A DNA stretch of 64,000 bases from Anas platyrhynchos. Lineage: Eukaryota. The translations under genes and the position numbers were made by a program. Location of the stretch: contig NC_092617.1 of the NCBI RefSeq assembly GCF_047663525.1, positions 5,511,550 through 5,575,549 of the forward strand, read 5' to 3'. Numbering within the stretch: position 1 is the stretch's first letter; every line of letters begins with the position of its first letter. Positions 1 through 64,000 of the stretch are shown here, piece after piece. The notes beneath the pieces were generated by a model. The model saw only the letters and a program-made list of their open reading frames with translations. It did no database searches and had not been told where the DNA came from.

Positions 1-460
1 CAACTGGGAGATACTGGGAGGGGACTGGGAGGGGACTGGGGTATACTGGGATATACTGGGAGGGACTGGGAGGGGGTTATAGGGGTGCGTGGAGGGGTTT
101 TGGGGGGAATTTGGGGGGTTTTGGGGCACTGGGAGGGACTGGGAGGGGACTGGGGTGGACTGGGGTATACTGGGAGGGCACTGGGATAGACTGGGAGTGA
201 ACTGGGAGGGACTGGGATGGGGTTTGGGGGGGCTTTGCGGGGGGCTTTGGGGGACTGGGAGGGGACTGGGATGTACTGGGAGATACTGGGAGGGGACTGG
301 GGGGGCACTGGGGTATACTGGGAGGGCACTGGGAGGGGGTTTGGGGGACTGGGAGATACTGGGAGGGGACTGGGAGCGACTGGGATATACTGGGACGAGA
401 CTGGGATATACTGGGAGGGCACTGGGCCATACTGGGAGAGGGTTTGGGGGATACTGGGGA
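1..460. repeat. Satellite with an ~11-bp unit GGGACTGGGAG, G-rich on the + strand
   Basis: Direct tandem reiteration of ctgggaggggactgggag. Same family as 17611-18830. Confidence 0.9.
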
Positions 461-1975
461 TACTGGGAGGGCCTTTTTGGGTTACTGGTGCATACTGGTT
501 TGTACTGGGGCGGCGTTTTCCGGCATCGTTCCTTACTGGTATGTACTGGGAGGGCCTTTTTGTGTTACTGGGTTATACTGGGATGTACTGGGAGGGGGGT
601 TTGTGTTACTGGTTCATACTGGTTTGTACTGGGAGAGGGTCTGGGGGTTCCTGGGGATACTGGGAGAGCCTTTCTGGGTTACTGGTCCATACTGGGATGT
701 ACTGGGAGGGGGTTTGGGGACTCTGGTCCATACTGGGCTGAACTGGGAAAGGGTTTGGGGTTACTGGTTTGTACTGGTTTGTACTGGGAGAGGGTTTTTG
801 GGTTCCTGGGGATACTGGGAGGGCCTTTTTGGGTTACTGGTCCATACTGGGATGTACTGGGAGAGGGTCTGGGGACTCTGGGATGTACTGGGAGGGGGTT
901 TTGTGTTACTGGGCTTTACTGGGATGTACTGGGAGAGGGTTCCGGGGATCCTGGGATGTACTCGAAGGTGGTTTTGGGTTACTGGTGCATACTGGTTTGT
1001 ACTGGGACGACGTTTTCCGGCCTCGTTCCTTACTGGTATGTACTGGGAGGGCCTTTCTGGGTTACTGGGCCATACTGGTTTGTACTGGGAGAGGGTCTGG
1101 GGGTTCCTGGGGATACTGGGATGGCCTTTTGGGTTACTGGTGCATACTGGTTTGTACTGGAACGGCGTTTTCCGGCCTCGTTCCTTACTGGTATGTACTG
1201 GTCGACCCTTTTTGGGTTACTGGGCCCTACTGGGGCCTTACTGGTCCATACTGGGATGCACTGGGAAAGGGTTTCGGGGATCCTGGGGATACTGGGGTGT
1301 ACTGGGAGGGAGTTTTGGGTTACTGGTCTGTACTGGGATGTACTGGGAGAGGGTTTGGGGGTTCCTGGGGATACTGGAATGTAGTGGAAGGGGGTTTTGG
1401 GTTACTGGTTCATACTGGTTTGTACTGGGAGGGTGTTTTCTAGCCTTGTTCCTTACTGGGATGCACTGGGAGGGCCTTTTTTGGTTACTGGGCTATACTG
1501 GGATATACTGGGAGAGGGTTTGGGGACTCTGGGCCATACTGGGATGTACTGGGAGAGGGTTTGGGGGTTCTCGGGGATACTGGGATGTACTGGGAGGACC
1601 TTTTTGAGTTACTGGTCCATACTGGGATGTACTGGGAGAGGGTCTGGGGGTTCCTGGGGATACTGGGAGAGCCTTTTGGGTTACTGGTGCATACTGGTTT
1701 GTACTGGAACGGCGTTTTCCGGCCTCGTTCCTTACTGGTATGTACTGGGAGGGCCTTTTTGGGTTACTGGGATATACTGGGATATACTGGGAGAAGGTCT
1801 GGGGATCCTGGGATGTACTGGAAGGTGGTTTTGTGTTACTGGTGCGTACTGGTGCATACTGGTTTGTACTGGAACGGCGTTTTCCGGCCTCGTTCCTTAC
1901 TGGTATGTACTGGTGGGGCCTTTCTGGGTTACTGGGCCATACTGGGCCCTTACTGGTCCATACTGGTCCCCCCCC
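461..1975. repeat. Higher-order TACTGG-core satellite with ~10-bp subunits and ~150-540 bp super-units
   Basis: The block cggcgttttccggcctcgttccttactggtatgtactgg recurs at about 512, 1010, 1163, 1703 and 1873. It lies inside the last intron of PIP4P1. Confidence 0.85.
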
Positions 1976-1977
1976 AG

Positions 1978-2121
1978 GTGGGCACGTGGGCGGCCGCCCG
2001 GCGTTTCGGGGCCCTGCACGCGGCCTGGGCCCTACTGGTGGCCGGGGCGGGCGCCTGCCTCCTGCGGGCTGGTTACTGGGGCTGCCTGCGGGTCAGCCAC
2101 CCCCTGCCCCGCCACGCCTGA
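1978..2121 (+). CDS. PIP4P1: 3'-terminal coding exon of PIP4P1/TMEM55B (type I PtdIns-4,5-P2 4-phosphatase) with the C-terminal transmembrane segment
   Basis: Acceptor tcccccccccag|GTG. Encodes VGTWAAARRFGALHAAWALLVAGAGACLLRAGYWGCLRVSHPLPRHA*, which aligns to the human TMEM55B C-terminus [37 protein letters not shown]. TGA at 2119-2121. Orientation is tail-to-tail with APEX1, as in human. Confidence 0.7.
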   Translation: MGTWAAARRFGALHAAWALLVAGAGACLLRAGYWGCLRVSHPLPRHA

Positions 2122-2124
2122 ACA

Positions 2125-2250
2125 CGCCTGGAACACGCCTGGGACACGCCTCGGACACGCCTGGGACACGCCTCGGACACGGGACACGCGTGGCGGACGC
2201 GTGTGGGGCGTGGGACACGCGGTGGGTGGGGTGGGGGCACGTTAAGGACG
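2125..2250. repeat. Short array with a 9-bp unit GACACGCCT, probably in the PIP4P1 3'UTR
   Basis: acacgcctggaacacgcctgggacacgcctcggacacgcc reiterated. Confidence 0.7.
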
Positions 2251-3560
2251 TGTTTGGGGCATGGAACATGTTAAGGACATGGGAACATGTTAAGGACATG
2301 TGTAAGTCATGGGACATCCTCTGGACATGCTTGGGGCATGGGAACATGTTAAGGACATGGGATGTGCTTCGGACGTGCTTCGGTCGTGGGAACATGTGTC
2401 GGGCGTGGGAACATGTTAAGGACACGCTTGGGTCATGGAACATGTTAAGGACATGCTTAGGTCATGCGAGATCCATTGGACACGCTTCGGTCATGGGAAC
2501 ATTTTAAGGACATGCTTGAGTCATGCAACATCCATTGGACATGCTTCGGTCATGGGACGTGTTAAGGACACGCTTGAGTCATGGGACATGTTAAGGACAT
2601 GCTTAGGGCATGCAACATCCATTGGACATGTGTTGGGCATGGGAACATGCTTCGATCATGGGAACATGTTAAGGACATGCTTCAGTCATGGGACATCCAT
2701 TGGACACGCTTAAGTCATGGGACAGCCATCAGGCATGATTGCATCATGGAACATGTTAAGGACATGCTTAGGTCATGTGACATCCATTGGACACGCTTGA
2801 GTCATGGGACATGCTTCAAACATGCTTCAGTCATGGGATGTCCATGGGACACGCCTGCATCATGCGAGAGCCATCGGACATGCTTGGGTCATGGGACATG
2901 TTAAGGACATGCTTAGGTCATGCGAGATCCATTGGACACACTTCGATCATGGGAACATGTTAAGGACATGCTTAACTCATGGGACATCCATTGGACATGC
3001 TTCAGTCATGGGACACGTGTTGGACATGCTTAAGTCATGGAACATGCTTCAAACATGCTTCAGTCATGGGATGTCCATCGCACACGCCTGCATCATGCGA
3101 GAGCCATCGGACATGCTTGAGTCATGGGAACATGCTAAGGACACGCTTAGGTCATGGGTCATCCACTGGACATGTGTCGGTCATGGGAACATGTGTCGGT
3201 CATGGGAACATGTTAAGGACATGCTTAAGTCATGGAACATGTTAAGGACATGCTTAAATCATGGGATGCCCATTGGGCACGGCTGCATCATGGGGGAGCC
3301 ATCGGACACGCTTTGGTCATGGGAACATGCTAAGGACATGCTTAGGTCATGGCACAGCCATCAGACACCTTTGAGTCATGGAACATGTTAAGAACACGCT
3401 TACGTCATGGGACATCCATTGAACACGCTTCAGTCACGGGAACATGTTAAGAACACACTAAGGTCACGGGAACACCCTGCGGTCACGTGACACGCGTCGG
3501 GCACGGGAACACGCTAAGGACACGCTAAGGTCACGTGATCATGCTAAGGACACGCTAAGG
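2251..3560. repeat. Minisatellite with a ~24-30 bp unit CATGGGAACATGTTAAGGACATGCTTAGGT
   Basis: About 50 direct reiterations. ORF-track peptides of the MGHVKDMLRSC type are repeat translations. Confidence 0.9.
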
Positions 3561-3655
3561 TCACGTGGTCATATAACCGCCCCATAACCGCCCCGTAACC
3601 ACCCCGTAACCACCCCGTAAGGACCGACCGACCCCATATAGAAAAGAATGACGTC

Positions 3656-3661
3656 ATTTAT
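3656..3661 (-). terminator. APEX1: Candidate poly(A) signal for APEX1 (AATAAA on the minus strand)
   Basis: TTTATT on the + strand inside the unique island 3560-3760. No AATAAA or ATTAAA lies closer to the APEX1 stop at 4709. This implies a ~1 kb 3'UTR that contains satellite sequence. Confidence 0.3.
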
Positions 3662-3759
3662 TGCCATTTTGGGGGGGTTTTCAGACATTTTCGGGTCGGC
3701 GTTGAACCCAACTCAAGGCGCAAACCCAATGGAAGGACCTAACGGGGTCGTTATGGGGC

Positions 3760-4700
3760 GAGTTATGGGGGCGTTATGGGATGGCCTTATAGGGTCGTTT
3801 TGGGGTCGTTATAGGATGGTCTTATAGGGTCATAATGGGATGAACTTATGGGGTCGTTATAGGACAAACTTATAGGGTCGTTATAGGATGACCTTATAGG
3901 GTCATTAAGGGATGAACTTACAGGGTCATAATGGGATGAACTTATGGGGTCGTTATGGGATGACCTTATGGGGTCATTATGGGACGAATTTATGGGGTCG
4001 TTTTGGGGTCGTTATAGGATGGTCTTATAGGGTCATAATGGGGTGGTCTTATAGGGTCATAATGGGATGAACTTATGGGGTCGTTATGGGATGAACTTAT
4101 GGGGTCACTATAGGATGACCTTATAGGGTCTTTTGGGGTCGTTATAGGATGACCTTATAGGGTCATAATGGGACAAACTTATGGGGTCGTTATGGGATGA
4201 ACTTATAGGGTCAATATAGGTCCATCTTATAGGGTCATTATGGGACGAACTTATGGGGTCTTTTGGGGTCGTTATAGGATGACCTTATAGGGTCATAATG
4301 GGATGAACTTATGGGGTCATTATGGGATGATCTTCTGGGGTCGTTATAGGACAAACTTATAGGGTCGCTATAGGACAACCTTGTAGGGTCGTTTTGGGGT
4401 CGTTATAGGATGACGTTATAGGGTCATTATGGGATGAACTTATGGGGTCATTTTGGGGTCGTTATAGGATGACCTTATAGGGTCATAATGGGATGAAGTT
4501 ATGGGGTCGTTATAGGGTGACTTTATGGGGTCGTTATAGGACAACCTTATAGGGTCGCTATAGGGCAACTTATGGGGTCGCTATGGGACGAACTTACAGG
4601 GCCGTTATAGGACAATGTATGGGGTCGCTATAGGACGAGCTTACGGGACCGTTATAGGACAACCCTATAGGGCCATTTTGGGGCCATTTTAGGACCATTT
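3760..4700. repeat. Minisatellite with a ~21-22 bp unit GGGGTCGTTATAGGATGACCTTATA / GGGTCATAATGGGATGAACTTATG
   Basis: Direct tandem reiteration. Lies between the APEX1 stop and the PIP4P1 3' end. Confidence 0.9.
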
Positions 4701-4708
4701 TGGGGCCG

Positions 4709-5223
4709 TTATATGGCCAGGAACATCTCGACGGGGCAGTGGTCGCTCCCCATCACCTTATTGCGGATCTTACTATCGCACAGCGCCCCCTCCAGGCGTC
4801 GCGACAGGAGGCAATAATCCAACCTCCACCCCACGTTGCGCCCCCGCGCGCCCCCCAAATAGGTCCAAAAAGTGTAGGCGTGGGGCACGGCCGGGTAAAG
4901 GTGCCGAAAAGTATCCAAAAACCCCAACCCCAAAAGCTCCCCGAAACCTTCCCGTTCCTCGTCGGTGAAGCCGGGCGATTTTCGGTTGGCCCGCGGGTGC
5001 CGCAGGTCGATTTCGGCGTGGGCCACGTTGAGGTCGCCGCAGACGGCCACCGGTTTTCGGGCGTCCAAATTGGCCAAAAAGGAGCGGAAGGCGCGGTCCC
5101 AGCGTTGCCGGTAGGGCAAGCGCACCAAGCCCCGGCCCGAATTGGGGACGTAGGCGGCCACCACGTAGAGGGCCGGGAATTCGGCCGTCACCACCCGGCC
5201 TTCCGAGTCGTGCTCGGGGTCAC
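4709..5223 (-). CDS. APEX1: APEX1 last coding exon: the endonuclease/exonuclease/phosphatase fold from [16 protein letters not shown] through CPVEMFLAI*
   Basis: Minus-strand acceptor cccccag|GT at 5224-5226. Translation ...[53 protein letters not shown]...YTFWTY...[10 protein letters not shown]...[13 protein letters not shown] is collinear with human APEX1 residues ~145-318. The catalytic D210/N212/D283/D308/H309 equivalents are present. TAA at 4709-4711. Confidence 0.88.
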
Positions 5224-6660
5224 CTGGGGGGGAGAGAGTGGGGGGTGGCTACCGGGGGGCGACCGGTGGCTACCAAAGGGTTTGGGGTCAACTGGTAGAA
5301 ACTGGAAGGTTTTGGGGTCAACTGGTGGCTACCAAATGGTTTTGGGGTCAATGGTGGCCATTGGAAAGTCTTGGGGTCAATTGGGCAACCAAGGGTCTAC
5401 TGGTGGCTACCAAAGGGTTTTGGGGTAAATGGTGGCCATTGGAAGGTCTTGGGGTCAATAGTGGTGGTTTGGGGTCTACTGGTGGCTACCAAATGGTTTT
5501 GGGGTCAATGGGGCAACCAAGGGTCTACTGGTGGCCATTGAAGGGTTTTGGGGTCAACTGGTGGCTACCAAATGGTTTTGGGGTCAATAAAGGCTATTGA
5601 AGGGTTTTGGGGTCATCTGAAGGGTTTTGGGGTCAATAAAGGCTATTGAAGGGTTTTGGGGTCAACTGGTGGCCACCAAATGGTTTTAGGGTCAATGGGG
5701 CAACCAGGGGTCTACTGGTGGCTATCAAAGGGTTTTGGGGTCAATGGTGGCCATTGAAGGGTTTTAGGGTCAATGGGGCAACCAGGGCTCTACTGGTGGC
5801 TACCAAAAGTTTTTGGGGTCATCCGAAGGGTTTTAGGGTCAATGGTGGCCATCGAAGGGTTTTGGGGTCAATGGGGCAACCAAGGGTCTACTGGTGGCCA
5901 TTGAAGGGTTTTGGGGTCAACTGGTGGCTACCAAATGGTTTTGGGGTCAATAAAGGCTATTGAAGGGTTTTGGGGTCATCTGAAGGGTTTTGGGGTCAAT
6001 AAAGGCTATTGAAGGGTTTTGGGGTCAACTGGTGGCCACCAAATGGTTTTAGGGTCAATGGGGCAACCAGGGGTCTACTGGTGGCTATCAAAGGGTTTTG
6101 GGGTCAATGGTGGCCATTGAAGGGTTTTAGGGTCAATGGGGCAACCAGGGCTCTACTGGTGGCTACCAAAAGTTTTTGGGGTCATCCGAAGGGTTTTAGG
6201 GTCAATGGTGGCCATCGAAGGGTTTTGGGGTCAACTGGTGGCTACCAAAGGGTTTTGGGGTCAATGGTGGCCATTGAAAGGTTTTGGGGTCAATGGGGCA
6301 ACCAAGGGTCTACTGGTGGCTACCAAAGGGTTTTGGGGTCAATAAAGGCTATTGAAGGGTTTTGGGGTCAATGGGGCAACCAAGGGTCTACTGGTGGCTA
6401 CCAAAGGGTTTGGGGTCAATGGTGGCCATTGAAAGGTTTTGGGGTCAATGGGGCAACCAGGGGTCTACTGGTGGCCATCAAAGGGTTTTGGGGTCATCTG
6501 AAGGGTTTTGGGGTCAATAAAGGCTATTGAAGGGTTTTGGGGTCAACTGGTGGCCACCAAAGGGTTTTGGGGTCAATGGTGGCCATTGAAGGGTTTTGGG
6601 GTCAATGGGGCAACCAGGGCTCTACTGGTGGCCACCAAAGGGTCTTGGGGGCAACTGGTG

Positions 6661-6835
6661 GCCAGGAAGGAGCGGAAGGCGCGGTCCCAGCGTTGCCGGT
6701 AGGGCAAGCGCACCAAGCCCCGGCCCGAATTGGGGACGTAGGCGGCCACCACGTAGAGGGCCGGGAATTCGGCCGTCACCACCCGGCCTTCCGAGTCGTG
6801 CTCGGGGTCACCTGGGGGGGAGAGAGTGGGTGGTG
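6661..6835 (-). pseudogene. Duplicated fragment of the APEX1 last exon (acceptor plus first ~135 nt), copy 1 inside the satellite array
   Basis: Near-identical to 5086-5240, including cacctggggggg (the rc of the acceptor cccccaggtg). The ORF track gives [41 protein letters not shown] and then diverges. Confidence 0.85.
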
Positions 6836-7464
6836 GCTAGTGGGGGGCGACCGGTGGCTACCAAAAGGTTTGGGGTCAATTGGTAGCAACTGGAAGGTTT
6901 TAGGGTCTACTGGTGGCTACCAAATGGTTTTGGGGTCAATGGTGGCCATTGGAAGGTCTTGGGGTCAATGGGGCAACCAGGGGTCTACTGGTGGCTACCA
7001 AAAGGTTTTGGGGTCAACCGAAGTGTTTTAGGGTCAATGGTGGCCATCGAAGGGTTTTGGGGTCAACTGGTGGCCACCAAATGGTTTTAGGGTCAATGGG
7101 GCAACCAGGGGTCTACTGGTGGCTATCAAAGGGTTTTGGGGTCAATGGTGGCCATTGAAGGGTTTTGGGGTCAATGGGGCAACCAAGAGTCTACTGGTGG
7201 CCATCGAAGGGTTTTGGGGTCAACTGGTGGGTACCAAAGGGTTTTGGGGTCAATAAAGGCTATTGAAGGGTTTTGGGGGCAATGGGGCAACCAAGGGTCT
7301 ACTGGTGGCTACCAAAGGGTTTTGGGGTCATCGGAAGGGTTTTGGGGTCAATAAAGGCTATTGAAGGGTTTTGGGGTCAATGGTGGCCACCAAAGGGTTT
7401 TGGGGTCAATGGGGCAACCAAGGGTCTACTGGTGGCTACCAAAGGGTTCTGGGGGCAACTGGTG

Positions 7465-7625
7465 GCCAGGAAGGAGCGGAAGGCGCGGTCCCAGCGTTGC
7501 CGGTAGGGCAAGCGCACCAAGCCCCGGCCCGAATTGGGGACGTAGGCGGCCACCACGTAGAGGGCCGGGAATTCGGCCGTCACCACCCGGCCTTCCGAGT
7601 CGTGCTCGGGGTCACCTGGGGGGAA
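7465..7625 (-). pseudogene. Duplicated APEX1 last-exon fragment, copy 2
   Basis: Same ~170-bp segment as copy 1, ORF 7377..7586 (-). Confidence 0.85.
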
Positions 7626-8344
7626 AAGGGGTCAGAGGTGGCTACCAGGGGTTGATGGGTGGCTACCAGAGGGTTTGGGGTCAATGGTGGCCATTGAAGG
7701 GTTTTGGGGTCTACTGGTGGCTACCAAAGGGTTTTGGGGTCAATGGTGGCCATTGAAGGGTTTTGGGGTCATCTGAAGGGTTTTGGGGTCAATGGTGGCT
7801 ACCAAAGGGTTTTGGGGTCATCCAAAGCGTTTTGGGGTCAATAAAGGCTATTGAAGGGTTTTGGGATCAATGGGGCAACCAAGGGTCTACTGGTGGCCAC
7901 CAAAGGGTTTTGGGGTCAATGGTGGCCATTGAAGGGTTTTGGGGTCAATAGTGGTGGTTTGGGGTCTACTGGTGGCTACCAAATAGTTTCGGGGTCAATG
8001 GGGCAACCAAGGGTCTACTGGTGGCCATCGAAGGGTTTTGGGGTCAACTGGTGGCTACCAAAGGGTTTTGGGGTCAATGGTGGTGGTTTGGGGTCAATAA
8101 AGGCTATTGAAGGGTTTTGGGGTCAATGGTGGCTACCAAAGGGTTTTGGGGTCAATGGGGCAACCAAGAGTCTACTGGTGGCTACCAAAGGGTTTTGGGG
8201 TCAATGGTAGCCATCGAAGGGTTTTGGGGTCAACTGGTGGCTACCAAAGTGTTTTGGGGTCAATGGTGGCCATTGAAGGGTTTTGGGGTCAATGGGGCAA
8301 CCAGGGGTCTACTGGTGGCCACCAAAGGGTTCTGGGGGCAACTG

Positions 8345-8515
8345 GTGGCCAGGAAGGAGCGGAAGGCGCGGTCCCAGCGTTGCCGGTAGGGCAAGCGCAC
8401 CAAGCCCCGGCCCGAATTGGGGACGTAGGCGGCCACCACGTAGAGGGCCGGGAATTCGGCCGTCACCACCCGGCCTTCCGAGTCGTGCTCGGGGTCACCT
8501 GGGGGGGAGAGTGGG
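8345..8515 (-). pseudogene. Duplicated APEX1 last-exon fragment, copy 3
   Basis: Same ~170-bp segment as copy 1, ORF 8260..8469 (-). Confidence 0.85.
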
Positions 8516-9959
8516 GGTGGCTACTAGGGGGCGACCGGTGGCTACCAAAAGGTTTGGGGTCAATTGGTAGCAACTGGAAGGTTTTAGGGTCTACTGGTGG
8601 CTACCAAATGGTTTTGGGGTCAATGGTGGCCATTGGAAGGTCTTGGGGTCAATGGGGCAACCAAGAGTCTACTGGTGGCTACCAAAAGGTTTTGGGGTCA
8701 ACCGAAGGGTTTTAGGGTCAATGGTGGCCATTGAAGGGTTTTGGGGTCAACTGGTGGCTACCAAAGGGTTTTGGGGTCAATGGTGGTGGTTTGGGGTCAA
8801 TAAAGGCTATTGAAGGGTTTTGGGGTCAATGGTGGCTACCAAATAGTTTCGGGGTCATTGGGGCAACCAAGGGTCTACTGGTGGCTACCAAAGGGTTTTG
8901 GGGTCAATGGTGGCCATTGAAGGGTTTTGGGGTCAATAGTGGTGGTTTGGGGTCTACTGGTGGCTACCAAATAGTTTCGGGGTCAATGGGGCAACCAAGG
9001 GTCTACTGGTGGCTACCAAAGGGTTTTGGGGTCAATGGTGGCTACCAAATGGTTTTGGGGTCATCTGAAGGGTTTTGGGGTCAATAAAGGCTATTGAAGG
9101 GTTTTGGGGTCAATGGTGGCCACCAAAGAGTTTTGGGGTCAATGGGGCAACCAAGGGTCTACTGGTGGCCATTGAAGGGTTTTGGGGTCAAGTGGTGGCT
9201 ACCAAAGGGTTTTGGGGTCAATGGTGGTGGTTTGGGGTCAATAAAGGCTATTGAAGGGTTTTGGGGTCAATGGGGCAACCAGGGATCTAATGGTGGCTAC
9301 CAAAGGGTTTTGGGGTCATCGGAAGGGTTTTGGGGTCAATGGTGGCCATTGAAGGGTTTTGGGGTCAACTGGTGGCCACCAAAGGGTTTTGGGGTCAATG
9401 GGGCAACCAAGGGTCTACTGGTGGCTACCAAAGGGTTTTGGGGTCAAGGGTGGCTACCAAATGGTTTTGGGGTCATCGGAAGGGTTTTGGGGTCAATGGT
9501 GGCAATTGAAGGGTTTTGAGGTCTACTGGTGGCTACCAAAGGGTTTTGGGGTCATCGGAAGGGTTTTGGGGTCAATGGTGGCAATTGAAGGGTTTTGAGG
9601 TCTACTGGTGGCTACCAAATGGTTTTGGGGTCATCGGAAGGGTTTTGGGGTCAATGGTGGCAATTGAAGGGTTTTGAGGTCTACTGGTGGCTACCAAAGG
9701 GTTTTGGGGTCAATAAAGGCTATTGAAGGGTTTTGGAGTCAATGGGGCAACCAAGAGTCTACTGGTGGCTACCAAAGGGTTTTGGGGTCAATTGGTGGCT
9801 ACCAAAGGGTTTTGGGGTCAATAAAGGCTATTGAAGGGTTTTGGGGGCAATGGGGCAACCAGGGGTCTACTGGTGGCTACCAAAGGGTTTTGGGGTCATC
9901 CGAAGGGTTTTGGGGTCAATGATGGTAGTTTGGGGTCAACAGGTGGCCACTGAAGGGTT

Positions 9960-11260
9960 TTGGGGTCCCCTACAAGATATTTATGGGGTCGGGGGGTCAC
10001 CTGGTGATTTTGGGGTAGATTTTGGGTCAATTTAGCTCCAATTATGAAGGTTCTAGGTCCACCAACGTACATTTTGAACCCCGGGGAGATCTTTGGGATT
10101 TTGGGGCCGTTTTTTGGGATTTTGGGGTGGGTTTTGGGATCCCCTACTAGATATTTATGGGGTTTTGGGGTCACCTGGTGGTTTTGGGGTAGATTTTGGG
10201 TCAATTTAGCTCCAATTATGAAGGTTCTAGGTCCACCAATGTACATTTTGAACCCCTGGGAGACTTTGGGATTTTGGGGTCGTTTTTTGGGGTTATGGGG
10301 TCATTTTTGGGGTCCCCTACAAGATATTTATGGGGTCGAGGGGTCACCTGGTGATTTTGGGGTGCATTTTGGGTCAATTTAGCTCCAATTATGAAGGTTC
10401 TAGGTCCACCAACGTACGTTTTGAACCCCTGGGAGACTTTGGGATTTTGGGGCCTTTTTTTGGGATTTTGGGGTGGGCTTTTCGGGTTATGGGGTCGGCT
10501 TTTGGGGTCCCCTACAAGATATTTATGGGGTCGAGATGTCCCCTGGTGGTTTGGGGTAGATTTTGGGTCAATTTAGCTCCAATTGTGAAGGTTCTAGGTC
10601 CACCAACGTCTGTTTTGAACCCCAGGGAGTTACGGGGTCGTTTTTTGGGATTTTGGGGTCATTTTTGGGGGTTATGGGGTCATTTTTGGGGTCTCCTACA
10701 AGATATTTATGGGGTTTTGGGGTCACCTGGTGATTTTGGGGTAGATTTTGGGTCAATTTAGCTCCAATTATGAAGGTTCTAGGTCCACCAACGTATGTTT
10801 TGAACCCCTGGGAGACTTTGGGATTTTGGGGCCGTTTTTTGGGATTTTGGGGTCGTTTTTTGGGATTATGGGGTCGGCTTTTGGCATCCCCTACAAGATA
10901 TTTATGGGGTCGGGGGGGTCTGCTTGTAGTTTTGGGTCCATTTTGGGTCAATTTAGCTCCAATTATAAAGGTTCTAGGTCCACCAATGTACGTTTTGAAC
11001 CCCGGGGAATTTTGGGGCCGTTTTTTGGGATTTTGGGGTGGGGTTTTGGGGTTATGGGGTCGGTTTTTGGGATCCCCTACAAGATACTTATGGGGTCGAG
11101 GTGTCCCCTGGTGGTTTCGGGGTAGATTTTGGGTCAATTTAGCTCCAATTATGAAGGTTCTAGGTCCACCAACGTACGTTTTGAACCCCTGGGAGACTTT
11201 GGGATTTTGGGGCCGTTTTTGGGGATTTTGGGGTCGTTTTGGGGGATTTTGGGGTCATTT
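9960..11260. repeat. Tandem repeat with a ~178-bp unit, 7 copies (…TTTGGGTCAATTTAGCTCCAATTATGAAGGTTCTAGGTCCACCAACGTACATTTTGAACCCC…)
   Basis: Units start near 10020, 10200, 10380, 10560, 10740, 10960 and 11130. The unit is longer and more complex than its neighbours. It could derive from an unrecognised interspersed element. Confidence 0.8.
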
Positions 11261-11272
11261 TTGGGGTCTCAC

Positions 11273-11465
11273 CGATGCCGTAGGTGACGCTGAGGGGCTC
11301 TTGGCGGGCCAGCAGCCCCACCCCGCTGTAGCCCGGGCGCCCCTCGGGGCTGGCCCAAAATTGGTGGGGGAGCCCCGAAAGCGCCCGAATTTCGGGGGGC
11401 ACCGCGGGGGCCGCGCATTTGGTCTCCTGCAGGCACAGCACGTCCGGGGCCTCCTCCTGCACCCA
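11273..11465 (-). CDS. APEX1: APEX1 middle coding exon ([17 protein letters not shown]…SVTYGIG)
   Basis: Minus-strand acceptor ggggccag|TGG and donor ATCG|GTGAGA. The 193 nt enter in phase 0 and leave in phase 1, which matches the next exon. Aligns with human [65 protein letters not shown]. The catalytic E96 equivalent (LQETK) is present. Confidence 0.88.
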
Positions 11466-12244
11466 CTGGCCCCAAAAAAGCCCGAATTTAACCCAAAATG
11501 GTCCGGGGGGGGAACCCAAAAGAAGACAGGCAGAGACAGTCCAGACCCAACCCCAAAAATTGCCCCAAAATGTCCCAAATCCTAGAAATAACCCAAATCC
11601 TATAAAAACCCCAAATCCTGTAAATATCCCAAATCCCATAAATCCCCCAAAATCCCATAAATAAATCCCAAATCCCCCCAAATCCCATAAATCGTCCCAA
11701 ATCCCATAAATCCCAATCCCATAAACCACCCAAAACCCTATAAATCACCCCAAATCCCATAAATCGCCCCAAATCCCATAAATTGCCCCAAATCCCATAA
11801 ATTCCAACCCCATAAACCCCCCAAAACCCTATAAATAACCCCCAATTTCCCCAAATCCCATAAATTGCCCCAAATCCCCCAAATTCCAATCCCATAAATC
11901 CCCCAAAACCCTAAAAATCCCCCCCAATTTCCCCAAATCCCATAAATCGCCCCAAATCCCATAAATCACCCCAAATCCCATAAATTCCAATCCCATAAAT
12001 CCCCCAAATCCCATAAATCACCCCCAATTCCCCAAATCCCATAAATTGCCCCAAATCCCCCAAATTCCAATCCCATAAATCCCCCAAAACCCTAAAAATC
12101 ACCCCCAAGTTCCCCCAAATCCCATAAATCCCCCAAATCCCATAAATTCCAATCCCATAAATCCCCTAAAACCCCATAAATCGCCCCAAATCCCCAAAAT
12201 CCCAATCCCCTAAATCCCCCAAAACCCTACAAATCCCCCCCAAA

Positions 12245-12420
12245 TCCCACATCCAACACTTCCGGGGCCTCCTCCTGCACCCACTGGCCCCAAAAACGCC
12301 CGAAATTAACCCAAAATGGTCCGGGGGGGGAACCCGGAAAAAGACGGATAGAGGTTGTCCAGAAACAATCCCAAAAATCGCCCCAAAATGTCCCAAATCC
12401 TAGAAATGGCCCAAATCCTA
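12245..12420 (-). pseudogene. Duplicated APEX1 middle-exon 5' edge (acceptor, ~31 nt of exon WVQEEAPDV, ~150 nt of upstream intron), copy 1 of 6
   Basis: cccacatccaacacttccggggcctcctcctgcacccactggccccaaaaacgcccgaa matches the original at 11430-11500. Minus ORFs end …WVQEEAPEVLDVGFGGDL. Confidence 0.8.
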
Positions 12421-12954
12421 TAAATATCCCAAATCCTATAAAAATCCCAAATCCCATAAATATCCCAAATCCTATAAATACCCCAAAATCCCATAAATAA
12501 ACCCCAAAACCCCCGAAATCCCCGAAATCCCGCAAATCCCATAAATTCCAACCCCATAAATCCCCCAAAACCCTAAAAATCCCCCCCAAATCCCATAAAT
12601 CCCCCAAAATCCCATAAATTCCAATCCCATAAACCCCCCAAAACCCCATAAATAAACCCCAAATCCCCCCAAAACCCAGAAATCCCCCAAATCCCATAAA
12701 TTCCAATCCCATAAATCCCCCAAAACCCTATAAATCCCCCCCAAATCCCATAAATCCCCCAAAATCCCATAAATAAACCCCAAATCCCATAAATCGCCCC
12801 AAATCCCATAAATTGCCCCAAATCCCCCAAATTCCAATCCCATAAATCCCCCAAAAAAACATAAATAAACCCCAAATCCCCCCAAAACCCATAAATCACC
12901 CCAAATCCCCAAAATCCCAATCCCATAAATCCCCCAAAACCCTATAAATCCCCC

Positions 12955-13140
12955 CCAAATCCCACATCCAGCACGTCCGGGGCCTCCTCCTGCACCCACT
13001 GGCCCCAAAAACGCCCGAATTTAACCCAAAATGGTCGGGGGGGAACACCCGGAAAAAGACGGATAGAGGTTGTCCAGAAACAATCCCAAAAATTGCCCCG
13101 AAATGTCCCAAATCCTAGAAATAACCCAAATCCTATAAAA
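12955..13140 (-). pseudogene. Duplicated APEX1 middle-exon 5' edge, copy 2
   Basis: ORF 12942..13190 (-) ends [18 protein letters not shown]. Confidence 0.8.
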
Positions 13141-13624
13141 ACCCTAAATCCTATAAATATCCCAAATCCCATAAATACCTCAAATCCCATAAATACCCTA
13201 AAACCTCATAAATACCCCAAAATCCCATAAAGAAACCCCAAACCCCCCCAATTTCCCCAAATCCCAGAAATCCCGCAAATCCCATAAATTCCAATCCCAT
13301 AAATCCCCCAAAACCCTAAAAATCCCCCCCAAATCCCATAAATCCCCCCAAATCCCATAAATTGCCCCAAATCCCCCAAATTCCAATCCCATAAATCCCC
13401 CAAAACCCTAAAAATCCCCCCCAATTTCCCCAAATCCTATAAATCACCCCAAATCCCATAAATCGCCCCAAATCCCATAAATTGCCCCAAATCCCATAAA
13501 TTCCAATCCCATAAATCCCCAAAAACCCCCTAAATAAACCCCAAATCCCCCCAAAACCCATAAATCGCCCCAAATCCCATAAATCCCAATCCCATAAATT
13601 CCCCAAAACCCTATAAATCCCCCC

Positions 13625-13800
13625 CAAATCCCACATCCAGCACGTCCGGGGCCTCCTCCTGCACCCACTGGCCCCAAAAACGCCCGAATTTAACCCAAAA
13701 TGGTCAGGGGGGAACACCCGGAAAAAGACGGACAGAGGTTGTCCAGAAACAATCCCAAAAATTGCCCCAAAATGTCCCAAATCCTAGAAATAACCCAAAT
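13625..13800 (-). pseudogene. Duplicated APEX1 middle-exon 5' edge, copy 3
   Basis: Sequence cacgtccggggcctcctcctgcacccactggcc at ~13640. Confidence 0.75.
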
Positions 13801-14139
13801 CCTATAAAAACCCCAAAACCCTATAAATCCCCCAAATCCCATAAATAAACCCCAAATACCCCCAAATCCCATAAATCGCCCCAAATCCCCCAAATTCCAA
13901 TCCCATAAACCCCCCAAAACCCTAAAAATCCCCCCAAATCCCATAAATACCCCAAAATCCTATAAATCACCCCCAAATCCCATAAATTCCCCCAAATCCC
14001 CCAAATTCCAATCCCATAAATCCCCCAAAAAAACATAAATAAACCCCAAATCCCCCCAAAACCCATAAATCACCCCAAATCCCCAAAATCCCAATCCCAT
14101 AAACCCCCCAAAACCCTACAAATCCCCCCCAAATCCCAC

Positions 14140-14300
14140 ATCCAGCACGTCCGGGGCCTCCTCCTGCACCCACTGGCCCCAAAAACGCCCGAAATTAACC
14201 CAAAATGGTCGGGGGGGAACACCCGGAAAAAGACGGATAGAGGTTGTCCAGAAACAATCCCAAAAATTGCCCCAAAATGTCCCAAATCCTAGAAATAACC
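14140..14300 (-). pseudogene. Duplicated APEX1 middle-exon 5' edge, copy 4
   Basis: ORF 14116..14583 (-) ends [18 protein letters not shown]. Confidence 0.8.
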
Positions 14301-14754
14301 CAAATCCTATAAAAACCCCAAATCCTATAAATATCCCAAATCCCATAAATACCCCAAAATCCCATAAATAAACCCCAAATCCCATAAGTTGCCCCAAATC
14401 CCATAAATTCCAACCCCATAAACCCCCCAAAACCCTATAAATAACCCCCAATTTCCCCAAATCCCATAAATTGCCCCAAATCCCCCAAATTCCAATCCCA
14501 TAAATCCCCCAAAACCCTAAAAATCCCCCCCAATTCCCCCAAATCCCATAAATCACCCCAAATCCCATAAATTCCAATCCCATAAATCCCCCAAAACCCT
14601 AAAAATCCCCCCAAATCCCATAAATCGCCCCAAATCCCATAAATTGCCCCAAATCCCCCAAATTCCAATCCCATAAATCCCCCAAAACCCTAAAAATCCC
14701 CCCCAATTTCCCCAAATCCCATAAACCCCCCCAAACCCTATAAATCCCCCCCAA

Positions 14755-14930
14755 ATCCCACATCCAGCACGTCCGGGGCCTCCTCCTGCACCCACTGGCC
14801 CCAAAAACGCCCGAAATTAACCCAAAATGGTCCGGGGGGAACACCCGGAAAAAGACGGATAGAGGTTGTCCAGAAACAATCCCAAAAATTGCCCCGAAAT
14901 GTCCCAAATCCTAGAAATGGCCCAAATCCT
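14755..14930 (-). pseudogene. Duplicated APEX1 middle-exon 5' edge, copy 5
   Basis: ORF 14738..15517 (-) ends [18 protein letters not shown]. Confidence 0.8.
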
Positions 14931-15469
14931 ATAAAAACCCTAAATCCCATAAATGTCCCAAATCCCATAAATACCCCAAAATCACATAAATACCCCAAAA
15001 TCCCATAAATAAACCCCAAATCCCCCCAAATCCCATAAATCCCAGAAATTCCAATCCCATAAATCCCCCAAAACCCTATAAATCCCCCACAAATCCCATA
15101 AATACCCCAAAATCCCATAAATAAACCCCAAATCCCATAAATCACCCCAAATCCCATAAATCGCCCCAAATCCCCCAAATTCCAATCCCATAAATCCCCA
15201 AAAACCCCATAAATAAACCCCAAATCCCATAAATCCCATAAATCGCCCCAAATCCCATAAATTCCAATCCCATAAATCCCCAAAAACCCTAAAAATCCCC
15301 CCCAATTTCCCCAAATCCCATAAATCACCCCAAATCCACCCCAAAATCCCATAAATAAACCCCAAATCCCATAAATAAACCCCAATTCCCCCAAATCCCA
15401 TAAATCGCCCCAAATCCCCCAAATTCCAATCCCATAAACCCCCCAAAACCCTATAAATCCCCCCCAAAT

Positions 15470-15650
15470 CCCACATCCAGCACGTCCGGGGCCTCCTCCT
15501 GCACCCACTGGCCCCAAAAACGCCCGAATTTAACCCAAAATGGTCGGGGGGGAACACCCGGAAAAAGACGGATAGAGGTTGTCCAGAAACAATCCCAAAA
15601 ATTGCCCCGAAATGTCCCAAATCCTAGAAATGGCCCAAATCCTATAAAAA
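15470..15650 (-). pseudogene. Duplicated APEX1 middle-exon 5' edge, copy 6
   Basis: ORF 15451..15942 (-) ends [18 protein letters not shown]. Confidence 0.8.
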
Positions 15651-16439
15651 CCCTAAATCCTATAAATATCCCAAATCCCATAAATCCCCCAAAATCCCAT
15701 AAATAAACCCCAAATCCCATAAATCGCCCCAAATCCCATAAATCGCCCCAAATCCCATAAATTCCCCCAAATCCCCAAAACCCATAAACCCCCAAAGCCC
15801 CCAAATTCCCCAAATCCTCCCAAATTCCCTCAAAATCCCCCAAACCCCCAAAACCCCATAAATTCCCCAAAACCCCAAAACCCCATAAATTCCCCAAAAC
15901 CCCATAAATTACCCCAAACCCACAAAACCCCCCAAAAAACATAAATTACCCCAAAATCCCCAAAACCCCATAAATAACCCTAAAATCCTCAAAACCCCAT
16001 AAACCCCCAAATCCCCTAAAACCCCCAAAACCTATAAATTCCCATAAACCCCCAAAAAAACATAAATTCCCCCCAAACCCCCAAAACCCCCAAAACCCCA
16101 TAAATTACCCCAAAATCCCCAAAACCCCATAAACCCCCCAAATTCCATAAACCCCCAAACCCCATAAATTCCCCCAAACCCCAAAAACCCCATAAAACCC
16201 CTAAATCCCCCAAAACCCCAAACTTCCCCCAAAATCTCCAAAACGCCCTAAATCCCCCAAAACCCCAAAAACCCCATAAATTCCCCCAAACCCCAAAAAC
16301 CCCATAAACCCCCCAAATCCCCTAAACCCCCAAAACCCCCAAAACCCCATAAATTCCCTCAAACCCCAGAATCCCCATAATTGTCCCAAAACCCCCAAAA
16401 CCCCCAAAACCCCCTAAATCCCCCAAAACCCCAAAATCC

Positions 16440-17440
16440 CCCTTTTTCACCCCAAATCCTATAAACCCCATAAATCCCCTAAATCCTTTCCCCCCCCAAA
16501 CCCCCCTCAAACCCTTGAATCCCCCCCCAACCCCCACCCCCCTTAACCCCCCCTTCCCCCCCCAACCCTTCCAATTGTGAAACCGCCCGAATTTGCCCAA
16601 AATCCCCCTTTTTCACCCCAAATCCTATAAACCCCATAAATCCCCTAAATCCCCTAAATCCTTTACCCCCCCCAACCCCCCTTAAACCCCCCAAACCCCC
16701 CAGCCCCCACCCCCCTTAACCCCCAGCTCCCCCCCTTTCCCCCCCAAATCCCAAACCCCCCAAATTTGCCCAAAATCCCCCTTTTTCACCCCAAATCCTA
16801 TAAACCCCAAAATCCCCTAAATCCTTTACCCCCCCCAAACCCCCTTAAACCCCCCTAAACCCCCCCAAAACCCCACCCCCCTTAACCCCCAGCTCCCCCC
16901 CAACCCCTCCAATTGTGAAACCGCCCGAATTTGCCCAAAATCCCCCTTTTTCACCCCAAATCCTATAAACCCCCAAAATCCCCTAAATCCTTTACCCCCC
17001 CCAAACCCCCCTTAAACCCCCTAAACCCCCCCAACCCCCACCCCCCTTAACCCCCAGCTCCCCCCCTTTCCCCCCTGAATCCCAAACCACCCAAATTTGC
17101 CCAAAATCCCCCTTTTTCACCCCAAATCCTATAAACCCCCCAAATCCCCTAAATCCTTTCCCCCCCCAAAAACCCCCTTAAACCCCCTAAACCCCCCCAA
17201 AACCCCACCCCCCTCACTCCTCCCTTCCCCCCCTTTCCCCCCCAGCCCCGAAACCGCCCGAATTTGCCCAAAATCCCCCTTTTTCGCCCCAAATCCTATA
17301 AACCCCAAAATCCCCTAAATCCTTTACCCCCCCCAAACCCCCTTAAACCCCCCTAAACCCCCCAACCCCCACCCCCCTTAACCCCCCCTTCCCCCCCCAA
17401 CCCCTCCAATTGTGAACCCGCCCGAATTTGCCCAAAATCG
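16440..17440. repeat. Tandem repeat with a ~165-170 bp unit, 6 copies, derived from the intron flank next to the APEX1 first-coding-exon donor
   Basis: Each unit carries ccgcccgaatttgcccaaaatccccctttttcaccccaaatcctataaacc. This matches the genuine intron 5' end at 17406-17470 (ccgcccgaatttgcccaaaatcgcggtttttcgccccaaaacctacctgcag), but the GT donor is degenerate in the copies. Confidence 0.8.
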
Positions 17441-17463
17441 CGGTTTTTCGCCCCAAAACCTAC

Positions 17464-17610
17464 CTGCAGCCCCCCCTTTTTGATCCAGGCCCGCAGCCCC
17501 CCCACGTTCCAGGACGCCAGGCGCAGCGACGCCGCCGCCCCCCCCGGGGACAGCGCCCGCACGGGGGGGTCCTCGTAGGGACACGGCGACGGGGGGCGCT
17601 TCGGGGGCAC
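17464..17610 (-). CDS. APEX1: APEX1 first coding exon ([M/V][48 protein letters not shown])
   Basis: Donor CAG|GTAGGT at minus 17464/17463. Aligns to human MPKRGKK…[41 protein letters not shown]. The codon at the conserved Met position is GTG (plus 17608-17610), preceded by tatcccccc-AG, so the 5' boundary and the start codon are unresolved. Confidence 0.7.
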
Positions 17611-18830
17611 TGGGGGGATACTGGGAGTTACTGGGAGGCACTGGGAGGGGACTGGGAGGGGACTGGGATAAACTGGGAGGGGGTTTGGGGAGATTTGGGG
17701 GGGATTTGGGGGATTTTAGGGGGATTTTAGGGGGGATTTAGGGGATTTTGGGGGGTTTTAGGGGACTGGGATGTACTGGGAGGGAACTGGGAGATACTGG
17801 GAGGGGACTGGGAGGGGACTGGGATAGACTGGGATAAACTGGGAGGGACTGGGAGAGGTTTTGGGGGCGTTTTGGGGGGGATTTGGGGGATTTTGGGGGG
17901 TTTTGGGGCACTGGGATGTACTGGGATATACTGGGAGGGGACTGGGATATACTGGGAGTGAACTGGGAGGCACTGGGATAAACTGGGAGGGGACTGGGGG
18001 GCACTGGGATAAACTGGGAGGGGTTTTGGGGGGGGTTTCAGGGGGTTTTGGGGGGGTTTAGGGGGATTTTAGGGGATTTTGGGGGGTTTTAGGGGACTGG
18101 GATGTACTGGGAGGGGACTGGGAGATACTGGGAGGGGACTGGGGTATACTGGGATATACTGGGAGGGACTGGGAGGGGGTTTGGGGGGCGTTTTGGGGGG
18201 GATTTGGGGGATTTTAGGGGGATTTTAGGGGGTTTTGGGGCACTGGGAGGGGACTGGGAGATACTGGGAGGTGACTGGGATATACTGGGAGGAGACTGGG
18301 GTATACTGGGATATACTGGGAGTGAACTGGGAGGGGACTGGGAGGGACTGGGGGGCACTGGGAGGGACTGGGAGGGGACTGGGAGGCACTGGGAGGGACT
18401 GGGAGGGGACTGGGAGGGGACTGGGAGGCACTGGGAGGGGACTGGGAGGGACTGGGAGGCACTGGGAGGGCACTGGGAGGGCACTGGGAGGGGACTGGGA
18501 GGGACTGGGAGGGGACTGGGAGGCACTGGGAGGGACTGGGAGGGACTGGGAGGGACTGGGAGGGGACTGGGAGGCACTGGGAGGGACTGGGAGGGGACTG
18601 GGAGGGACTGGGAGGGGACTGGGAGGCACTGGGAGGGACTGGGAGGAGACTGGGGGGCACTGGGAGGGGACTGGGAGGCACTGGGAGGGGACTGGGAGGG
18701 ACTGGGAGGCACTGGGAGGGACTGGGAGGCACTGGGAGGGGACTGGGAGGCACTGGGAGGGACTGGGAGGCACTGGGAGGGGACTGGGAGGGGACTGGGA
18801 GGGGACTGGGAGGCACTGGGGGGGGGCAGT
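17611..18830. repeat. Satellite with a ~10-11 bp unit GGGACTGGGAG, same family as 1-460
   Basis: gggactgggagg/gggcactgggagg reiterated about 110 times. Long repeat-translation ORFs on both strands (for example the PSP-rich 207-aa minus ORFs). Confidence 0.9.
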
Positions 18831-18839
18831 GGGAGGAGC

Positions 18840-21180
18840 CCCCTCCCAGTGCCCCGTACTGGTTCCTACTGGTCCCTGCTGGTCCCCACCAGTCCCTACT
18901 GGTTTATACTGGTCTATTTATACTGGTCTATACTGGTTTATACTGGTCTATACTGGTTTATACTGGTCTATACCAGTCCCTACCAGCCCATACTGGTCCC
19001 CACTGGTTCCTGCTGGTTTATACTGGTCTACTTATACTGCTTTACACTGGTCTATACTGGTTTATACTGGTCTGTACTGGCCCATACTGGTCCCTACTGG
19101 TCCCCACCAGTCCCTACTGGTTTATACTGGTCTATTTATACTGGTTTATATTGGTTTATACTGGTATATGCTGGTCTGTACTGGTTTATACAGATCTATA
19201 CTGGCCTGTACTGGACCATACTGGCCCATACTGGTCCATAATGGTCCATACTGGTCTATTTATACTGGTCTATACTGGTCTATACTGGTTTATACTGCTC
19301 TATACTGGTTTATATTGGTCTATACCAGTCCGTACTGGTCCATACTGGTCTCCACTGGTCCCTACTGGTCCATAATGGTCTATTTAAACTGGTTTATACT
19401 GGTCTGTACTGGTTTATACTGGTCTATACCAGCCCGTACCGGCCCATACTGGTCTATACTGGTCCCCCCCACCCCATACTGGTCCCTACTGGTCTATAAT
19501 GGTCTATCCTGGTCTATTTATACTGGCTTATACTGGTTTATACTGGTCCATACCTGCCTGTATCAGTCCCTACTGGTCCCTACTGGTTTATACTGGTCTA
19601 TTTATACTGGGGTATACTGGTTTATACTGGCTTATACTGGTCTAAACTGGTCCATACCGGTCCCTACCGGTCCCCACTGCCCCATACTGGTCCCTACTGG
19701 TCCCTACTGGTCTATTTATACTGGTTTATACTAGTCTATACTGGTTTATACTTGTTCATACTGGTCTATACTGGTTTATAGTGGTCTATACCAGCCTGTA
19801 CCGGTCCCTACTGGTCTATACTGGTCTATTTATACTGGCTTATACTGGTATATACTGGTCTGTACTGGTTTATACTGGCTCGTACTGGCCCGTACTGGTC
19901 CCCACTGGTCTATACTGGTCCCTACTGGTCAATACTGGTCCATTTATACTAGTCTATACTGGTTTATACTGGTCTGTACCGGTTTATAGTGATCTATACT
20001 GGCCCGTACTGGCCCATACTGGTCTATACTGGTCCCCCCTGCCCCATACTGGTCCCTACTGGTCCATTTATACTGGTTTATACTGGTCGATACCGGCCCA
20101 TACTGGTCTATTTATACTGGTTTCTACTGGTCCATACTGCTCTATACTGGTTTATACTGGTCGATACCGGCCCGTACCAGTCCCTACTGGTCCATAATGG
20201 TCCATACTGGTCTACTTATACTGGTCTATACTGGTTTATACTGGTTTATACTGTCTTTTACTGCTCTATACTGGTTTATACCGGCCCGTACCGGTCCCTA
20301 CTGGTCCCTACTGGTCTATACTGGTCTACTTATACTGGTTTATACTGGTATATACTAGTCTGTACTGGTTTATACTGGTCTAAACCGGTCCGTACTGGCC
20401 CATACTGGTCCCTACTCATCAATACTGGTTTATATTGGTCTATTTATACTGGTCTATTTATACTGGTTTATACTGGTTTGTACTGGCTTTTAGTGCTCTA
20501 TACTGGTTTATACTGGTTGATACCGGCCCGTACCGGTCCCTACTGGTCCCTACTGTTCCATACTGGTCTACTTATACTGGTTTATACTGGTTTATACTGG
20601 TTTGTACTGGTTTAAAGTGATCTATACTGGCCCGTACTGGTCCATACTGGTTCCTACTGATCCATACTGGTATATACTGGTCTATTTATACTGGTCTATG
20701 CTAGTTTATACTGGTCTATACTGGTCTGTACTGGTTTATACTGGTCTAAACCGGTCTGTACTGGCCCGTACTGGTCCCTACTGGTCCATAGTGGTCCATA
20801 CTGGTCTACTTATACTGGTCTATACTGGTCTATGCTGGTTTATACTGGTCTATACTGGTCTGTACTGGCTTATACTGGTCTAAACCGGTCTGTACTGGCC
20901 CATACTGGTCCCTACTGGTCTACTTATACTGGTTTATACTGGTTTATACTGGTTTATACTGGTCTGTACTGGTTTATACTGGTCTAAACCGGTCTGTACT
21001 GGCCCATACTGGTCCCTACTGATCCATACTGGTCTATAATGGTCTATTCATACTGGTTTATACTGGTCTATACTGGTTTATACTGGTCTATACTGGTTTA
21101 TACTGGTTATACCGGCCCATACCGGTCCCTCCCGCTCCCCCCCGCCCCACACCGGCCCATACTGGTTTATACTGGTTTAT
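18840..21180. repeat. Satellite with a 10-bp unit TACTGGTCTA / TACTGGTTTA, ~2.3 kb
   Basis: Direct reiteration. Shares the ACTGG core with the flanking GGGACTGGGAG satellite. Occasional ~9-bp variants (tatttatactgg). Confidence 0.9.
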
Positions 21181-21575
21181 ACTGGTCCATACTGGTCGCA
21201 CTCACCCTCCTTGTCCCCGCCGTTCTCCTTCCGGGCTCGCTTGGGCATGGCTCCTCGTGGCCCCGCCCCCTGCGCGCCCCGCAGCCAATCAGCGCCCGCC
21301 GCGGGGAGCCCGGAGCCAATCAGCGCCCGCCGCGGGCCGGGCCCGGAGCCAATCAGCGGCGGCCGCGCGCGGGGGGCCCGGAGCGTGGCGCGCGGCGGCG
21401 GCGGCCGGAAGCGGAAGCGAGCGAGGGCCGGAAGCGGAAGCGCCTCAAACCGGAAGGGGAGGAGCTTCGAACCCGGAAGCGGAAGCGGAGAAGCTCCGGA
21501 GGCGGCGGAGGAGGCGGCGGAGCGGCGCGGGAGGCGGCGGTGACGTCAGAAGTGACGTCAGAAGTGACGTCAGCG
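21180..21575. promoter_or_regulatory. Bidirectional CpG-island promoter for OSGEP (+) and APEX1 (-): GC box, three NF-Y CCAAT boxes, ETS (CCGGAAGC) repeats, three tandem CRE (TGACGTCA) sites next to the OSGEP ATG, and a minus-strand splice donor
   Basis: ccccgccccc at 21261. gcagccaatcagcg at 21285, 21316 and 21349. ccggaagcggaagcg repeated at 21405-21490. tgacgtca at 21541, 21553 and 21565. Minus-strand AGG|GTGAGT donor (plus ctcaccct, 21201-21208) facing APEX1. Confidence 0.7.
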
Positions 21576-21690
21576 ATGCCGACGGTGCTGGGGCTGGAGG
21601 GCTCGGCCAACAAGGTGGGGGCGGGGCTGGTGCGCGACGGCCGCGTCCTCAGCAACCGCCGCGCCACCTACGTCACGCCCCCCGGGCACG
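21576..21690 (+). CDS. OSGEP: OSGEP (Kae1/TsaD family, KEOPS t6A tRNA threonylcarbamoyladenosine transferase) exon 1
   Basis: ATG at 21576. [38 protein letters not shown](G), versus human [39 protein letters not shown]. Donor G|GTGAGC, phase 1. Confidence 0.92.
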
Positions 21691-21699
21691 GTGAGCGGA

Positions 21700-22745
21700 A
21701 GTGACGTCACTCGGAACGCCCCCCGTGACGTCACTTCCCCCCCCCCGGTCCCCTCCGTGTGACGTCATTGCTTCAGATCCCCCCCTATAGGCCCGTTAGG
21801 CCTCGCCCCGGTGACGTCACGGACACTTCCTGTGACGTCACGGGGGCCGTGACCCCGCCCCCGTGACCTCTGACCCCGCCCCGTGACCTTTGACCCCTCC
21901 CTGTGACCTTTGACCCCCCCCATCCTGACCCCTGACCCCCTGGGACCCGTCACCCCCCTGTGGCCGATGCCCCCCCCTTGTGACCCCTCCCCCGTGACCT
22001 TTGACCCCAAGTGACCCCGGTGACCCCTGCCCGTGACCTTTGACCCCGCGGTGACCCCTGACCCCCTCCCCATGACCTTTGACCCCCCCATGACCCCCAA
22101 CCCCCCATGACCCACGTGACCAATTCCCCCTTGACCCCTGCCCCCCGTGACCCCTGACCCCTTTGTGACCCCGCCCCCGTGACCTTTGACCCCACCGTGA
22201 CCCCAACCGTGACCCCTGACCCCCCAGTGACCCCTCCCCATGACCTTTGACCCCCCCATGACCCCTAACCCCCCCGTGACCCACGTGACCAATTCCCCCT
22301 TGACCCCTTTCCCCCGTGACCCCTGACCCCTCTGTGACCCCACCCCATGACCTTTGACCCCACCGTGACCCTGAGGGTGACCTTTGACCCCTGGGTGACC
22401 CCTTACCGTGACCTTTGACCCCCCCATGACCCCTAACGCCCCTATGACCCACGTGACCAATTCCCCCCTTGACCCCTGCCCCCCGTGACCCCTGACCCCT
22501 TGTGACCCCACCCCGTGACCTTTGACCCCGCCGTGACCCTGACCGTGACCTTTGACCCCTGGGTGACCTTTGACCCCCCTCCCCATGACCTTTGACCCCC
22601 CCATGCCCCCTAACCCCCCTGTGACCCAATACCCACTTGACCCCTGCCCCCGTGACCCCTGACCCCTCTGTGACCCCACCCCGTGACCTTTGACCCCGCC
22701 GTGACCCTGAGGGTGACCTTTGACCCCTGGGTGACCTTTGACCCC
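21700..22745. repeat. OSGEP intron 1: five CRE sites in the first 150 bp, then a ~13-15 bp C-rich minisatellite (GTGACCCCTGACCCC / GTGACCTTTGACCCC)
   Basis: tgacgtca at about 21703, 21727, 21762, 21814 and 21833. More than 15 copies of TGACCTTTGACCC (the rc GGGTCAAAGGTCA is a perfect DR1 half-site pair). Confidence 0.85.
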
Positions 22746-22749
22746 GCAG

Positions 22750-22869
22750 GCTTCGCCCCCGGCCCCACGGGGCGGCACCACCGGGGGGCGGTGCTGGGGC
22801 TGGTGGCCGACGCCCTGCGGGAGGCCGGGCTCGGGCCCCGCGACATCGACGCCGTCGCCTTCACCCGCG
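22750..22869 (+). CDS. OSGEP: OSGEP exon 2
   Basis: Acceptor accccgcag|G. (G)FAPGPTGRHHRGAVLGLVADALREAGLGPRDIDAVAFTR(G), versus human [41 protein letters not shown]. Donor G|GTCAGT. Confidence 0.9.
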
Positions 22870-22874
22870 GTCAG

Positions 22875-25105
22875 TGGCGTGTGTTTGGCGTGTCCTTAGC
22901 GTGTGCTTAGCATGTGCTTAGCATGTTCTTAGGGTGTGCTTGGTGTGGCCTTAACATGGCCTTAATGTGTCCTTTGTATGTCCTTAGTGTCTCCTTAACG
23001 TGTCCTTAGCATGTCCTTAGCGTGTCCTTGGCATGTGCTTGGTGTGTGCTTGGCGTGTCCTTAGCATGGTCTTAGTGTGTGCTTCATGTGGCCTTGGAAT
23101 GGCTTTAATGTGTCCTTTGTATGTCCTTAGGTTGGCCTTAATCTGTTCTTAGTGTGTGCTTAGTGTGTGCTTAGCATGTCCTTAGCATGTGCTTAGTGTG
23201 TCCTTAGTGTGTGCTTAGCATGTGCTTCATGTGGCCTTGGTGTGGCCTTAATGTGTCCTTTGTATGTCCTTAGATTGGCCTTAATCTGTCCTTAGCGTGT
23301 CCTTAATATGTGCTTAGCGTGTTCTTAGCATGTGCTTAGTGCGTGCTTAGTGTGTGCTTAGCGTGTCCTTGGAGTGTGCTTAGTATGTGCTTAGTATGTT
23401 CTTAGCGTGTGCTTGATGTGTGCTTCGTGTGTCCTTGGTGTGGCCTTAATATGACCTTTGTATGTCCTTAGGTTGTCCTTAATCTGTCCTTAGTGTCTCC
23501 TTAATATGTGCTTAGCGTGTTCTTAGTGTGCCCTTAGTGTGTGCTTGGTGTGTGCTTGGCGTGTGCTTAGCATGTGAATAGCATGTGCTCAGTGTGTCCT
23601 TCATGTGGCCTTAACATGGCCTTAATGTGTCCTTTGTATGTCCTTAGGTTGTCCTTAATCTGTCCATGGTGTCTCCTTAACATGTCCTTAGCATGTCCTT
23701 AGCATGTTCTTAGCGTGTCCTTAGTATGGTCTTAGCATGTGCTTCATGTGGCCTTGGTGTGGCCTTGGTGTGGCCTTAATGTGGCCTTTGTATGTCCTTA
23801 GGTTGGCCTTAATCTGTCCTTAGCATGTCCTTAGTGTGTGCTTAGCGTGTTCTTAGCATGTGCTTGGCGTGTCCTTAGTATGTGCTTAGCATGTGCTTGG
23901 TGTGTGCTTCGTGTGGCCTTGGTGTGGCCTTAATGTGGCCTTTGTATGTCCTTAGGTTGGCCTTAATCTGTCCTTAGCGTGTGCTTAGCATGTCCTTAGC
24001 ATGTCCTTAGCATGTGCTTAGTGTGTCCTTAGTGTGTGCTTGGTGTGTGCTTAGCGTGTGCTTCGTGTGGCCTTGGTGTGGCCTTAATGTGTCCTTTGTA
24101 TGTCCTTAGGTTGGCCTTAATCTGTCCTTAGCGTGTCCTTAGTGTGTGCTTAGCGTGTTCTTAGCATGTGCTTAGTGTGTTCTTAGTGTGTGCTTGGCGT
24201 GTGCTTGGTGTGGCCTTGGTGTGGCCTTAACATGTCCTTAATGTGGCCTTTGTATGTCCTTAACCAGTCCTTAGCGTCTCCTTAACATGTGCTTAGCATG
24301 TCCTTAGCGTGTGCTTAGTGTGTGCTTGGTGTGTGCTTCATGTGGCCTTGGTGTGGCCTTAATGTGTCCTTTCTATGTCCTTAGGTTGGCCTTAATCAGT
24401 CCATGGTGTCTCCTTAATGTGTCCTTAGCATGTCCTTAGCGTGTTCTTAGTGTGTCTTTAGAGTGTGCTTAGTATGTTCTTAGCATGTGCTTGGTGTGTC
24501 CTTGGTGTGGCCTTAACATGTCCTTTGTATGTCCTTAGGTTTTCCTTATTTTGTCCTTAGTGTGTCCTAAGTGTGTACTTAGCGTGTCCTTAGCGTGTCC
24601 TTATCATGTGCTTGGCATGTTCTTAGTGTGTGCTTGGTGTGTGCTTGGTGTGTGCTTCGTGTGGCCTTGGTGTGTCCTTAATGTGGCCTTTGTATGTCCT
24701 TAGTGTCTCCTTAACATGTCCTTAGCATGTTCTTAGCATGTGCTTGGCATGTTCTTGGCATGTGCTTAGCATGTGTTTCATGTGGCCTTGGTGTGGCCTT
24801 AACATGTCCTTAGTATGGCCTTGGTGTGGCCTTAACCTGGCCTTAACATGTCCTTTGCATGTCCTTATGTTGGCCTTAATCTGTCCTTAGCGTGTCCTTA
24901 GTGTGTGCTTAGCGTGTTCTTAGAATGACCTTAGTGTGTCCTTAGTATGTTCTTAGCATGTGCTTGGCATGTGCTTGGCGTGTGCTTCATGTGGCCTTGG
25001 CGTGGCCTTAATGTGTCCTTTGTATGTCCTTAGGGTGTCCTTAATCTGTCCTTAGCATGTCCTTAATATGTGCTTAGCGTGTTCTTAGCGTGTTCTTAGC
25101 GTGTC
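22875..25105. repeat. OSGEP intron 2: ~10-11 bp GTGTCCTTAG/GTGTGCTTAG minisatellite organised in ~160-180 bp higher-order units
   Basis: catgtggccttggtgtggccttaatgtgtcctttgtatgtccttaggttggccttaatctgtccttag recurs about 13 times. The same short motif fills the 95-bp intron 4 (26359-26453). Confidence 0.9.
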
Positions 25106-25123
25106 GTCCCCCCCCCCCCGCAG

Positions 25124-25299
25124 GCCCCGGCATGGGGGCGCCGCTGGCGGTGGTGGCGGTGGTGGCGCGGACGCTGGCGCAGCTCTGGGACCGGCCCCTG
25201 CTGGGGGTCAACCACTGCGTGGGGCACATCGAGATGGGGCGCCTGCTGGCCCGCGCCCGCGACCCCCTCGTGCTCTACGTCAGCGGCGGCAACACGCAG
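25124..25299 (+). CDS. OSGEP: OSGEP exon 3 (metal-binding HxxGH…EMG motif)
   Basis: Acceptor cccccccccccgcag|[59 protein letters not shown]. Donor CAG|GTAGGC. Confidence 0.92.
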
Positions 25300-25309
25300 G
25301 TAGGCCCCC

Positions 25310-26255
25310 CTCCCCTCCCCTGTCGCGATAGCGGGCGATAGCGGGCGATATCGGCGTTATATCGCACGATATCGGCATTATATCGCACGATATTGGCGTT
25401 ATATCGCGCGATATTAGCAATATATTGCACGATATTGGCGTTATATTGCACGATATGGCATTATATCGCACGATATCGGCATTATATCGCGCGATATCAG
25501 CGTTACATCAGGCGATATCAGCATTATATCACACGACGTTGGCATTATATTGCATGATACGGCATTGTATCGCACGATATCGGCGTTATATCGCACAATA
25601 TTGGCATTATATCAGGCGATATTGGTGTTATATGGCACGATATTGGCATTATATTGCGCGATATGGGCACTATATTGGGCAATATTGGCATTATATCGTG
25701 AGATATCGGTATTATATCGTGAGATATCAGCATTATATCACGATATATTGCCATGATATTGGTGTTATAACCTGAGATATTGGTCTTTTATCGTGAGATA
25801 TCACGAAATCCTGCACGATACTGTGATTATATCACACGATAGTGAGCGGTATCGTGAAATATCACGGGCTATCACACAATATCGTGCAATATAACGCGAT
25901 ATCCCGCGACGTCACGCAGTATTATGGGATATCGTGGGGGCATTGCTGCGATATCACGGGGGTATCGCGGGATATCTCGTGGTATCATGGGGATATCATG
26001 CGATATCTCGCGATATCATGGGGGTATTGTGCGATATCTTGCGATATCATGAGATATCGCGCAATATCTCGCGATATCATGGGGATATAGTACGATATCT
26101 TGTGATATCATGGGGATATCTCATGATATCATGGGGATATTTTGCAATATCGTGGGATATCACGCGATATCTCACGATATCATGGGGATAATATGGGATA
26201 TCGCGCGATACCTTGCGATATCACGCCCTATCGTGACATATCACGGGGTCCCCCC
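25310..26255. repeat. OSGEP intron 3: ~20-bp CGATATCG-core minisatellite arranged as two inverted half-arrays (quasi-palindrome)
   Basis: Left arm 25320-25800 is tatatcgcacgatatcggcat units. Right arm 25830-26250 is the reverse-complement form (gcgatatcatggggatatc…). The centre lies near 25800-25830. Confidence 0.8.
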
Positions 26256-26262
26256 CCCCCAG

Positions 26263-26358
26263 GTGATCGCCTTCTCACGCCGGCGCTACCGAATCTTCGG
26301 CGAGACGCTGGACATCGCCGTGGGCAACTGCCTGGACCGCTTCGCACGCGTGCTCAAG
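26263..26358 (+). CDS. OSGEP: OSGEP exon 4
   Basis: Acceptor tccccccccccag|[35 protein letters not shown], versus human [32 protein letters not shown]. Donor AAG|GTGGGG. Confidence 0.92.
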
Positions 26359-26453
26359 GTGGGGACCCCCCCCGCGTCACACGCGTGTCCTTAGCGTGTC
26401 CTTGCGTGTTCTTGGCGTGTTCTTAGCGTGTTCTTGGCGTGTCCTCCCCACAG

Positions 26454-26503
26454 ATCTCCAACGACCCCAGCCCCGGCTACAACATCGAGCAGATGGCCAA
26501 GAG
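26454..26503 (+). CDS. OSGEP: OSGEP exon 5
   Basis: Acceptor tcctccccacag|ATC. ISNDPSPGYNIEQMAK(R), identical to human. Donor AG|GTGAGC. Confidence 0.92.
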
Positions 26504-26636
26504 GTGAGCGAGGCGACCCCAAAATAGCCCAAAATTAACCAAAATTAACCAAAATGGAGCAAAATAACCCCAAAATGGACCAAAATGGACTAAAATGGAC
26601 CAAAATGGACTAAAATGACCCCAAAATTGGCCGCAG
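26504..26636. repeat. OSGEP intron 5 (133 bp): CCAAAATGGAC short tandem repeat
   Basis: ccaaaattaaccaaaattaaccaaaatggagcaaaataaccccaaaatggaccaaaatggactaaaatggacc. Confidence 0.8.
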
Positions 26637-26715
26637 GGGGAGCAAGCTGGTGGAGCTGCCCTACGTGGTGAAGGGAATGGACGTCTCCTTCTCGGGGCTG
26701 CTGTCGCACGTCGAG
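26637..26715 (+). CDS. OSGEP: OSGEP exon 6
   Basis: Acceptor ccgcag|G. (R)[26 protein letters not shown], versus human [27 protein letters not shown]. Donor GAG|GTGAGG. Confidence 0.92.
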
Positions 26716-26724
26716 GTGAGGACC

Positions 26725-28635
26725 CCAAAGACCCCAAAAGGGCCCAAAAAACCCCAAAATGTCCCCAAAAGCCCCCAAATGTCCCCAAAATCCCCGAAAG
26801 GACCCAAAAGACCCCAAAAGGGCTTAAACGTCCCTAAAAGGGTCGTGATGTCATCAAGAGCCCAAAGTCTCCAAGAGGAACCCAACGACCCCAAAATGTC
26901 CTCAAAGACCCCAAAGACCCGAAAATGTCCCCAAAGACCCCAAAAGATCCCAAAAGACCCCAAAATGTCCCAAAAATCTCCCAAATGTCCCCAAAATCCC
27001 CGAAAGGACCTAAATGTCCCTAAAAGGGTCGTGATGTCATCAAGAGCCCGTTGTCCCCAAAAGGAACCCAATGACCCCAAAAGATCCCAAAAGACCCCAA
27101 AATGTCCCAAAAATCCCCAAAATGTCCCAATAATCCCCCAAATGTCCCCAAATTCCCCAAAAGGACCTAAATGTCCCTAAAAGGGTCGTGACGTCATCAA
27201 GACCCCAAAGTCCCCAAGAGGAACCCAACGACCCCAAAATGTCCCCAAAGACCCCAAAAGGACCCCAAAGACCCCAAAAGGGCCCAAAAGACCCCAAAAT
27301 GTCCCCAAAATCCCCAAAAGGACCCAAAAGACCCCAAAAGGACTTAAATGGCCCTAAAAGGGTTGTGACGTCATCAAGACCCCAAAGTCTCCAAGAGGAA
27401 CCCAACGACCCCAAAATGTCCTCAAAGACCCCAAAAGGACCCCAAAGACCCCAAAAGGGCCCAAAAGACCCCAAAATGTCCCCAAAATCCCCAAAAGGAC
27501 CCAAAAGACCCCAAAAGGGCTTAAACGTCCCTAAAAGGGTTGTGACGTCATCAAGAGCCCAAAGTCTCCAAGAGGAACCCAACGACCCCAAAATGTCCTC
27601 AAAGACCCCAAAATGTCCCCAAAGACCCCAAAAAGTCCCAAAAGACCCCAAAATGTCCCCAACCCCCCCCCAATGTCCCCAAAAGGACCTAAATGTCCCT
27701 AAAAGGGTCGTGATGTCATCAAGACCCCAGAGTCCCCAAGAAGAACCCAATGACCCCAAGAGGAACCCAAAGACCCCAAAAGATCCCAAAAGACCCCAAA
27801 ATGTCCCAAAACTCCCCCAAATGTCCCCAAAAGCCCCCAAATGTCCCCAAAATCCCCAAAAGGACCTAAGTGTCCCTAAAAGGGTCGTGACGTCATCAAG
27901 AGCCTAAAGTCCCCAAGAGGAACTCAATGACCCCAAGAGGAACCCAAAGACCCCAAAAACTCCCAAAAGACCCCAAAATGTCCCCAAAGACCCCAAAAGG
28001 GCCCAAAAGACCCCAAAATGTCCCCAAAATCCCCGAAAGGACCCAAAAGACCCCAAAAGGACTTAAACGTCCCTAAAAGGGTTGTGACGTCATCAAGACC
28101 CCAAAGTCTCCAAGAGGAACCCAACGACCCCAAAAGGTCCCCAAAGACCCCAAAAGTCCCGAAAGACCCCAAAATGTCCCAAAAATCCCCAAAATGTCCC
28201 AAAACTCCCCCAAATGTCCCAAAAATCCCCAAAAGGACCGAAGTGTCCCTAAAAGGGTCGTGATGTCATCAAGACCCAAAGTCCCCAAGAGGAATTCAAC
28301 GACCCCAAGAGAACCCTGAAGACCCCAAAAGATCCCAAAAGACCCCAAAATGTCCCAAAAATCCCCAAAATGTCCCAATAATCCCCCAAATGTCCCCAAA
28401 GTCCCCAAAAGGACCGAAATGTCCCTAAAAGGGTTGTGACGTCATCAAGAGCCCAAAGTCCCTAAGAGGAACCCAACGACCCCAAAAGGTCCCCAAAGAC
28501 CCCAAAAGACCCCAAAGACCCCAAAAAGTCCCCAAAGACCCCAAAATGTCCCCAAAAATCCCCCAAATGTCCCCAAAATCCCCAAAAGGACCTAAGTGTC
28601 CCTAAAAGGGTCATGACGTCATCAAGTCCCCTCCC
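26725..28635. repeat. OSGEP intron 6: ~175-180 bp tandem repeat, ~11 copies, each with a GTCGTGACGTCATCAAGA (CRE-like) core
   Basis: Units start near 26840, 27030, 27185, 27365, 27545, 27710, 27885, 28080, 28260, 28440 and 28610. K/P-rich repeat-translation ORFs of the [14 protein letters not shown] type on both strands. Confidence 0.9.
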
Positions 28636-28642
28636 CCCCCAG

Positions 28643-28708
28643 GCGGTCGCCCCCCGGCTCCTGGCCACCGGCGAGGCCACCGCTGAGGACCTCTGCTTCT
28701 CCCTACAG
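28643..28708 (+). CDS. OSGEP: OSGEP exon 7
   Basis: Acceptor ctcccccccag|GCG. [22 protein letters not shown], versus human [22 protein letters not shown]. Donor CAG|GTTTTG. Confidence 0.9.
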
Positions 28709-28709
28709 G

Positions 28710-30925
28710 TTTTGGGGCAAATTCTGGCGATTTTGGGGTTCCTGGGCGAAGGGGTTGGATATTAAAGGGATTTGGGGGCAAATTATGGGGTTTTGGGGGG
28801 GTTTTAGGGGGTTTTGGGGTTCTTAAGGGGCTTTGGGGGGGCTTCAAGGGGTTTTGGGGTGGATTATGGGGGGTTGGGGGAGGTCTTCATGGGGTTTTGG
28901 GGGAAATTTATGGGGTTTTGGTTTTTTTTAGGGGTTTTGGGGGGATTTTATGGGGTTTTGGGGTTCTTAATGGGTTTTGAGGGGTTTTGGGGCGGTTTTA
29001 GGGGGTTTTGGGGTTCTTAAGGGGCTTGGGGGAGCTTCAAGGGGTTTTGGGGTGAATTATGGGGGGTTGGGGGAGGTCTTCATGGGGTTTTGGGGGGAAT
29101 TTATGGGGTTTTGGGGGTTTTTAGGGGTTTTGGGGGGATTTTATGGGGTTTTGGGCTTTTTAAGGGGTTTTGAGGGGATTTGGGGGGATTTTACGGGGTT
29201 TTGGGGTTCTTAAGGGTCTTTGGGGGGGCTTCAAGGGGTTTTGGGGTGGATTATGGGGGGTTGGAGGAGGTCTTCATGGGGTTTTGGGGGGAATTTATGG
29301 GGTTTTGGGGTTTGTAAGAGATTTTGGGGGGAATTTATGGGGTTTTGGGGTTCTTAAGGTTTTTTTGGGGGTACATTCATGGACTTTTGGGATTCTTATG
29401 GGGCTTTGGGGGGTTTTAAGGGGATTTGGGGGGATTTTAAGGGATTTTGAGTATTCTTAAGGAATTTTGAGGGTTCTTAAGGGTTTTTTGGGATCCATTT
29501 ATAGGGTTTTGGGGATAGTTAATGGGTTTTTGGGGGTTTTAAGGGGATTTGGGTGACTTTTAAGGGATTTTTTTGTATATTATGGGTTCTTGAGGTTTCT
29601 TAAGGTTTTTTTGGGATCCATTTATGGACTTTTGGGATTCTTATGGGGATTTTGGGGCATATTTAGGGGATTTTGGGGCATATTTAGGGGATTTGGGGAT
29701 ACGAAGGCGTTGGGCGACGTCAACGGGGTTGGGTGACCCCGTTGGGTCATGGTTGACCCCAAAGGTCATGGGGTGACCCCAAAGGTCACGGGTTGACCCC
29801 AAAGGTCACGGGGCGACCCCGTTGACCCCGTTGACCCCGCAGGAGGTCGTAAAGACTTTTGGGCGGTTCTTAAGGTTTTTTTGGGGTCCATTCAAGGACT
29901 TTTGGGGTTCTTATGGGGCTTTGGGGGGTTTTAAGGGGATTTGGGGGGATTTTAAGGGATTTTGAGTATTTTTAAGGATTTTTGGGGGTTCTTAAGGGTT
30001 TTTTGGGGTCCATTTATAGGGTTTTGGGGATAGTTTATGGGTTTTGTGCATTTTTAAGGGGATTTGGGGGAATTCTAAGGGATTTTGTGTATTCTTAAGG
30101 AGTTTTTGGGTATGCTTAAGGTTTTTTGGGGTACATTCACGACCTTTTGGGATTCTTATGGGGATTTTGGGGCATATTTAGGGGATTTTGGGATACGAAG
30201 GCATTGGGCGACGTCAACGGGGTTGGGCGACCTCAACGGGATCGGTTGACCCCAACGGGACTCCCTTGACCCTATTGGGTCCTGGTTGACCCCAAAGGTC
30301 ATGAGTTGACCCCAAAGGTCACGGGTTGACCCTAAAGGTCACGGGGCGACCCCAAAGGTCACGGGGCGACCCCGTTGACCCCGTTGACCCCGCAGGAGGT
30401 CTTAAAGACTTTTTGGAGGTCCTTAAGGGTTTTTTGGGGTCCATTCATGAACTTTTGGGGTTCTTATGGGGCTTTGGGGGGATTTTAAGGGATTTTGGGT
30501 ATTCTTAAGGATTTTTGAGGGTTCTTAAGGGATTTTTGGGATCCATTCATAGGATTTTGGGGATAGTTTATGGGTTTTCCGTTTTTTTAAGTGGATTCGG
30601 ATAACTTTTAAAGGATTTTTTGTATATTATGGGTTTTTGAGTGTTCTTAAGGGTTTTTTGGGATCCATTCATGACCTTTTGGGATTCTTATGGGGATTTT
30701 GGGGTATATTTAGGGGATTTTGGGGCATATTTAGGGGATTTTAGGATATGAAGGCGTTGGGCGACGTCAACGGGATCGGTTGACCCCAAGGGGACTCTGT
30801 TGACCCCATTGGGTCCTGGTTGACCCCAAAGGTCATGGGTTGACCCCAAAGGTCCCGGGTTGACCCCAAAGGTCACGGGGCGACCCCAAAGGTCACGGGG
30901 CGACCCCGTTGACCCCGCTGACCCC
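28710..30925. repeat. OSGEP intron 7: G-rich GGGGTTTTGGGG-type minisatellite plus a ~540 bp higher-order unit present three times (29700-29853, 30190-30405, 30730-30929)
   Basis: Each higher-order unit ends …tgaccccaaaggtcacggggcgaccccgttgaccccgttgaccccgcag|gag. Only the third is followed by real exon 8. The first two end in pseudo-acceptors at 29841-29842 and 30394-30395. Confidence 0.85.
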
Positions 30926-30929
30926 GCAG

Positions 30930-31020
30930 GAGACGGCGTTCGCCATGCTGGTGGAGGTGACGGAGCGCGCCATGGCCCTGACCCGCGCCCCGGAGCTGCT
31001 GCTGGTGGGCGGGGTCGGCT
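30930..31020 (+). CDS. OSGEP: OSGEP exon 8
   Basis: Acceptor gaccccgcag|[33 protein letters not shown](C), versus human [31 protein letters not shown]. Donor T|GTGAGT. Confidence 0.92.
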
Positions 31021-31100
31021 GTGAGTAGGGGGGGCTGGGGACACATTTTTGGGGCAAAAAACAACGATTTTGGGTACACGGGGTTCACGGCCACCCCACA

Positions 31101-31176
31101 GGCAACCGGCGCCTCCAGGAGATGCTGCAGGAGATGTGCGACGCCCGCGGCGCCCGGCTCTGCGCCAGCGACGAGA
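31101..31176 (+). CDS. OSGEP: OSGEP exon 9
   Basis: Acceptor caccccacag|GC. (C)[24 protein letters not shown](R), versus human [26 protein letters not shown]. Donor AG|GTGGGG. 80-bp introns on either side. Confidence 0.92.
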
Positions 31177-31256
31177 GGTGGGGATAATTTTGGGACGATT
31201 TGGGGTTTTTTGGGGAGTTTTGGGGAGTTTTTGGGGATTTTTTGGGGTGTTTTTAG

Positions 31257-31355
31257 GTTCTGCGTGGACAACGGGGCCATGATCGCCCAGGCCGGGTGGG
31301 AGATGCTGCGGACGGGGCAGGTGACCGACATCGCCCGCTCCGGGGTCACCCAAAG
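31257..31355 (+). CDS. OSGEP: OSGEP exon 10
   Basis: Acceptor gtgtttttag|G. (R)[32 protein letters not shown](R), versus human [34 protein letters not shown]. Donor AG|GTGGGG. Confidence 0.92.
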
Positions 31356-31359
31356 GTGG

Positions 31360-41989: not shown

Positions 41990-43215
41990 CCCACTGGCCA
42001 CCGGGGTTGACCTGGTGGCCACCGAGGGCGGGGGGGCCAGCAAAGTGCTCCCGGTGGCCACCCAGGGCGGGGTGGCCACTGAGGTCCTCGGGGTGGCCAC
42101 CAAGGTTGGAATGGCCACCAAGATCCTTGTGGTGGCCACCGAGGTTGGAGTGGCCACCAAGAGCCTCATGGTGGCCACCAAGGTCAGAGTGGCCACTGAG
42201 GTCGGAATGGCCACCAAGATCCTCGTGATGGCCACCAAGATCCTCGTGGTGGCCACCAAGGTCAGAGTGGCCACCAAGAGCCTCATGGTGGCCACCAAGG
42301 TTGGAATGGCCACCAAGGTCGTCATGGTGGCCACCCAGGTCGGAGTGGCCACCGAGGTCCTCAGGGTGGCCACCAAAGTGCTCCTGGTGGCCACCGAGGT
42401 CGGAGTGGCCACCAAGGTCCTTGGGGTGGCCACCTAGAGCCTTGTGGTGGCCACCAAGCTCAGAGTGGCCACCAAGGTCGAAATGGCCACCAAAGTCCTC
42501 CTGGTGGCCACCAAGGTCAGAATGGCCACCAAGGTTGTCGTGGTGGCCACCAAGAGCCTGGTGGTGGCCACTGAGGTGAGAGTGGCCACCGAGGTCAGAA
42601 TGGCCACCGAGGTCAGAATGGCCACCAAGGTCCTTGTGGTGGCCACCAAGGTCAGAGTGGCCACCAAGAGCCTCATGGTGGCCACCAAGGTCAGAATGGC
42701 CACCAAGATCCTTGTGGTGGCCACCAAAGTGCTCCTGGTGGCCACTGAGGGTGGAGTGGCCACTAAAGTCCTCATGGTGGCCACCAAGGTCGGAATGGCC
42801 ACTGAGGTCGTGGTGGCCACCAAGGTCTTTGTAGTGGCCATCAAGGTTGGAATGGCCACCGAGGTTGTCGTGGTGGCCACCAAGAGCCTGGTGGTGGCCA
42901 CTGAGGTCAGAGTGGCCACTAGGGTCGTCGTGGTGGCCACCAAGGTCAGAGTGGCCACCAAGATCCTCGTGGTGGCCACCAAGGTCAGAGTGGCCACCAA
43001 GATCCTCGTGGTGGCCACCGAGGTCAGAGTGGCCACCAAGGTCTTCTTGGTGGCCACCATGTCCTTGTGGCCACCGAGGTCTTCATGGTGGCCACCAAGA
43101 TCCTAATGGTGGCCACCAAGTTCCCAATGGTGTCCCCCAAGATCCCAGTGGTGGCCACCAAGTTCCCGGTGGTGGCCACCAAGTTCCCGGTGGTGGCCAC
43201 CAAGTTGCCCGTGTC
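41990..43215. repeat. 21-bp minisatellite (ATG)GTGGCCACCAAGGTCAGAGT with a perfect 10-bp palindrome GGTGGCCACC in every unit
   Basis: About 55 units. Because the period is 7 codons, long ORFs are open on both strands (162-220 aa). Intronic in TEP1. Confidence 0.9.
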
Positions 43216-43222
43216 CCCTCAG

Positions 43223-43345
43223 AGCCTGGCCCCGGACCCCATGGCGCTGGCCCCGTTGCCGCGGGCCCTTCGGGACGCTCTGGCCGCCGCCTTCGCCTCC
43301 TTCGACCTCCACCAACTGGGCAAGTACCGGGGCCGGCCCGGCAAG
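43223..43345 (+). CDS. TEP1: TEP1 exon
   Basis: Acceptor gtcccctcag|AGC. SLAPDPMALAPLPRALRDALAAAFASFDLHQLGKYRGRPGK, versus recalled human SLAEGDKNKLVPLPACLRTAMTDKFAQFDEYQLAKYNPRKH. Donor AAG|GTGAGC. 123 nt. Confidence 0.75.
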
Positions 43346-43349
43346 GTGA

Positions 43350-44730
43350 GCGCCCCCCGGCCCTATAACGGCCCTATTAGCCCCGTTACGGCCCTATTAG
43401 CCCCTTTATGGCCCTATTAGCCCATTTATGGCCCTATTAGCCCCTTTATGGCCGTATTGGCCCCTTTATGGCCCTATTAGCCCATTTATGGCCGTATTAG
43501 CCCCTTTTGGCCCTATTGGCCCTATTATGGCCCTATTAGCCCCTTTATGGCCCTATTAGCCCATTTATGGCCCCATTGGCCCTATTATGGCCCTATTTGC
43601 CCTATTACGGCCCTATTAGCCCCTTTATGGCCCTATTAGCCCATTTATGGCCCTATTAGCCCCTTTACGGCCCTACTAGCCCATTTATGGCCCTATTGGC
43701 CCTATTACGGTCCTATTGGCCCTATTACGGCCCTATTAGCCCCTTTTGGCCCCATTGGCCCTATTATGGCCCTATTAGCCCCTTTTTGGCCCCATTGGCC
43801 CTATTACGGCCCTATTAGCCCTATTACGGCCCTATTGGCCCTATTATCGCCCTATTGGCCCCTTTATGGCCCTATTGGCCCTATTATGGCCCTATTGGCC
43901 CTATTACGGTCCTATTTGCCCTATTACGGCCCTATTAGCCCCTTTTGGCCCTATTGGCCCTATTACGGCCCTATTGGCCCTATTATGGCCCTATTAGCCC
44001 CTTTTTGGCCCCATTGGCCCTATTATGGCCCTATTAGCCCCTTCTTGGCCCTATTTGCCCTATTATGGCCCTATTGGCCCTATTATGGCCCTATTAGCCC
44101 ATTTATGACCCTATTAGCCCCTTTATGGCCCTATTAGCCCCTTTTTGGCCCTTTATGGCCCTATTGGCCCTATTATGGCCCTATTAGCCCCTTTATGGAC
44201 CCATTGGCCCTTTATGGCCCTATTGGCCCTATTACGGCCCTATTAGCCCCTTTATGACCCCATTGGCCCTATTACGGCCCTATTGGCCCTATTATGGCCC
44301 TATTTGCCCTATTATGGCCCTATTTGCCCTATTATGGCCCTATTTGCCCCATTACGGCCCTATTAGCCCCTTTATGGCCCTATTGGCCCTTTATGGCCCT
44401 ATTAGCCCCTTTATGGCCCTATTGGCCCCGTTACGGCCCTATTAGCCCCTTCTCGGCCCTATTAGCCCCATTTTGACCCCATTTGCCCTATTATGGCCCT
44501 ATTTGCCCTATTACGGCCCTATTAGCCCCTTTATGGCCCTATTAGCCCCTTTATGGCCCTATTAGCCCCTTCTTGGCCCTATTAGCCCATTTATGGCCCC
44601 ATTGGCCCTATTACCGCCCTATTAGCCCTTTCTTGACCCTATTTTCCCCTTTTGACCCTATTTTCCCCTTTTTGTCCCCATTTTCCCCTTTTTGTCCCCA
44701 TTTCCCCCTTTTTCACCCCATTTGTGACCC
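43350..44730. repeat. ~21-bp minisatellite GGCCCTATTAGCCCCTTTATG
   Basis: Direct reiteration. Repeat-translation ORFs of the MALLAPFWPHWPYYGPISP type. Confidence 0.9.
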
Positions 44731-44735
44731 CACAG

Positions 44736-44828
44736 CGCCCCCGGGGACGGGGCCGGAGCCGACCCCAAACCCAATCCCAATCCCAAACCCAGCGGCCCCG
44801 GAGACCCCGGCGGGGGACGGCGGAGAAG
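44736..44828 (+). CDS. TEP1: TEP1 exon encoding a basic low-complexity linker
   Basis: Acceptor cccacag|CGC. RPRGRGRSRPQTQSQSQTQRPRRPRRGTAEK, versus recalled human RKHRAKRHPRRPPRSP. Donor AAG|GTGAGG. 93 nt, keeps phase 0. The coding sequence contains a satellite-like run ccccaaacccaatcccaatcccaaaccc. Confidence 0.55.
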
Positions 44829-44829
44829 G

Positions 44830-46780
44830 TGAGGGGACAGCGGGGTCAGCGGGGTCCTTTTGGGGTCAGCGGGGTCCTTTTGGGGTCGTTGGGGACATTT
44901 TGGGGTCGTTGGGGACATTTTGGGGTCGTTGGGGATATTTGGGGTCATCGGGGTCCCTTTAGGGTCATTGCGGACATTTGGGGTTATTGGGGTCCCTTTG
45001 GGGTCGTTGGGTCCTTTTGGGGTCATTGGGGTCCTTTTGGGGTCGTTGGGGACATTTGGGGTTATTGGGGTCCCTTTGGGGTTATTGGGGTCCCTTTGGG
45101 GTTATCGGGGTCCCTTTGGGGTTATTGGGGTCCCTTTGGGGTCATTGGGGTCCCTTTGGGGTCGTTGGGGACATTTGGGGTCGTTGGGGACACTTGGGGT
45201 CATCGGGGTCCCTTTGGGGTCACTGGGGTCCTTTTGGGGTCGTTGGGGACATTTGGGGTAATTGGGGTCCCTTTGGGGTTATCGGGGTCCCTTTGGGGTT
45301 ATTGGGGTCCCTTTGAGGTTATTGGGGTCACTTTGGGGTAATTGGGGACCTTTTGGGGTCATTGGGGTCCCTTTGGGGTTATCGGGGTCCCTTTGGGGTT
45401 ATTGGGGTCCCTGTGGGGTCATTGGGGGACATTTGGGGTCGTTGGGAACATTTGGGGTCGTTGGGGACCTTTTGGGGTTATTGGGGTCCTTTTGGGGTCA
45501 GCGGGGTCCTTTTGGGGTCAGTGGGGACATTTGGGGTCACTGGGGTCCTTTTGGGGTCATTGGGGTCCTTTTGGGGTCGTTGGGGACATTTGGGGTCAGC
45601 GGGGTCCTTTTGGGGTCATTGGGGTCTCTTTGGGGTCATCGGGGTCCCTTTGGGGTCGTTGGGGACATTTGGGGTCGTTGGGGACCTTTTGGGGTTATTG
45701 GGGTCCTTTTGGGGTCGTTGGGGACATTTGGGGTCGTTGGGGATATTTGGGGTCATCGGGGTCCCTGTGGGTTCATTGGGGGACATTTGGGGTCATTGGG
45801 GTCCCTTTGGGGTCATTGGGGTCCCTTTGGGGTCACTGGGGTCCTTTTGGGGTCGTTGGGGACATTTGGGGTTATTGGGGTCCTTTTGGGGTCAGCAGGG
45901 TCCTTTTGGGGTCATTGGGGACATTTTGGGGTCGTTGGGGACATTTGGGGTCAGCAGGGTCCTTTTGGGGTCATTGGGGTCCCTTTGGGGTGAATGGGGT
46001 CCCTTTAGGGTCATTGGGGTCCCGTTGGGGTCATCGGGGTCCCTTTGGGGTCATTGGGGTCCCTTTGGGGTCGTTGGGGACATTTGGGGTCGTTGGGGAC
46101 ATTTGGGGTCATCGGGGTCCCTTTGGGGTCATTGGGGACCTTTTGGGGTCATTGGGGTCCCTTTGGGGTTATTGGGGTCCCTGTGGGGTCATTGGGGTCT
46201 CTTTGGGGTCGTTGAGTCCCTTGGGGTCATTGGGGTCCCTGTGGGGTCATTGGGGACATTTGGGGTTATTGGGGTCCCTTTGGGGTTATTGGGGTCCTTT
46301 TGGGGTCATTGGGGTCCCTTTGGGGTCAGTGGGGTCCTTTTGGGGTTGTTGGGGTCCTTTTGGGGTCATCGGGGTCCCTTTGGGGTCCCGTGACCCTTTT
46401 GGGGTCCTTTTGGGGTCCCGTGACCCTTTTGGGGTCACCTCATCCCTTTTGGGATCCCCTGGGTCCTTTTGGGTTCCTAGGGTCTGTTTTGGGATTCTGG
46501 GGTCCCTTTGGGTTCCTGGGGTCTCTTTTGGGGTTCCAGGACCCTTTTGGGGTCCCGGTGCCCCTTTGGGGTCCCGTGACCTTTTTGGGGTCCCTTTTAG
46601 GGTCTTGGTCTCCTTTTGGGTTCTTGGGGTCCCTTTTGGGGTCATGTGTCCCTTTTGGGATTCCATGGTCCCTTTGGGGTTATTGGGGTCCTTTTGGGGT
46701 TCCAGGACCCTTTTGGGGTCCCGGTGCCCCTTTGGGGTCCCGTGACCCTTTTGGGGTCCCTTTTGGGGTCCCGTGTCCCC
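44830..46780. repeat. ~21-bp G-rich minisatellite GGGGTCATTGGGGTCCCTTTG
   Basis: Direct reiteration. 467-aa and 346-aa repeat-translation ORFs. Confidence 0.9.
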
Positions 46781-46784
46781 GCAG

Positions 46785-46882
46785 CCCCCCCTGCCCCCGT
46801 CCCTCTTCTCGCTGCGCTCGCTGGTTCGGCGCCTGCACATCCGGGAGCCCGCCCAGCACGTGGCGGCGCTGCTGGGCCGCAG
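46785..46882 (+). CDS. TEP1: TEP1 exon
   Basis: Acceptor ccgtgtccccgcag|CCC. PPLPPSLFSLRSLVRRLHIREPAQHVAALLGR(R), versus recalled human PPRFTLKKLVQRLHIHKPAQHVQALLGYR. Donor AG|GTGGGA. Confidence 0.72.
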
Positions 46883-46884
46883 GT

Positions 46885-49075
46885 GGGATTTTTGGGGTCA
46901 TTTCGGGGCTTTTTGGGTCTTTGGGGTCTTGGGGGTCTTGGGGGGCATTGGGGCTGTTGGGGTGTTTGGGGACATTTGGGGGATTTGGGGTCTTTTGGGG
47001 TCTTTGGGGGTTTTAGGGGATTTTTGGGTCTTTGGGCTCTTTTGGGGTTTTAGTTTTTTTTGGGGTCTTTGGGGTCTTTATGGTCTTTTGGGGTTTTTAG
47101 GGTTTTGGGGGTATTTTGGGGTCTTTTGGGGTCTTTTGGGGTCTTTGGGGTCTTGGGGGTCATGGGGGTCTTGGGGGGCATTGGGGCTGTTGGGGTGTTT
47201 GGGAAGATTTGGGGGCTTTGGGGTCTTTTGGGGTTTTGGAGGTCTTTTGGGGTCTTTATGTTCTTTTGGGGTTTTTAGGTTTTTGGGGTCTTTTGGGGTC
47301 TTTAGGATTTTGGGGGTATTTGGGGTCTTTTGGGGTTGTTGGGGTCTTTGGGGTCTTTGGGGTCATGGGGGTCTTGGGGGGCATTGGGGCTGTTGGGGTG
47401 TTTGGGGACATTTGGGGGCTTTGGGATCTTTTGGTGGTTTTGGGGTCTTTTGGGGTTTTGGGGTCTTTTGGGGTCTTTGGGGTCTTTAGGGTCTTTTGGG
47501 GTTTTTAGGGTTTTTGGGGTCTTTGGGGTCCTGGGGGTCTTGTTGGGCATTGGGGGCATTGGGGTGTTTGGGGACATTTGGGGGCTTTGGGGTCTTTTGG
47601 GGTCTTTTGGAGTCTTTTGGGGTTTTGGGGGGTTTTGGGGTCTTTGGGGTCTTTAGGGTCTTTCGGGGTTTTTAGGGTTTTGGGGGTATTTGGGGGTTTT
47701 TTGGGGTTTTTAGGGTCTTTGGGGTCTTGGGGGTCTTGGGGTCTTTTGGGGTCTTTTGGGGTCTTTAGGATTTGGGGGGTTTTGGGGTCTTTTGGGGTCT
47801 TTGGGGTCTTTTGGGGTCTTTGCAGTTTTGGGGCGTTTTGGGGTCTTTGGGGGCGTTGGAATTGTTGGGGACATTTGGGGTCTTTGGGGTCGTTTGGGGT
47901 CCTTAGGATTTTTGGGGTCTTTGGGGTCTTTTGGAGTTTTTTGGGGTCTTTTGGGGTCTTTAAGATTTGGGGGGTTTTGGGGTCTTTTGGGGTCTTTGGG
48001 GTCTTTTGGGGTTTTTAGGTTTTTGGGGTCTTTTGGGGTCTTTAGGATTTTGGGGGTATTTGGGGTCTTTTGGGGTCTTTGGGGTCTTTTGGGGTGTTGG
48101 AGGGTATCAGAGAGTTTGGGGTGTTTTGGAACATTTGGGGAGTTTGGGGTCGTTTGGTGTTTTTGGGGTCATTTCGGGGGTTTTTGGGGTCTTGGGGGTC
48201 ATGGGGGTCTTGGGGGGCATTGGGGCTCTTGGGGTGTTTGGGAAGATTTGGGGGCTTTGGGGTCTTTTGGGGTCCTTTGGTTTTTTTTGGAGTTTTAGGG
48301 GGGTTTACAGTTTTTGGGGTCTTTTGGGGTCTTTTGGGGTCTTTTGGGGTTTTTAGGTTTTTGGGGTCTTTTGGGGTCTTTAGGATTTGGGGGGTTTTGG
48401 GGTCTTTTGGGGTCTTTGGGGTCTTTTGGGGTCTTTGCAGTTTTGGGGCATTTTGGGGTCTTTGGGGGCGTTGGAATTGTTGGGGACATTTGGGGTCTTT
48501 GGGGTCTTTTGGGGTCCTTAGGATTTTTGGGGTCTTTGGGGTCTTTTGGGGTCTTTGGGATTTTAGGGGTCTTTGGGATTTTGTCTTTTTTGGGTGGTCT
48601 TTTGGGGGGTATTTGGGGTCTTTTGGGGTATTTGGGATCATTTGGGGTTTTGGGGGCTTTTTGGGATTTTGTCTTTTTGGGGGATCTTTTGGGGGGTGTT
48701 TGGGGTCTTTTGGGGTCTTTTGGGGTCATTTGGGGGTCTTTTGGGGCTTTTGGGGTCTTTTGGGGTCTTTTGGGGCTTTTGGGGTCTTTTGGGATCTTTA
48801 GGGTCTTTTGGGGTATTTGGGATCATTTGGGGTTTTTGGGACTTTTTGGGATTTTGTCTTTTTGGGTGGTCTTTTGGGGGTATTTGGGGTCTTTTGGGGC
48901 TTTTGGGGCTCTTTGGGGTCTTTTGGGGTCTTTTGGGGCTTTTGGGGTCTTTTGGGATCTTTGGGATCATTTGGGATTTTTGGGACTTTTTGGGATTTTG
49001 TCTTTTCGGGGCCTCTTTTTGGGGTTATTTGGGTTCTTTTGGGGACATTTCAGGATCTTTGGGATTTTTGGGGTG
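46885..49075. repeat. ~9-10 bp G/T satellite GGGGTCTTTT / GGGGTCTTGG with longer-range periodicity
   Basis: Direct reiteration. G/F/W-rich repeat ORFs. Confidence 0.9.
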
Positions 49076-49107
49076 GGGGCTGACCCCTCGGTGACCTTTG
49101 ACCCCAG

Positions 49108-49232
49108 GCCCCCCGGCTGTGACCCCTCGAGGCCCCGCCCCCGCCTGGCCCCGCCCCTGACCTGGGAGCGGGCCCTGAGCGCCGGGGGCAGGGGGCGCGT
49201 CCCCCGCGGGGCCACCTGGGAGCGGCTGATTG
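49108..49232 (+). CDS. TEP1: TEP1 exon
   Basis: Acceptor tttgaccccag|G. (R)PPGCDPSRPRPRLAPPLTWERALSAGGRGRVPRGATWERLI(G), versus recalled human …SRPETWERELSLRGNKASVWEELIENG. Donor G|GTCAGT. Confidence 0.68.
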
Positions 49233-49249
49233 GTCAGTGCCGACCTCTG

Positions 49250-51495
49250 ACCCCTGACCCCTGACCCCTGACCCCTGACCCTATTGACCCCATTGACCCC
49301 ATTGACCCCATTGACCCTATTGATCCTATTGATCCTATTGATCCTATTAACCCTATTGACCCTATTGACCCCATTGACCCCAATGACCCCATTGACCTCC
49401 CTTGACCCCATTGACCCCATTGACCCCGGTGACCCCATTGACCCCAATGACCCCATTGACCTCATTGACCCCATTGACCCCATTGACCCTATTAATCCCC
49501 TTTGACCCCATTGACCCCATTGACCTCATTGACCCCATTGACCTCATTGACCCCATTGACCCCATTGACCCCATTGACCCCATTGACCCCCTTTACCCCA
49601 TTGACCCCATTGACCTCATTGACCCCATTGACCCCATTAACGCCATTGACCCCAATGACCCCATTGACCCTATTGACCCCATTGACCCTATTAACCCTAG
49701 TGACCTCCCTTGACCCCATTGACTTCCCTTGACCCTATTGACCCCATTGACCCCCTTGACCCCCTTGACCCCATTAACCTCCCTTGACCCTATTAATCCC
49801 CTTTGACCCCATTGACCCCATTGACCCCATTGACCCCATTGACCCCATTGACCCCACTGACCCCATGACCCCATTGACCCCGTTGACCCCATTGACCCCA
49901 TTGACCCCATTGACCTCCCTTGACCCCATTGACCCCCTTGACCCCAATGACCCCATTGACCCCATTGACCCCATTGACCCCATTGACCTCCCTTGACCCC
50001 ATTGACCCCATTGACCCCATTGACCTCCCATTGACCTCCCTTGACCCCATTAACCCCACTGACCCCATTGACCCCATTGACCCTATTGACCCCATTAACC
50101 CTATTGACCCTATTGACCCCGTTGACCCCATTAACCCCATTAACCCCATTGACCTCCCTTGACCCCATTATCCCCCTTGACCCCATTGATCCCATTGACC
50201 CCATTGACCCTATTGATCCCATTGACCCTATTGACCCCATTGACCCCATTGACCCCATTGACCCCCTTGACCCCATTGACCCCAATAACCCCATTGACCC
50301 CATTAACCCTCTTGACCCCATTGACCCCATTGACCCCATTATCCCCATTAACCCCATTAACCCCATTGACCCCATTAACCCCATTGACCCCATTGACCCC
50401 ATTGACCCCATTGACCCCATTGACCCCATTAACCCCATTGACCCCATTGACCCCATTAACCCTATTGACCCCAATGACCCCATTGACCCCATTAACCCCC
50501 TTGACCCCATTGACCCCATTGACCCCATTGACCCCATTTCCCCCCTTGACCCCATTGACCCCATTGACCCCATTGACCCCATTGACCCCATTGACCCTAT
50601 TAATCCCCATTAACCCCATTAACCCCATTGACCCCATTGACCCCATTGACCGCATTGACCCTATTGACCCTATTGACCCCATTGACCTCCCTTGACCCCA
50701 TTGACCCTATTGACCCTATTGACCCTAGTGACCTCCTTTGACCCCATTGACTTCCCTTGACCCTATTAATTGCCCTTGACCCCATTGACCCCATTGACCC
50801 CATTGACCCCATTGACCCCATTGACCCCATTGACTTCCCTTGACCCCATTGACCCCATTAACCCCATTGACCCCATTGACCCCATTGACCCTATTAACCC
50901 CATTGACCCCGTTGACCCCATTGACCCCATTAACCCCATTGACCCCATTAACCCCATTGACCCCATTGCCCCCCTTGACCCCGTTGACCCCATTGACCCC
51001 ATTGACCCCATTGACCCTATTAAACTCCCTTGACCCCATTGACCCCATTGACCCCATTGACCCTATTAAACTCCCTTGACCCCATTGACCCCATTGACCC
51101 CATTGACCCTATTAAACTCCCTTGACCCCAATGACCCCATTGACCCCGTTGACCCCATTAACCTCCCTTGACCCTATTAATCTCTCTTGACCCCATTGAC
51201 CCCATTGACCCTATTGACCCTGTTGACCCCATTGATCTCCCTTGACCCCATTGACCTCATTGACCCTATTGACCCCATTGACCCCCTTGACCCCATTTCC
51301 CCCCTTGACCCCACTGACCCCATTGACCCCCCTGACCCCATTGACCCCATTAACCCCATTAACCCCATTTCCCCCCTTGACCCCATTTCCCCCCTTGACC
51401 CCATTTCCCCCCTTGACCCCATTGACCCCATTGACCCCATTGACCCCATTGACCCCATTGACCCCCTTGACCCCCCTGACCCCATTATTGACCCT
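49250..51495. repeat. 9-bp CCCCATTGA satellite, same family and orientation as 38820-41815
   Basis: gaccccattgaccccattaacc reiterated. Antisense Gly-X-Y style ORFs up to 332 aa. Confidence 0.9.
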
Positions 51496-51512
51496 ATAAC
51501 CTTTGACCCCAG

Positions 51513-51622
51513 CCGCGGGGGCGGTCCCGATGCTGGCCCTATTACGCAACCTTCGGGGCATGCTGAGGGCGGGGCTGCGACCCCAAACGCTGCAAAGGAT
51601 TGTGGGACGGCTCCGCGACCCG
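51513..51622 (+). CDS. TEP1: TEP1 exon
   Basis: Acceptor ctttgaccccag|CC. (A)AGAVPMLALLRNLRGMLRAGLRPQTLQRIVGRLRDP, versus recalled human KLPFMAMLRNLCNLLRVGISSRHHELILQRLQH. Donor CCG|GTAGGG. Confidence 0.72.
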
Positions 51623-51711
51623 GTAGGGCCCCGGGGTTATGGGGTCGGGATTATGGGGTCACCCCGGGGCGCTGACCCCGCCCTGACCCTATAATTTTGG
51701 GGTCGGGGCAG

Positions 51712-51793
51712 GAGGCTGTGGGGCGGAGCCGGGTGCCCCCGTCCCAATTCCTGCGGGCGCTGGAGGCGCTTTTGGGGTCGGAGCCTGAGGAGG
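51712..51793 (+). CDS. TEP1: TEP1 exon
   Basis: 89-bp intron, acceptor ggggcag|GAG. EAVGRSRVPPSQFLRALEALLGSEPEE, versus recalled human SVIHSRQFPFRFLNAHDAIDALEAQL. Donor G|GTGAGG. Confidence 0.6.
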
Positions 51794-51799
51794 GTGAGG

Positions 51800-54700
51800 A
51801 GACCCTAAAAACCCCAAAATCCCATAATCCAACCCCAAAATCCCAATCCCATAATCCCATAATCCCATAATCCCATTTCCCAACCCTATAACCCCATAAT
51901 CCCATAATCCAACCCCAAAATCCCAGTCCCAACCCCATAACCCCAAAGTCCCAACCCCATAATCCCATAATCCCAACCCTAAAACCCCATAATCCCATAG
52001 CCCAACCCCATAATCCCAAAACCCAGCCCCATAATCCCATATCTGAACCCTATAACCCCATAATCCCATAATCCAGCCCCATAATCCTATACACCAACCC
52101 CATAATCCCATATCCCAACCCTAAAACCCCATAATCCCATAGCCCAACCCCATAATCCCATATCTGAACCCTATAACCCCAAAATCCCATAATCCAACCC
52201 CAAAATCCCAACCCCATAATCCCATTTCCCGTCCCTATAACCCCAAAATCCCATAATCCAACCCCAAAATCCCAGTCCCAACCCCATAATCCCATATCCC
52301 AACCCTATAACCCCAAAATCCCATAGCCCAACCCCATAATCCCATATCTGAACCCTATAACCCCATAATCCCATAATCCAGCCCCCAAATCCCAACCCCA
52401 TAATCCCAAAACCCAACCCTATAACCCCAAAATCCCATAATCCCAACCCCATAATCCCGTTTCCCAACCCTATAACCCCAAAATCCCATATCCCAACCCC
52501 AAAATCCCAATCCCATAATCCCATAATCCCATTTCCCAACTCTATAACCCCAAAATCCCATAATCCAGCCCCATAATCCCATAATCCCATAATCCCATAA
52601 TCCAACCCCAAAATCCCAACCCTATAATCCCATATCCCAACCCTATAACCCCAAAATCCCATAATCCAACCCCAAAATCCCATAATACCAAACCCATAAT
52701 CCCATAATCCCATAATCCCATAATCCAACCCCAAAATCCCAACCCCATAATCCCATATCCCAACCCTATAACCCCAAAATCCCATATCCCAACCCCAAAA
52801 TCCCAATCCCATAATCCCATTTCCCAACCCTATAACCCCAAAATCCCATAATCCAACCCCAAAATCCCAATCCCATAATCCCATTTCCCGACCCTATAAC
52901 CCCAAAATCCCATAATCCCACCCCAAAATCCCAACCCCATAATCCCATTTCCCGACCCTATAACCCCAAAATCCCATAATCCCACCCCAAAATCCCAACC
53001 CCATAATCCCATTTCCCGGCCCTATAACCCCAAAATCCCATAATCCAACCCCAAAATCCCAACCCCATAATCCCATTTCCCAACCCTATAACCCCAAAAT
53101 CCCATAATCCAACCCCAAAATCCCAATCCCATAATCCTTTTTCCCAACCCTATAACCCCAAAATCCCATAATCCCACCCCAAAATCCCAACCCCATAACC
53201 CCATAATCCCATAATCCCATAATCCCATTTCCCGACCCTATAACCCCAAAATCCCATAATCCCACCCCAAAATCCCAACCCCATAATCCCATTTCCCGAC
53301 CCTATAACCCCAAAATCCCATAATCCCACCCCAAAATCCCAATCCCATAATCCCATAATCCCATTTCCCAGCCCTATAACCCCAAAATCCCATAATCCCA
53401 CCCTAAAATCCCAACCCCATAATCCCATTTCCCAACCCTATAACCCCAAAATCCCATAATCCAACCCCAAAATCCCAATCCCATAATCCCATTTCCCAAC
53501 CCTATAACCCCCAAATCCCATAATCCAACCCCAAAATCCCAACCCCATAATCCCATATCCCAACCCTATAACCCCAAAATCCCATAATCCAACCCCAAAA
53601 TCCCATAATCCCAAACCCATAATCCCATTTCCCGACCCTATAAACCCAAAATCCCATAATCCAACCCCAAAATCCCAATCCCATAATCCCAATTCCCAAC
53701 CCTATAACCCCAAAATCCCATATCCCAACCCCAAAATCCCAATCCCATAATCCCATAATCCCATTTCCCAACCCTATAACCCCAAAATCCCATAATCCCA
53801 CCCCAAAATCCCAACCCCATAATCCCATAACCCAACCCCAAAATCCCAACCCCATAATCCCATTTCCCAACCCTATAACCCCAAAATCCCATAATCCAAC
53901 CCCAAAATCCCAGTCCCAACCGCATAATCCCATATCCCAACCCTAAAACCCCATAATCCCATAGCCCAACCCCATAATCCCATTTTTTATCCTTATAACC
54001 CCATAATCCCATAATCCAGCCCCATAATCCTATACACCAACCCCATAATCCCAAAACCCAACCCTATAACCCCAAAATCCCATAATCCAGACCCATAATC
54101 CCATAGGAGACCCCATAATCCCAAAACCCAGCCCCATAATCCCAAAACCCAGCCCTATAACCTCATAATCCCATAGCTCAACCCCATAATCCCATATCCT
54201 GTCCCTATAACCCCAAAATCCCATAATCCAACCCCAAAATCCCAATCCCATAACCCCATAATCCCATAATCCCATAATCCCATTTCCCAACACTATAACC
54301 CCAAAATCCCATAATCCCACCCCAAAATCCCAACCCCATAATCCCATATCCCAACCCTATAACCCCAAAATCCCATAATCCCACCCCAAAATCCCAGTCC
54401 CATAATCCCATTTCCCGACCCTATAACCCCAAAATCCCATAATCCCACCCCAAAATCCCAACCCCATAATCCCATTTCCCAGCCTTATAACCCCAAAATC
54501 CCATAATCCAACCCCAAAATCCCAACCCCATAATCCCATAACCCAACCCTATAACCCCAAAATCCCATAATCCCACCCCAAAATCCCAACCCCATAATCC
54601 CATATCCCAACCCTATAACCCCAAAATCCCATAATCCCACCCCAAAATCCCAACCCCATAATCCCATATCCCAACCCTATAACCCCAAAATCCCAGAATC

Positions 54701-64000: not shown

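What the first reader, a model, noticed from the sequence alone, without database searches (positions are those of the whole stretch)
5230..9960. Satellite array in the APEX1 last intron carries three copies of the genuine exon's acceptor plus ~135 nt of coding sequence
Segments 6661-6835, 7465-7625 and 8345-8515 are near-identical to 5086-5240, the 3' splice site plus the first 45 codons of the terminal APEX1 exon. They sit at ~800-900 bp spacing inside an unrelated 31-bp satellite. Each copy offers an intact cccccag|GT acceptor in the transcribed orientation, so they are potential decoy 3' splice sites or alternative terminal exons. The pattern looks like a higher-order repeat that captured an exon edge.
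Basis: seen in the sequence. Interest (0 to 1): 0.65.

Follow-up and report, generated by a model that had tools for sequence, protein, structure and literature searches.

The report
Exon-edge copies in duck APEX1 intron
The last intron of the mallard APEX1 DNA-repair gene really does hold three copies of the final exon's splice acceptor plus 145 bases of coding sequence, but this is a duck example of "exon stuttering", recently described in chicken, and nothing suggests the copies are used.

Summary
The window is the mallard (Anas platyrhynchos) OSGEP–APEX1 locus, with APEX1 on the minus strand. Three copies (exon parts 6667-6811, 7471-7615, 8354-8498) are 100% identical to the first 145 nt of the terminal exon (5079-5223). 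Each keeps the AG and a pyrimidine-rich tract, inside a 29-30-bp minisatellite.

The same thing happens in the preceding intron, which holds six copies of the exon-3 acceptor edge. An independent pintail assembly carries two terminal-exon copies with the identical exon/satellite junction, so the structure is not an assembly artefact and predates the mallard–pintail split. Goose and emu APEX1 carry other exon-edge copies; owl and cormorant carry none.

This matches "sequence/exon stuttering" reported for chicken dot chromosomes (Hron et al. 2026, PMC12954441). It is best explained as local tandem duplication with one breakpoint inside the exon (TGGCCA microhomology), followed by unequal exchange.

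The acceptors are intact. However, no 5' splice site or poly(A) signal follows the copies, the RefSeq protein uses the genuine exons, and no database protein matches a decoy-spliced isoform. Use as decoys remains untested.

Verdict: real, a new member of a known kind, moderate-to-low interest.

The parts
4709..5223 (-). Genuine terminal coding exon of APEX1 (aa 128-298 plus stop). Its first 145 nt (5079-5223) is the source of the copies. The acceptor AG is at 5225-5224.
   Evidence: tblastn with human and duck APEX1; translation to stop.
5226..9960 (.). Minisatellite array filling the 3' three-quarters of the last intron. Monomer 29-30 bp (GGTGGCTACCAAAGGGTTTTGGGGTCAAT) with 49/78/157-bp super-periods. 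G-rich on the + strand, with 14 canonical G4 motifs.
   Evidence: TRF; G4 regex count.
6659..6830 (-). Copy 1. Exon part 6667-6811 (145 nt, 100%), junction 6659-6666 (TGGCCA microhomology after a TT>CC mismatch), AG at 6813-6812, identical intron flank up to 6830.
7463..7623 (-). Copy 2. Exon part 7471-7615, AG at 7617-7616. Its intron flank is 'type B' (ctgaccccttttccccccag), the type that flanks the genuine exon in pintail.
8346..8511 (-). Copy 3. Exon part 8354-8498, AG at 8500-8499, type A flank.
5468..6253 (.). Young 363-bp x2.2 duplication (97% identity) inside the array between the genuine exon and copy 1. It accounts for part of the longer 1588-bp spacing there.
   Evidence: TRF.
9955..11268 (.). 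173-195-bp repeat array filling the 5' part of the last intron, up to 4 nt from the exon-3 donor. Four units carry the 12-mer GGGGTCACCTGG, identical to the exon-4 acceptor junction.
   Evidence: TRF; the DNA search found 8 matches against 0.09 expected.
11273..11465 (-). Genuine APEX1 exon 3 (donor TCG|GTGAGA). Its first 30 nt plus about 130-170 nt of upstream intron is the source of the six copies in intron 2.
12254..15680 (-). Six copies of the exon-3 acceptor edge inside the 19-bp satellite of intron 2. Exon parts are 12254-12283, 12969-12998, 13638-13667, 14143-14172, 14765-14794 and 15478-15507, each preceded by ...ggggccag. In frame they read [18 protein letters not shown].
17464..17610 (-). 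APEX1 exon 2. A 166-bp x6.2 array (16430-17462) starts right after its donor.
21206..21248 (-). First coding exon of APEX1 ([14 protein letters not shown]). OSGEP starts head-to-head at 21576 on the + strand.

Best explanation
These are by-products of the local repeat instability of bird dot-chromosome genes, called 'sequence/exon stuttering'.

Proposed sequence of events:
1. A tandem duplication had one breakpoint 145-153 nt inside the terminal exon, at a TGGCCA microhomology with the intronic minisatellite monomer. The other breakpoint lay in the minisatellite. This created a unit of [satellite + acceptor + exon edge] upstream of the intact exon.
2. Unequal crossing-over or replication slippage between units then changed the copy number (2 in pintail, 3 in mallard). 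It can also swap which intron flank lies next to the complete exon.
3. The minisatellite within the units keeps turning over quickly.

Only partial exon copies persist, because duplicating a whole internal exon would change the mRNA. The copies are most likely not recognised as exons, since nothing defines their 3' end, and are neutral or slightly deleterious passengers.

Shown: the sequence relationships, the junction shared across species, the copy numbers, the flank types, and the absence of a downstream 5' splice site or poly(A) signal.
Inferred: the duplication mechanism, neutrality, and lack of splicing use.
For: 1. Copies include intron flank, the AG and the exon edge, in tandem orientation in the adjacent intron.
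2. The junction shows microhomology: genuine CTCCTTTTTGGCCAATTTGG against copy CTCCTTCCTGGCCACCAGTTG.
3. The identical junction and tail peptide ([10 protein letters not shown](D/N)PLV) occur in an independent Anas acuta assembly with 2 copies.
4. The acceptor flank of the genuine pintail exon is 88% identical to mallard decoy copy 2 and 78% to the mallard genuine flank. This fits exchange within the shared 145 nt.
5. The same architecture occurs at other exon edges:
   - mallard exon-3 5' edge x6
   - pintail exon-2 5' edge x4, exon-2 3' edge x3 and exon-4 3' end x3
   - goose exon-4 5' edge x1 with a different breakpoint, and exon-4 3' end x3
   - emu exon-3 3' edge x2
6. Orthologous mallard and pintail intron sequence is only about 80-85% identical while most exons are 97-100%, so repeat turnover is rapid.
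7. Hron et al. 2026 (PMC12954441) describe exactly this in chicken: 115 genes and 1,345 partial exon copies. Exon parts are 20-187 bp, sources lie within 1 base of the exon border, there are 1-44 copies, and splice sites are included. The events are concentrated on dot chromosomes.
8. There is no downstream donor or poly(A) signal and no decoy-spliced protein in the databases.
Against: - No read-level or RNA-level data could be examined, so the mallard copy number and the non-use of the acceptors are unverified.
- The exon fragments are 100% identical while the adjacent 200 nt of flank is 79-95% identical. This could mean ongoing gene conversion from the selected exon rather than simple duplication plus satellite turnover.
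- The dot-chromosome location is inferred from synteny (chicken OSGEP on chr34 in the paper's supplement), not shown for duck.
- The mechanism of stuttering itself is unknown; the paper only speculates.
Confidence: 0.85

Rival explanations
1. The copies act as decoy 3' splice sites or alternative terminal exons that modulate APEX1 output. For example, they might give a truncated 206-aa isoform, or a kinetic delay in splicing of the last intron.
For: - The acceptors are intact and as pyrimidine-rich as the genuine one.
- Both flank types serve as the genuine acceptor in one species or the other.
- The copies are transcribed before the genuine acceptor.
- The reading frame stays open for 79 codons.
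- Hron et al. note that such copies 'create potential alternatively spliced transcripts'.
Against: - There is no poly(A) signal or 5'-splice-site-like sequence after the copies.
- The RefSeq protein is canonical and no database protein carries the decoy tail.
- Copy number and position are not conserved between mallard, pintail and goose, and one pintail copy is frameshifted.
- Owl and cormorant have no copies.
Confidence: 0.08
2. Assembly artefact: false tandem duplication or mis-joining of reads within a hard-to-assemble repeat.
For: - The region is a G4-rich minisatellite of the kind known to trouble HiFi assembly.
- The exon fragments are perfectly identical.
- An older Ensembl duck model (P0010) shows a decoy-type flank directly upstream of complete exon 3. 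This suggests assemblies disagree in this gene.
Against: - The same junction occurs in an independent assembly of another species.
- Flanks of the copies differ from each other by 5-20%, unlike a simple false duplication.
- Analogous structures are found in goose and emu.
- The chicken equivalents were checked against raw nanopore reads by Hron et al..
Confidence: 0.04
3. The exon fragments are kept identical by ongoing gene conversion with the genuine exon (concerted evolution), rather than being merely young.
For: - There are 0 differences in 145-153 nt among the four mallard copies, against 5-21% in the adjacent 200 nt.
- The duplication predates the mallard-pintail split.
- Flank-type swapping occurs between species.
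- Mallard-pintail mismatches in exon 4 are 1/145 in the shared part against 13/370 in the rest.
Against: - Species divergence in most exons is only about 0-1%, so 0-1 changes in 145 nt is also expected without conversion.
- The high flank divergence can be explained by minisatellite turnover alone.
- A pintail-specific substitution in the genuine exon near the junction is not shared by the pintail copies.
Confidence: 0.35

Closest known systems
Exon stuttering / sequence stuttering of chicken dot-chromosome genes (Hron et al., Genome Biol Evol 2026, PMC12954441)
   Same: - Partial copies of the lateral part of a coding exon, starting at the exon border and including the splice site and adjacent intron.
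- The copies are repeated in tandem in the neighbouring, minisatellite-filled intron.
- The source exon is left intact.
- Structures differ between related species.
- Exon-part length (145 and 30 nt), copy number (3 and 6) and span (3.4 and 4.1 kb) fall within the reported ranges.
   Different: - Different species and order (duck, Anseriformes) and a gene not named in that paper. Its neighbour OSGEP is listed for chicken.
- The 145-153-nt exon part is near the top of the reported range (median 36 bp).
- The copies sit about 0.8-1.6 kb apart within a much shorter-period minisatellite.
- The cross-species data here add a shared junction, microhomology and flank swapping, which the paper did not analyse.
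Regular higher-order repeats of satellite DNA (e.g. primate alpha satellite)
   Same: A multi-monomer unit containing a distinctive segment recurs along an array of short monomers.
   Different: Unit lengths are unequal (804, 883 and 1588 bp). Units are only 80-87% identical outside the exon fragment. The array is intronic and only 4.7 kb long.
Recursive splice sites / RS-exons in long vertebrate and Drosophila introns
   Same: A strong 3' splice site is immediately followed by GT (cccccag|GTGACC). Splicing to it could in principle regenerate a donor and leave no trace in the mRNA.
   Different: The regenerated site TCG|GTGACC scores -0.85 bits on a simple donor PWM, against 3.1-6.1 for the gene's real donors. 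No conservation is seen.
Partial-exon or exon tandem duplications from unequal or microhomology-mediated recombination (as in human disease genes)
   Same: DNA-level tandem duplication with a breakpoint in an exon and short microhomology at the junction.
   Different: Here it is recurrent, multi-copy, embedded in minisatellites, tolerated in an essential gene, and seen at several exon edges of the same gene in several species.

Membership tests
Exon stuttering (Hron et al. 2026) | Partial copy of the lateral part of a coding exon whose source lies within about 1 base of the exon border, spanning the exon-intron border and including the splice site | tested here: met
   Copies begin exactly at the first exon base and include the AG plus 6-17 identical intron bases, then a similar flank. 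The same holds for the exon-3 copies.
Exon stuttering (Hron et al. 2026) | Copies lie in the adjacent (proximal) intron, in the same orientation, as a cluster of tandemly related units | tested here: met
   Three copies lie in the last intron at 1588, 804 and 883-bp steps. Six lie in intron 2 at 505-818-bp steps. All are on the sense strand.
Exon stuttering (Hron et al. 2026) | Exon part 20-187 bp; 1-44 copies; span 112-23,555 bp | tested here: met
   Terminal-exon copies: 145-153 nt, 3 copies, about 3.4 kb. Exon-3 copies: 30 nt, 6 copies, about 4.1 kb.
Exon stuttering (Hron et al. 2026) | Host intron heavily covered by imperfect tandem repeats | tested here: met
   TRF covers essentially all of 5226-11268 and 11577-17462.
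Exon stuttering (Hron et al. 2026) | Source exon and coding sequence remain intact | tested here: met
   The spliced product is 100% identical to RefSeq duck APEX1.
Exon stuttering (Hron et al. 2026) | Location on a dot chromosome | not testable with these tools
   The evidence is indirect only. Chicken OSGEP, the head-to-head neighbour, is on dot chromosome 34 in the paper's supplement. The duck protein maps to a 6.3-Mb record. The whole window is satellite-rich.
Exon stuttering (Hron et al. 2026) | Extensive length and copy-number variation within a species | not testable with these tools
   Only between-species variation is shown: 3 copies in mallard against 2 in pintail, and different edges copied in each species.
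Alternative terminal exon | A 3' splice site followed by a coding or UTR segment and a poly(A) signal | tested here: not met
   No AATAAA/ATTAAA occurs on the sense strand between 11268 and 4709. The only one nearby is at 3662.
Cassette (poison) exon | A 3' splice site and a downstream 5' splice site bounding the segment | tested here: not met
   There is no GT site with PWM of at least 2 bits between a copy and the next acceptor, apart from the AG|GT itself. The PWM is approximate; MaxEnt was not available.
Recursive splice site | A 3' splice site juxtaposed to a sequence that regenerates a competent 5' splice site after the first step | tested here: not met
   The regenerated TCG|GTGACC scores -0.85 bits, against 3.1-6.1 for real donors.
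Processed pseudogene / retrocopy fragment | Lacks intron sequence, with an RNA-mediated origin | tested here: not met
   Copies carry the intron flank and acceptor upstream of the exon part.
Regular satellite higher-order repeat | Equal-length multi-monomer units far more alike (95-100%) than their monomers | tested here: not met
   Units of 804, 883 and 1588 bp are 80-87% identical outside the exon fragment. Monomers show 62-77% matches.

The most novel reading that the evidence does not exclude
The shared 145-nt exon edge may act as a recombination anchor. On this reading, unequal exchange or gene conversion between decoy units and the genuine exon continually reassigns which intron flank serves as the functional acceptor. 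This would explain why type A is genuine in mallard and type B in pintail. The copies would be real, competent 3' splice sites that the spliceosome must bypass. That would make duck APEX1 a natural system for studying how terminal-exon definition suppresses perfect upstream acceptors, with low-level decoy use affecting the output of an essential repair gene.
Probability: 0.15. Interest if true: 0.55.

Novelty: new member of a known kind. Interest (0 to 1): 0.33.

Why it matters
The finding extends exon stuttering, described so far mainly in chicken, to Anseriformes and a palaeognath. It shows several independent events at one essential gene.

The mallard-pintail pair gives mechanistic clues that the chicken survey did not extract:
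- a junction with microhomology that is shared across species
- copy-number change after speciation
- swapping of the acceptor flank between 'decoy' and 'genuine' units
- non-repetitive exon fragments that stay unchanged while the surrounding minisatellite diverges by 15-20%

Practically, such copies can mislead gene prediction, as in the old Ensembl duck model that reads through the intron. They can also mislead read mapping and splice-junction calling in bird dot-chromosome genes.

Tried and rejected
1. Searching 5.8 billion proteins for a decoy-spliced isoform. A 99-aa chimeric query retrieved almost no candidates and was uninformative. The full 206-aa hypothetical isoform returned only canonical APEX1.
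2. Exact-protein look-ups for the mallard (P0001), goose isoform X3 (P0004) and ptarmigan (P0016) were not on record. The cluster members P0122 and P0125 were used instead.
3. The Logan mRNA-like contigs L005-L007 turned out to be from another anatid (83-96% nucleotide identity). They confirm the canonical junctions but do not test the mallard decoys.
4. Recursive splicing was rejected on donor score.
5. An alternative terminal exon or poison exon was rejected for lack of a poly(A) signal or donor.
6. An exon-copy screen of OSGEP exons in the window found nothing convincing, only an 18-nt match at 22560, although chicken OSGEP is listed as stuttering.
7. A retrocopy origin was rejected because intron flank is included.
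8. MaxEntScan scoring was not possible because no model files were available. A consensus PWM recalled from memory was used and is approximate.


Full report
**Identity of the locus.** tblastn with human APEX1 places its last three coding exons on the minus strand, at about 17577-17464, 11468-11268 and 5224-4712.
- A search of the large protein collection with the conceptually spliced product returned RefSeq XP_071885831.1, APEX1 of Anas platyrhynchos, at 100% identity.
- With that protein, the four coding exons map to 21248..21206, 17610..17464, 11465..11273 and 5223..4709.
- OSGEP lies head-to-head on the plus strand from 21576 to about 33250, as in human.

**The observation.** The first 145 nt of the terminal exon (5079-5223), its AG and a few intron bases recur three times.
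- Ungapped exact identity covers 6667-6830, 7471-7623 and 8354-8511.
- blastn reports 153 nt at 98.7% identity, E = 2.8e-75, for each copy.
- All copies are in the transcribed orientation and keep cccccag|GTGACC, with 90-95% pyrimidines at -22..-3.
- They sit in an array of 29-30-bp monomers with 49/78/157-bp super-periods, spanning 5226-9960.

**Anatomy of the copies.**
- At the distal end of each copy the genuine CTCCTTTTTGGCCAATTTGG is replaced by CTCCTTCCTGGCCACCAGTTG. The exon and the satellite monomer (…TGGCCACCA…) share TGGCCA at the breakpoint.
- In frame, each copy would encode 48 APEX1 residues, then 31 satellite-derived residues and a stop.
- Between the copies, satellite segments of 659, 738, 1443 and 1462 bp are only 80-87% identical in their best register.
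- The 200 nt upstream of the acceptors are 79-95% identical, while the exon fragments show no difference at all.
- A 363-bp x2.2 duplication at 97% identity (5468-6253) shows that still younger duplications occur within the array.

**The same phenomenon elsewhere in the gene.** Six copies of the exon-3 acceptor edge lie in the 19-bp satellite of intron 2.
- Each comprises about 130-170 nt of intron, the AG and 30 nt of exon.
- First exon bases are at 12283, 12998, 13667, 14172, 14794 and 15507; the genuine one is at 11465.
- The copies are 88-97% identical to each other and 76-81% identical to the genuine flank.
- Arrays of 166-bp and 173-195-bp units begin right after the donors of exons 2 and 3.

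**Related species.**
- *Pintail.* An independent assembly of Anas acuta (L002, GCA_963932015.1) has two copies of the terminal-exon edge with the identical junction and tail, one of them with a 1-nt deletion. The founding duplication therefore predates the mallard-pintail split and cannot be an artefact of this assembly. Copy number has changed since.
- *Flank swapping.* The intron flank next to the complete exon in pintail (…ctgacccttttcccccccag) is of the type found at mallard decoy copy 2 (88% identity over 40 nt). It is less like the mallard genuine flank (78%). The simplest reading is unequal exchange within the shared 145 nt. It also means both flank types work as real acceptors in one species or the other.
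- *Other pintail copies.* Four copies of the exon-2 acceptor edge, three of the exon-2 donor edge (with an intact CAG|GTAGGT) and three of the 3' end of the terminal exon.
- *Swan goose (L003).* One copy of the terminal-exon acceptor edge with a different breakpoint (about 45 nt) carrying goose-specific substitutions, plus three copies of the exon's 3' end.
- *Emu (L008).* Two copies of the exon-3 donor edge.
- *Little owl (L001) and great cormorant (L009).* None.
- *Rates.* Orthologous mallard and pintail intron sequence aligns at only about 80-85% identity, whereas exons are 97-100% identical.

**Could the copies be used in splicing?**
- A simple donor PWM, built from consensus frequencies recalled from memory, scores the gene's real donors at 6.1, 6.0 and 3.1 bits.
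- Between each copy and the next acceptor there is no GT site of at least 2 bits, other than the AG|GT at the acceptor itself.
- The site that would be regenerated by joining exon 3 to a copy (TCG|GTGACC) scores -0.85 bits.
- No AATAAA or ATTAAA occurs on the sense strand in the whole last intron.
- The copies therefore have good acceptors but nothing to define an exon end.
- The RefSeq model is canonical. The hypothetical 206-aa decoy-spliced isoform has no counterpart among 5.8 billion proteins, which include RefSeq and assemblies of public sequencing runs.
- Three mRNA-like contigs from another anatid show the canonical junctions.
- This is negative evidence only. RNA data for the mallard could not be examined.

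**Comparison with the literature.** Hron et al. (Genome Biol Evol 2026, PMC12954441; preprint September 2025) describe 'sequence stuttering' of chicken dot-chromosome genes and its subset 'exon stuttering'.
- Lateral parts of exons, with the adjacent splice site, are copied through the neighbouring intron.
- They report 115 genes, 236 introns and 1,345 copies, with exon parts of 20-187 bp (median 36).
- Sources lie within 1 base of the exon border, with 1-44 copies and spans of 112-23,555 bp.
- Coding regions stay intact, intron lengths are highly polymorphic, and structures differ between related species.
- They note the copies create 'potential alternatively spliced transcripts'.
- Chicken OSGEP on chr34 is in their per-gene supplement. 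APEX1 and duck stuttering are not mentioned.
- All sequence-level defining features are met here. The dot-chromosome location and intraspecific polymorphism could not be tested.

**Verdict.** The finding is real and correctly described, and is a new example of a recently published phenomenon. The most likely origin is a microhomology-associated tandem duplication with a breakpoint in the exon. Unequal exchange among units then followed, with rapid turnover of the embedded minisatellite. G-quadruplex motifs are frequent: 18 on the + strand of the last intron and 63 on the - strand of intron 2. This is in line with the replication-stress idea raised by Hron et al. The functional reading (decoy or alternative terminal exons) is not supported by sequence context or annotation, but it is not excluded.

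Noticed in passing
window 12254-15680 (minus strand): Six copies of the APEX1 exon-3 acceptor edge lie inside the 19-bp satellite of intron 2. Each comprises 30 nt of exon, the AG and about 130-170 nt of intron. This is the same phenomenon as the finding, but outside its coordinates.
   Followed up: yes
window 9955-11268: A 173-195-bp repeat array abuts the exon-3 donor. Four of its units carry GGGGTCACCTGG, the exact 12-mer of the exon-4 acceptor junction (8 hits in the window against 0.09 expected). These may be older, decayed exon-edge copies.
   Followed up: partly
window 16430-17462: A 166-bp x6.2 array starts immediately after the exon-2 donor and is built from the donor-proximal intron sequence. 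The copies have ATAGG instead of GTAGG, so no donor is copied in mallard. Pintail has three copies that do include 52 nt of exon 2 and the donor.
   Followed up: partly
window 5468-6253: A 363-bp x2.2 duplication at 97% identity lies inside the minisatellite. It is much younger than the surrounding 80-87%-identical units.
   Followed up: no
L002 (Anas acuta) 9753-14340 and 21558-24751: Pintail APEX1 carries four copies of the exon-2 acceptor edge, three of the exon-2 donor edge, and three of the terminal exon's last 90-125 nt including the stop codon. None of these is present in the mallard window.
   Followed up: partly
L008 (emu) 9364-9426 and 10409-10471; L003 (goose) 30688-30735, 33253-35220: Emu has two copies of the exon-3 donor edge. 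Goose has one short copy of the exon-4 acceptor edge with its own breakpoint and three copies of the exon-4 3' end. Owl (L001) and cormorant (L009) have none.
   Followed up: partly
window 4709-5223 vs L002 20099-20613: Mallard-pintail mismatches in the terminal exon are uneven: 1 in the 145 nt shared with the copies against 13 in the remaining 370 nt. Other exons differ by 0-1%. This is unexplained. It may relate to the 3'-end copies in pintail, or to conversion.
   Followed up: no
protein P0010 (Ensembl model, older duck assembly): The model reads through intron satellite. It shows the decoy-type flank peptide (…CFWTTSIRLFPGVPPRPFWVNFGRFWGQ) directly upstream of the complete exon 3, unlike this window's genuine flank. 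This is either a collapsed assembly or a real allele produced by unequal exchange.
   Followed up: no
window 3660-4708: A 24-bp satellite (…TATAGGGTC…) begins right after the APEX1 stop codon. The only sense-strand AATAAA is at 3662, about 1 kb downstream, so the 3' UTR probably runs through satellite. The anatid mRNA contigs L005-L007 also end in this satellite.
   Followed up: partly
window 5226-17463: G4 motifs are strand-asymmetric: 18 on the + (template) strand in the last intron and 63 on the - (sense) strand in intron 2, with none on the opposite strands.
   Followed up: no
window 33300-64000: The rest of the window is almost entirely strand-asymmetric minisatellite arrays, producing long spurious ORFs in several frames. 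No further genes were identified with the checks made.
   Followed up: no
protein P0004 (Anser cygnoides isoform X3): The goose isoform lacks [12 protein letters not shown]. This corresponds to use of the internal CTGCAG|GAGACC acceptor 36 nt into exon 3, just beyond the 30-nt breakpoint of the mallard exon-3 copies.
   Followed up: no

Follow-up and report, generated by a model that had tools for sequence, protein, structure and literature searches.

Exon stuttering as the probable origin of six acceptor decoys in intron 2 of the mallard APEX1 gene

APEX1 is an essential housekeeping gene, and in the mallard (Anas platyrhynchos) one of its introns contains six extra copies of the splice acceptor region that terminates it. 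This raises the question of how such copies arose and whether they can disturb splicing of the gene. The locus is contained in a stretch of 64,000 nucleotides, referred to as the window, in which the gene is encoded on the minus strand. A preliminary description of this DNA had assigned the gene to APEX1 and placed the copies in intron 1. The assignment is borne out by the translation of the spliced exons, which matches the Anas platyrhynchos protein XP_071885831.1, encoded on a 6.33-Mb record, by 100%. The coding sequence is interrupted by three introns, and the modules sit in the second and not in the first, as can be seen from the positions of exons 1 and 2:

21248-21206, minus strand: APEX1 exon 1, located by alignment to the gene product and cDNA
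17464..17609, minus strand: APEX1 coding exon 2, with the donor CAG|GTAGGT
11466..17463, minus strand: whole APEX1 intron 2, 5,998 nt, composed of three repeat domains
11273..11465, minus strand: genuine APEX1 coding exon 3, 193 nt, translation ending in YGIG, located by tblastn with human APE1 and the duck protein and by cDNA
11467-11466 and 11272-11271, minus strand: acceptor AG and donor GT of exon 3, read from the sequence

The borders of exon 3 are confirmed by three Logan cDNA contigs (L003-L005), which derive from another, related duck species with around 95% identity and therefore bear on the exon structure, not on decoy use in the mallard; in these contigs, exon 2 is joined directly to exon 3. 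The real exon 3 is intact beside the array, and the normal protein of 298 amino acids is the sole duck APEX1 RefSeq product among the matches returned. OSGEP is the head-to-head neighbour of APEX1, and a screen for exon copies gave no match for this gene. The open reading frames between 33 and 64 kb of the window are translated satellites only.

A BLASTN search with the genuine acceptor region (11260-11700) returned exactly six further copies with 83-89% identity over 264-277 nt. At the low ends (12254, 12969, 13638, 14143, 14765 and 15478), these copies deviate by 3-14 nt from the positions given in the preliminary description. Since the gene is on the minus strand, transcription reaches the copies before the real acceptor; they lie on its 5' side, within an intronic satellite, as had been proposed. 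According to a multiple alignment, each of the six modules consists of the ggggccAG acceptor, preceded by approximately 125-150 nt of the adjoining intron and followed by nucleotides 1-30 of exon 3, so that the earlier account of the module content holds except for the exon share, which is 30 nt (31-32 at most). The copied exon part, TGGGTGCAGGAGGAGGCCCCGGACGTGCTG, encodes 10 residues and is 100% identical to exon 3 in all copies except c1:

12254..12428, minus strand: decoy module c1, exon nt 1-30 at 12283-12254 with 2 substitutions, AG at 12285-12284
12969..13143, minus strand: decoy module c2, exon nt 1-30 at 12998-12969, 100% identical, AG at 13000-12999
13638..13812, minus strand: decoy module c3, exon nt 1-30 at 13667-13638, 100% identical, AG at 13669-13668
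14143..14317, minus strand: decoy module c4, exon nt 1-30 at 14172-14143, 100% identical, AG at 14174-14173
14765..14939, minus strand: decoy module c5, exon nt 1-30 at 14794-14765, 100% identical, AG at 14796-14795
15478..15652, minus strand: decoy module c6, exon nt 1-30 at 15507-15478, 100% identical, AG at 15509-15508

The array spans 11436 to 15507, i.e. around 4.07 kb. Module c1, which is nearest to the real exon, is the most diverged copy and retains the original-type TTCCCCCCCCGG, the older duck gene model A0A493SY61 has an N-terminus that corresponds to the translation of c4, and c6 is transcribed first of the six, 1,957 nt past the exon-2 donor. After nucleotide 30, exon sequence gives way to GATGTGGGATTTGGGG satellite at one and the same position in all six copies; the change of CACAGCACG into CCAGCACG, previously interpreted as divergence of the copies, is thus the exon/satellite junction, a duplication breakpoint and not a point change.

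When exon 3 was compared with intron 2 by blastn-short, six matches were obtained, five of 60.0 bits and one of 46.1 bits, while 20 shuffled introns yielded a maximum of 26.3 bits. The similarity is therefore due neither to chance nor to low-complexity C-rich sequence, a possibility that the preliminary description had left standing. The same comparison gave no match to exon 3 in the distal introns. A full tandem exon duplication is ruled out, as only 30 of 193 nt are copied, no donor copy is present and an in-frame TAG occurs at nt 54.

The modules are embedded in a highly repetitive intron, whose sense strand is G/T-rich and contains 63 G-quadruplex motifs, with none on the antisense strand. 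Tandem Repeats Finder (TRF) detected a 19-bp satellite from 11577 to 16486 (period 19, 264 copies, 64% matches), the monomer of which reads TGGGGGATTTATGGGATTT on the sense strand. Three domains can be distinguished:

11466..15760, minus strand: decoy array, the acceptor-proximal higher-order repeat domain, defined by TRF and unit alignments
15760-16440, minus strand: satellite variant domain
16529-17463, minus strand: donor-proximal 167-bp stutter with six repeats, which begins 1 nt inside the intron-2 donor

The array units of 818, 715, 669, 505, 622 and 713 bp are arranged in tandem, consist of one module and a variable number of 19-bp monomers each, and are 93-96% identical to one another in unit alignments; the copy number is that of one mallard assembly of hard-to-assemble sequence.

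Exon stuttering, or sequence stuttering, has been described in chicken as an instability of genes on avian dot chromosomes (Hron et al. 2026, Genome Biol Evol, PMC12954441). It is recognized by partial exon copies in the adjacent intron, i.e. BLASTn-short matches of at least 20 nt scoring above a shuffled-intron maximum of 42.1 bits. In more than 90% of cases, the source lies at most 1 nt from an exon border, and the copy carries the splice site. The published exon parts comprise 20-187 bp in 1-44 copies spanning 112-23,555 bp, and further marks are a host intron full of local imperfect tandem repeats that do not extend into the exon and leave the coding sequence intact, a location in the GC-rich euchromatin of a dot chromosome and extensive within-species variation of intron length. 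OSGEP is one of the listed genes and resides on chicken dot chromosome 34; the screen covered chicken only, and APEX1 is not on the list (PMC12954441).

The mallard modules correspond closely to this picture. All six matches are located in intron 2 and exceed 42.1 bits, and the copies start at nucleotide 1 of the exon and run through the AG and for over 125 nt into the intron upstream. Exon part (30 nt), copy number (6) and span (approximately 4.07 kb) fall within the published ranges. The intron is filled by the 19-bp array detected by TRF, and the coding sequence is intact (100% XP_071885831.1). Judging by synteny, given the neighbour OSGEP on chicken chromosome 34, duck APEX1 may likewise lie on a dot chromosome, and A0A493SY61, with its fusion of a c4-type module to the whole exon, is at most an indirect hint of length variation within the species. 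We therefore consider it probable, at roughly 85%, that the six modules arose by exon stuttering, as a by-product of the instability of local repeats in genes on avian dot chromosomes. As an example of a published phenomenon, the duck array is to be expected, and it is not the one-off for which it had been taken, since several exon-edge and intron-edge stutters are found in APEX1. The case differs from the published ones in that it occurs in duck, whereas the screen was carried out in chicken, and in that its copies reside in long higher-order units of 0.5-0.8 kb, whereas those described earlier form short blocks. What the duck adds is that different edges of one intron stutter in sister species.

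This becomes apparent from a comparison with the pintail (Anas acuta, L001), represented by one unplaced 33-kb contig, and the goose Anser cygnoides (L002). The orthologues of both species contain the genuine acceptor only and no decoy copies; therefore, the array is young and lineage-specific, and, as far as this one pintail contig goes, it arose in the mallard lineage after the pintail split. In line with this, the units have diverged by 4-7%, which is less than the divergence of around 11% between mallard and pintail in the same intron segment. Intron 2 measures 6.0 kb in the mallard and 3.6 kb in the pintail, where the exon-2 donor edge is present in it three times. Judging from these sequences, opposite edges of the intron have stuttered in the two sister species, the acceptor edge in the mallard and the donor edge in the pintail. 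With the pintail as outgroup, seven derived substitutions are common to all six copies, which, together with the common exon/satellite junction, points to a single origin. Ten of the 15 pairs of informative sites among the copies fail the four-gamete test; this indicates exchange among copies. The copies show fixed differences from the original at 0 of 30 positions in the exon part, 6 of 55 at -55..-1 and 10 of 40 at -95..-55. This might suggest that the exon part, relative to the intron part, is held constant by gene conversion or selection, but the contrast tested is not significant (Fisher p = 0.30), and thus no constraint on the exon part is claimed.

A second stutter is located in intron 3 of the mallard, where nucleotides 1-145 of exon 4 have been copied three times. 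It is common to mallard and pintail with an identical breakpoint and is older than the intron-2 acceptor array. Within the 145-nt exon part, the seven copies of the two species do not differ at all, while the flanking intron is scrambled; the mundane reading of this pattern is that the intron part belongs to a large satellite family and has been overwritten by satellite. In pintail and goose, the 3' end of exon 4 has additionally been copied downstream of the stop codon.

How could the intron-2 array have formed? The founding duplication would have involved two breakpoints, the first of them 30 nt into exon 3 and the second within the satellite of the intron upstream, thereby creating a unit of exon edge, acceptor, approximately 125-150 nt of unique intron and satellite. 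By virtue of the homology between the flanking satellites, this unit may then have been expanded through unequal exchange or replication-template switching to a six-copy higher-order array, within which satellite monomers were presumably gained and lost and sequence was swapped between copies; unequal exchange, replication slippage and gene conversion are the candidate mechanisms. The resulting copies would be tolerated decoy 3' splice sites without function, any use of which is predicted to run into a stop codon 54 nt in and to yield a non-productive transcript.

The array resembles satellite higher-order repeats such as primate alpha satellite and chicken CNM (PMC9974502) in that its units are 93-96% identical, whereas neighbouring monomers share only around 64% matches, and in its tandem amplification with signs of inter-unit exchange. 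However, it is intragenic and euchromatic, comprises six units of variable length (505-818 bp), is marked by a unique gene-derived segment instead of a monomer order, and has no centromeric role.

Could the decoys be more than tolerated by-products? The splice signals themselves would allow for it: branch-point-like motif, weak pyrimidine tract with T-run and CAG are retained, T->G at -14 is the sole fixed change in the region -20..-1, and a cleaner TTAAT branch-point-like motif is present in three copies. The pyrimidine fraction of the decoys ties for second-best among the 150 AGs of intron 2, so that they rank among the best acceptor-like sites of a C-poor intron and are practically equal to the real one, ahead of which they are transcribed by 0.8-4 kb. 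It is thus plausible, on these signals, that they compete with the real acceptor; they would have to be paired with the exon-2 donor CAG|GTAGGT. Exon 2 could then be spliced to a decoy or the intron be retained, and degradation of premature-stop transcripts, for which every decoy provides the in-frame TAG, would lower or tune APEX1 output. Moderately weak GGG|GTGATT donors 99-535 nt downstream could close pseudo-exons, and Hron et al. state that such copies 'create potential alternatively spliced transcripts' (PMC12954441). However, even the best of these donors reaches only 5.5 bits compared to 10.1 and 6.9 bits for the two real donors tested, scored with an approximate position weight matrix, and just 30 of the 193 exon nucleotides, with no copy of the real donor, are present. 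The sole RefSeq product among the duck matches is the normal protein, and strong interference should moreover be selected against, as APEX1 is essential. A search for the product expected from decoy splicing (81 amino acids, from exons 1 and 2 and read-through of the decoy) retrieved nothing, the normal protein included, and thus speaks neither for nor against decoy use.

Known regulatory decoy and poison exons, for example decoy exons promoting intron retention, are conserved and have demonstrated RNA usage. The APEX1 decoys resemble them in carrying authentic-looking splice signals upstream of a real acceptor and in leading to a premature stop when used, but they are confined to one lineage, occur in multiple copies, stem from the real exon itself and are devoid of a donor copy. 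Because the array is absent in pintail and goose, a conserved regulatory decoy or poison exon is rejected, and regulation of APEX1 by competing sites appears improbable. We infer that the decoys have no function and that splicing mostly ignores them, as they contain neither the remaining exon sequence nor a good donor further downstream. Slightly less doubtful, although still unlikely, is that the spliceosome engages the mallard decoys at a measurable rate and that APEX1 partly depends on the suppression of stuttered splice sites. The regular spacing of acceptors in a 6-kb intron also superficially resembles the ratchet points of recursive splicing, by which a long repetitive intron could be removed stepwise. 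This requires regeneration of AG|GT, yet the junction is CAG|TGGGTG in all copies; a classical recursive site (YnCAG|GTRAGT) is thus refuted at the sequence level, and pintail and goose splice the orthologous intron without this array, leaving this idea with next to no probability.

A false expansion or mis-join has to be considered as well, since satellite- and G4-rich regions are notoriously difficult to sequence and assemble and a single mallard assembly underlies the array. In the older model A0A493SY61, a c4-type module runs straight into the full exon and, therefore, at least one assembly represents the region differently; the same model, however, demonstrates that copy-type modules exist independently in another duck data set. 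Furthermore, the copies differ in substitutions and unit length with coherent shared derived states, unlike duplicated reads, analogous structures are found in the pintail and goose assemblies, and stuttering in chicken was verified with raw nanopore reads (PMC12954441). An artefact of array or copy number is thus very unlikely, and exon stuttering remains the preferred explanation.

Exon stuttering was published in 2026 from chicken only and without a test of its consequences (PMC12954441), and duck APEX1 extends the process to duck and to an essential DNA-repair gene. Stuttered copies can mislead gene prediction, as illustrated by A0A493SY61, which starts inside a decoy module. Turnover is very fast, given that mallard and pintail amplified opposite edges of intron 2, and the exon-4 stutter and the intron-2 arrays provide a datable series of events. 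With six intact acceptor decoys in the mallard versus three intact donor decoys in the pintail, the locus offers a clean system to ask whether stuttering disturbs splicing, a question that bears on the frequent loss of avian dot-chromosome genes. If the decoys are engaged, the mallard/pintail pair would be a natural experiment on stuttering, splicing fidelity and possibly the decay of dot-chromosome genes.

In a tblastn search of the window, human APE1 matched the minus strand in three exon-sized segments; additional short matches covered a 10-residue stretch at six places and part of the last exon at three. When spliced, the exons in the window encode a protein with 100% identity to Anas platyrhynchos APEX1 (XP_071885831.1, 298 amino acids), whose source record is 6.33 Mb long. 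The four-exon structure is confirmed by cDNA contigs of a related duck (L003-L005), which are approximately 95% identical and further reveal that exon 1 also contains 5' UTR:

21248-21206, minus strand, APEX1 coding exon 1
17609-17464, minus strand, APEX1 coding exon 2 (last exon base 17464)
17463-11466, minus strand, APEX1 intron 2 (5,998 nt)
11465-11273, minus strand, APEX1 coding exon 3
5223-4709, minus strand, APEX1 coding exon 4
21576-33247, plus strand, OSGEP, head-to-head with APEX1

These exon borders place the satellite that carries the decoy array in intron 2 and not, as stated in the preliminary description, in intron 1. Downstream of the stop codon of APEX1, the 3' UTR of the related-duck contigs aligns repeatedly with a 24-bp satellite, GGGTCATTATGGGATGAACTTATA (3736-4677), and satellite repeats therefore apparently form part of the 3' UTR of the mature mRNA. 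The start codons of APEX1 (21248, minus strand) and OSGEP (21576, plus strand) lie only around 330 bp apart (region 21207-21692), which implies that both genes may share a bidirectional promoter. The introns of OSGEP are likewise filled by satellite; a search for exon copies in 21576-33247 detected none.

A BLASTN search with the region around the real exon 3 acceptor returned exactly six further copies, with 83-89% identity across 264-277 nt, which bears out the number reported previously. These decoys, c1 to c6, are numbered from the real exon towards exon 2, c6 being the first to be transcribed:

12254 (low end), exon nt 1 at 12283, minus strand, c1
12969 (low end), exon nt 1 at 12998, minus strand, c2
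13638 (low end), exon nt 1 at 13667, minus strand, c3
14143 (low end), exon nt 1 at 14172, minus strand, c4
14765 (low end), exon nt 1 at 14794, minus strand, c5
15478 (low end), exon nt 1 at 15507, minus strand, c6

In the alignment, each module joins approximately 125-150 nt of intron that is not satellite to the ggggccAG acceptor and to nt 1-30 of the exon. Five copies match the original exon part at 100% identity, and c1 carries two substitutions there. All six share one breakpoint, after which they continue with GATGTGGG, where the real exon 3 reads TGCCTGCAG, and pass into the GATGTGGGATTTGGGG satellite. The change of CACAGCACG to CCAGCACG, previously taken for divergence of the copies, is this exon/satellite junction read on the plus strand. 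In blastn-short searches, the exon part scored 60.0 bits in five copies and 46.1 bits in one, compared to a maximum of 26.3 bits for shuffled introns; the six copies are thus well above chance. In goose, the APEX1 isoform X3 (P0004) lacks 13 residues, and this gap corresponds to the use of an internal acceptor, ctgtgcctgcag/GAGACC, located 39 nt into exon 3 (window position ~11427). The mallard duplication broke exon 3 at nt 30, slightly upstream of this site.

Genes on chicken dot chromosomes have been described to show "sequence stuttering", in which introns are filled with local imperfect tandem expansions (Hron et al. 2026, PMC12954441). A variant termed "exon stuttering", in which a lateral exon segment is copied through the intron along with the adjacent splice site, affects 236 introns of 115 genes; the real exon stays intact. 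The copied exon part comprises 20-187 bp (median 36), occurs in 1-44 copies (median 4) spanning 0.1-23.6 kb, and its source lies at most 1 nt from the exon border in more than 90% of cases; the authors only speculated on the mechanism (PMC12954441). The mallard APEX1 array agrees with this description in every feature that can be tested and is an instance of exon stuttering. The first description was partly right in that the modules copy the acceptor and precede the real site, but they belong to a published phenomenon, here in a new species and gene. The chicken-only survey lists OSGEP, the neighbour gene, on chr34 among the stuttering genes, and APEX1 is absent from that list (PMC12954441). 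According to a second preprint, dot chromosomes in several avian species, Pekin duck among them, have introns of the same minisatellite-rich and G4-rich kind.

The copies mark an array of six or seven units in tandem (818, 715, 669, 505, 622 and 713 bp). In aligned columns these units are 93-96% identical, and most differences between them reflect 19-bp satellite monomers that were gained or lost. TRF assigns the satellite to 11577-16486, with a period of 19, 264 copies and 64% matches. Of approximately 205 columns, 17 separate the original from the copy family; with Anas acuta (pintail) as the outgroup, the derived state lies in the original at nine of these and in the copies at seven. The copies therefore either descend from a single founder that had already diverged or have been homogenized. 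The most divergent copy is c1, which lies nearest to the real exon. Among the copies, 10 of 15 pairs of informative sites fail the four-gamete test, indicating exchange between units. Two further domains lie between the array and exon 2:

~15760-16440, minus strand, satellite-variant domain of intron 2
16529-17463, minus strand, donor-proximal repeat of intron 2 (six units of ~167 bp, 79-93% identity)

Beginning 1 nt into the intron and devoid of exon sequence, the 167-bp repeat represents pure intron stuttering. Intron 2 is rich in G and T on its sense strand, where 63 G-quadruplex motifs occur; the antisense strand has none. At exon 3 the strand composition is reversed (5224-17463), the satellites of intron 3 being C/A-rich in the sense strand.

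In the loci of Anas acuta (L001) and the goose Anser cygnoides (L002), the genuine exon 3 acceptor is the only one present, and the six-copy array is therefore confined to the mallard lineage. The divergence between units (4-7%), which is lower than that between mallard and pintail in the corresponding intron segment (~11%), fits this origin. Pintail intron 2 lacks acceptor decoys, but the final ~52 nt of exon 2, together with an intact CAG/GTAGGT donor, recur three times within it; the edge of this intron that stuttered in pintail is opposite to that in mallard. Downstream of the stop codon, pintail and goose each possess three copies of the 3' terminus of the last exon (...GSDHCPV..FLAI/LYLAL), and no such copies were found in the mallard window at 1-4708. 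Stuttering also occurs in mallard intron 3, where nt 1-145 of exon 4 recur three times at 100% identity; these copies carry the strong acceptor ctctcccccccag/GTGACC and pass into satellite at ...CGCTCCTT/CCTGGCCACCAG. Pintail possesses two exon 4 copies with the identical exon/satellite junction, so this stutter is older than the mallard-pintail split; goose has a single short copy:

6667-6811, 7471-7615 and 8354-8498, minus strand, mallard copies of exon 4 nt 1-145 in intron 3
L001 18628 and 19462, pintail copies of exon 4
L002 26688, goose copy of exon 4
L001 12531-12587, 13401-13457 and 14284-14340, pintail copies of the exon 2 donor edge in intron 2
L001 21558-21680, 23561-23647 and 24663-24749, pintail copies of the last-exon 3' end
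L002 29253-29327, 30165-30239 and 31146-31220, goose copies of the last-exon 3' end

Between mallard and pintail, all 14 differing coding positions fall within exon 4 nt 143-500, in a base-by-base comparison covering exons 1, 3 and 4 (the ranges extracted for exon 2 were of unequal length). Exon 1, exon 3 and exon 4 nt 1-142 show no differences; for nt 1-142, which belong to the duplicated part of exon 4, this absence has p ~0.01 under uniformity.

The data directly support that the copies share a single junction and a set of derived states, are organized as tandem higher-order repeats, have exchanged sequence with one another and are restricted to the mallard lineage. Most likely, the array was founded by a duplication whose breakpoints lay at exon nt 30 and in the satellite, and amplification by unequal exchange or template switching followed. 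Homology between satellite repeats would favour such amplification, and G4-induced replication stress might contribute as well.

Since the decoys precede the real acceptor, they could compete with it. The local signals are kept: within positions -20 to -1, the sole fixed change is T to G at -14, and around -23, c1, c4 and c5 read TTAAT compared to TTAAAT in the original. Ranked by pyrimidine fraction, the real site comes first (0.61) among the 150 AGs of intron 2, and the decoys share second place (0.56). Meaningful use of the decoys nevertheless seems unlikely from the sequence, as they lack 163 nt of exon 3 and the real donor, and in each of them an in-frame TAG follows at nt 54. The best donors downstream, GGG/GTGATT, reach 5.5 bits, compared to 10.1 for exon 2 and 6.9 for exon 3, on an approximate position weight matrix. 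A protein search with the predicted decoy-spliced product gave no candidates of any kind and is thus uninformative on decoy use. Function as recursive splice sites is ruled out because the junction reads CAG/TGGGTG. In intron 1, a 10-bp satellite, CCCTCCCAGT (17640-18850, minus strand), supplies one near-consensus 3' splice site after another, each a pyrimidine tract followed by CAG, and the real exon 2 acceptor is the final member of this series; 67 of the 396 AG sites of this intron have at least 80% pyrimidines upstream.

Copy-type modules are also present in an independent duck data set, as the UniProt entry A0A493SY61 from an older duck assembly starts with a translated c4-type module followed by the complete exon 3. 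Its N-terminus, MGFGVYLWDFG...FGRFWGQ, is translated satellite and intron (compared with window 14143-14394), and the fusion probably stems from collapse of that assembly, or alternatively from a different haplotype. The entry illustrates how stuttered exon edges can corrupt gene models. Taken together, the APEX1 array extends exon stuttering to a new species and gene, and it adds the contrast between mallard and pintail and a dated series of stutters within one gene.

Follow-up and report, generated by a model that had tools for sequence, protein, structure and literature searches.

A 64,000-nucleotide stretch of the mallard genome (Anas platyrhynchos; hereafter the window, whose coordinates are used throughout) raises the question of how a housekeeping promoter shared by two genes fares when it is surrounded by repetitive DNA. 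There, tblastn places APEX1 on the minus strand and OSGEP on the plus strand, head-to-head over a CpG island, as had been anticipated from the DNA alone. The bidirectional OSGEP/APEX promoter of human and mouse was described by Seki et al. (2002, Gene 285:101) and Ikeda et al. (2002, BBRC 296:785), as referenced in PMC2094082 and PMC3121118; Table 3 of the latter, citing both papers, lists the CCAAT box and SP1 as experimentally validated elements of OSGEP/APEX and mOsgep/mApex. The human APE1 promoter is activated through a CREB site to which c-Jun/ATF-2 binds, with Sp1 also involved (PMC3794595). A promoter with CCAAT, Sp1 and CRE elements has thus been known for this gene pair since 2002. 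The original prediction held that it is conserved in the duck, but that a satellite insertion displaced the coding exons of APEX1 by 3.6 kb, leaving a non-coding exon 1 behind in the island.

The first coding exon of APEX1 is, on the contrary, located in the island (21206..21248, minus strand, 43 nt, phase 1), as indicated by its translation, the spliced model and identity to the NCBI protein. It contains the ATG at 21248-21246, 14 codons and the first base of a Val codon, and begins with MPKR..., the universally conserved N-terminus of APEX1. On the minus strand, positions 21209-21200 read GAGG/GTGAGT: the exon ends in GAGG, followed by the 5' splice site GTGAGT of intron 1 (21200..21205) with the donor GT at 21205-21204. 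This consensus donor pointing toward APEX1 was correctly foreseen, and it is used in the four-exon coding sequence. Conservation, the reading frame and the annotation indicate that it pairs with the acceptor at 17610/17609, where coding exon 2 begins (17464..17609, minus strand, ending in ...GGLQ). The spliced model of 4 exons is in frame, encodes 298 aa and matches the NCBI Anas platyrhynchos APEX1 protein (P0001, encoded on a 6.3-Mb record) with 100% identity over 100% coverage. A protein start at 17610 is impossible, as exon 2 is devoid of Met codons; the first internal Met lies close to the C-terminus, and no other usable start codon exists apart from the ATG at 21248-21246. With the ATG-bearing exon in the island, the first coding exon is therefore undisplaced, 327 bp from the OSGEP ATG.

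The same organization is found in other amniotes. Orthologues of exon 1 in five birds, turtle and bat measure 43-67 nt, are all phase 1 and hold 14-22 codons; the MPKR exon adjoins OSGEP in seven amniotes. In the turtle, whose gene model (P0057) is incorrect at the N-terminus, the MPKR exon was placed by hand. APEX1 cDNAs of other species in Logan (P0011, P0024) have non-MPKR N-termini and were judged uninformative on the 5' end.

Human APEX1 carries a separate non-coding exon 1. The duck gene, by contrast, seems to begin with its ATG exon: an acceptor just 5' of the ATG, considered as the non-coding-exon option, was rejected, as the upstream GGCTGCGGGGCGCGCAG is devoid of a pyrimidine tract. 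The part of the original prediction that stands is the splice from 21205 to 17610, backed by the in-frame coding sequence and the NCBI match; the part that falls is the non-coding nature of the island exon. That the island holds a mere leader, with the coding start pushed to 17610 by inserted satellite DNA, is extremely unlikely in our estimation. The donor and the splice over the block are genuine and the human precedent speaks in its favour, but the exon opens with an ATG and encodes the conserved MPKR N-terminus, exon 2 offers no Met before the one near the C-terminus, the model starting at 21248 reproduces the NCBI duck protein exactly, no pyrimidine tract is present in GGCTGCGGGGCGCGCAG, and the intron is orthologous, which leaves no insertion to invoke. 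Still less credible is a transcription start inside the repeat block directly 5' of 17610, with the island exon outside APEX1. We found nothing in favour of it, save that the array does hold many splice-site-like and G+C-rich units; an in-frame start codon is absent, the MPKR exon is kept beside OSGEP in seven amniotes, and the annotation agrees with the spliced model.

What, then, is the 3.6-kb block? It is an ordinary orthologous phase-1 intron, in an expanded form, common to all amniotes examined. Intron 1 (17610..21205, minus strand) spans 3596 bp, 97% of which is tandem repeat according to TRF, and its acceptor CCCCCCAG ends at 17610. Two arrays of 10-mers (1-2.3 kb) make up the block, which is bounded exactly by the splice sites of this one intron. 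The 5' part (18857..21197, minus strand) consists of about 215-225 copies of GACCAGTATR, or TACTGGTCYA on the plus strand; the same unit occurs 13 times at the corresponding end of emu intron 1. The 3' part (17762..18824, minus strand) comprises about 100 copies of CCCTCCCAGT, a unit resembling the true acceptor/exon-2 junction CCCCCCAG/TGCCC. When a probe of exon 2 with 60 nt of intron flank was compared with this array by blastn, alignments reached 20-50 nt into the exon. A related YACTGG(G/T) array is present at 135-1946 of the window.

Intron 1 varies widely in length: it has 207 bp in the bat and 281 bp in the turtle, ranges from 271 to 1452 bp across four further birds, and exceeds 8 kb in ptarmigan. 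Tandem repeats cover 82-98% of it in all five birds (95-98% in emu, owl and cormorant); the turtle intron is not repetitive. The 10-mers are common to duck, owl, emu and cormorant, the family of the 3' array also filling intron 1 of the latter three. The notion of an insertion is thus abandoned: this is an orthologous intron of APEX1, repeat-rich in emu, owl and cormorant too. The duck intron also contains 76 YYYYCAG and 135 GTATR motifs. We considered whether the arrays serve as reiterated decoy splice sites and set this aside, a local origin from splice-site flanks explaining them equally well.

Such a pattern has a recent precedent. Genes of avian dot chromosomes show intronic and exonic 'sequence stuttering' (PMC12954441, Genome Biol Evol 2026), and the duck locus conforms to it: its introns consist almost entirely of imperfect local repeats, each with a unit of its own, and include partial copies of exons. 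Besides the TRF coverage of intron 1, the other introns of APEX1 and those of OSGEP are likewise repetitive, again with their own units. The 5' end of APEX1 exon 3 together with its acceptor is copied six times in the adjacent intron (12254-15555, 92-97% identity), and the 5' 153 nt of exon 4 with the acceptor three times (6659-8555, 93-97% identity). We propose that intron 1 of birds was filled by locally generated 10-bp tandem arrays in this manner. A difference from the chicken case of PMC12954441 is that birds from emu to duck have intron-1 units in common.

The island itself has the features of a divergent promoter: genes on opposite strands, start codons less than 1 kb apart, a CpG island and no TATA box. 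The spacer between the APEX1 ATG (21248, minus) and the OSGEP ATG (21576, plus) is 327 bp long, with a G+C content of 78% and a CpG observed/expected ratio of 1.16; over these 327 bp there is neither a TATAAA nor an ATG on either strand (read as ATG or CAT). From APEX1 to OSGEP it contains, in order, one Sp-type GC box, three CCAAT boxes, four ETS sites and three CREs. Enrichment in ETS, NF-Y and Sp1-type motifs goes far beyond shuffled expectation, and the motif inventory originally drawn up (CCAAT, ETS, GC box, CRE) was recovered in full, each element in its place and well over chance. The neighbouring arrangement of APEX1 and OSGEP recurs in owl, emu, pigeon, cormorant, ptarmigan, turtle and bat. 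Most probably, the island is orthologous to the TATA-less bidirectional promoter that OSGEP and APEX1 share in vertebrates within a CpG island, here in its mallard version, in which stuttering of the dot-chromosome type expanded both intron 1 and the binding sites.

Closest to APEX1, the GC box CCCCGCCCCC (GGGGGCGGGG on the APEX1 strand; 21261..21270) occupies the 13-22 bp upstream of the ATG; GC-rich repeats CCACGCCCCC, three to five of them, are found at this position in owl and emu. It is followed by a 31-bp repeat in 3.3 copies (21278..21384, plus strand, TRF) with three AGCCAATCAG boxes at 21283-21292, 21314-21323 and 21347-21356, spaced by 31 and 33 bp. The window contains exactly three occurrences of AGCCAATCAG, all on the plus, OSGEP-sense strand; 0.06 were expected, and none of 100 shuffles reached three. 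With their NF-Y-type flanks and CCAATs at least 19 bp apart, the boxes form a predicted NF-Y module. Farther on, a 23-bp repeat in 3.7 copies (21405..21487, plus strand, by TRF and motif counts) carries four CCGGAAG sites: the ETS motif CCGGAAGCGGAAG starts at 21405, 21428 and 21473 (0.00 expected from shuffles) and CCGGAAGGGG at 21450, for seven CGGAAG cores in total. The predicted ETS/GABP-type repeats and GC box are therefore in place. Motif spacing is even because of local tandem duplication, in units of 31, 23 and 12 bp. The three NF-Y boxes and their 31/33-bp intervals accordingly stand as described, with the qualification that the regularity is a product of duplication of the 31-bp unit.

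As the APEX1 ATG lies only 37 bp from the proximal CCAAT and 13 bp from the GC box, either the APEX1 5'UTR is very short or transcription starts inside or beyond the CCAAT and ETS arrays. In the latter situation it would possibly overlap the 5' end of OSGEP.

On the opposite side, RNA support was seen for the OSGEP direction only, in the RNA-derived Logan contig L007. This contig is colinear with the window from 21488, thus defining a minimum OSGEP 5'UTR of 88 nt (21488..21575, plus strand). Position 21488, an assembly end of the contig, lies 240 bp from the APEX1 ATG and marks the 3' edge of the ETS array; OSGEP transcription starts there or farther upstream. Within the 5'UTR, a 12-bp repeat of GGAGGCGGCGGA (21497-21540) precedes the CRE array, a perfect 12-bp GTGACGTCAGAA repeated 2.8 times (21540..21573, plus strand, TRF), which is transcribed in L007. 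Its three palindromic CREs TGACGTCA at 21541, 21553 and 21565 cover -35 to -4 relative to the OSGEP ATG, precisely as forecast; since L007 reaches 21488, they lie within the 5'UTR of OSGEP. Coding exon 1 follows (21576..21690, plus strand, phase 1; donor GTGAGC from 21691), and a motif scan reveals five further TGACGTCA palindromes at the start of intron 1 (21702..21840, plus strand). In 4/4 other birds, two TGACGYC elements sit right next to the ATG of OSGEP. In the region of OSGEP intron 1, GTGACGTCAC is present 121-136 nt past the ATG in 5/5 birds; it is absent from turtle and bat.

The downstream gene was identified from the RNA contig instead of the ORF listing, which over 33-64 kb holds only repeat-derived pseudo-ORFs. 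The OSGEP model has 11 exons and 335 aa, with all ten introns confirmed by the spliced L007; it shares 84-86% identity with the annotated OSGEP proteins of birds and 100% with a duck-like cDNA. L007 differs from the window inside the 12-bp GGAGGCGGCGGA repeat, which hints at polymorphism. It could also be taken as a sign that the assembly misrepresents how long the repeats are and how many copies they hold, G+C-rich microchromosome regions being known to be difficult to sequence (PMC12954441). We regard this as very unlikely: six independent bird assemblies show a like architecture, the cDNA confirms the CRE triplet and OSGEP exon 1, and the coding sequences are intact.

By analogy with human and mouse, NF-Y at the CCAAT boxes and Sp factors at the GC box would drive transcription in both directions, ETS/GABP factors would position the OSGEP start site, and CREB/ATF/Jun factors would modulate the output. 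The duck locus resembles its human and mouse counterparts in its orthologous head-to-head genes, CpG-island spacer and CCAAT and Sp1-type motifs, as well as in the CRE known from human APE1; it differs from them in that its sites are reiterated in tandem units and its ETS and CRE arrays are prominent. Measured against generic vertebrate bidirectional promoters (PMC3121118), it is TATA-less and CpG-rich, with ATGs less than 1 kb apart and GABPA/ETS, NF-Y and SP1 motifs: a textbook example, save for the tandem reiteration. Human NF-Y ChIP-seq gave preferred double-CCAAT distances of 24-27, 36 and 43 bp and a co-occupancy minimum of 19 bp (PMC4889920). The duck boxes are like the multi-CCAAT modules of that study, with same-strand CCAATs more than 19 bp apart, NF-Y-type flanks and nearby GC (Sp) sites. 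A dedicated role for the 31-33 bp spacing, equal to three helical turns, is conjectural: this is not a distance preferred in human and may simply reflect the length of the repeat unit.

Comparison across birds shows what is stable in this promoter and what is not. The order APEX1 ATG, GC boxes, CCAAT array, ETS, CRE, OSGEP ATG is common to duck, pigeon, cormorant, owl and emu. CCAAT counts are 3 in duck, 4 in pigeon, 18 in cormorant, 23 in owl and 7 in emu, the arrays of 18-23 far exceeding the double and triple modules of PMC4889920; ETS sites range among birds from 1 to 26-38, with a 23-bp ETS array in 10.7 copies in emu. Ptarmigan has 26 CCGGAAG sites and six inverted CCAATs. The spacing of CCAATs is 31-32 bp in duck, owl and cormorant and about 43 bp in turtle, where an array of 10 boxes is found despite the non-repetitive intron 1. 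RRCCAATCAG, the CCAAT core with NF-Y-type flanks, is kept in 43/55 bird units. One 'anchor' unit with the 19-nt core GCAGCCAATCAGCGCCCGCCG recurs in 5/5 birds, and the remaining units diverge. A bat, with a spacer of 968 bp, lacks an exact CCAAT or CCGGAAG, a full CRE and the GC-box hexamer there and has CACGTG E-boxes instead; the claim of motif conservation is therefore confined to sauropsids. The predicted conservation of the promoter thus applies to the types and order of sites in the five birds; it does not extend to copy numbers, to the inverted CCAATs of ptarmigan or to the bat.

We suggest, tentatively, that stuttering acts on core promoters too, turning single NF-Y, ETS and CRE sites into homotypic arrays of 3-23 CCAATs (in a 31-32 bp register on one strand) and 1 to 26-38 ETS sites while the genes remain intact. 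Stuttering would also have acted on the promoter, each class of site lying in a repeat of its own (31, 23 and 12 bp). The copy number of sites would then turn over fast between bird lineages, the kinds of sites persisting, and so would their order and orientation, except in ptarmigan. The additional sites and their even spacing may nevertheless be neutral by-products of stuttering in a real promoter, whose activity would need no more than one CCAAT, one or two ETS sites and possibly a single CRE, the surplus copies being tolerated; this reading we find rather doubtful. Every motif class does lie within a tandem repeat, arrays of a similar kind pervade the flanking introns and intergenic DNA, numbers drift among birds (3-23 CCAATs, 1-26 CCGGAAG) and the CCAAT orientation is flipped in ptarmigan; moreover, only the GCAGCCAATCAGCGCCCGCCG unit recurs in five birds as the others diverge, and 31-33 bp is not a preferred distance of human NF-Y double sites. 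Yet RRCCAATCAG persists in 43/55 units although arrays elsewhere decay fast, strand orientation is uniform inside arrays, neighbouring boxes lie farther apart than the 19 bp that two NF-Y complexes minimally require, and the turtle has its 10-box array next to a non-repetitive intron.

By itself, the initial statement about this locus matters little: the promoter has been known since 2002 and repeat-filled bird introns since 2026. Its follow-up is of value mainly for the corrected gene model, with a start-codon exon in the island, an expanded orthologous intron and CREs in the OSGEP 5'UTR. The locus is ordinary overall, with a modestly interesting twist, the surprise being the arrangement of the CCAAT, ETS and CRE sites in small tandem arrays of their own. 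PMC12954441 treats introns and exons of chicken and touches only briefly on intergenic repeats, and the word 'promoter' does not occur in it; in the duck, unlike there, the pattern covers a predicted bidirectional promoter and multiplies its transcription-factor sites. Of more use is the comparative result, which extends 'stuttering' from introns to regulatory DNA; this, if true, would be an undescribed mode of promoter evolution. Across birds, an essential housekeeping promoter tolerates or exploits 3-23 CCAATs and 1 to 26-38 ETS sites, and the bird series offers a ready-made test of the effects of site number and phasing on bidirectional transcription. If copy number tunes or buffers both genes, it would amount to a natural dosage series for the function of homotypic sites.

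APEX1 (minus strand) and OSGEP (plus strand) lie head-to-head, as placed by tblastn searches in which the human sequences of both genes served only as probes. A minus-strand exon starts with an ATG at 21248, encodes 14 residues and one further base, and ends at a GTGAGT donor (GAGG|GTGAGT, 21209-21200, minus). The APEX1 model built on it (exons 21248-21206, 17609-17464, 11465-11273 and 5223-4709) is in frame and yields 298 amino acids, with 100% identity over the full length to the NCBI entry 'DNA repair nuclease/redox regulator APEX1 [Anas platyrhynchos]' (P0001), which identifies the window as mallard DNA. All vertebrate homologues inspected begin with MPKR and exon 2 has no Met codon, so the island exon is the start-codon exon. 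The original prediction had read it as a non-coding exon 1, spliced across 17610-21205 to coding exons displaced by satellite DNA. Its underlying observation is confirmed and its interpretation stands in part: the splice appears correct, judging from the joined four-exon CDS. The exon itself is coding, with its own ATG and the conserved N-terminus, and the start of the coding sequence has not left the island. In an older duck APEX1 entry (P0010; UniRef, Anas platyrhynchos platyrhynchos), an N-terminus from intronic repeat (MGFMGFGVYLWDF...) replaces exons 1-2, which shows how repeats corrupt automated gene models.

The block at 17610-21205 is the first intron of APEX1. Orthologous loci were compared from little owl, emu, band-tailed pigeon, great cormorant, rock ptarmigan, flatback turtle and bat; a phase-1 intron follows the first 14-22 codons in all except the ptarmigan, where exon 2 lay outside the fetched DNA and the intron position was deduced from the annotated protein. 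Its length is 207 bp in bat, 271 bp in pigeon, 281 bp in turtle, 751 bp in cormorant, 1324 bp in owl, 1452 bp in emu, 3596 bp in duck and more than 8 kb in ptarmigan. The turtle intron is apparently unique, non-repetitive sequence (judged by eye), and tandem repeat makes up 82-98% of intron 1 in the five birds examined. A 10-mer family (CCCTCCCAGT / CCCAGTGCCC) is common to duck, owl, emu and cormorant, GACCAGTATA lies at the 5' end of the intron in both emu (13 copies) and duck (about 215), and the 3' array resembles the genuine acceptor/exon-2 junction. The block is an orthologous phase-1 intron filled with locally derived repeats, rather than inserted DNA that drove APEX1 off its promoter.

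Within the duck intron (minus strand), the 5' half repeats the 5'-splice-site-like GTATR (135 copies) and the 3' half the 3'-splice-site-like YYYYCAG (76 copies). The final unit of the 3' array is the acceptor actually used, with a TAAC branch-like sequence 20-23 nt upstream. A second YACTGG(G/T) 10-mer array (ATACTGGGATGTACTGGGAGG...) occupies 135-1946, downstream of APEX1; this unit family is therefore not limited to intron 1.

Exons are copied as well. Six partial copies of the exon-3 acceptor and first 30 nt (12254-15555, minus, 92-97% identity) and three of the exon-4 acceptor and first 153 nt (6659-8555, minus, 93-97% identity) sit in the APEX1 introns upstream of those exons; every copy has a plausible 3' splice site. 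Intron repeats and partial exon copies together match the 'intronic and exon stuttering' known from chicken dot-chromosome genes (PMC12954441). Downstream of OSGEP, 33300-64000 consists almost entirely of tandem arrays that yield long spurious ORFs on both strands, such as a 793-aa 'MGSIGS...', and mechanical ORF lists for this part are useless.

Long tandem arrays also flank the CpG island at 21200-21900 (G+C 0.70-0.77), where every motif named in the original prediction was found. The CCAAT box AGCCAATCAG occurs at 21283, 21314 and 21347, with no further copy in 64 kb (0.06 expected). The ETS site CCGGAAGCGGAAG lies at 21405, 21428 and 21473 (0 expected), a further CCGGAAGGGG at 21450, the GC box CCCCGCCCCC at 21261-21270, and the CRE TGACGTCA at 21541, 21553 and 21565, that is, -35 to -4 of the OSGEP ATG at 21576. 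The motifs are evenly spaced because they ride on tandem units, delimited by TRF: CCAAT boxes on a 31-bp unit (x3.3), ETS sites on a 23-bp unit (x3.7) and CREs on a perfect 12-bp unit (x2.8). The TGACGTCA palindrome has 21 copies in the window (0.12 expected), at 3649, 21541-21840, 27189-28621, 33168-33197 and 36678-36697. Seven belong to an OSGEP intron repeat (spacing about 177 bp or multiples), three, 11 bp apart, immediately precede the last OSGEP exon, and two fall within the first TEP1-like coding exon; the promoter and OSGEP intron-1 copies come in addition.

On the APEX1 side, only 37 bp separate the ATG from the closest CCAAT and 13 bp from the GC box; the APEX1 leader is therefore very short or starts within the arrays. 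Neither strand of the 327-bp spacer between the two start codons contains an ATG, so a transcript starting anywhere inside it would carry no upstream ORF. The OSGEP model is intact (11 exons, 21576-21690 ... 33211-33250, 335 aa), and an OSGEP search retrieved a 2251-bp Logan contig (P0121/L007, run SRR31060321), a spliced cDNA with 97-100% identity to the window that agrees with the model at 10/10 introns. Its 5' end maps to 21488, hence 88 nt upstream of the OSGEP ATG are transcribed, including a GGAGGCGGCGGA repeat and all three CREs. The OSGEP start site is at 21488 or upstream, right where the ETS array ends on its 3' side, and this is a usual position for ETS/GABP sites in TATA-less promoters. 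The contig leaves OSGEP through a GT donor (GAG|GTGACG, ~33233) within the last coding exon. This donor is joined to a canonical acceptor at 36586, beyond which follow 11 exons of the downstream TEP1-like (TROVE-domain) gene, up to 57696 (plus), and the OSGEP C-terminus VTWRD is swapped for GLLGAAPPPPG; the contig is a conjoined OSGEP-TEP1 transcript or else a chimera made in assembly.

Across species the spacer measures 327 bp in duck, 472 bp in pigeon, 962 bp in turtle, 968 bp in bat, 969 bp in cormorant, 1077 bp in emu, 1104 bp in owl and 1916 bp in ptarmigan. Five birds (duck, pigeon, cormorant, owl and emu) share one order: APEX1 ATG, GC boxes, CCAAT array, ETS sites, and TGACGYC elements adjoining the OSGEP ATG. 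All five have the 19-nt core GCAGCCAATCAGCGCCCGCCG, and their CCAAT boxes lie on the OSGEP-sense strand, bar one ATTGG in owl. Copies number 3 in duck, 4 in pigeon, 7 in emu, 18 in cormorant and 23 in owl, with the 31-32 bp period retained in owl and cormorant; the emu ETS array has about 11 copies of a 23-bp unit. All five birds, but neither turtle nor bat, have a GTGACGTCAC palindrome where OSGEP intron 1 begins, 121-136 nt past the ATG.

The ptarmigan promoter (Lagopus muta, L008 8084-10000) is remodelled: 26 CCGGAAG sites (38 CGGAAG cores) lie within a 103-bp repeat, and all six CCAATs are inverted. An NCBI ptarmigan APEX1 isoform has an open frame 363 nt upstream of MPKR that runs through the ETS array and suggests a long APEX1 leader; OSGEP extends over 33 kb there (L008 10001-43291). 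The site vocabulary of birds is thus stable, and copy number and sometimes orientation turn over rapidly. In the turtle spacer (Natator depressus, L005 4765-5726), a ~43-bp repeat carries ten CCAAT boxes, all on one strand, and there are six GTCACGTG E-boxes. Since this array accompanies an apparently non-repetitive APEX1 intron 1, the tandem arrangement of CCAAT boxes here may be older than bird-type stuttering. The true turtle MPKR exon, at 5727, is missing from the NCBI model of the gene (P0057). The bat spacer holds three CACGTG and none of the exact duck motifs.

In human and mouse OSGEP/APEX, CCAAT (NF-Y) and Sp1 elements drive both directions, and GABPA, NF-Y and SP1 are the motifs most enriched in bidirectional promoters generally (PMC3121118, Table 3 for the former). 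Human APE1 is activated under oxidative stress through a CREB site bound by c-Jun/ATF-2, with Sp1 involved (PMC3794595). By analogy with this published work, the duck CCAAT and Sp1 sites would act both ways, with CREB-type activation. The 31-33 bp spacing of the duck boxes permits simultaneous NF-Y binding, for which the minimum distance is 19 bp, but lies outside the distances preferred by double CCAAT boxes in human, 24-27, 36 and 43 bp (PMC4889920).

Promoters are never mentioned in the stuttering paper (PMC12954441), and a literature search turned up nothing relevant on bidirectional promoters with tandem CCAAT arrays. The island is the mallard orthologue of the known OSGEP/APEX1 promoter, in a repeat-ridden setting of a known kind; the feature that we did not find described is that stuttering has multiplied binding sites within the promoter itself, to widely differing extents from species to species.

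Follow-up and report, generated by a model that had tools for sequence, protein, structure and literature searches.

The stretch of Anas platyrhynchos DNA analysed here (64 kb, hereafter the window) spans APEX1, OSGEP and TEP1. We located OSGEP with tblastn, a human OSGEP sequence serving solely as the probe, and obtained 11 co-linear blocks on the plus strand. The refined model has 11 exons, all of its introns are GT-AG, and the encoded protein of 335 amino acids is identical to A. platyrhynchos XP_071885829.1 (isoform X4); a search of the protein collection returned the Anseriform OSGEP cluster. OSGEP is flanked by an Exo_endo_phos (APEX1-like) gene on the minus strand and a TROVE-domain (TEP1-like) gene on the plus strand, and this order agrees with the APEX1-OSGEP-TEP1 neighbourhood of vertebrates. 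The window has a strong strand skew, and tandem repeats make up 90% of it. Within OSGEP they account for 80–99% of every intron longer than 100 bp and for 0% of the exons, and each long intron has its own, equally repetitive motif family. An Rfam scan of the whole window matched no family.

The features of the region between exons 7 and 8 are as follows (a slash in a sequence marks an exon border or junction).

21576–33250, plus strand: OSGEP coding region, 11 exons, 335 amino acids, identical to XP_071885829.1
28643–28708, plus strand: exon 7, 66 nt, phase 0, from the gene model and mRNA contigs L001 and L002
28709–30929, plus strand: intron 7, 2221 bp, 88% covered by tandem repeats (TRF), G-rich coding strand
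28787–29359, plus strand: 193-bp higher-order G/T-rich minisatellite, 3 copies (TRF), upstream of the triplicated block and homologous to a 192-bp array in goose
29328–29842, plus strand: repeat unit 1, about 515 bp with an approximate 5' edge, ending with pseudo-acceptor 1 (AG at 29841–29842)
29703–29842, plus strand: unit 1 module, TGACCCC/AGGTCA 20-mers followed by (GACCCCGTT)x3 and GCAG, with yUnAy candidates TTGAC (A at -18 and -9)
29843–30395, plus strand: repeat unit 2, 553 bp, starting GAGGTCGTAAAG and ending with pseudo-acceptor 2 (AG at 30394–30395)
30197–30395, plus strand: unit 2 module, TGACCCC/AGGTCA 20-mers followed by the threefold end and GCAG
30396–30929, plus strand: repeat unit 3, 534 bp, starting GAGGTCTTAAAG and ending with the genuine exon 8 acceptor (AG at 30928–30929)
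30750–30929, plus strand: unit 3 module, the genuine branch-point, polypyrimidine and AG region, with T>C at -12
30930–31020, plus strand: exon 8, 91 nt, GC-rich, encoding 30 amino acids and followed by the donor GCT/GTGAGT

Three copies of the exon 8 acceptor region in intron 7

The 31-mer GACCCCGTTGACCCCGYTGACCCCGCAGGAG (equal to GACCCCGTTGACCCCGTTGACCCCGCAGGAG) occurs at 29815–29845, 30368–30398 and 30902–30932, the third copy with a single mismatch, a T>C at -12 from the exon. In 100 dinucleotide-preserving shuffles, 0 copies of this 31-nt block are expected. Each block ends in CCCCGCAG/GAG, and the AGs lie at 29841–2, 30394–5 and 30928–9. A preliminary description of this DNA had reported the acceptor sequence at these AG positions, and our 31-mer search finds it there. 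After the AG, copy 1 continues as GAGGTCGTAAAG, copy 2 as GAGGTCTTAAAG and copy 3, which is exon 8, as GAGACGGCG; it is therefore correct, as that description had it, that only the last copy runs into the exon. Its assignment of the gene to OSGEP and of the exon to number 8 of 11 is likewise borne out by tblastn, the gene model, the protein cluster and the mRNA contigs. However, exon 8 starts at 30930 in the gene model and the mRNA contigs, and not at 30929 as had been given.

Neighbouring acceptors are 553 and 534 bp apart, which puts the two pseudo-acceptors 534 and 1087 bp upstream of the genuine site; the distances of 540 and 1090 bp previously proposed were approximately right but not exact. 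Direct-repeat analysis gave spacings of 515, 533 and 553 bp. A MAFFT alignment of the three units has a mean column identity of 86% (85–88% between pairs), and the differences consist of 12–15% substitutions together with several indels of whole 20-mers. The 5' boundary of unit 1 is not sharp: near 29328 the unit merges gradually with the older minisatellite.

The 5' part of a unit consists of about 360 nt of G/T-rich subrepeats of 20–21 nt arranged in blocks of about 123 nt. The middle is a 110–170 nt array of the 20-mer GGTTGACCCCAAAGGTCACG, and the 3' end is (GACCCCGYT)x3 followed by GCAG. The term 'higher-order repeat' used in the preliminary description is thus apt, as periods of 20–21, about 123 and about 540 nt are nested. 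The longest of these went unreported by TRF because the maximum period was set to 500. The 20-mer TGACCCCAAAGGTCACGGGT, which contains AGGTCA and TGACC inverted repeats, has 11 occurrences at 0–1 mismatch, and window-wide these are found only in intron 7. The TGACCCCAAAGGTCA module at 0–1 mismatch is confined to the same intron.

The splice-proximal 50 nt of the units are 95–97% conserved among the copies, compared with 77–83% for the remainder. The pattern fits constraint, but it fits equally well gene conversion with the real copy, itself under selection, as the anchor.

Acceptor context and the assembled transcripts

Upstream of the AG the three acceptors are nearly indistinguishable. The pyrimidine fraction from -23 to -4 is 0.65 at 29843, 30396 and 30930 alike, and the nearest upstream AG is at -38 at all three sites. 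Candidates for yUnAy within 40 nt of the AG place the A at -18 and -9 in every copy (TTGAC, with CTGAC at -9 in the real copy). The branch-point and polypyrimidine context had been called identical, which holds throughout save for the pyrimidine-to-pyrimidine change T>C at -12. The three sites tie as the best among 90 AGs in intron 7. All splice-site scores given here come from our own rough donor and acceptor matrices rather than from a validated model. Predicted RNA accessibility was considered as a discriminator and rejected, as the mean unpaired probability from -30 to +3 (0.20 at 29843, 0.20 at 30396 and 0.22 at 30930) shows no useful difference.

Downstream of the AG the sites differ. 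In the first 100 nt, GC content is 43–46% after the pseudo-acceptors and 73% in exon 8, T content is about 40% against 16%, and there are 12–13 GGG starts against 3. Within the intron no GT scores above 1.8 on the rough donor matrix, whereas the exon 8 acceptor is followed 91 nt on by GCT/GTGAGT. The donor of exon 7, CAG/GTTTTG, is weak (-4.6 on the rough donor matrix).

The spliced mRNA evidence consists of three short Logan contigs, two from duck (L001, SRR31060321; L002, SRR29268397) and one from goose (L004, SRR20314584). All three align with exactly the modelled junctions, including that from the 3' end of exon 7 (...CTCCCTACAG, also written ...CTTCTCCCTACAG) into exon 8, ...CTCCCTACAG/GAGACGGCG (28708 to 30930), with a single GAG. 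The corresponding peptide ...CFSLQ/ETAFAML is kept in all 12 duck and goose proteins of the cluster, including NCBI isoforms X3 and X4; the sole deviant protein is from an old Ensembl model, which continues into intron 7. A junction from exon 7 to 29843 or 30396 is found in none of the three assembled mRNAs or the annotated proteins. Use of a pseudo-acceptor would add 1087 or 534 nt, and translation continued in phase 0 would reach a stop codon 40 codons after 29843 or 30 codons after 30396. For the hypothetical 274-amino-acid isoform made up of exons 1–7 and the translation after 29843, no match in the public protein collection covers the tail; the best match is to the canonical duck cluster, with 86% coverage, and ends at exon 7. 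The assembled transcripts use the last, genuine copy only. The alternative splicing implied by the preliminary description is therefore unsupported by assembled transcripts or annotated proteins, in which 30930 is the only site used, although the upstream copies still have plausible branch points.

Two further ways in which the upstream copies might be spliced were considered and rejected. Recursive splicing is at odds with the sequence CAG/GAGGTC, in which joining exon 7 to the copy creates no GT at +1. If GAG served as a series of 3-nt micro-exons (GAG/GTCGTA and GAG/GTCTTA), additional GAG codons would remain in the mRNAs, which carry exactly one.

Acceptor competition of this kind has several parallels. 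Constructs with duplicated 3' splice sites competing in cis were reportedly studied by Reed and Maniatis in 1986. In both cases identical acceptors compete in cis, and the flanking exon and downstream donor, rather than the acceptor itself, would decide; OSGEP differs in being a natural locus with a spacing of 534–553 bp, where usage is known from assembled mRNAs and is not quantitative. NAGNAG acceptors likewise have more than one AG with a common upstream context. However, NAGNAG sites are separated by 3 nt, depend on a common branch point and are both used to give in-frame isoforms, whereas the OSGEP copies are more than 500 nt apart, have their own branch-point regions, would lead to a premature stop and show no use in the assembled data. 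Intronic pseudo-exons and decoy splice sites, reportedly studied by Sun and Chasin in 2000, for example, are similar in that good-scoring sites are ignored where there is neither a partner site nor an exonic enhancer and the surroundings are silencer-like. The OSGEP pseudo-acceptors are paralogues of the real site, in contrast, and not chance matches. Recursive splice sites also place an acceptor within a long intron upstream of the final one, but they regenerate a 5' splice site (AG/GTAAGT), unlike the OSGEP copies with their single GAG in the mRNA.

Related arrangements in other birds and in the window

The comparison with the orthologous intron that the preliminary description had called for was carried out in goose, ptarmigan, emu, sea eagle and gull, each of which has one junction copy. 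The swan goose locus (L003) contains the same G/T-rich arrays, with periods of 192 bp and about 124 bp, together with one TGACCCC-type module and one acceptor, ...ccccgtcggtggcag/GAGACG. Identity between the duck units and the goose module is about 67%, compared with 85–88% among the duck units. The AG/GAGACG border is present as a single junction copy in ptarmigan, emu, white-tailed (sea) eagle and yellow-legged gull. Given these single copies, the triplication is specific to the duck lineage; it arose, or was homogenised, after the separation from geese, in the line leading to duck. The possibility that the repeat created a new acceptor was rejected, as all five of these birds keep the AG/GAGACG border and alignment with the human protein places the intron at the same position. 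Units 2 and 3 begin with GAGGTCKTAAAG, whose counterpart in the goose 124-bp repeat is the motif GAGGATTCTTAAAG or GAGCATTCTTAAAG; the duplication thus joined the exon border to a pre-existing repeat motif through a common GAG.

Copying of this type has been described in chicken dot-chromosome introns as 'sequence stuttering' or 'exon stuttering' (Hron et al., Genome Biol Evol 2026, PMC12954441). In that study the source lies no more than 1 nt from the exon border in over 90% of cases, the median number of copies is 4, and 190 of the 236 affected introns are on dot chromosomes. Chicken OSGEP (chr34, a dot chromosome) is among the 115 genes listed in its supplement. The chicken arrays were verified with raw nanopore reads; duck was not analysed, splicing was not tested, and the mechanism was treated by speculation only (G4 or replication stress, or meiotic conversion) (PMC12954441). 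A second preprint reports that tandem repeats account for more than 70% of the intron sequence on dot chromosomes, with units that are multiples of 10–11 bp, that G4 motifs are enriched on the intron coding strand, and that such introns are difficult to sequence and assemble. OSGEP intron 7 fits this description. In our literature search the term 'stuttering' was used only by Hron et al. (PMC12954441) and the second preprint.

The OSGEP exon 8 case has all the features of sequence stuttering that were tested. Homology between the copies includes CCCCGCAG/GAG and stops after the third exon nucleotide, so the source is at the border and the splice site is copied. The intron is an imperfect tandem repeat by its TRF cover and nested periods, the module is limited to intron 7 between intact coding exons, and the copy number is recent and lineage-specific, with one module in goose and one junction copy in each of the four further birds. 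The dot-chromosome assignment rests on orthology with chicken OSGEP and on sequence character, and not on a chromosome assignment; the duck OSGEP protein is encoded on a 6.33-Mb record. Only the strict exon-stuttering screen, which requires at least 20 nt of exon in the adjacent intron and a blastn-short bit score above 42.1, did not flag OSGEP exon 8 when re-run, for the sole reason that it shares 3 exon nt (GAG). The present case thus resembles those of Hron et al. in its local imperfect-repeat introns between intact exons, its copied splice site and its lineage specificity. It differs in being from duck, in its 3 exon nt, in the three-level nested unit of about 540 bp and in the added transcript evidence for the last copy.

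The arrangement had previously been treated as a single curiosity. However, there are at least four such acceptor duplications in the window, and they belong to a published class (PMC12954441). We screened every junction of the three window genes, aligned the hits and applied the screen of Hron et al. (PMC12954441) to them; when the mRNA contigs are mapped, exon fragments also match several places in the window. Three further families were identified, and the strict screen flagged each of them.

41818, plus strand: TEP1-like exon 3 acceptor, 2 extra copies, 37–41 exon nt in the unit, exon part 100% identical over the matched stretch
11465, minus strand: APEX1-like exon 3 acceptor, 6 extra copies, 23–30 exon nt in the unit, exon part 98.9% identical (178/180)
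5223, minus strand: APEX1-like exon 4 acceptor, 3 extra copies, 145 exon nt in the unit, exon part 100% identical in all

In the three sibling families the complete exon stands behind the last copy and the AG is retained in every copy; over the four duck families it is retained in 13 of 13 pseudo-acceptors. The exon-derived positions of APEX1-like exon 4 are identical at 435 of 435 sites, compared with 82–91% in the intronic flanks. No high-identity copy of a donor junction was found in the whole window. Outside duck, the acceptor of ptarmigan OSGEP exon 3, with 34 nt of the exon, occurs 12 times (11 extra) across an 11-kb intron.

The high-identity junction families are on the acceptor side in five of five cases, four from duck and one from ptarmigan (two-sided binomial p of about 0.06, a small sample), and the AG survives in almost all of their copies. 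We do not propose an acceptor-versus-donor asymmetry as a general rule, as the sample is small and Hron et al. (PMC12954441) report both sides. Apparent donor-side copies at ptarmigan exon 8 and in gull were discarded, being merely 72–76% matches to generic minisatellite and not junction duplications. Several emu introns are filled by a 21-mer that lies directly against three donors; the sequence is GTGAGGGGCCC at the real donors and GAGAGGGGCCC in the internal copies, so that in this family, the only donor-abutting one examined, GA takes the place of GT in the internal copies. The acceptor-only bias and the perfect conservation of exon-derived segments within diverged units are both weakly supported, and would be interesting if confirmed genome-wide.

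Origin and consequences of the triplication

We consider it likely, with good confidence, that in the duck lineage the last 540 bp or so of OSGEP intron 7 were triplicated in tandem, as an instance of stuttering and a tolerated by-product in place of a device. Local repeat instability most likely produced the triplication, with no effect on fitness; the chief reservation on this reading concerns low-level use of the upstream copies, which NMD (nonsense-mediated decay) may mask. The duplicated segment extends from the motif GAGG(A)T(T)CTTAAAG in the pre-existing G/T-rich minisatellite to the border of the intron with exon 8. The junctions and the first bases of exon 8 have GAG in common, a hint of microhomology or unequal exchange, and for the mutational mechanism as a whole we infer slippage, unequal exchange or conversion. 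With the right-hand breakpoint at the exon border, each unit carries a complete acceptor, with branch-point candidates, C-rich tract and AG in full, and a tandem duplication across an acceptor necessarily leaves an intact exon behind the last copy only.

Established background comprises exon definition (the model of Berget and colleagues), the influence of flanking exon sequence on the choice between duplicated splice sites, and G-runs as intronic signals. The last OSGEP copy is likely chosen for its exon context, a 73% GC exon with the GTGAGT donor 91 nt downstream. The upstream copies precede a minisatellite rich in T and G-runs that offers no usable donor, and on this background they would be passed over. 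Transcripts that did use a pseudo-acceptor would presumably be subject to NMD after the stop at 40 or 30 codons.

That the upstream copies are in fact appreciably used as alternative 3' splice sites, their transcripts being removed by NMD either as noise that lowers output or as a regulated unproductive switch, seems to us unlikely. The equality of the three acceptors by all upstream criteria tested and the weakness of the exon 7 donor would both allow it, and NMD targets are under-represented in assemblies. Hron et al. (PMC12954441) also write that such copies 'create potential alternatively spliced transcripts'. However, the junction is absent from assembled contigs, annotated isoforms and predicted proteins, no usable donor follows the pseudo-acceptors, the units diverge by 12–15%, and the absence of the arrangement in goose and four other birds means that any regulation would be very young. 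A role for the module itself, as a decoy or sink for U2AF/U2, an array of intronic splicing enhancers or a DNA array of nuclear-receptor-type AGGTCA/TGACC elements, is very improbable. The 11 occurrences of TGACCCCAAAGGTCACGGGT with their inverted repeats in this intron alone, and the superior conservation of the splice-proximal part of the unit, speak for such a role; yet goose has a single, diverged module, no Rfam family is matched, and each long OSGEP intron has a different and equally repetitive motif, which points to instability rather than designed arrays.

It is hardly credible that the three units are an artefact of assembly with copy number mis-estimated in a G4-rich minisatellite that is hard to sequence. 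Dot-chromosome introns do present this difficulty, according to the second preprint, and our comparison is based on one duck assembly. The substitutions and whole-20-mer indels between units are nonetheless unlike a duplicated or collapsed pile of reads, like structures are present at four junctions here and in the independent ptarmigan assembly, and the nanopore reads of Hron et al. (PMC12954441) confirm such arrays in chicken. We also think it quite doubtful that the copied acceptors are other than plain neutral debris, whether through exon-anchored gene conversion or through a filter that tolerates or uses pseudo-acceptors and purges pseudo-donors. If true, such an asymmetric filter would shape the possible growth of dot-chromosome introns.

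Taken alone the triplication matters little: it is the duck record of what Hron et al. published for chicken in 2026, in a study whose gene list already includes OSGEP. For annotation it calls for caution, as ab initio predictors could choose any of the three sites. It also provides a natural test case, in which three acceptors alike over more than 50 nt (except for the T>C at -12) stand in one intron with a known outcome in assembled transcripts and with three siblings within 64 kb. The locus raises the question of how splice-site choice remains accurate in introns that are about 90% unstable minisatellite. It further raises the question of what NMD load the use of pseudo-acceptors may place on essential housekeeping genes such as OSGEP and APEX1, and whether this contributes to the reported attrition of genes on dot chromosomes.

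Splice sites and repeat arrays in OSGEP

The exon 7 donor of duck OSGEP (window 28706-28725) reads CAG|GTTTTGGGG, which is far from the consensus and yet is confirmed by mRNA. The swan goose donor (positions 9726-9750 of the goose locus L003) reads CAG|GTAGGGGGCGGTTTTGGGG, and by this comparison the duck lacks 10 nt at the exon 7 donor. Intron 7 of duck OSGEP therefore has a triplicated acceptor together with a weak donor. The intron also contains a quasi-palindromic 20-mer, TGACCCCAAAGGTCACGGGT, whose inverted repeats resemble the half-sites AGGTCA and TGACC; at 0-1 mismatch it is found only in intron 7. The repeat features of OSGEP and its surroundings are as follows.

Repeat features in the duck window
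29754-29808, 30287-30361, 30821-30895: arrays of the 20-mer in OSGEP intron 7
21691-22749: OSGEP exon 2 acceptor and the array preceding it
21541-21840, 27189-28621, 33168-33197, 36678-36697: sites of the CRE-like palindrome TGACGTCA

A 168-bp higher-order GTGACCTTTGACCCC array ends at the exon 2 acceptor, which shares its terminal 12-mer, TTGACCCCGCAG, with the exon 8 acceptor; near-copies upstream of this acceptor carry GCGG or GCCG in place of GCAG. Intron 2 (window 22877-25105) holds about 200 copies of GCGTGTCCTTA, each terminating in an acceptor-like CCTTAG, and intron 6 (window 27055-28592) is occupied by a C-rich CCCCAAAAG array in the orientation opposite to that of the G-rich intron 7 array. 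Given this composition, these introns contain hundreds of motifs consisting of a pyrimidine tract plus AG.

The CRE-like palindrome occurs 21 times, compared with 0.12 expected. Eight copies lie about the bidirectional start of APEX1 and OSGEP, the intron 6 array has one in each of its 177-bp units, three are directly 5' of the OSGEP exon 11 acceptor, and two fall within the first TEP1-like exon.

OSGEP introns of ptarmigan and emu

Features in the comparison loci
Ptarmigan (Lagopus muta, L005) 3619-13048: OSGEP exon 3 acceptor array
Emu (Dromaius, L006) 5733-9213: 21-mer GAGAGGGGCCCAGGCGTCCGG in OSGEP introns

The 11-kb intron 2 of ptarmigan OSGEP contains 12 copies of the exon 3 acceptor with 34 nt of exon, the last of which is the genuine acceptor. 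The gene is 33 kb long, compared with 11.7 kb in duck. In emu a single 21-mer fills introns 6, 8 and 9 and immediately adjoins three donors, those of exons 6, 9 and 10, whose sequence is GTGAGGGGCCCAGGCGTCC; internal copies carry GA whereas the donors carry GT.

Acceptor copies and read-through in the neighboring genes

Features of the APEX1-like and TEP1-like genes
40931-41860, plus strand: TEP1-like exon 3 acceptor copies, junction ccctatag|GTGGCCCTATTTGCCC...
33233-36586 and 31355-38682: OSGEP-TEP1-like read-through, based on the duck mRNA contig L001 and NCBI isoform X3
11273-15560, minus strand: APEX1-like exon 3 acceptor array, junction ttttggggccag|TGGGTGCAGGAGGAGGCCCCGGACGTGCTG
4779-8560, minus strand: APEX1-like exon 4 copy family

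Upstream of the TEP1-like exon 3 acceptor lie two duplicates of it that include 37-41 nt of exon (starts at approximately 40999 and 41484), embedded in a CCCCATTGA minisatellite. Transcripts reading through from OSGEP into the TEP1-like gene are present. In the mRNA contig a donor within OSGEP exon 11 (GAGGTGGAG|gtgacg) is spliced to position 36586, from where the contig runs on across 11 TEP1-like exons. In isoform X3 (366 aa) OSGEP exon 10 is joined, in a different frame, to the TEP1-like exon at 38682.

The APEX1-like exon 3 acceptor is present in seven copies, six of them upstream of the real one, with exon-equivalent starts near 12283, 12998, 13667, 14172, 14794 and 15507. Each of the six has kept its AG together with 23-30 nt of exon, and a donor-like GAT|GTGGGA after each copy would give a 33-nt in-frame pseudo-exon. 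The acceptor and first 145 nt of exon 4 occur four times (the real one at 5223, the others at 6811, 7615 and 8498). Within the exon-derived part all 435 of 435 positions agree, compared with 82-91% identity in the intronic flanks, which suggests either constraint or gene conversion with the real exon as its anchor.
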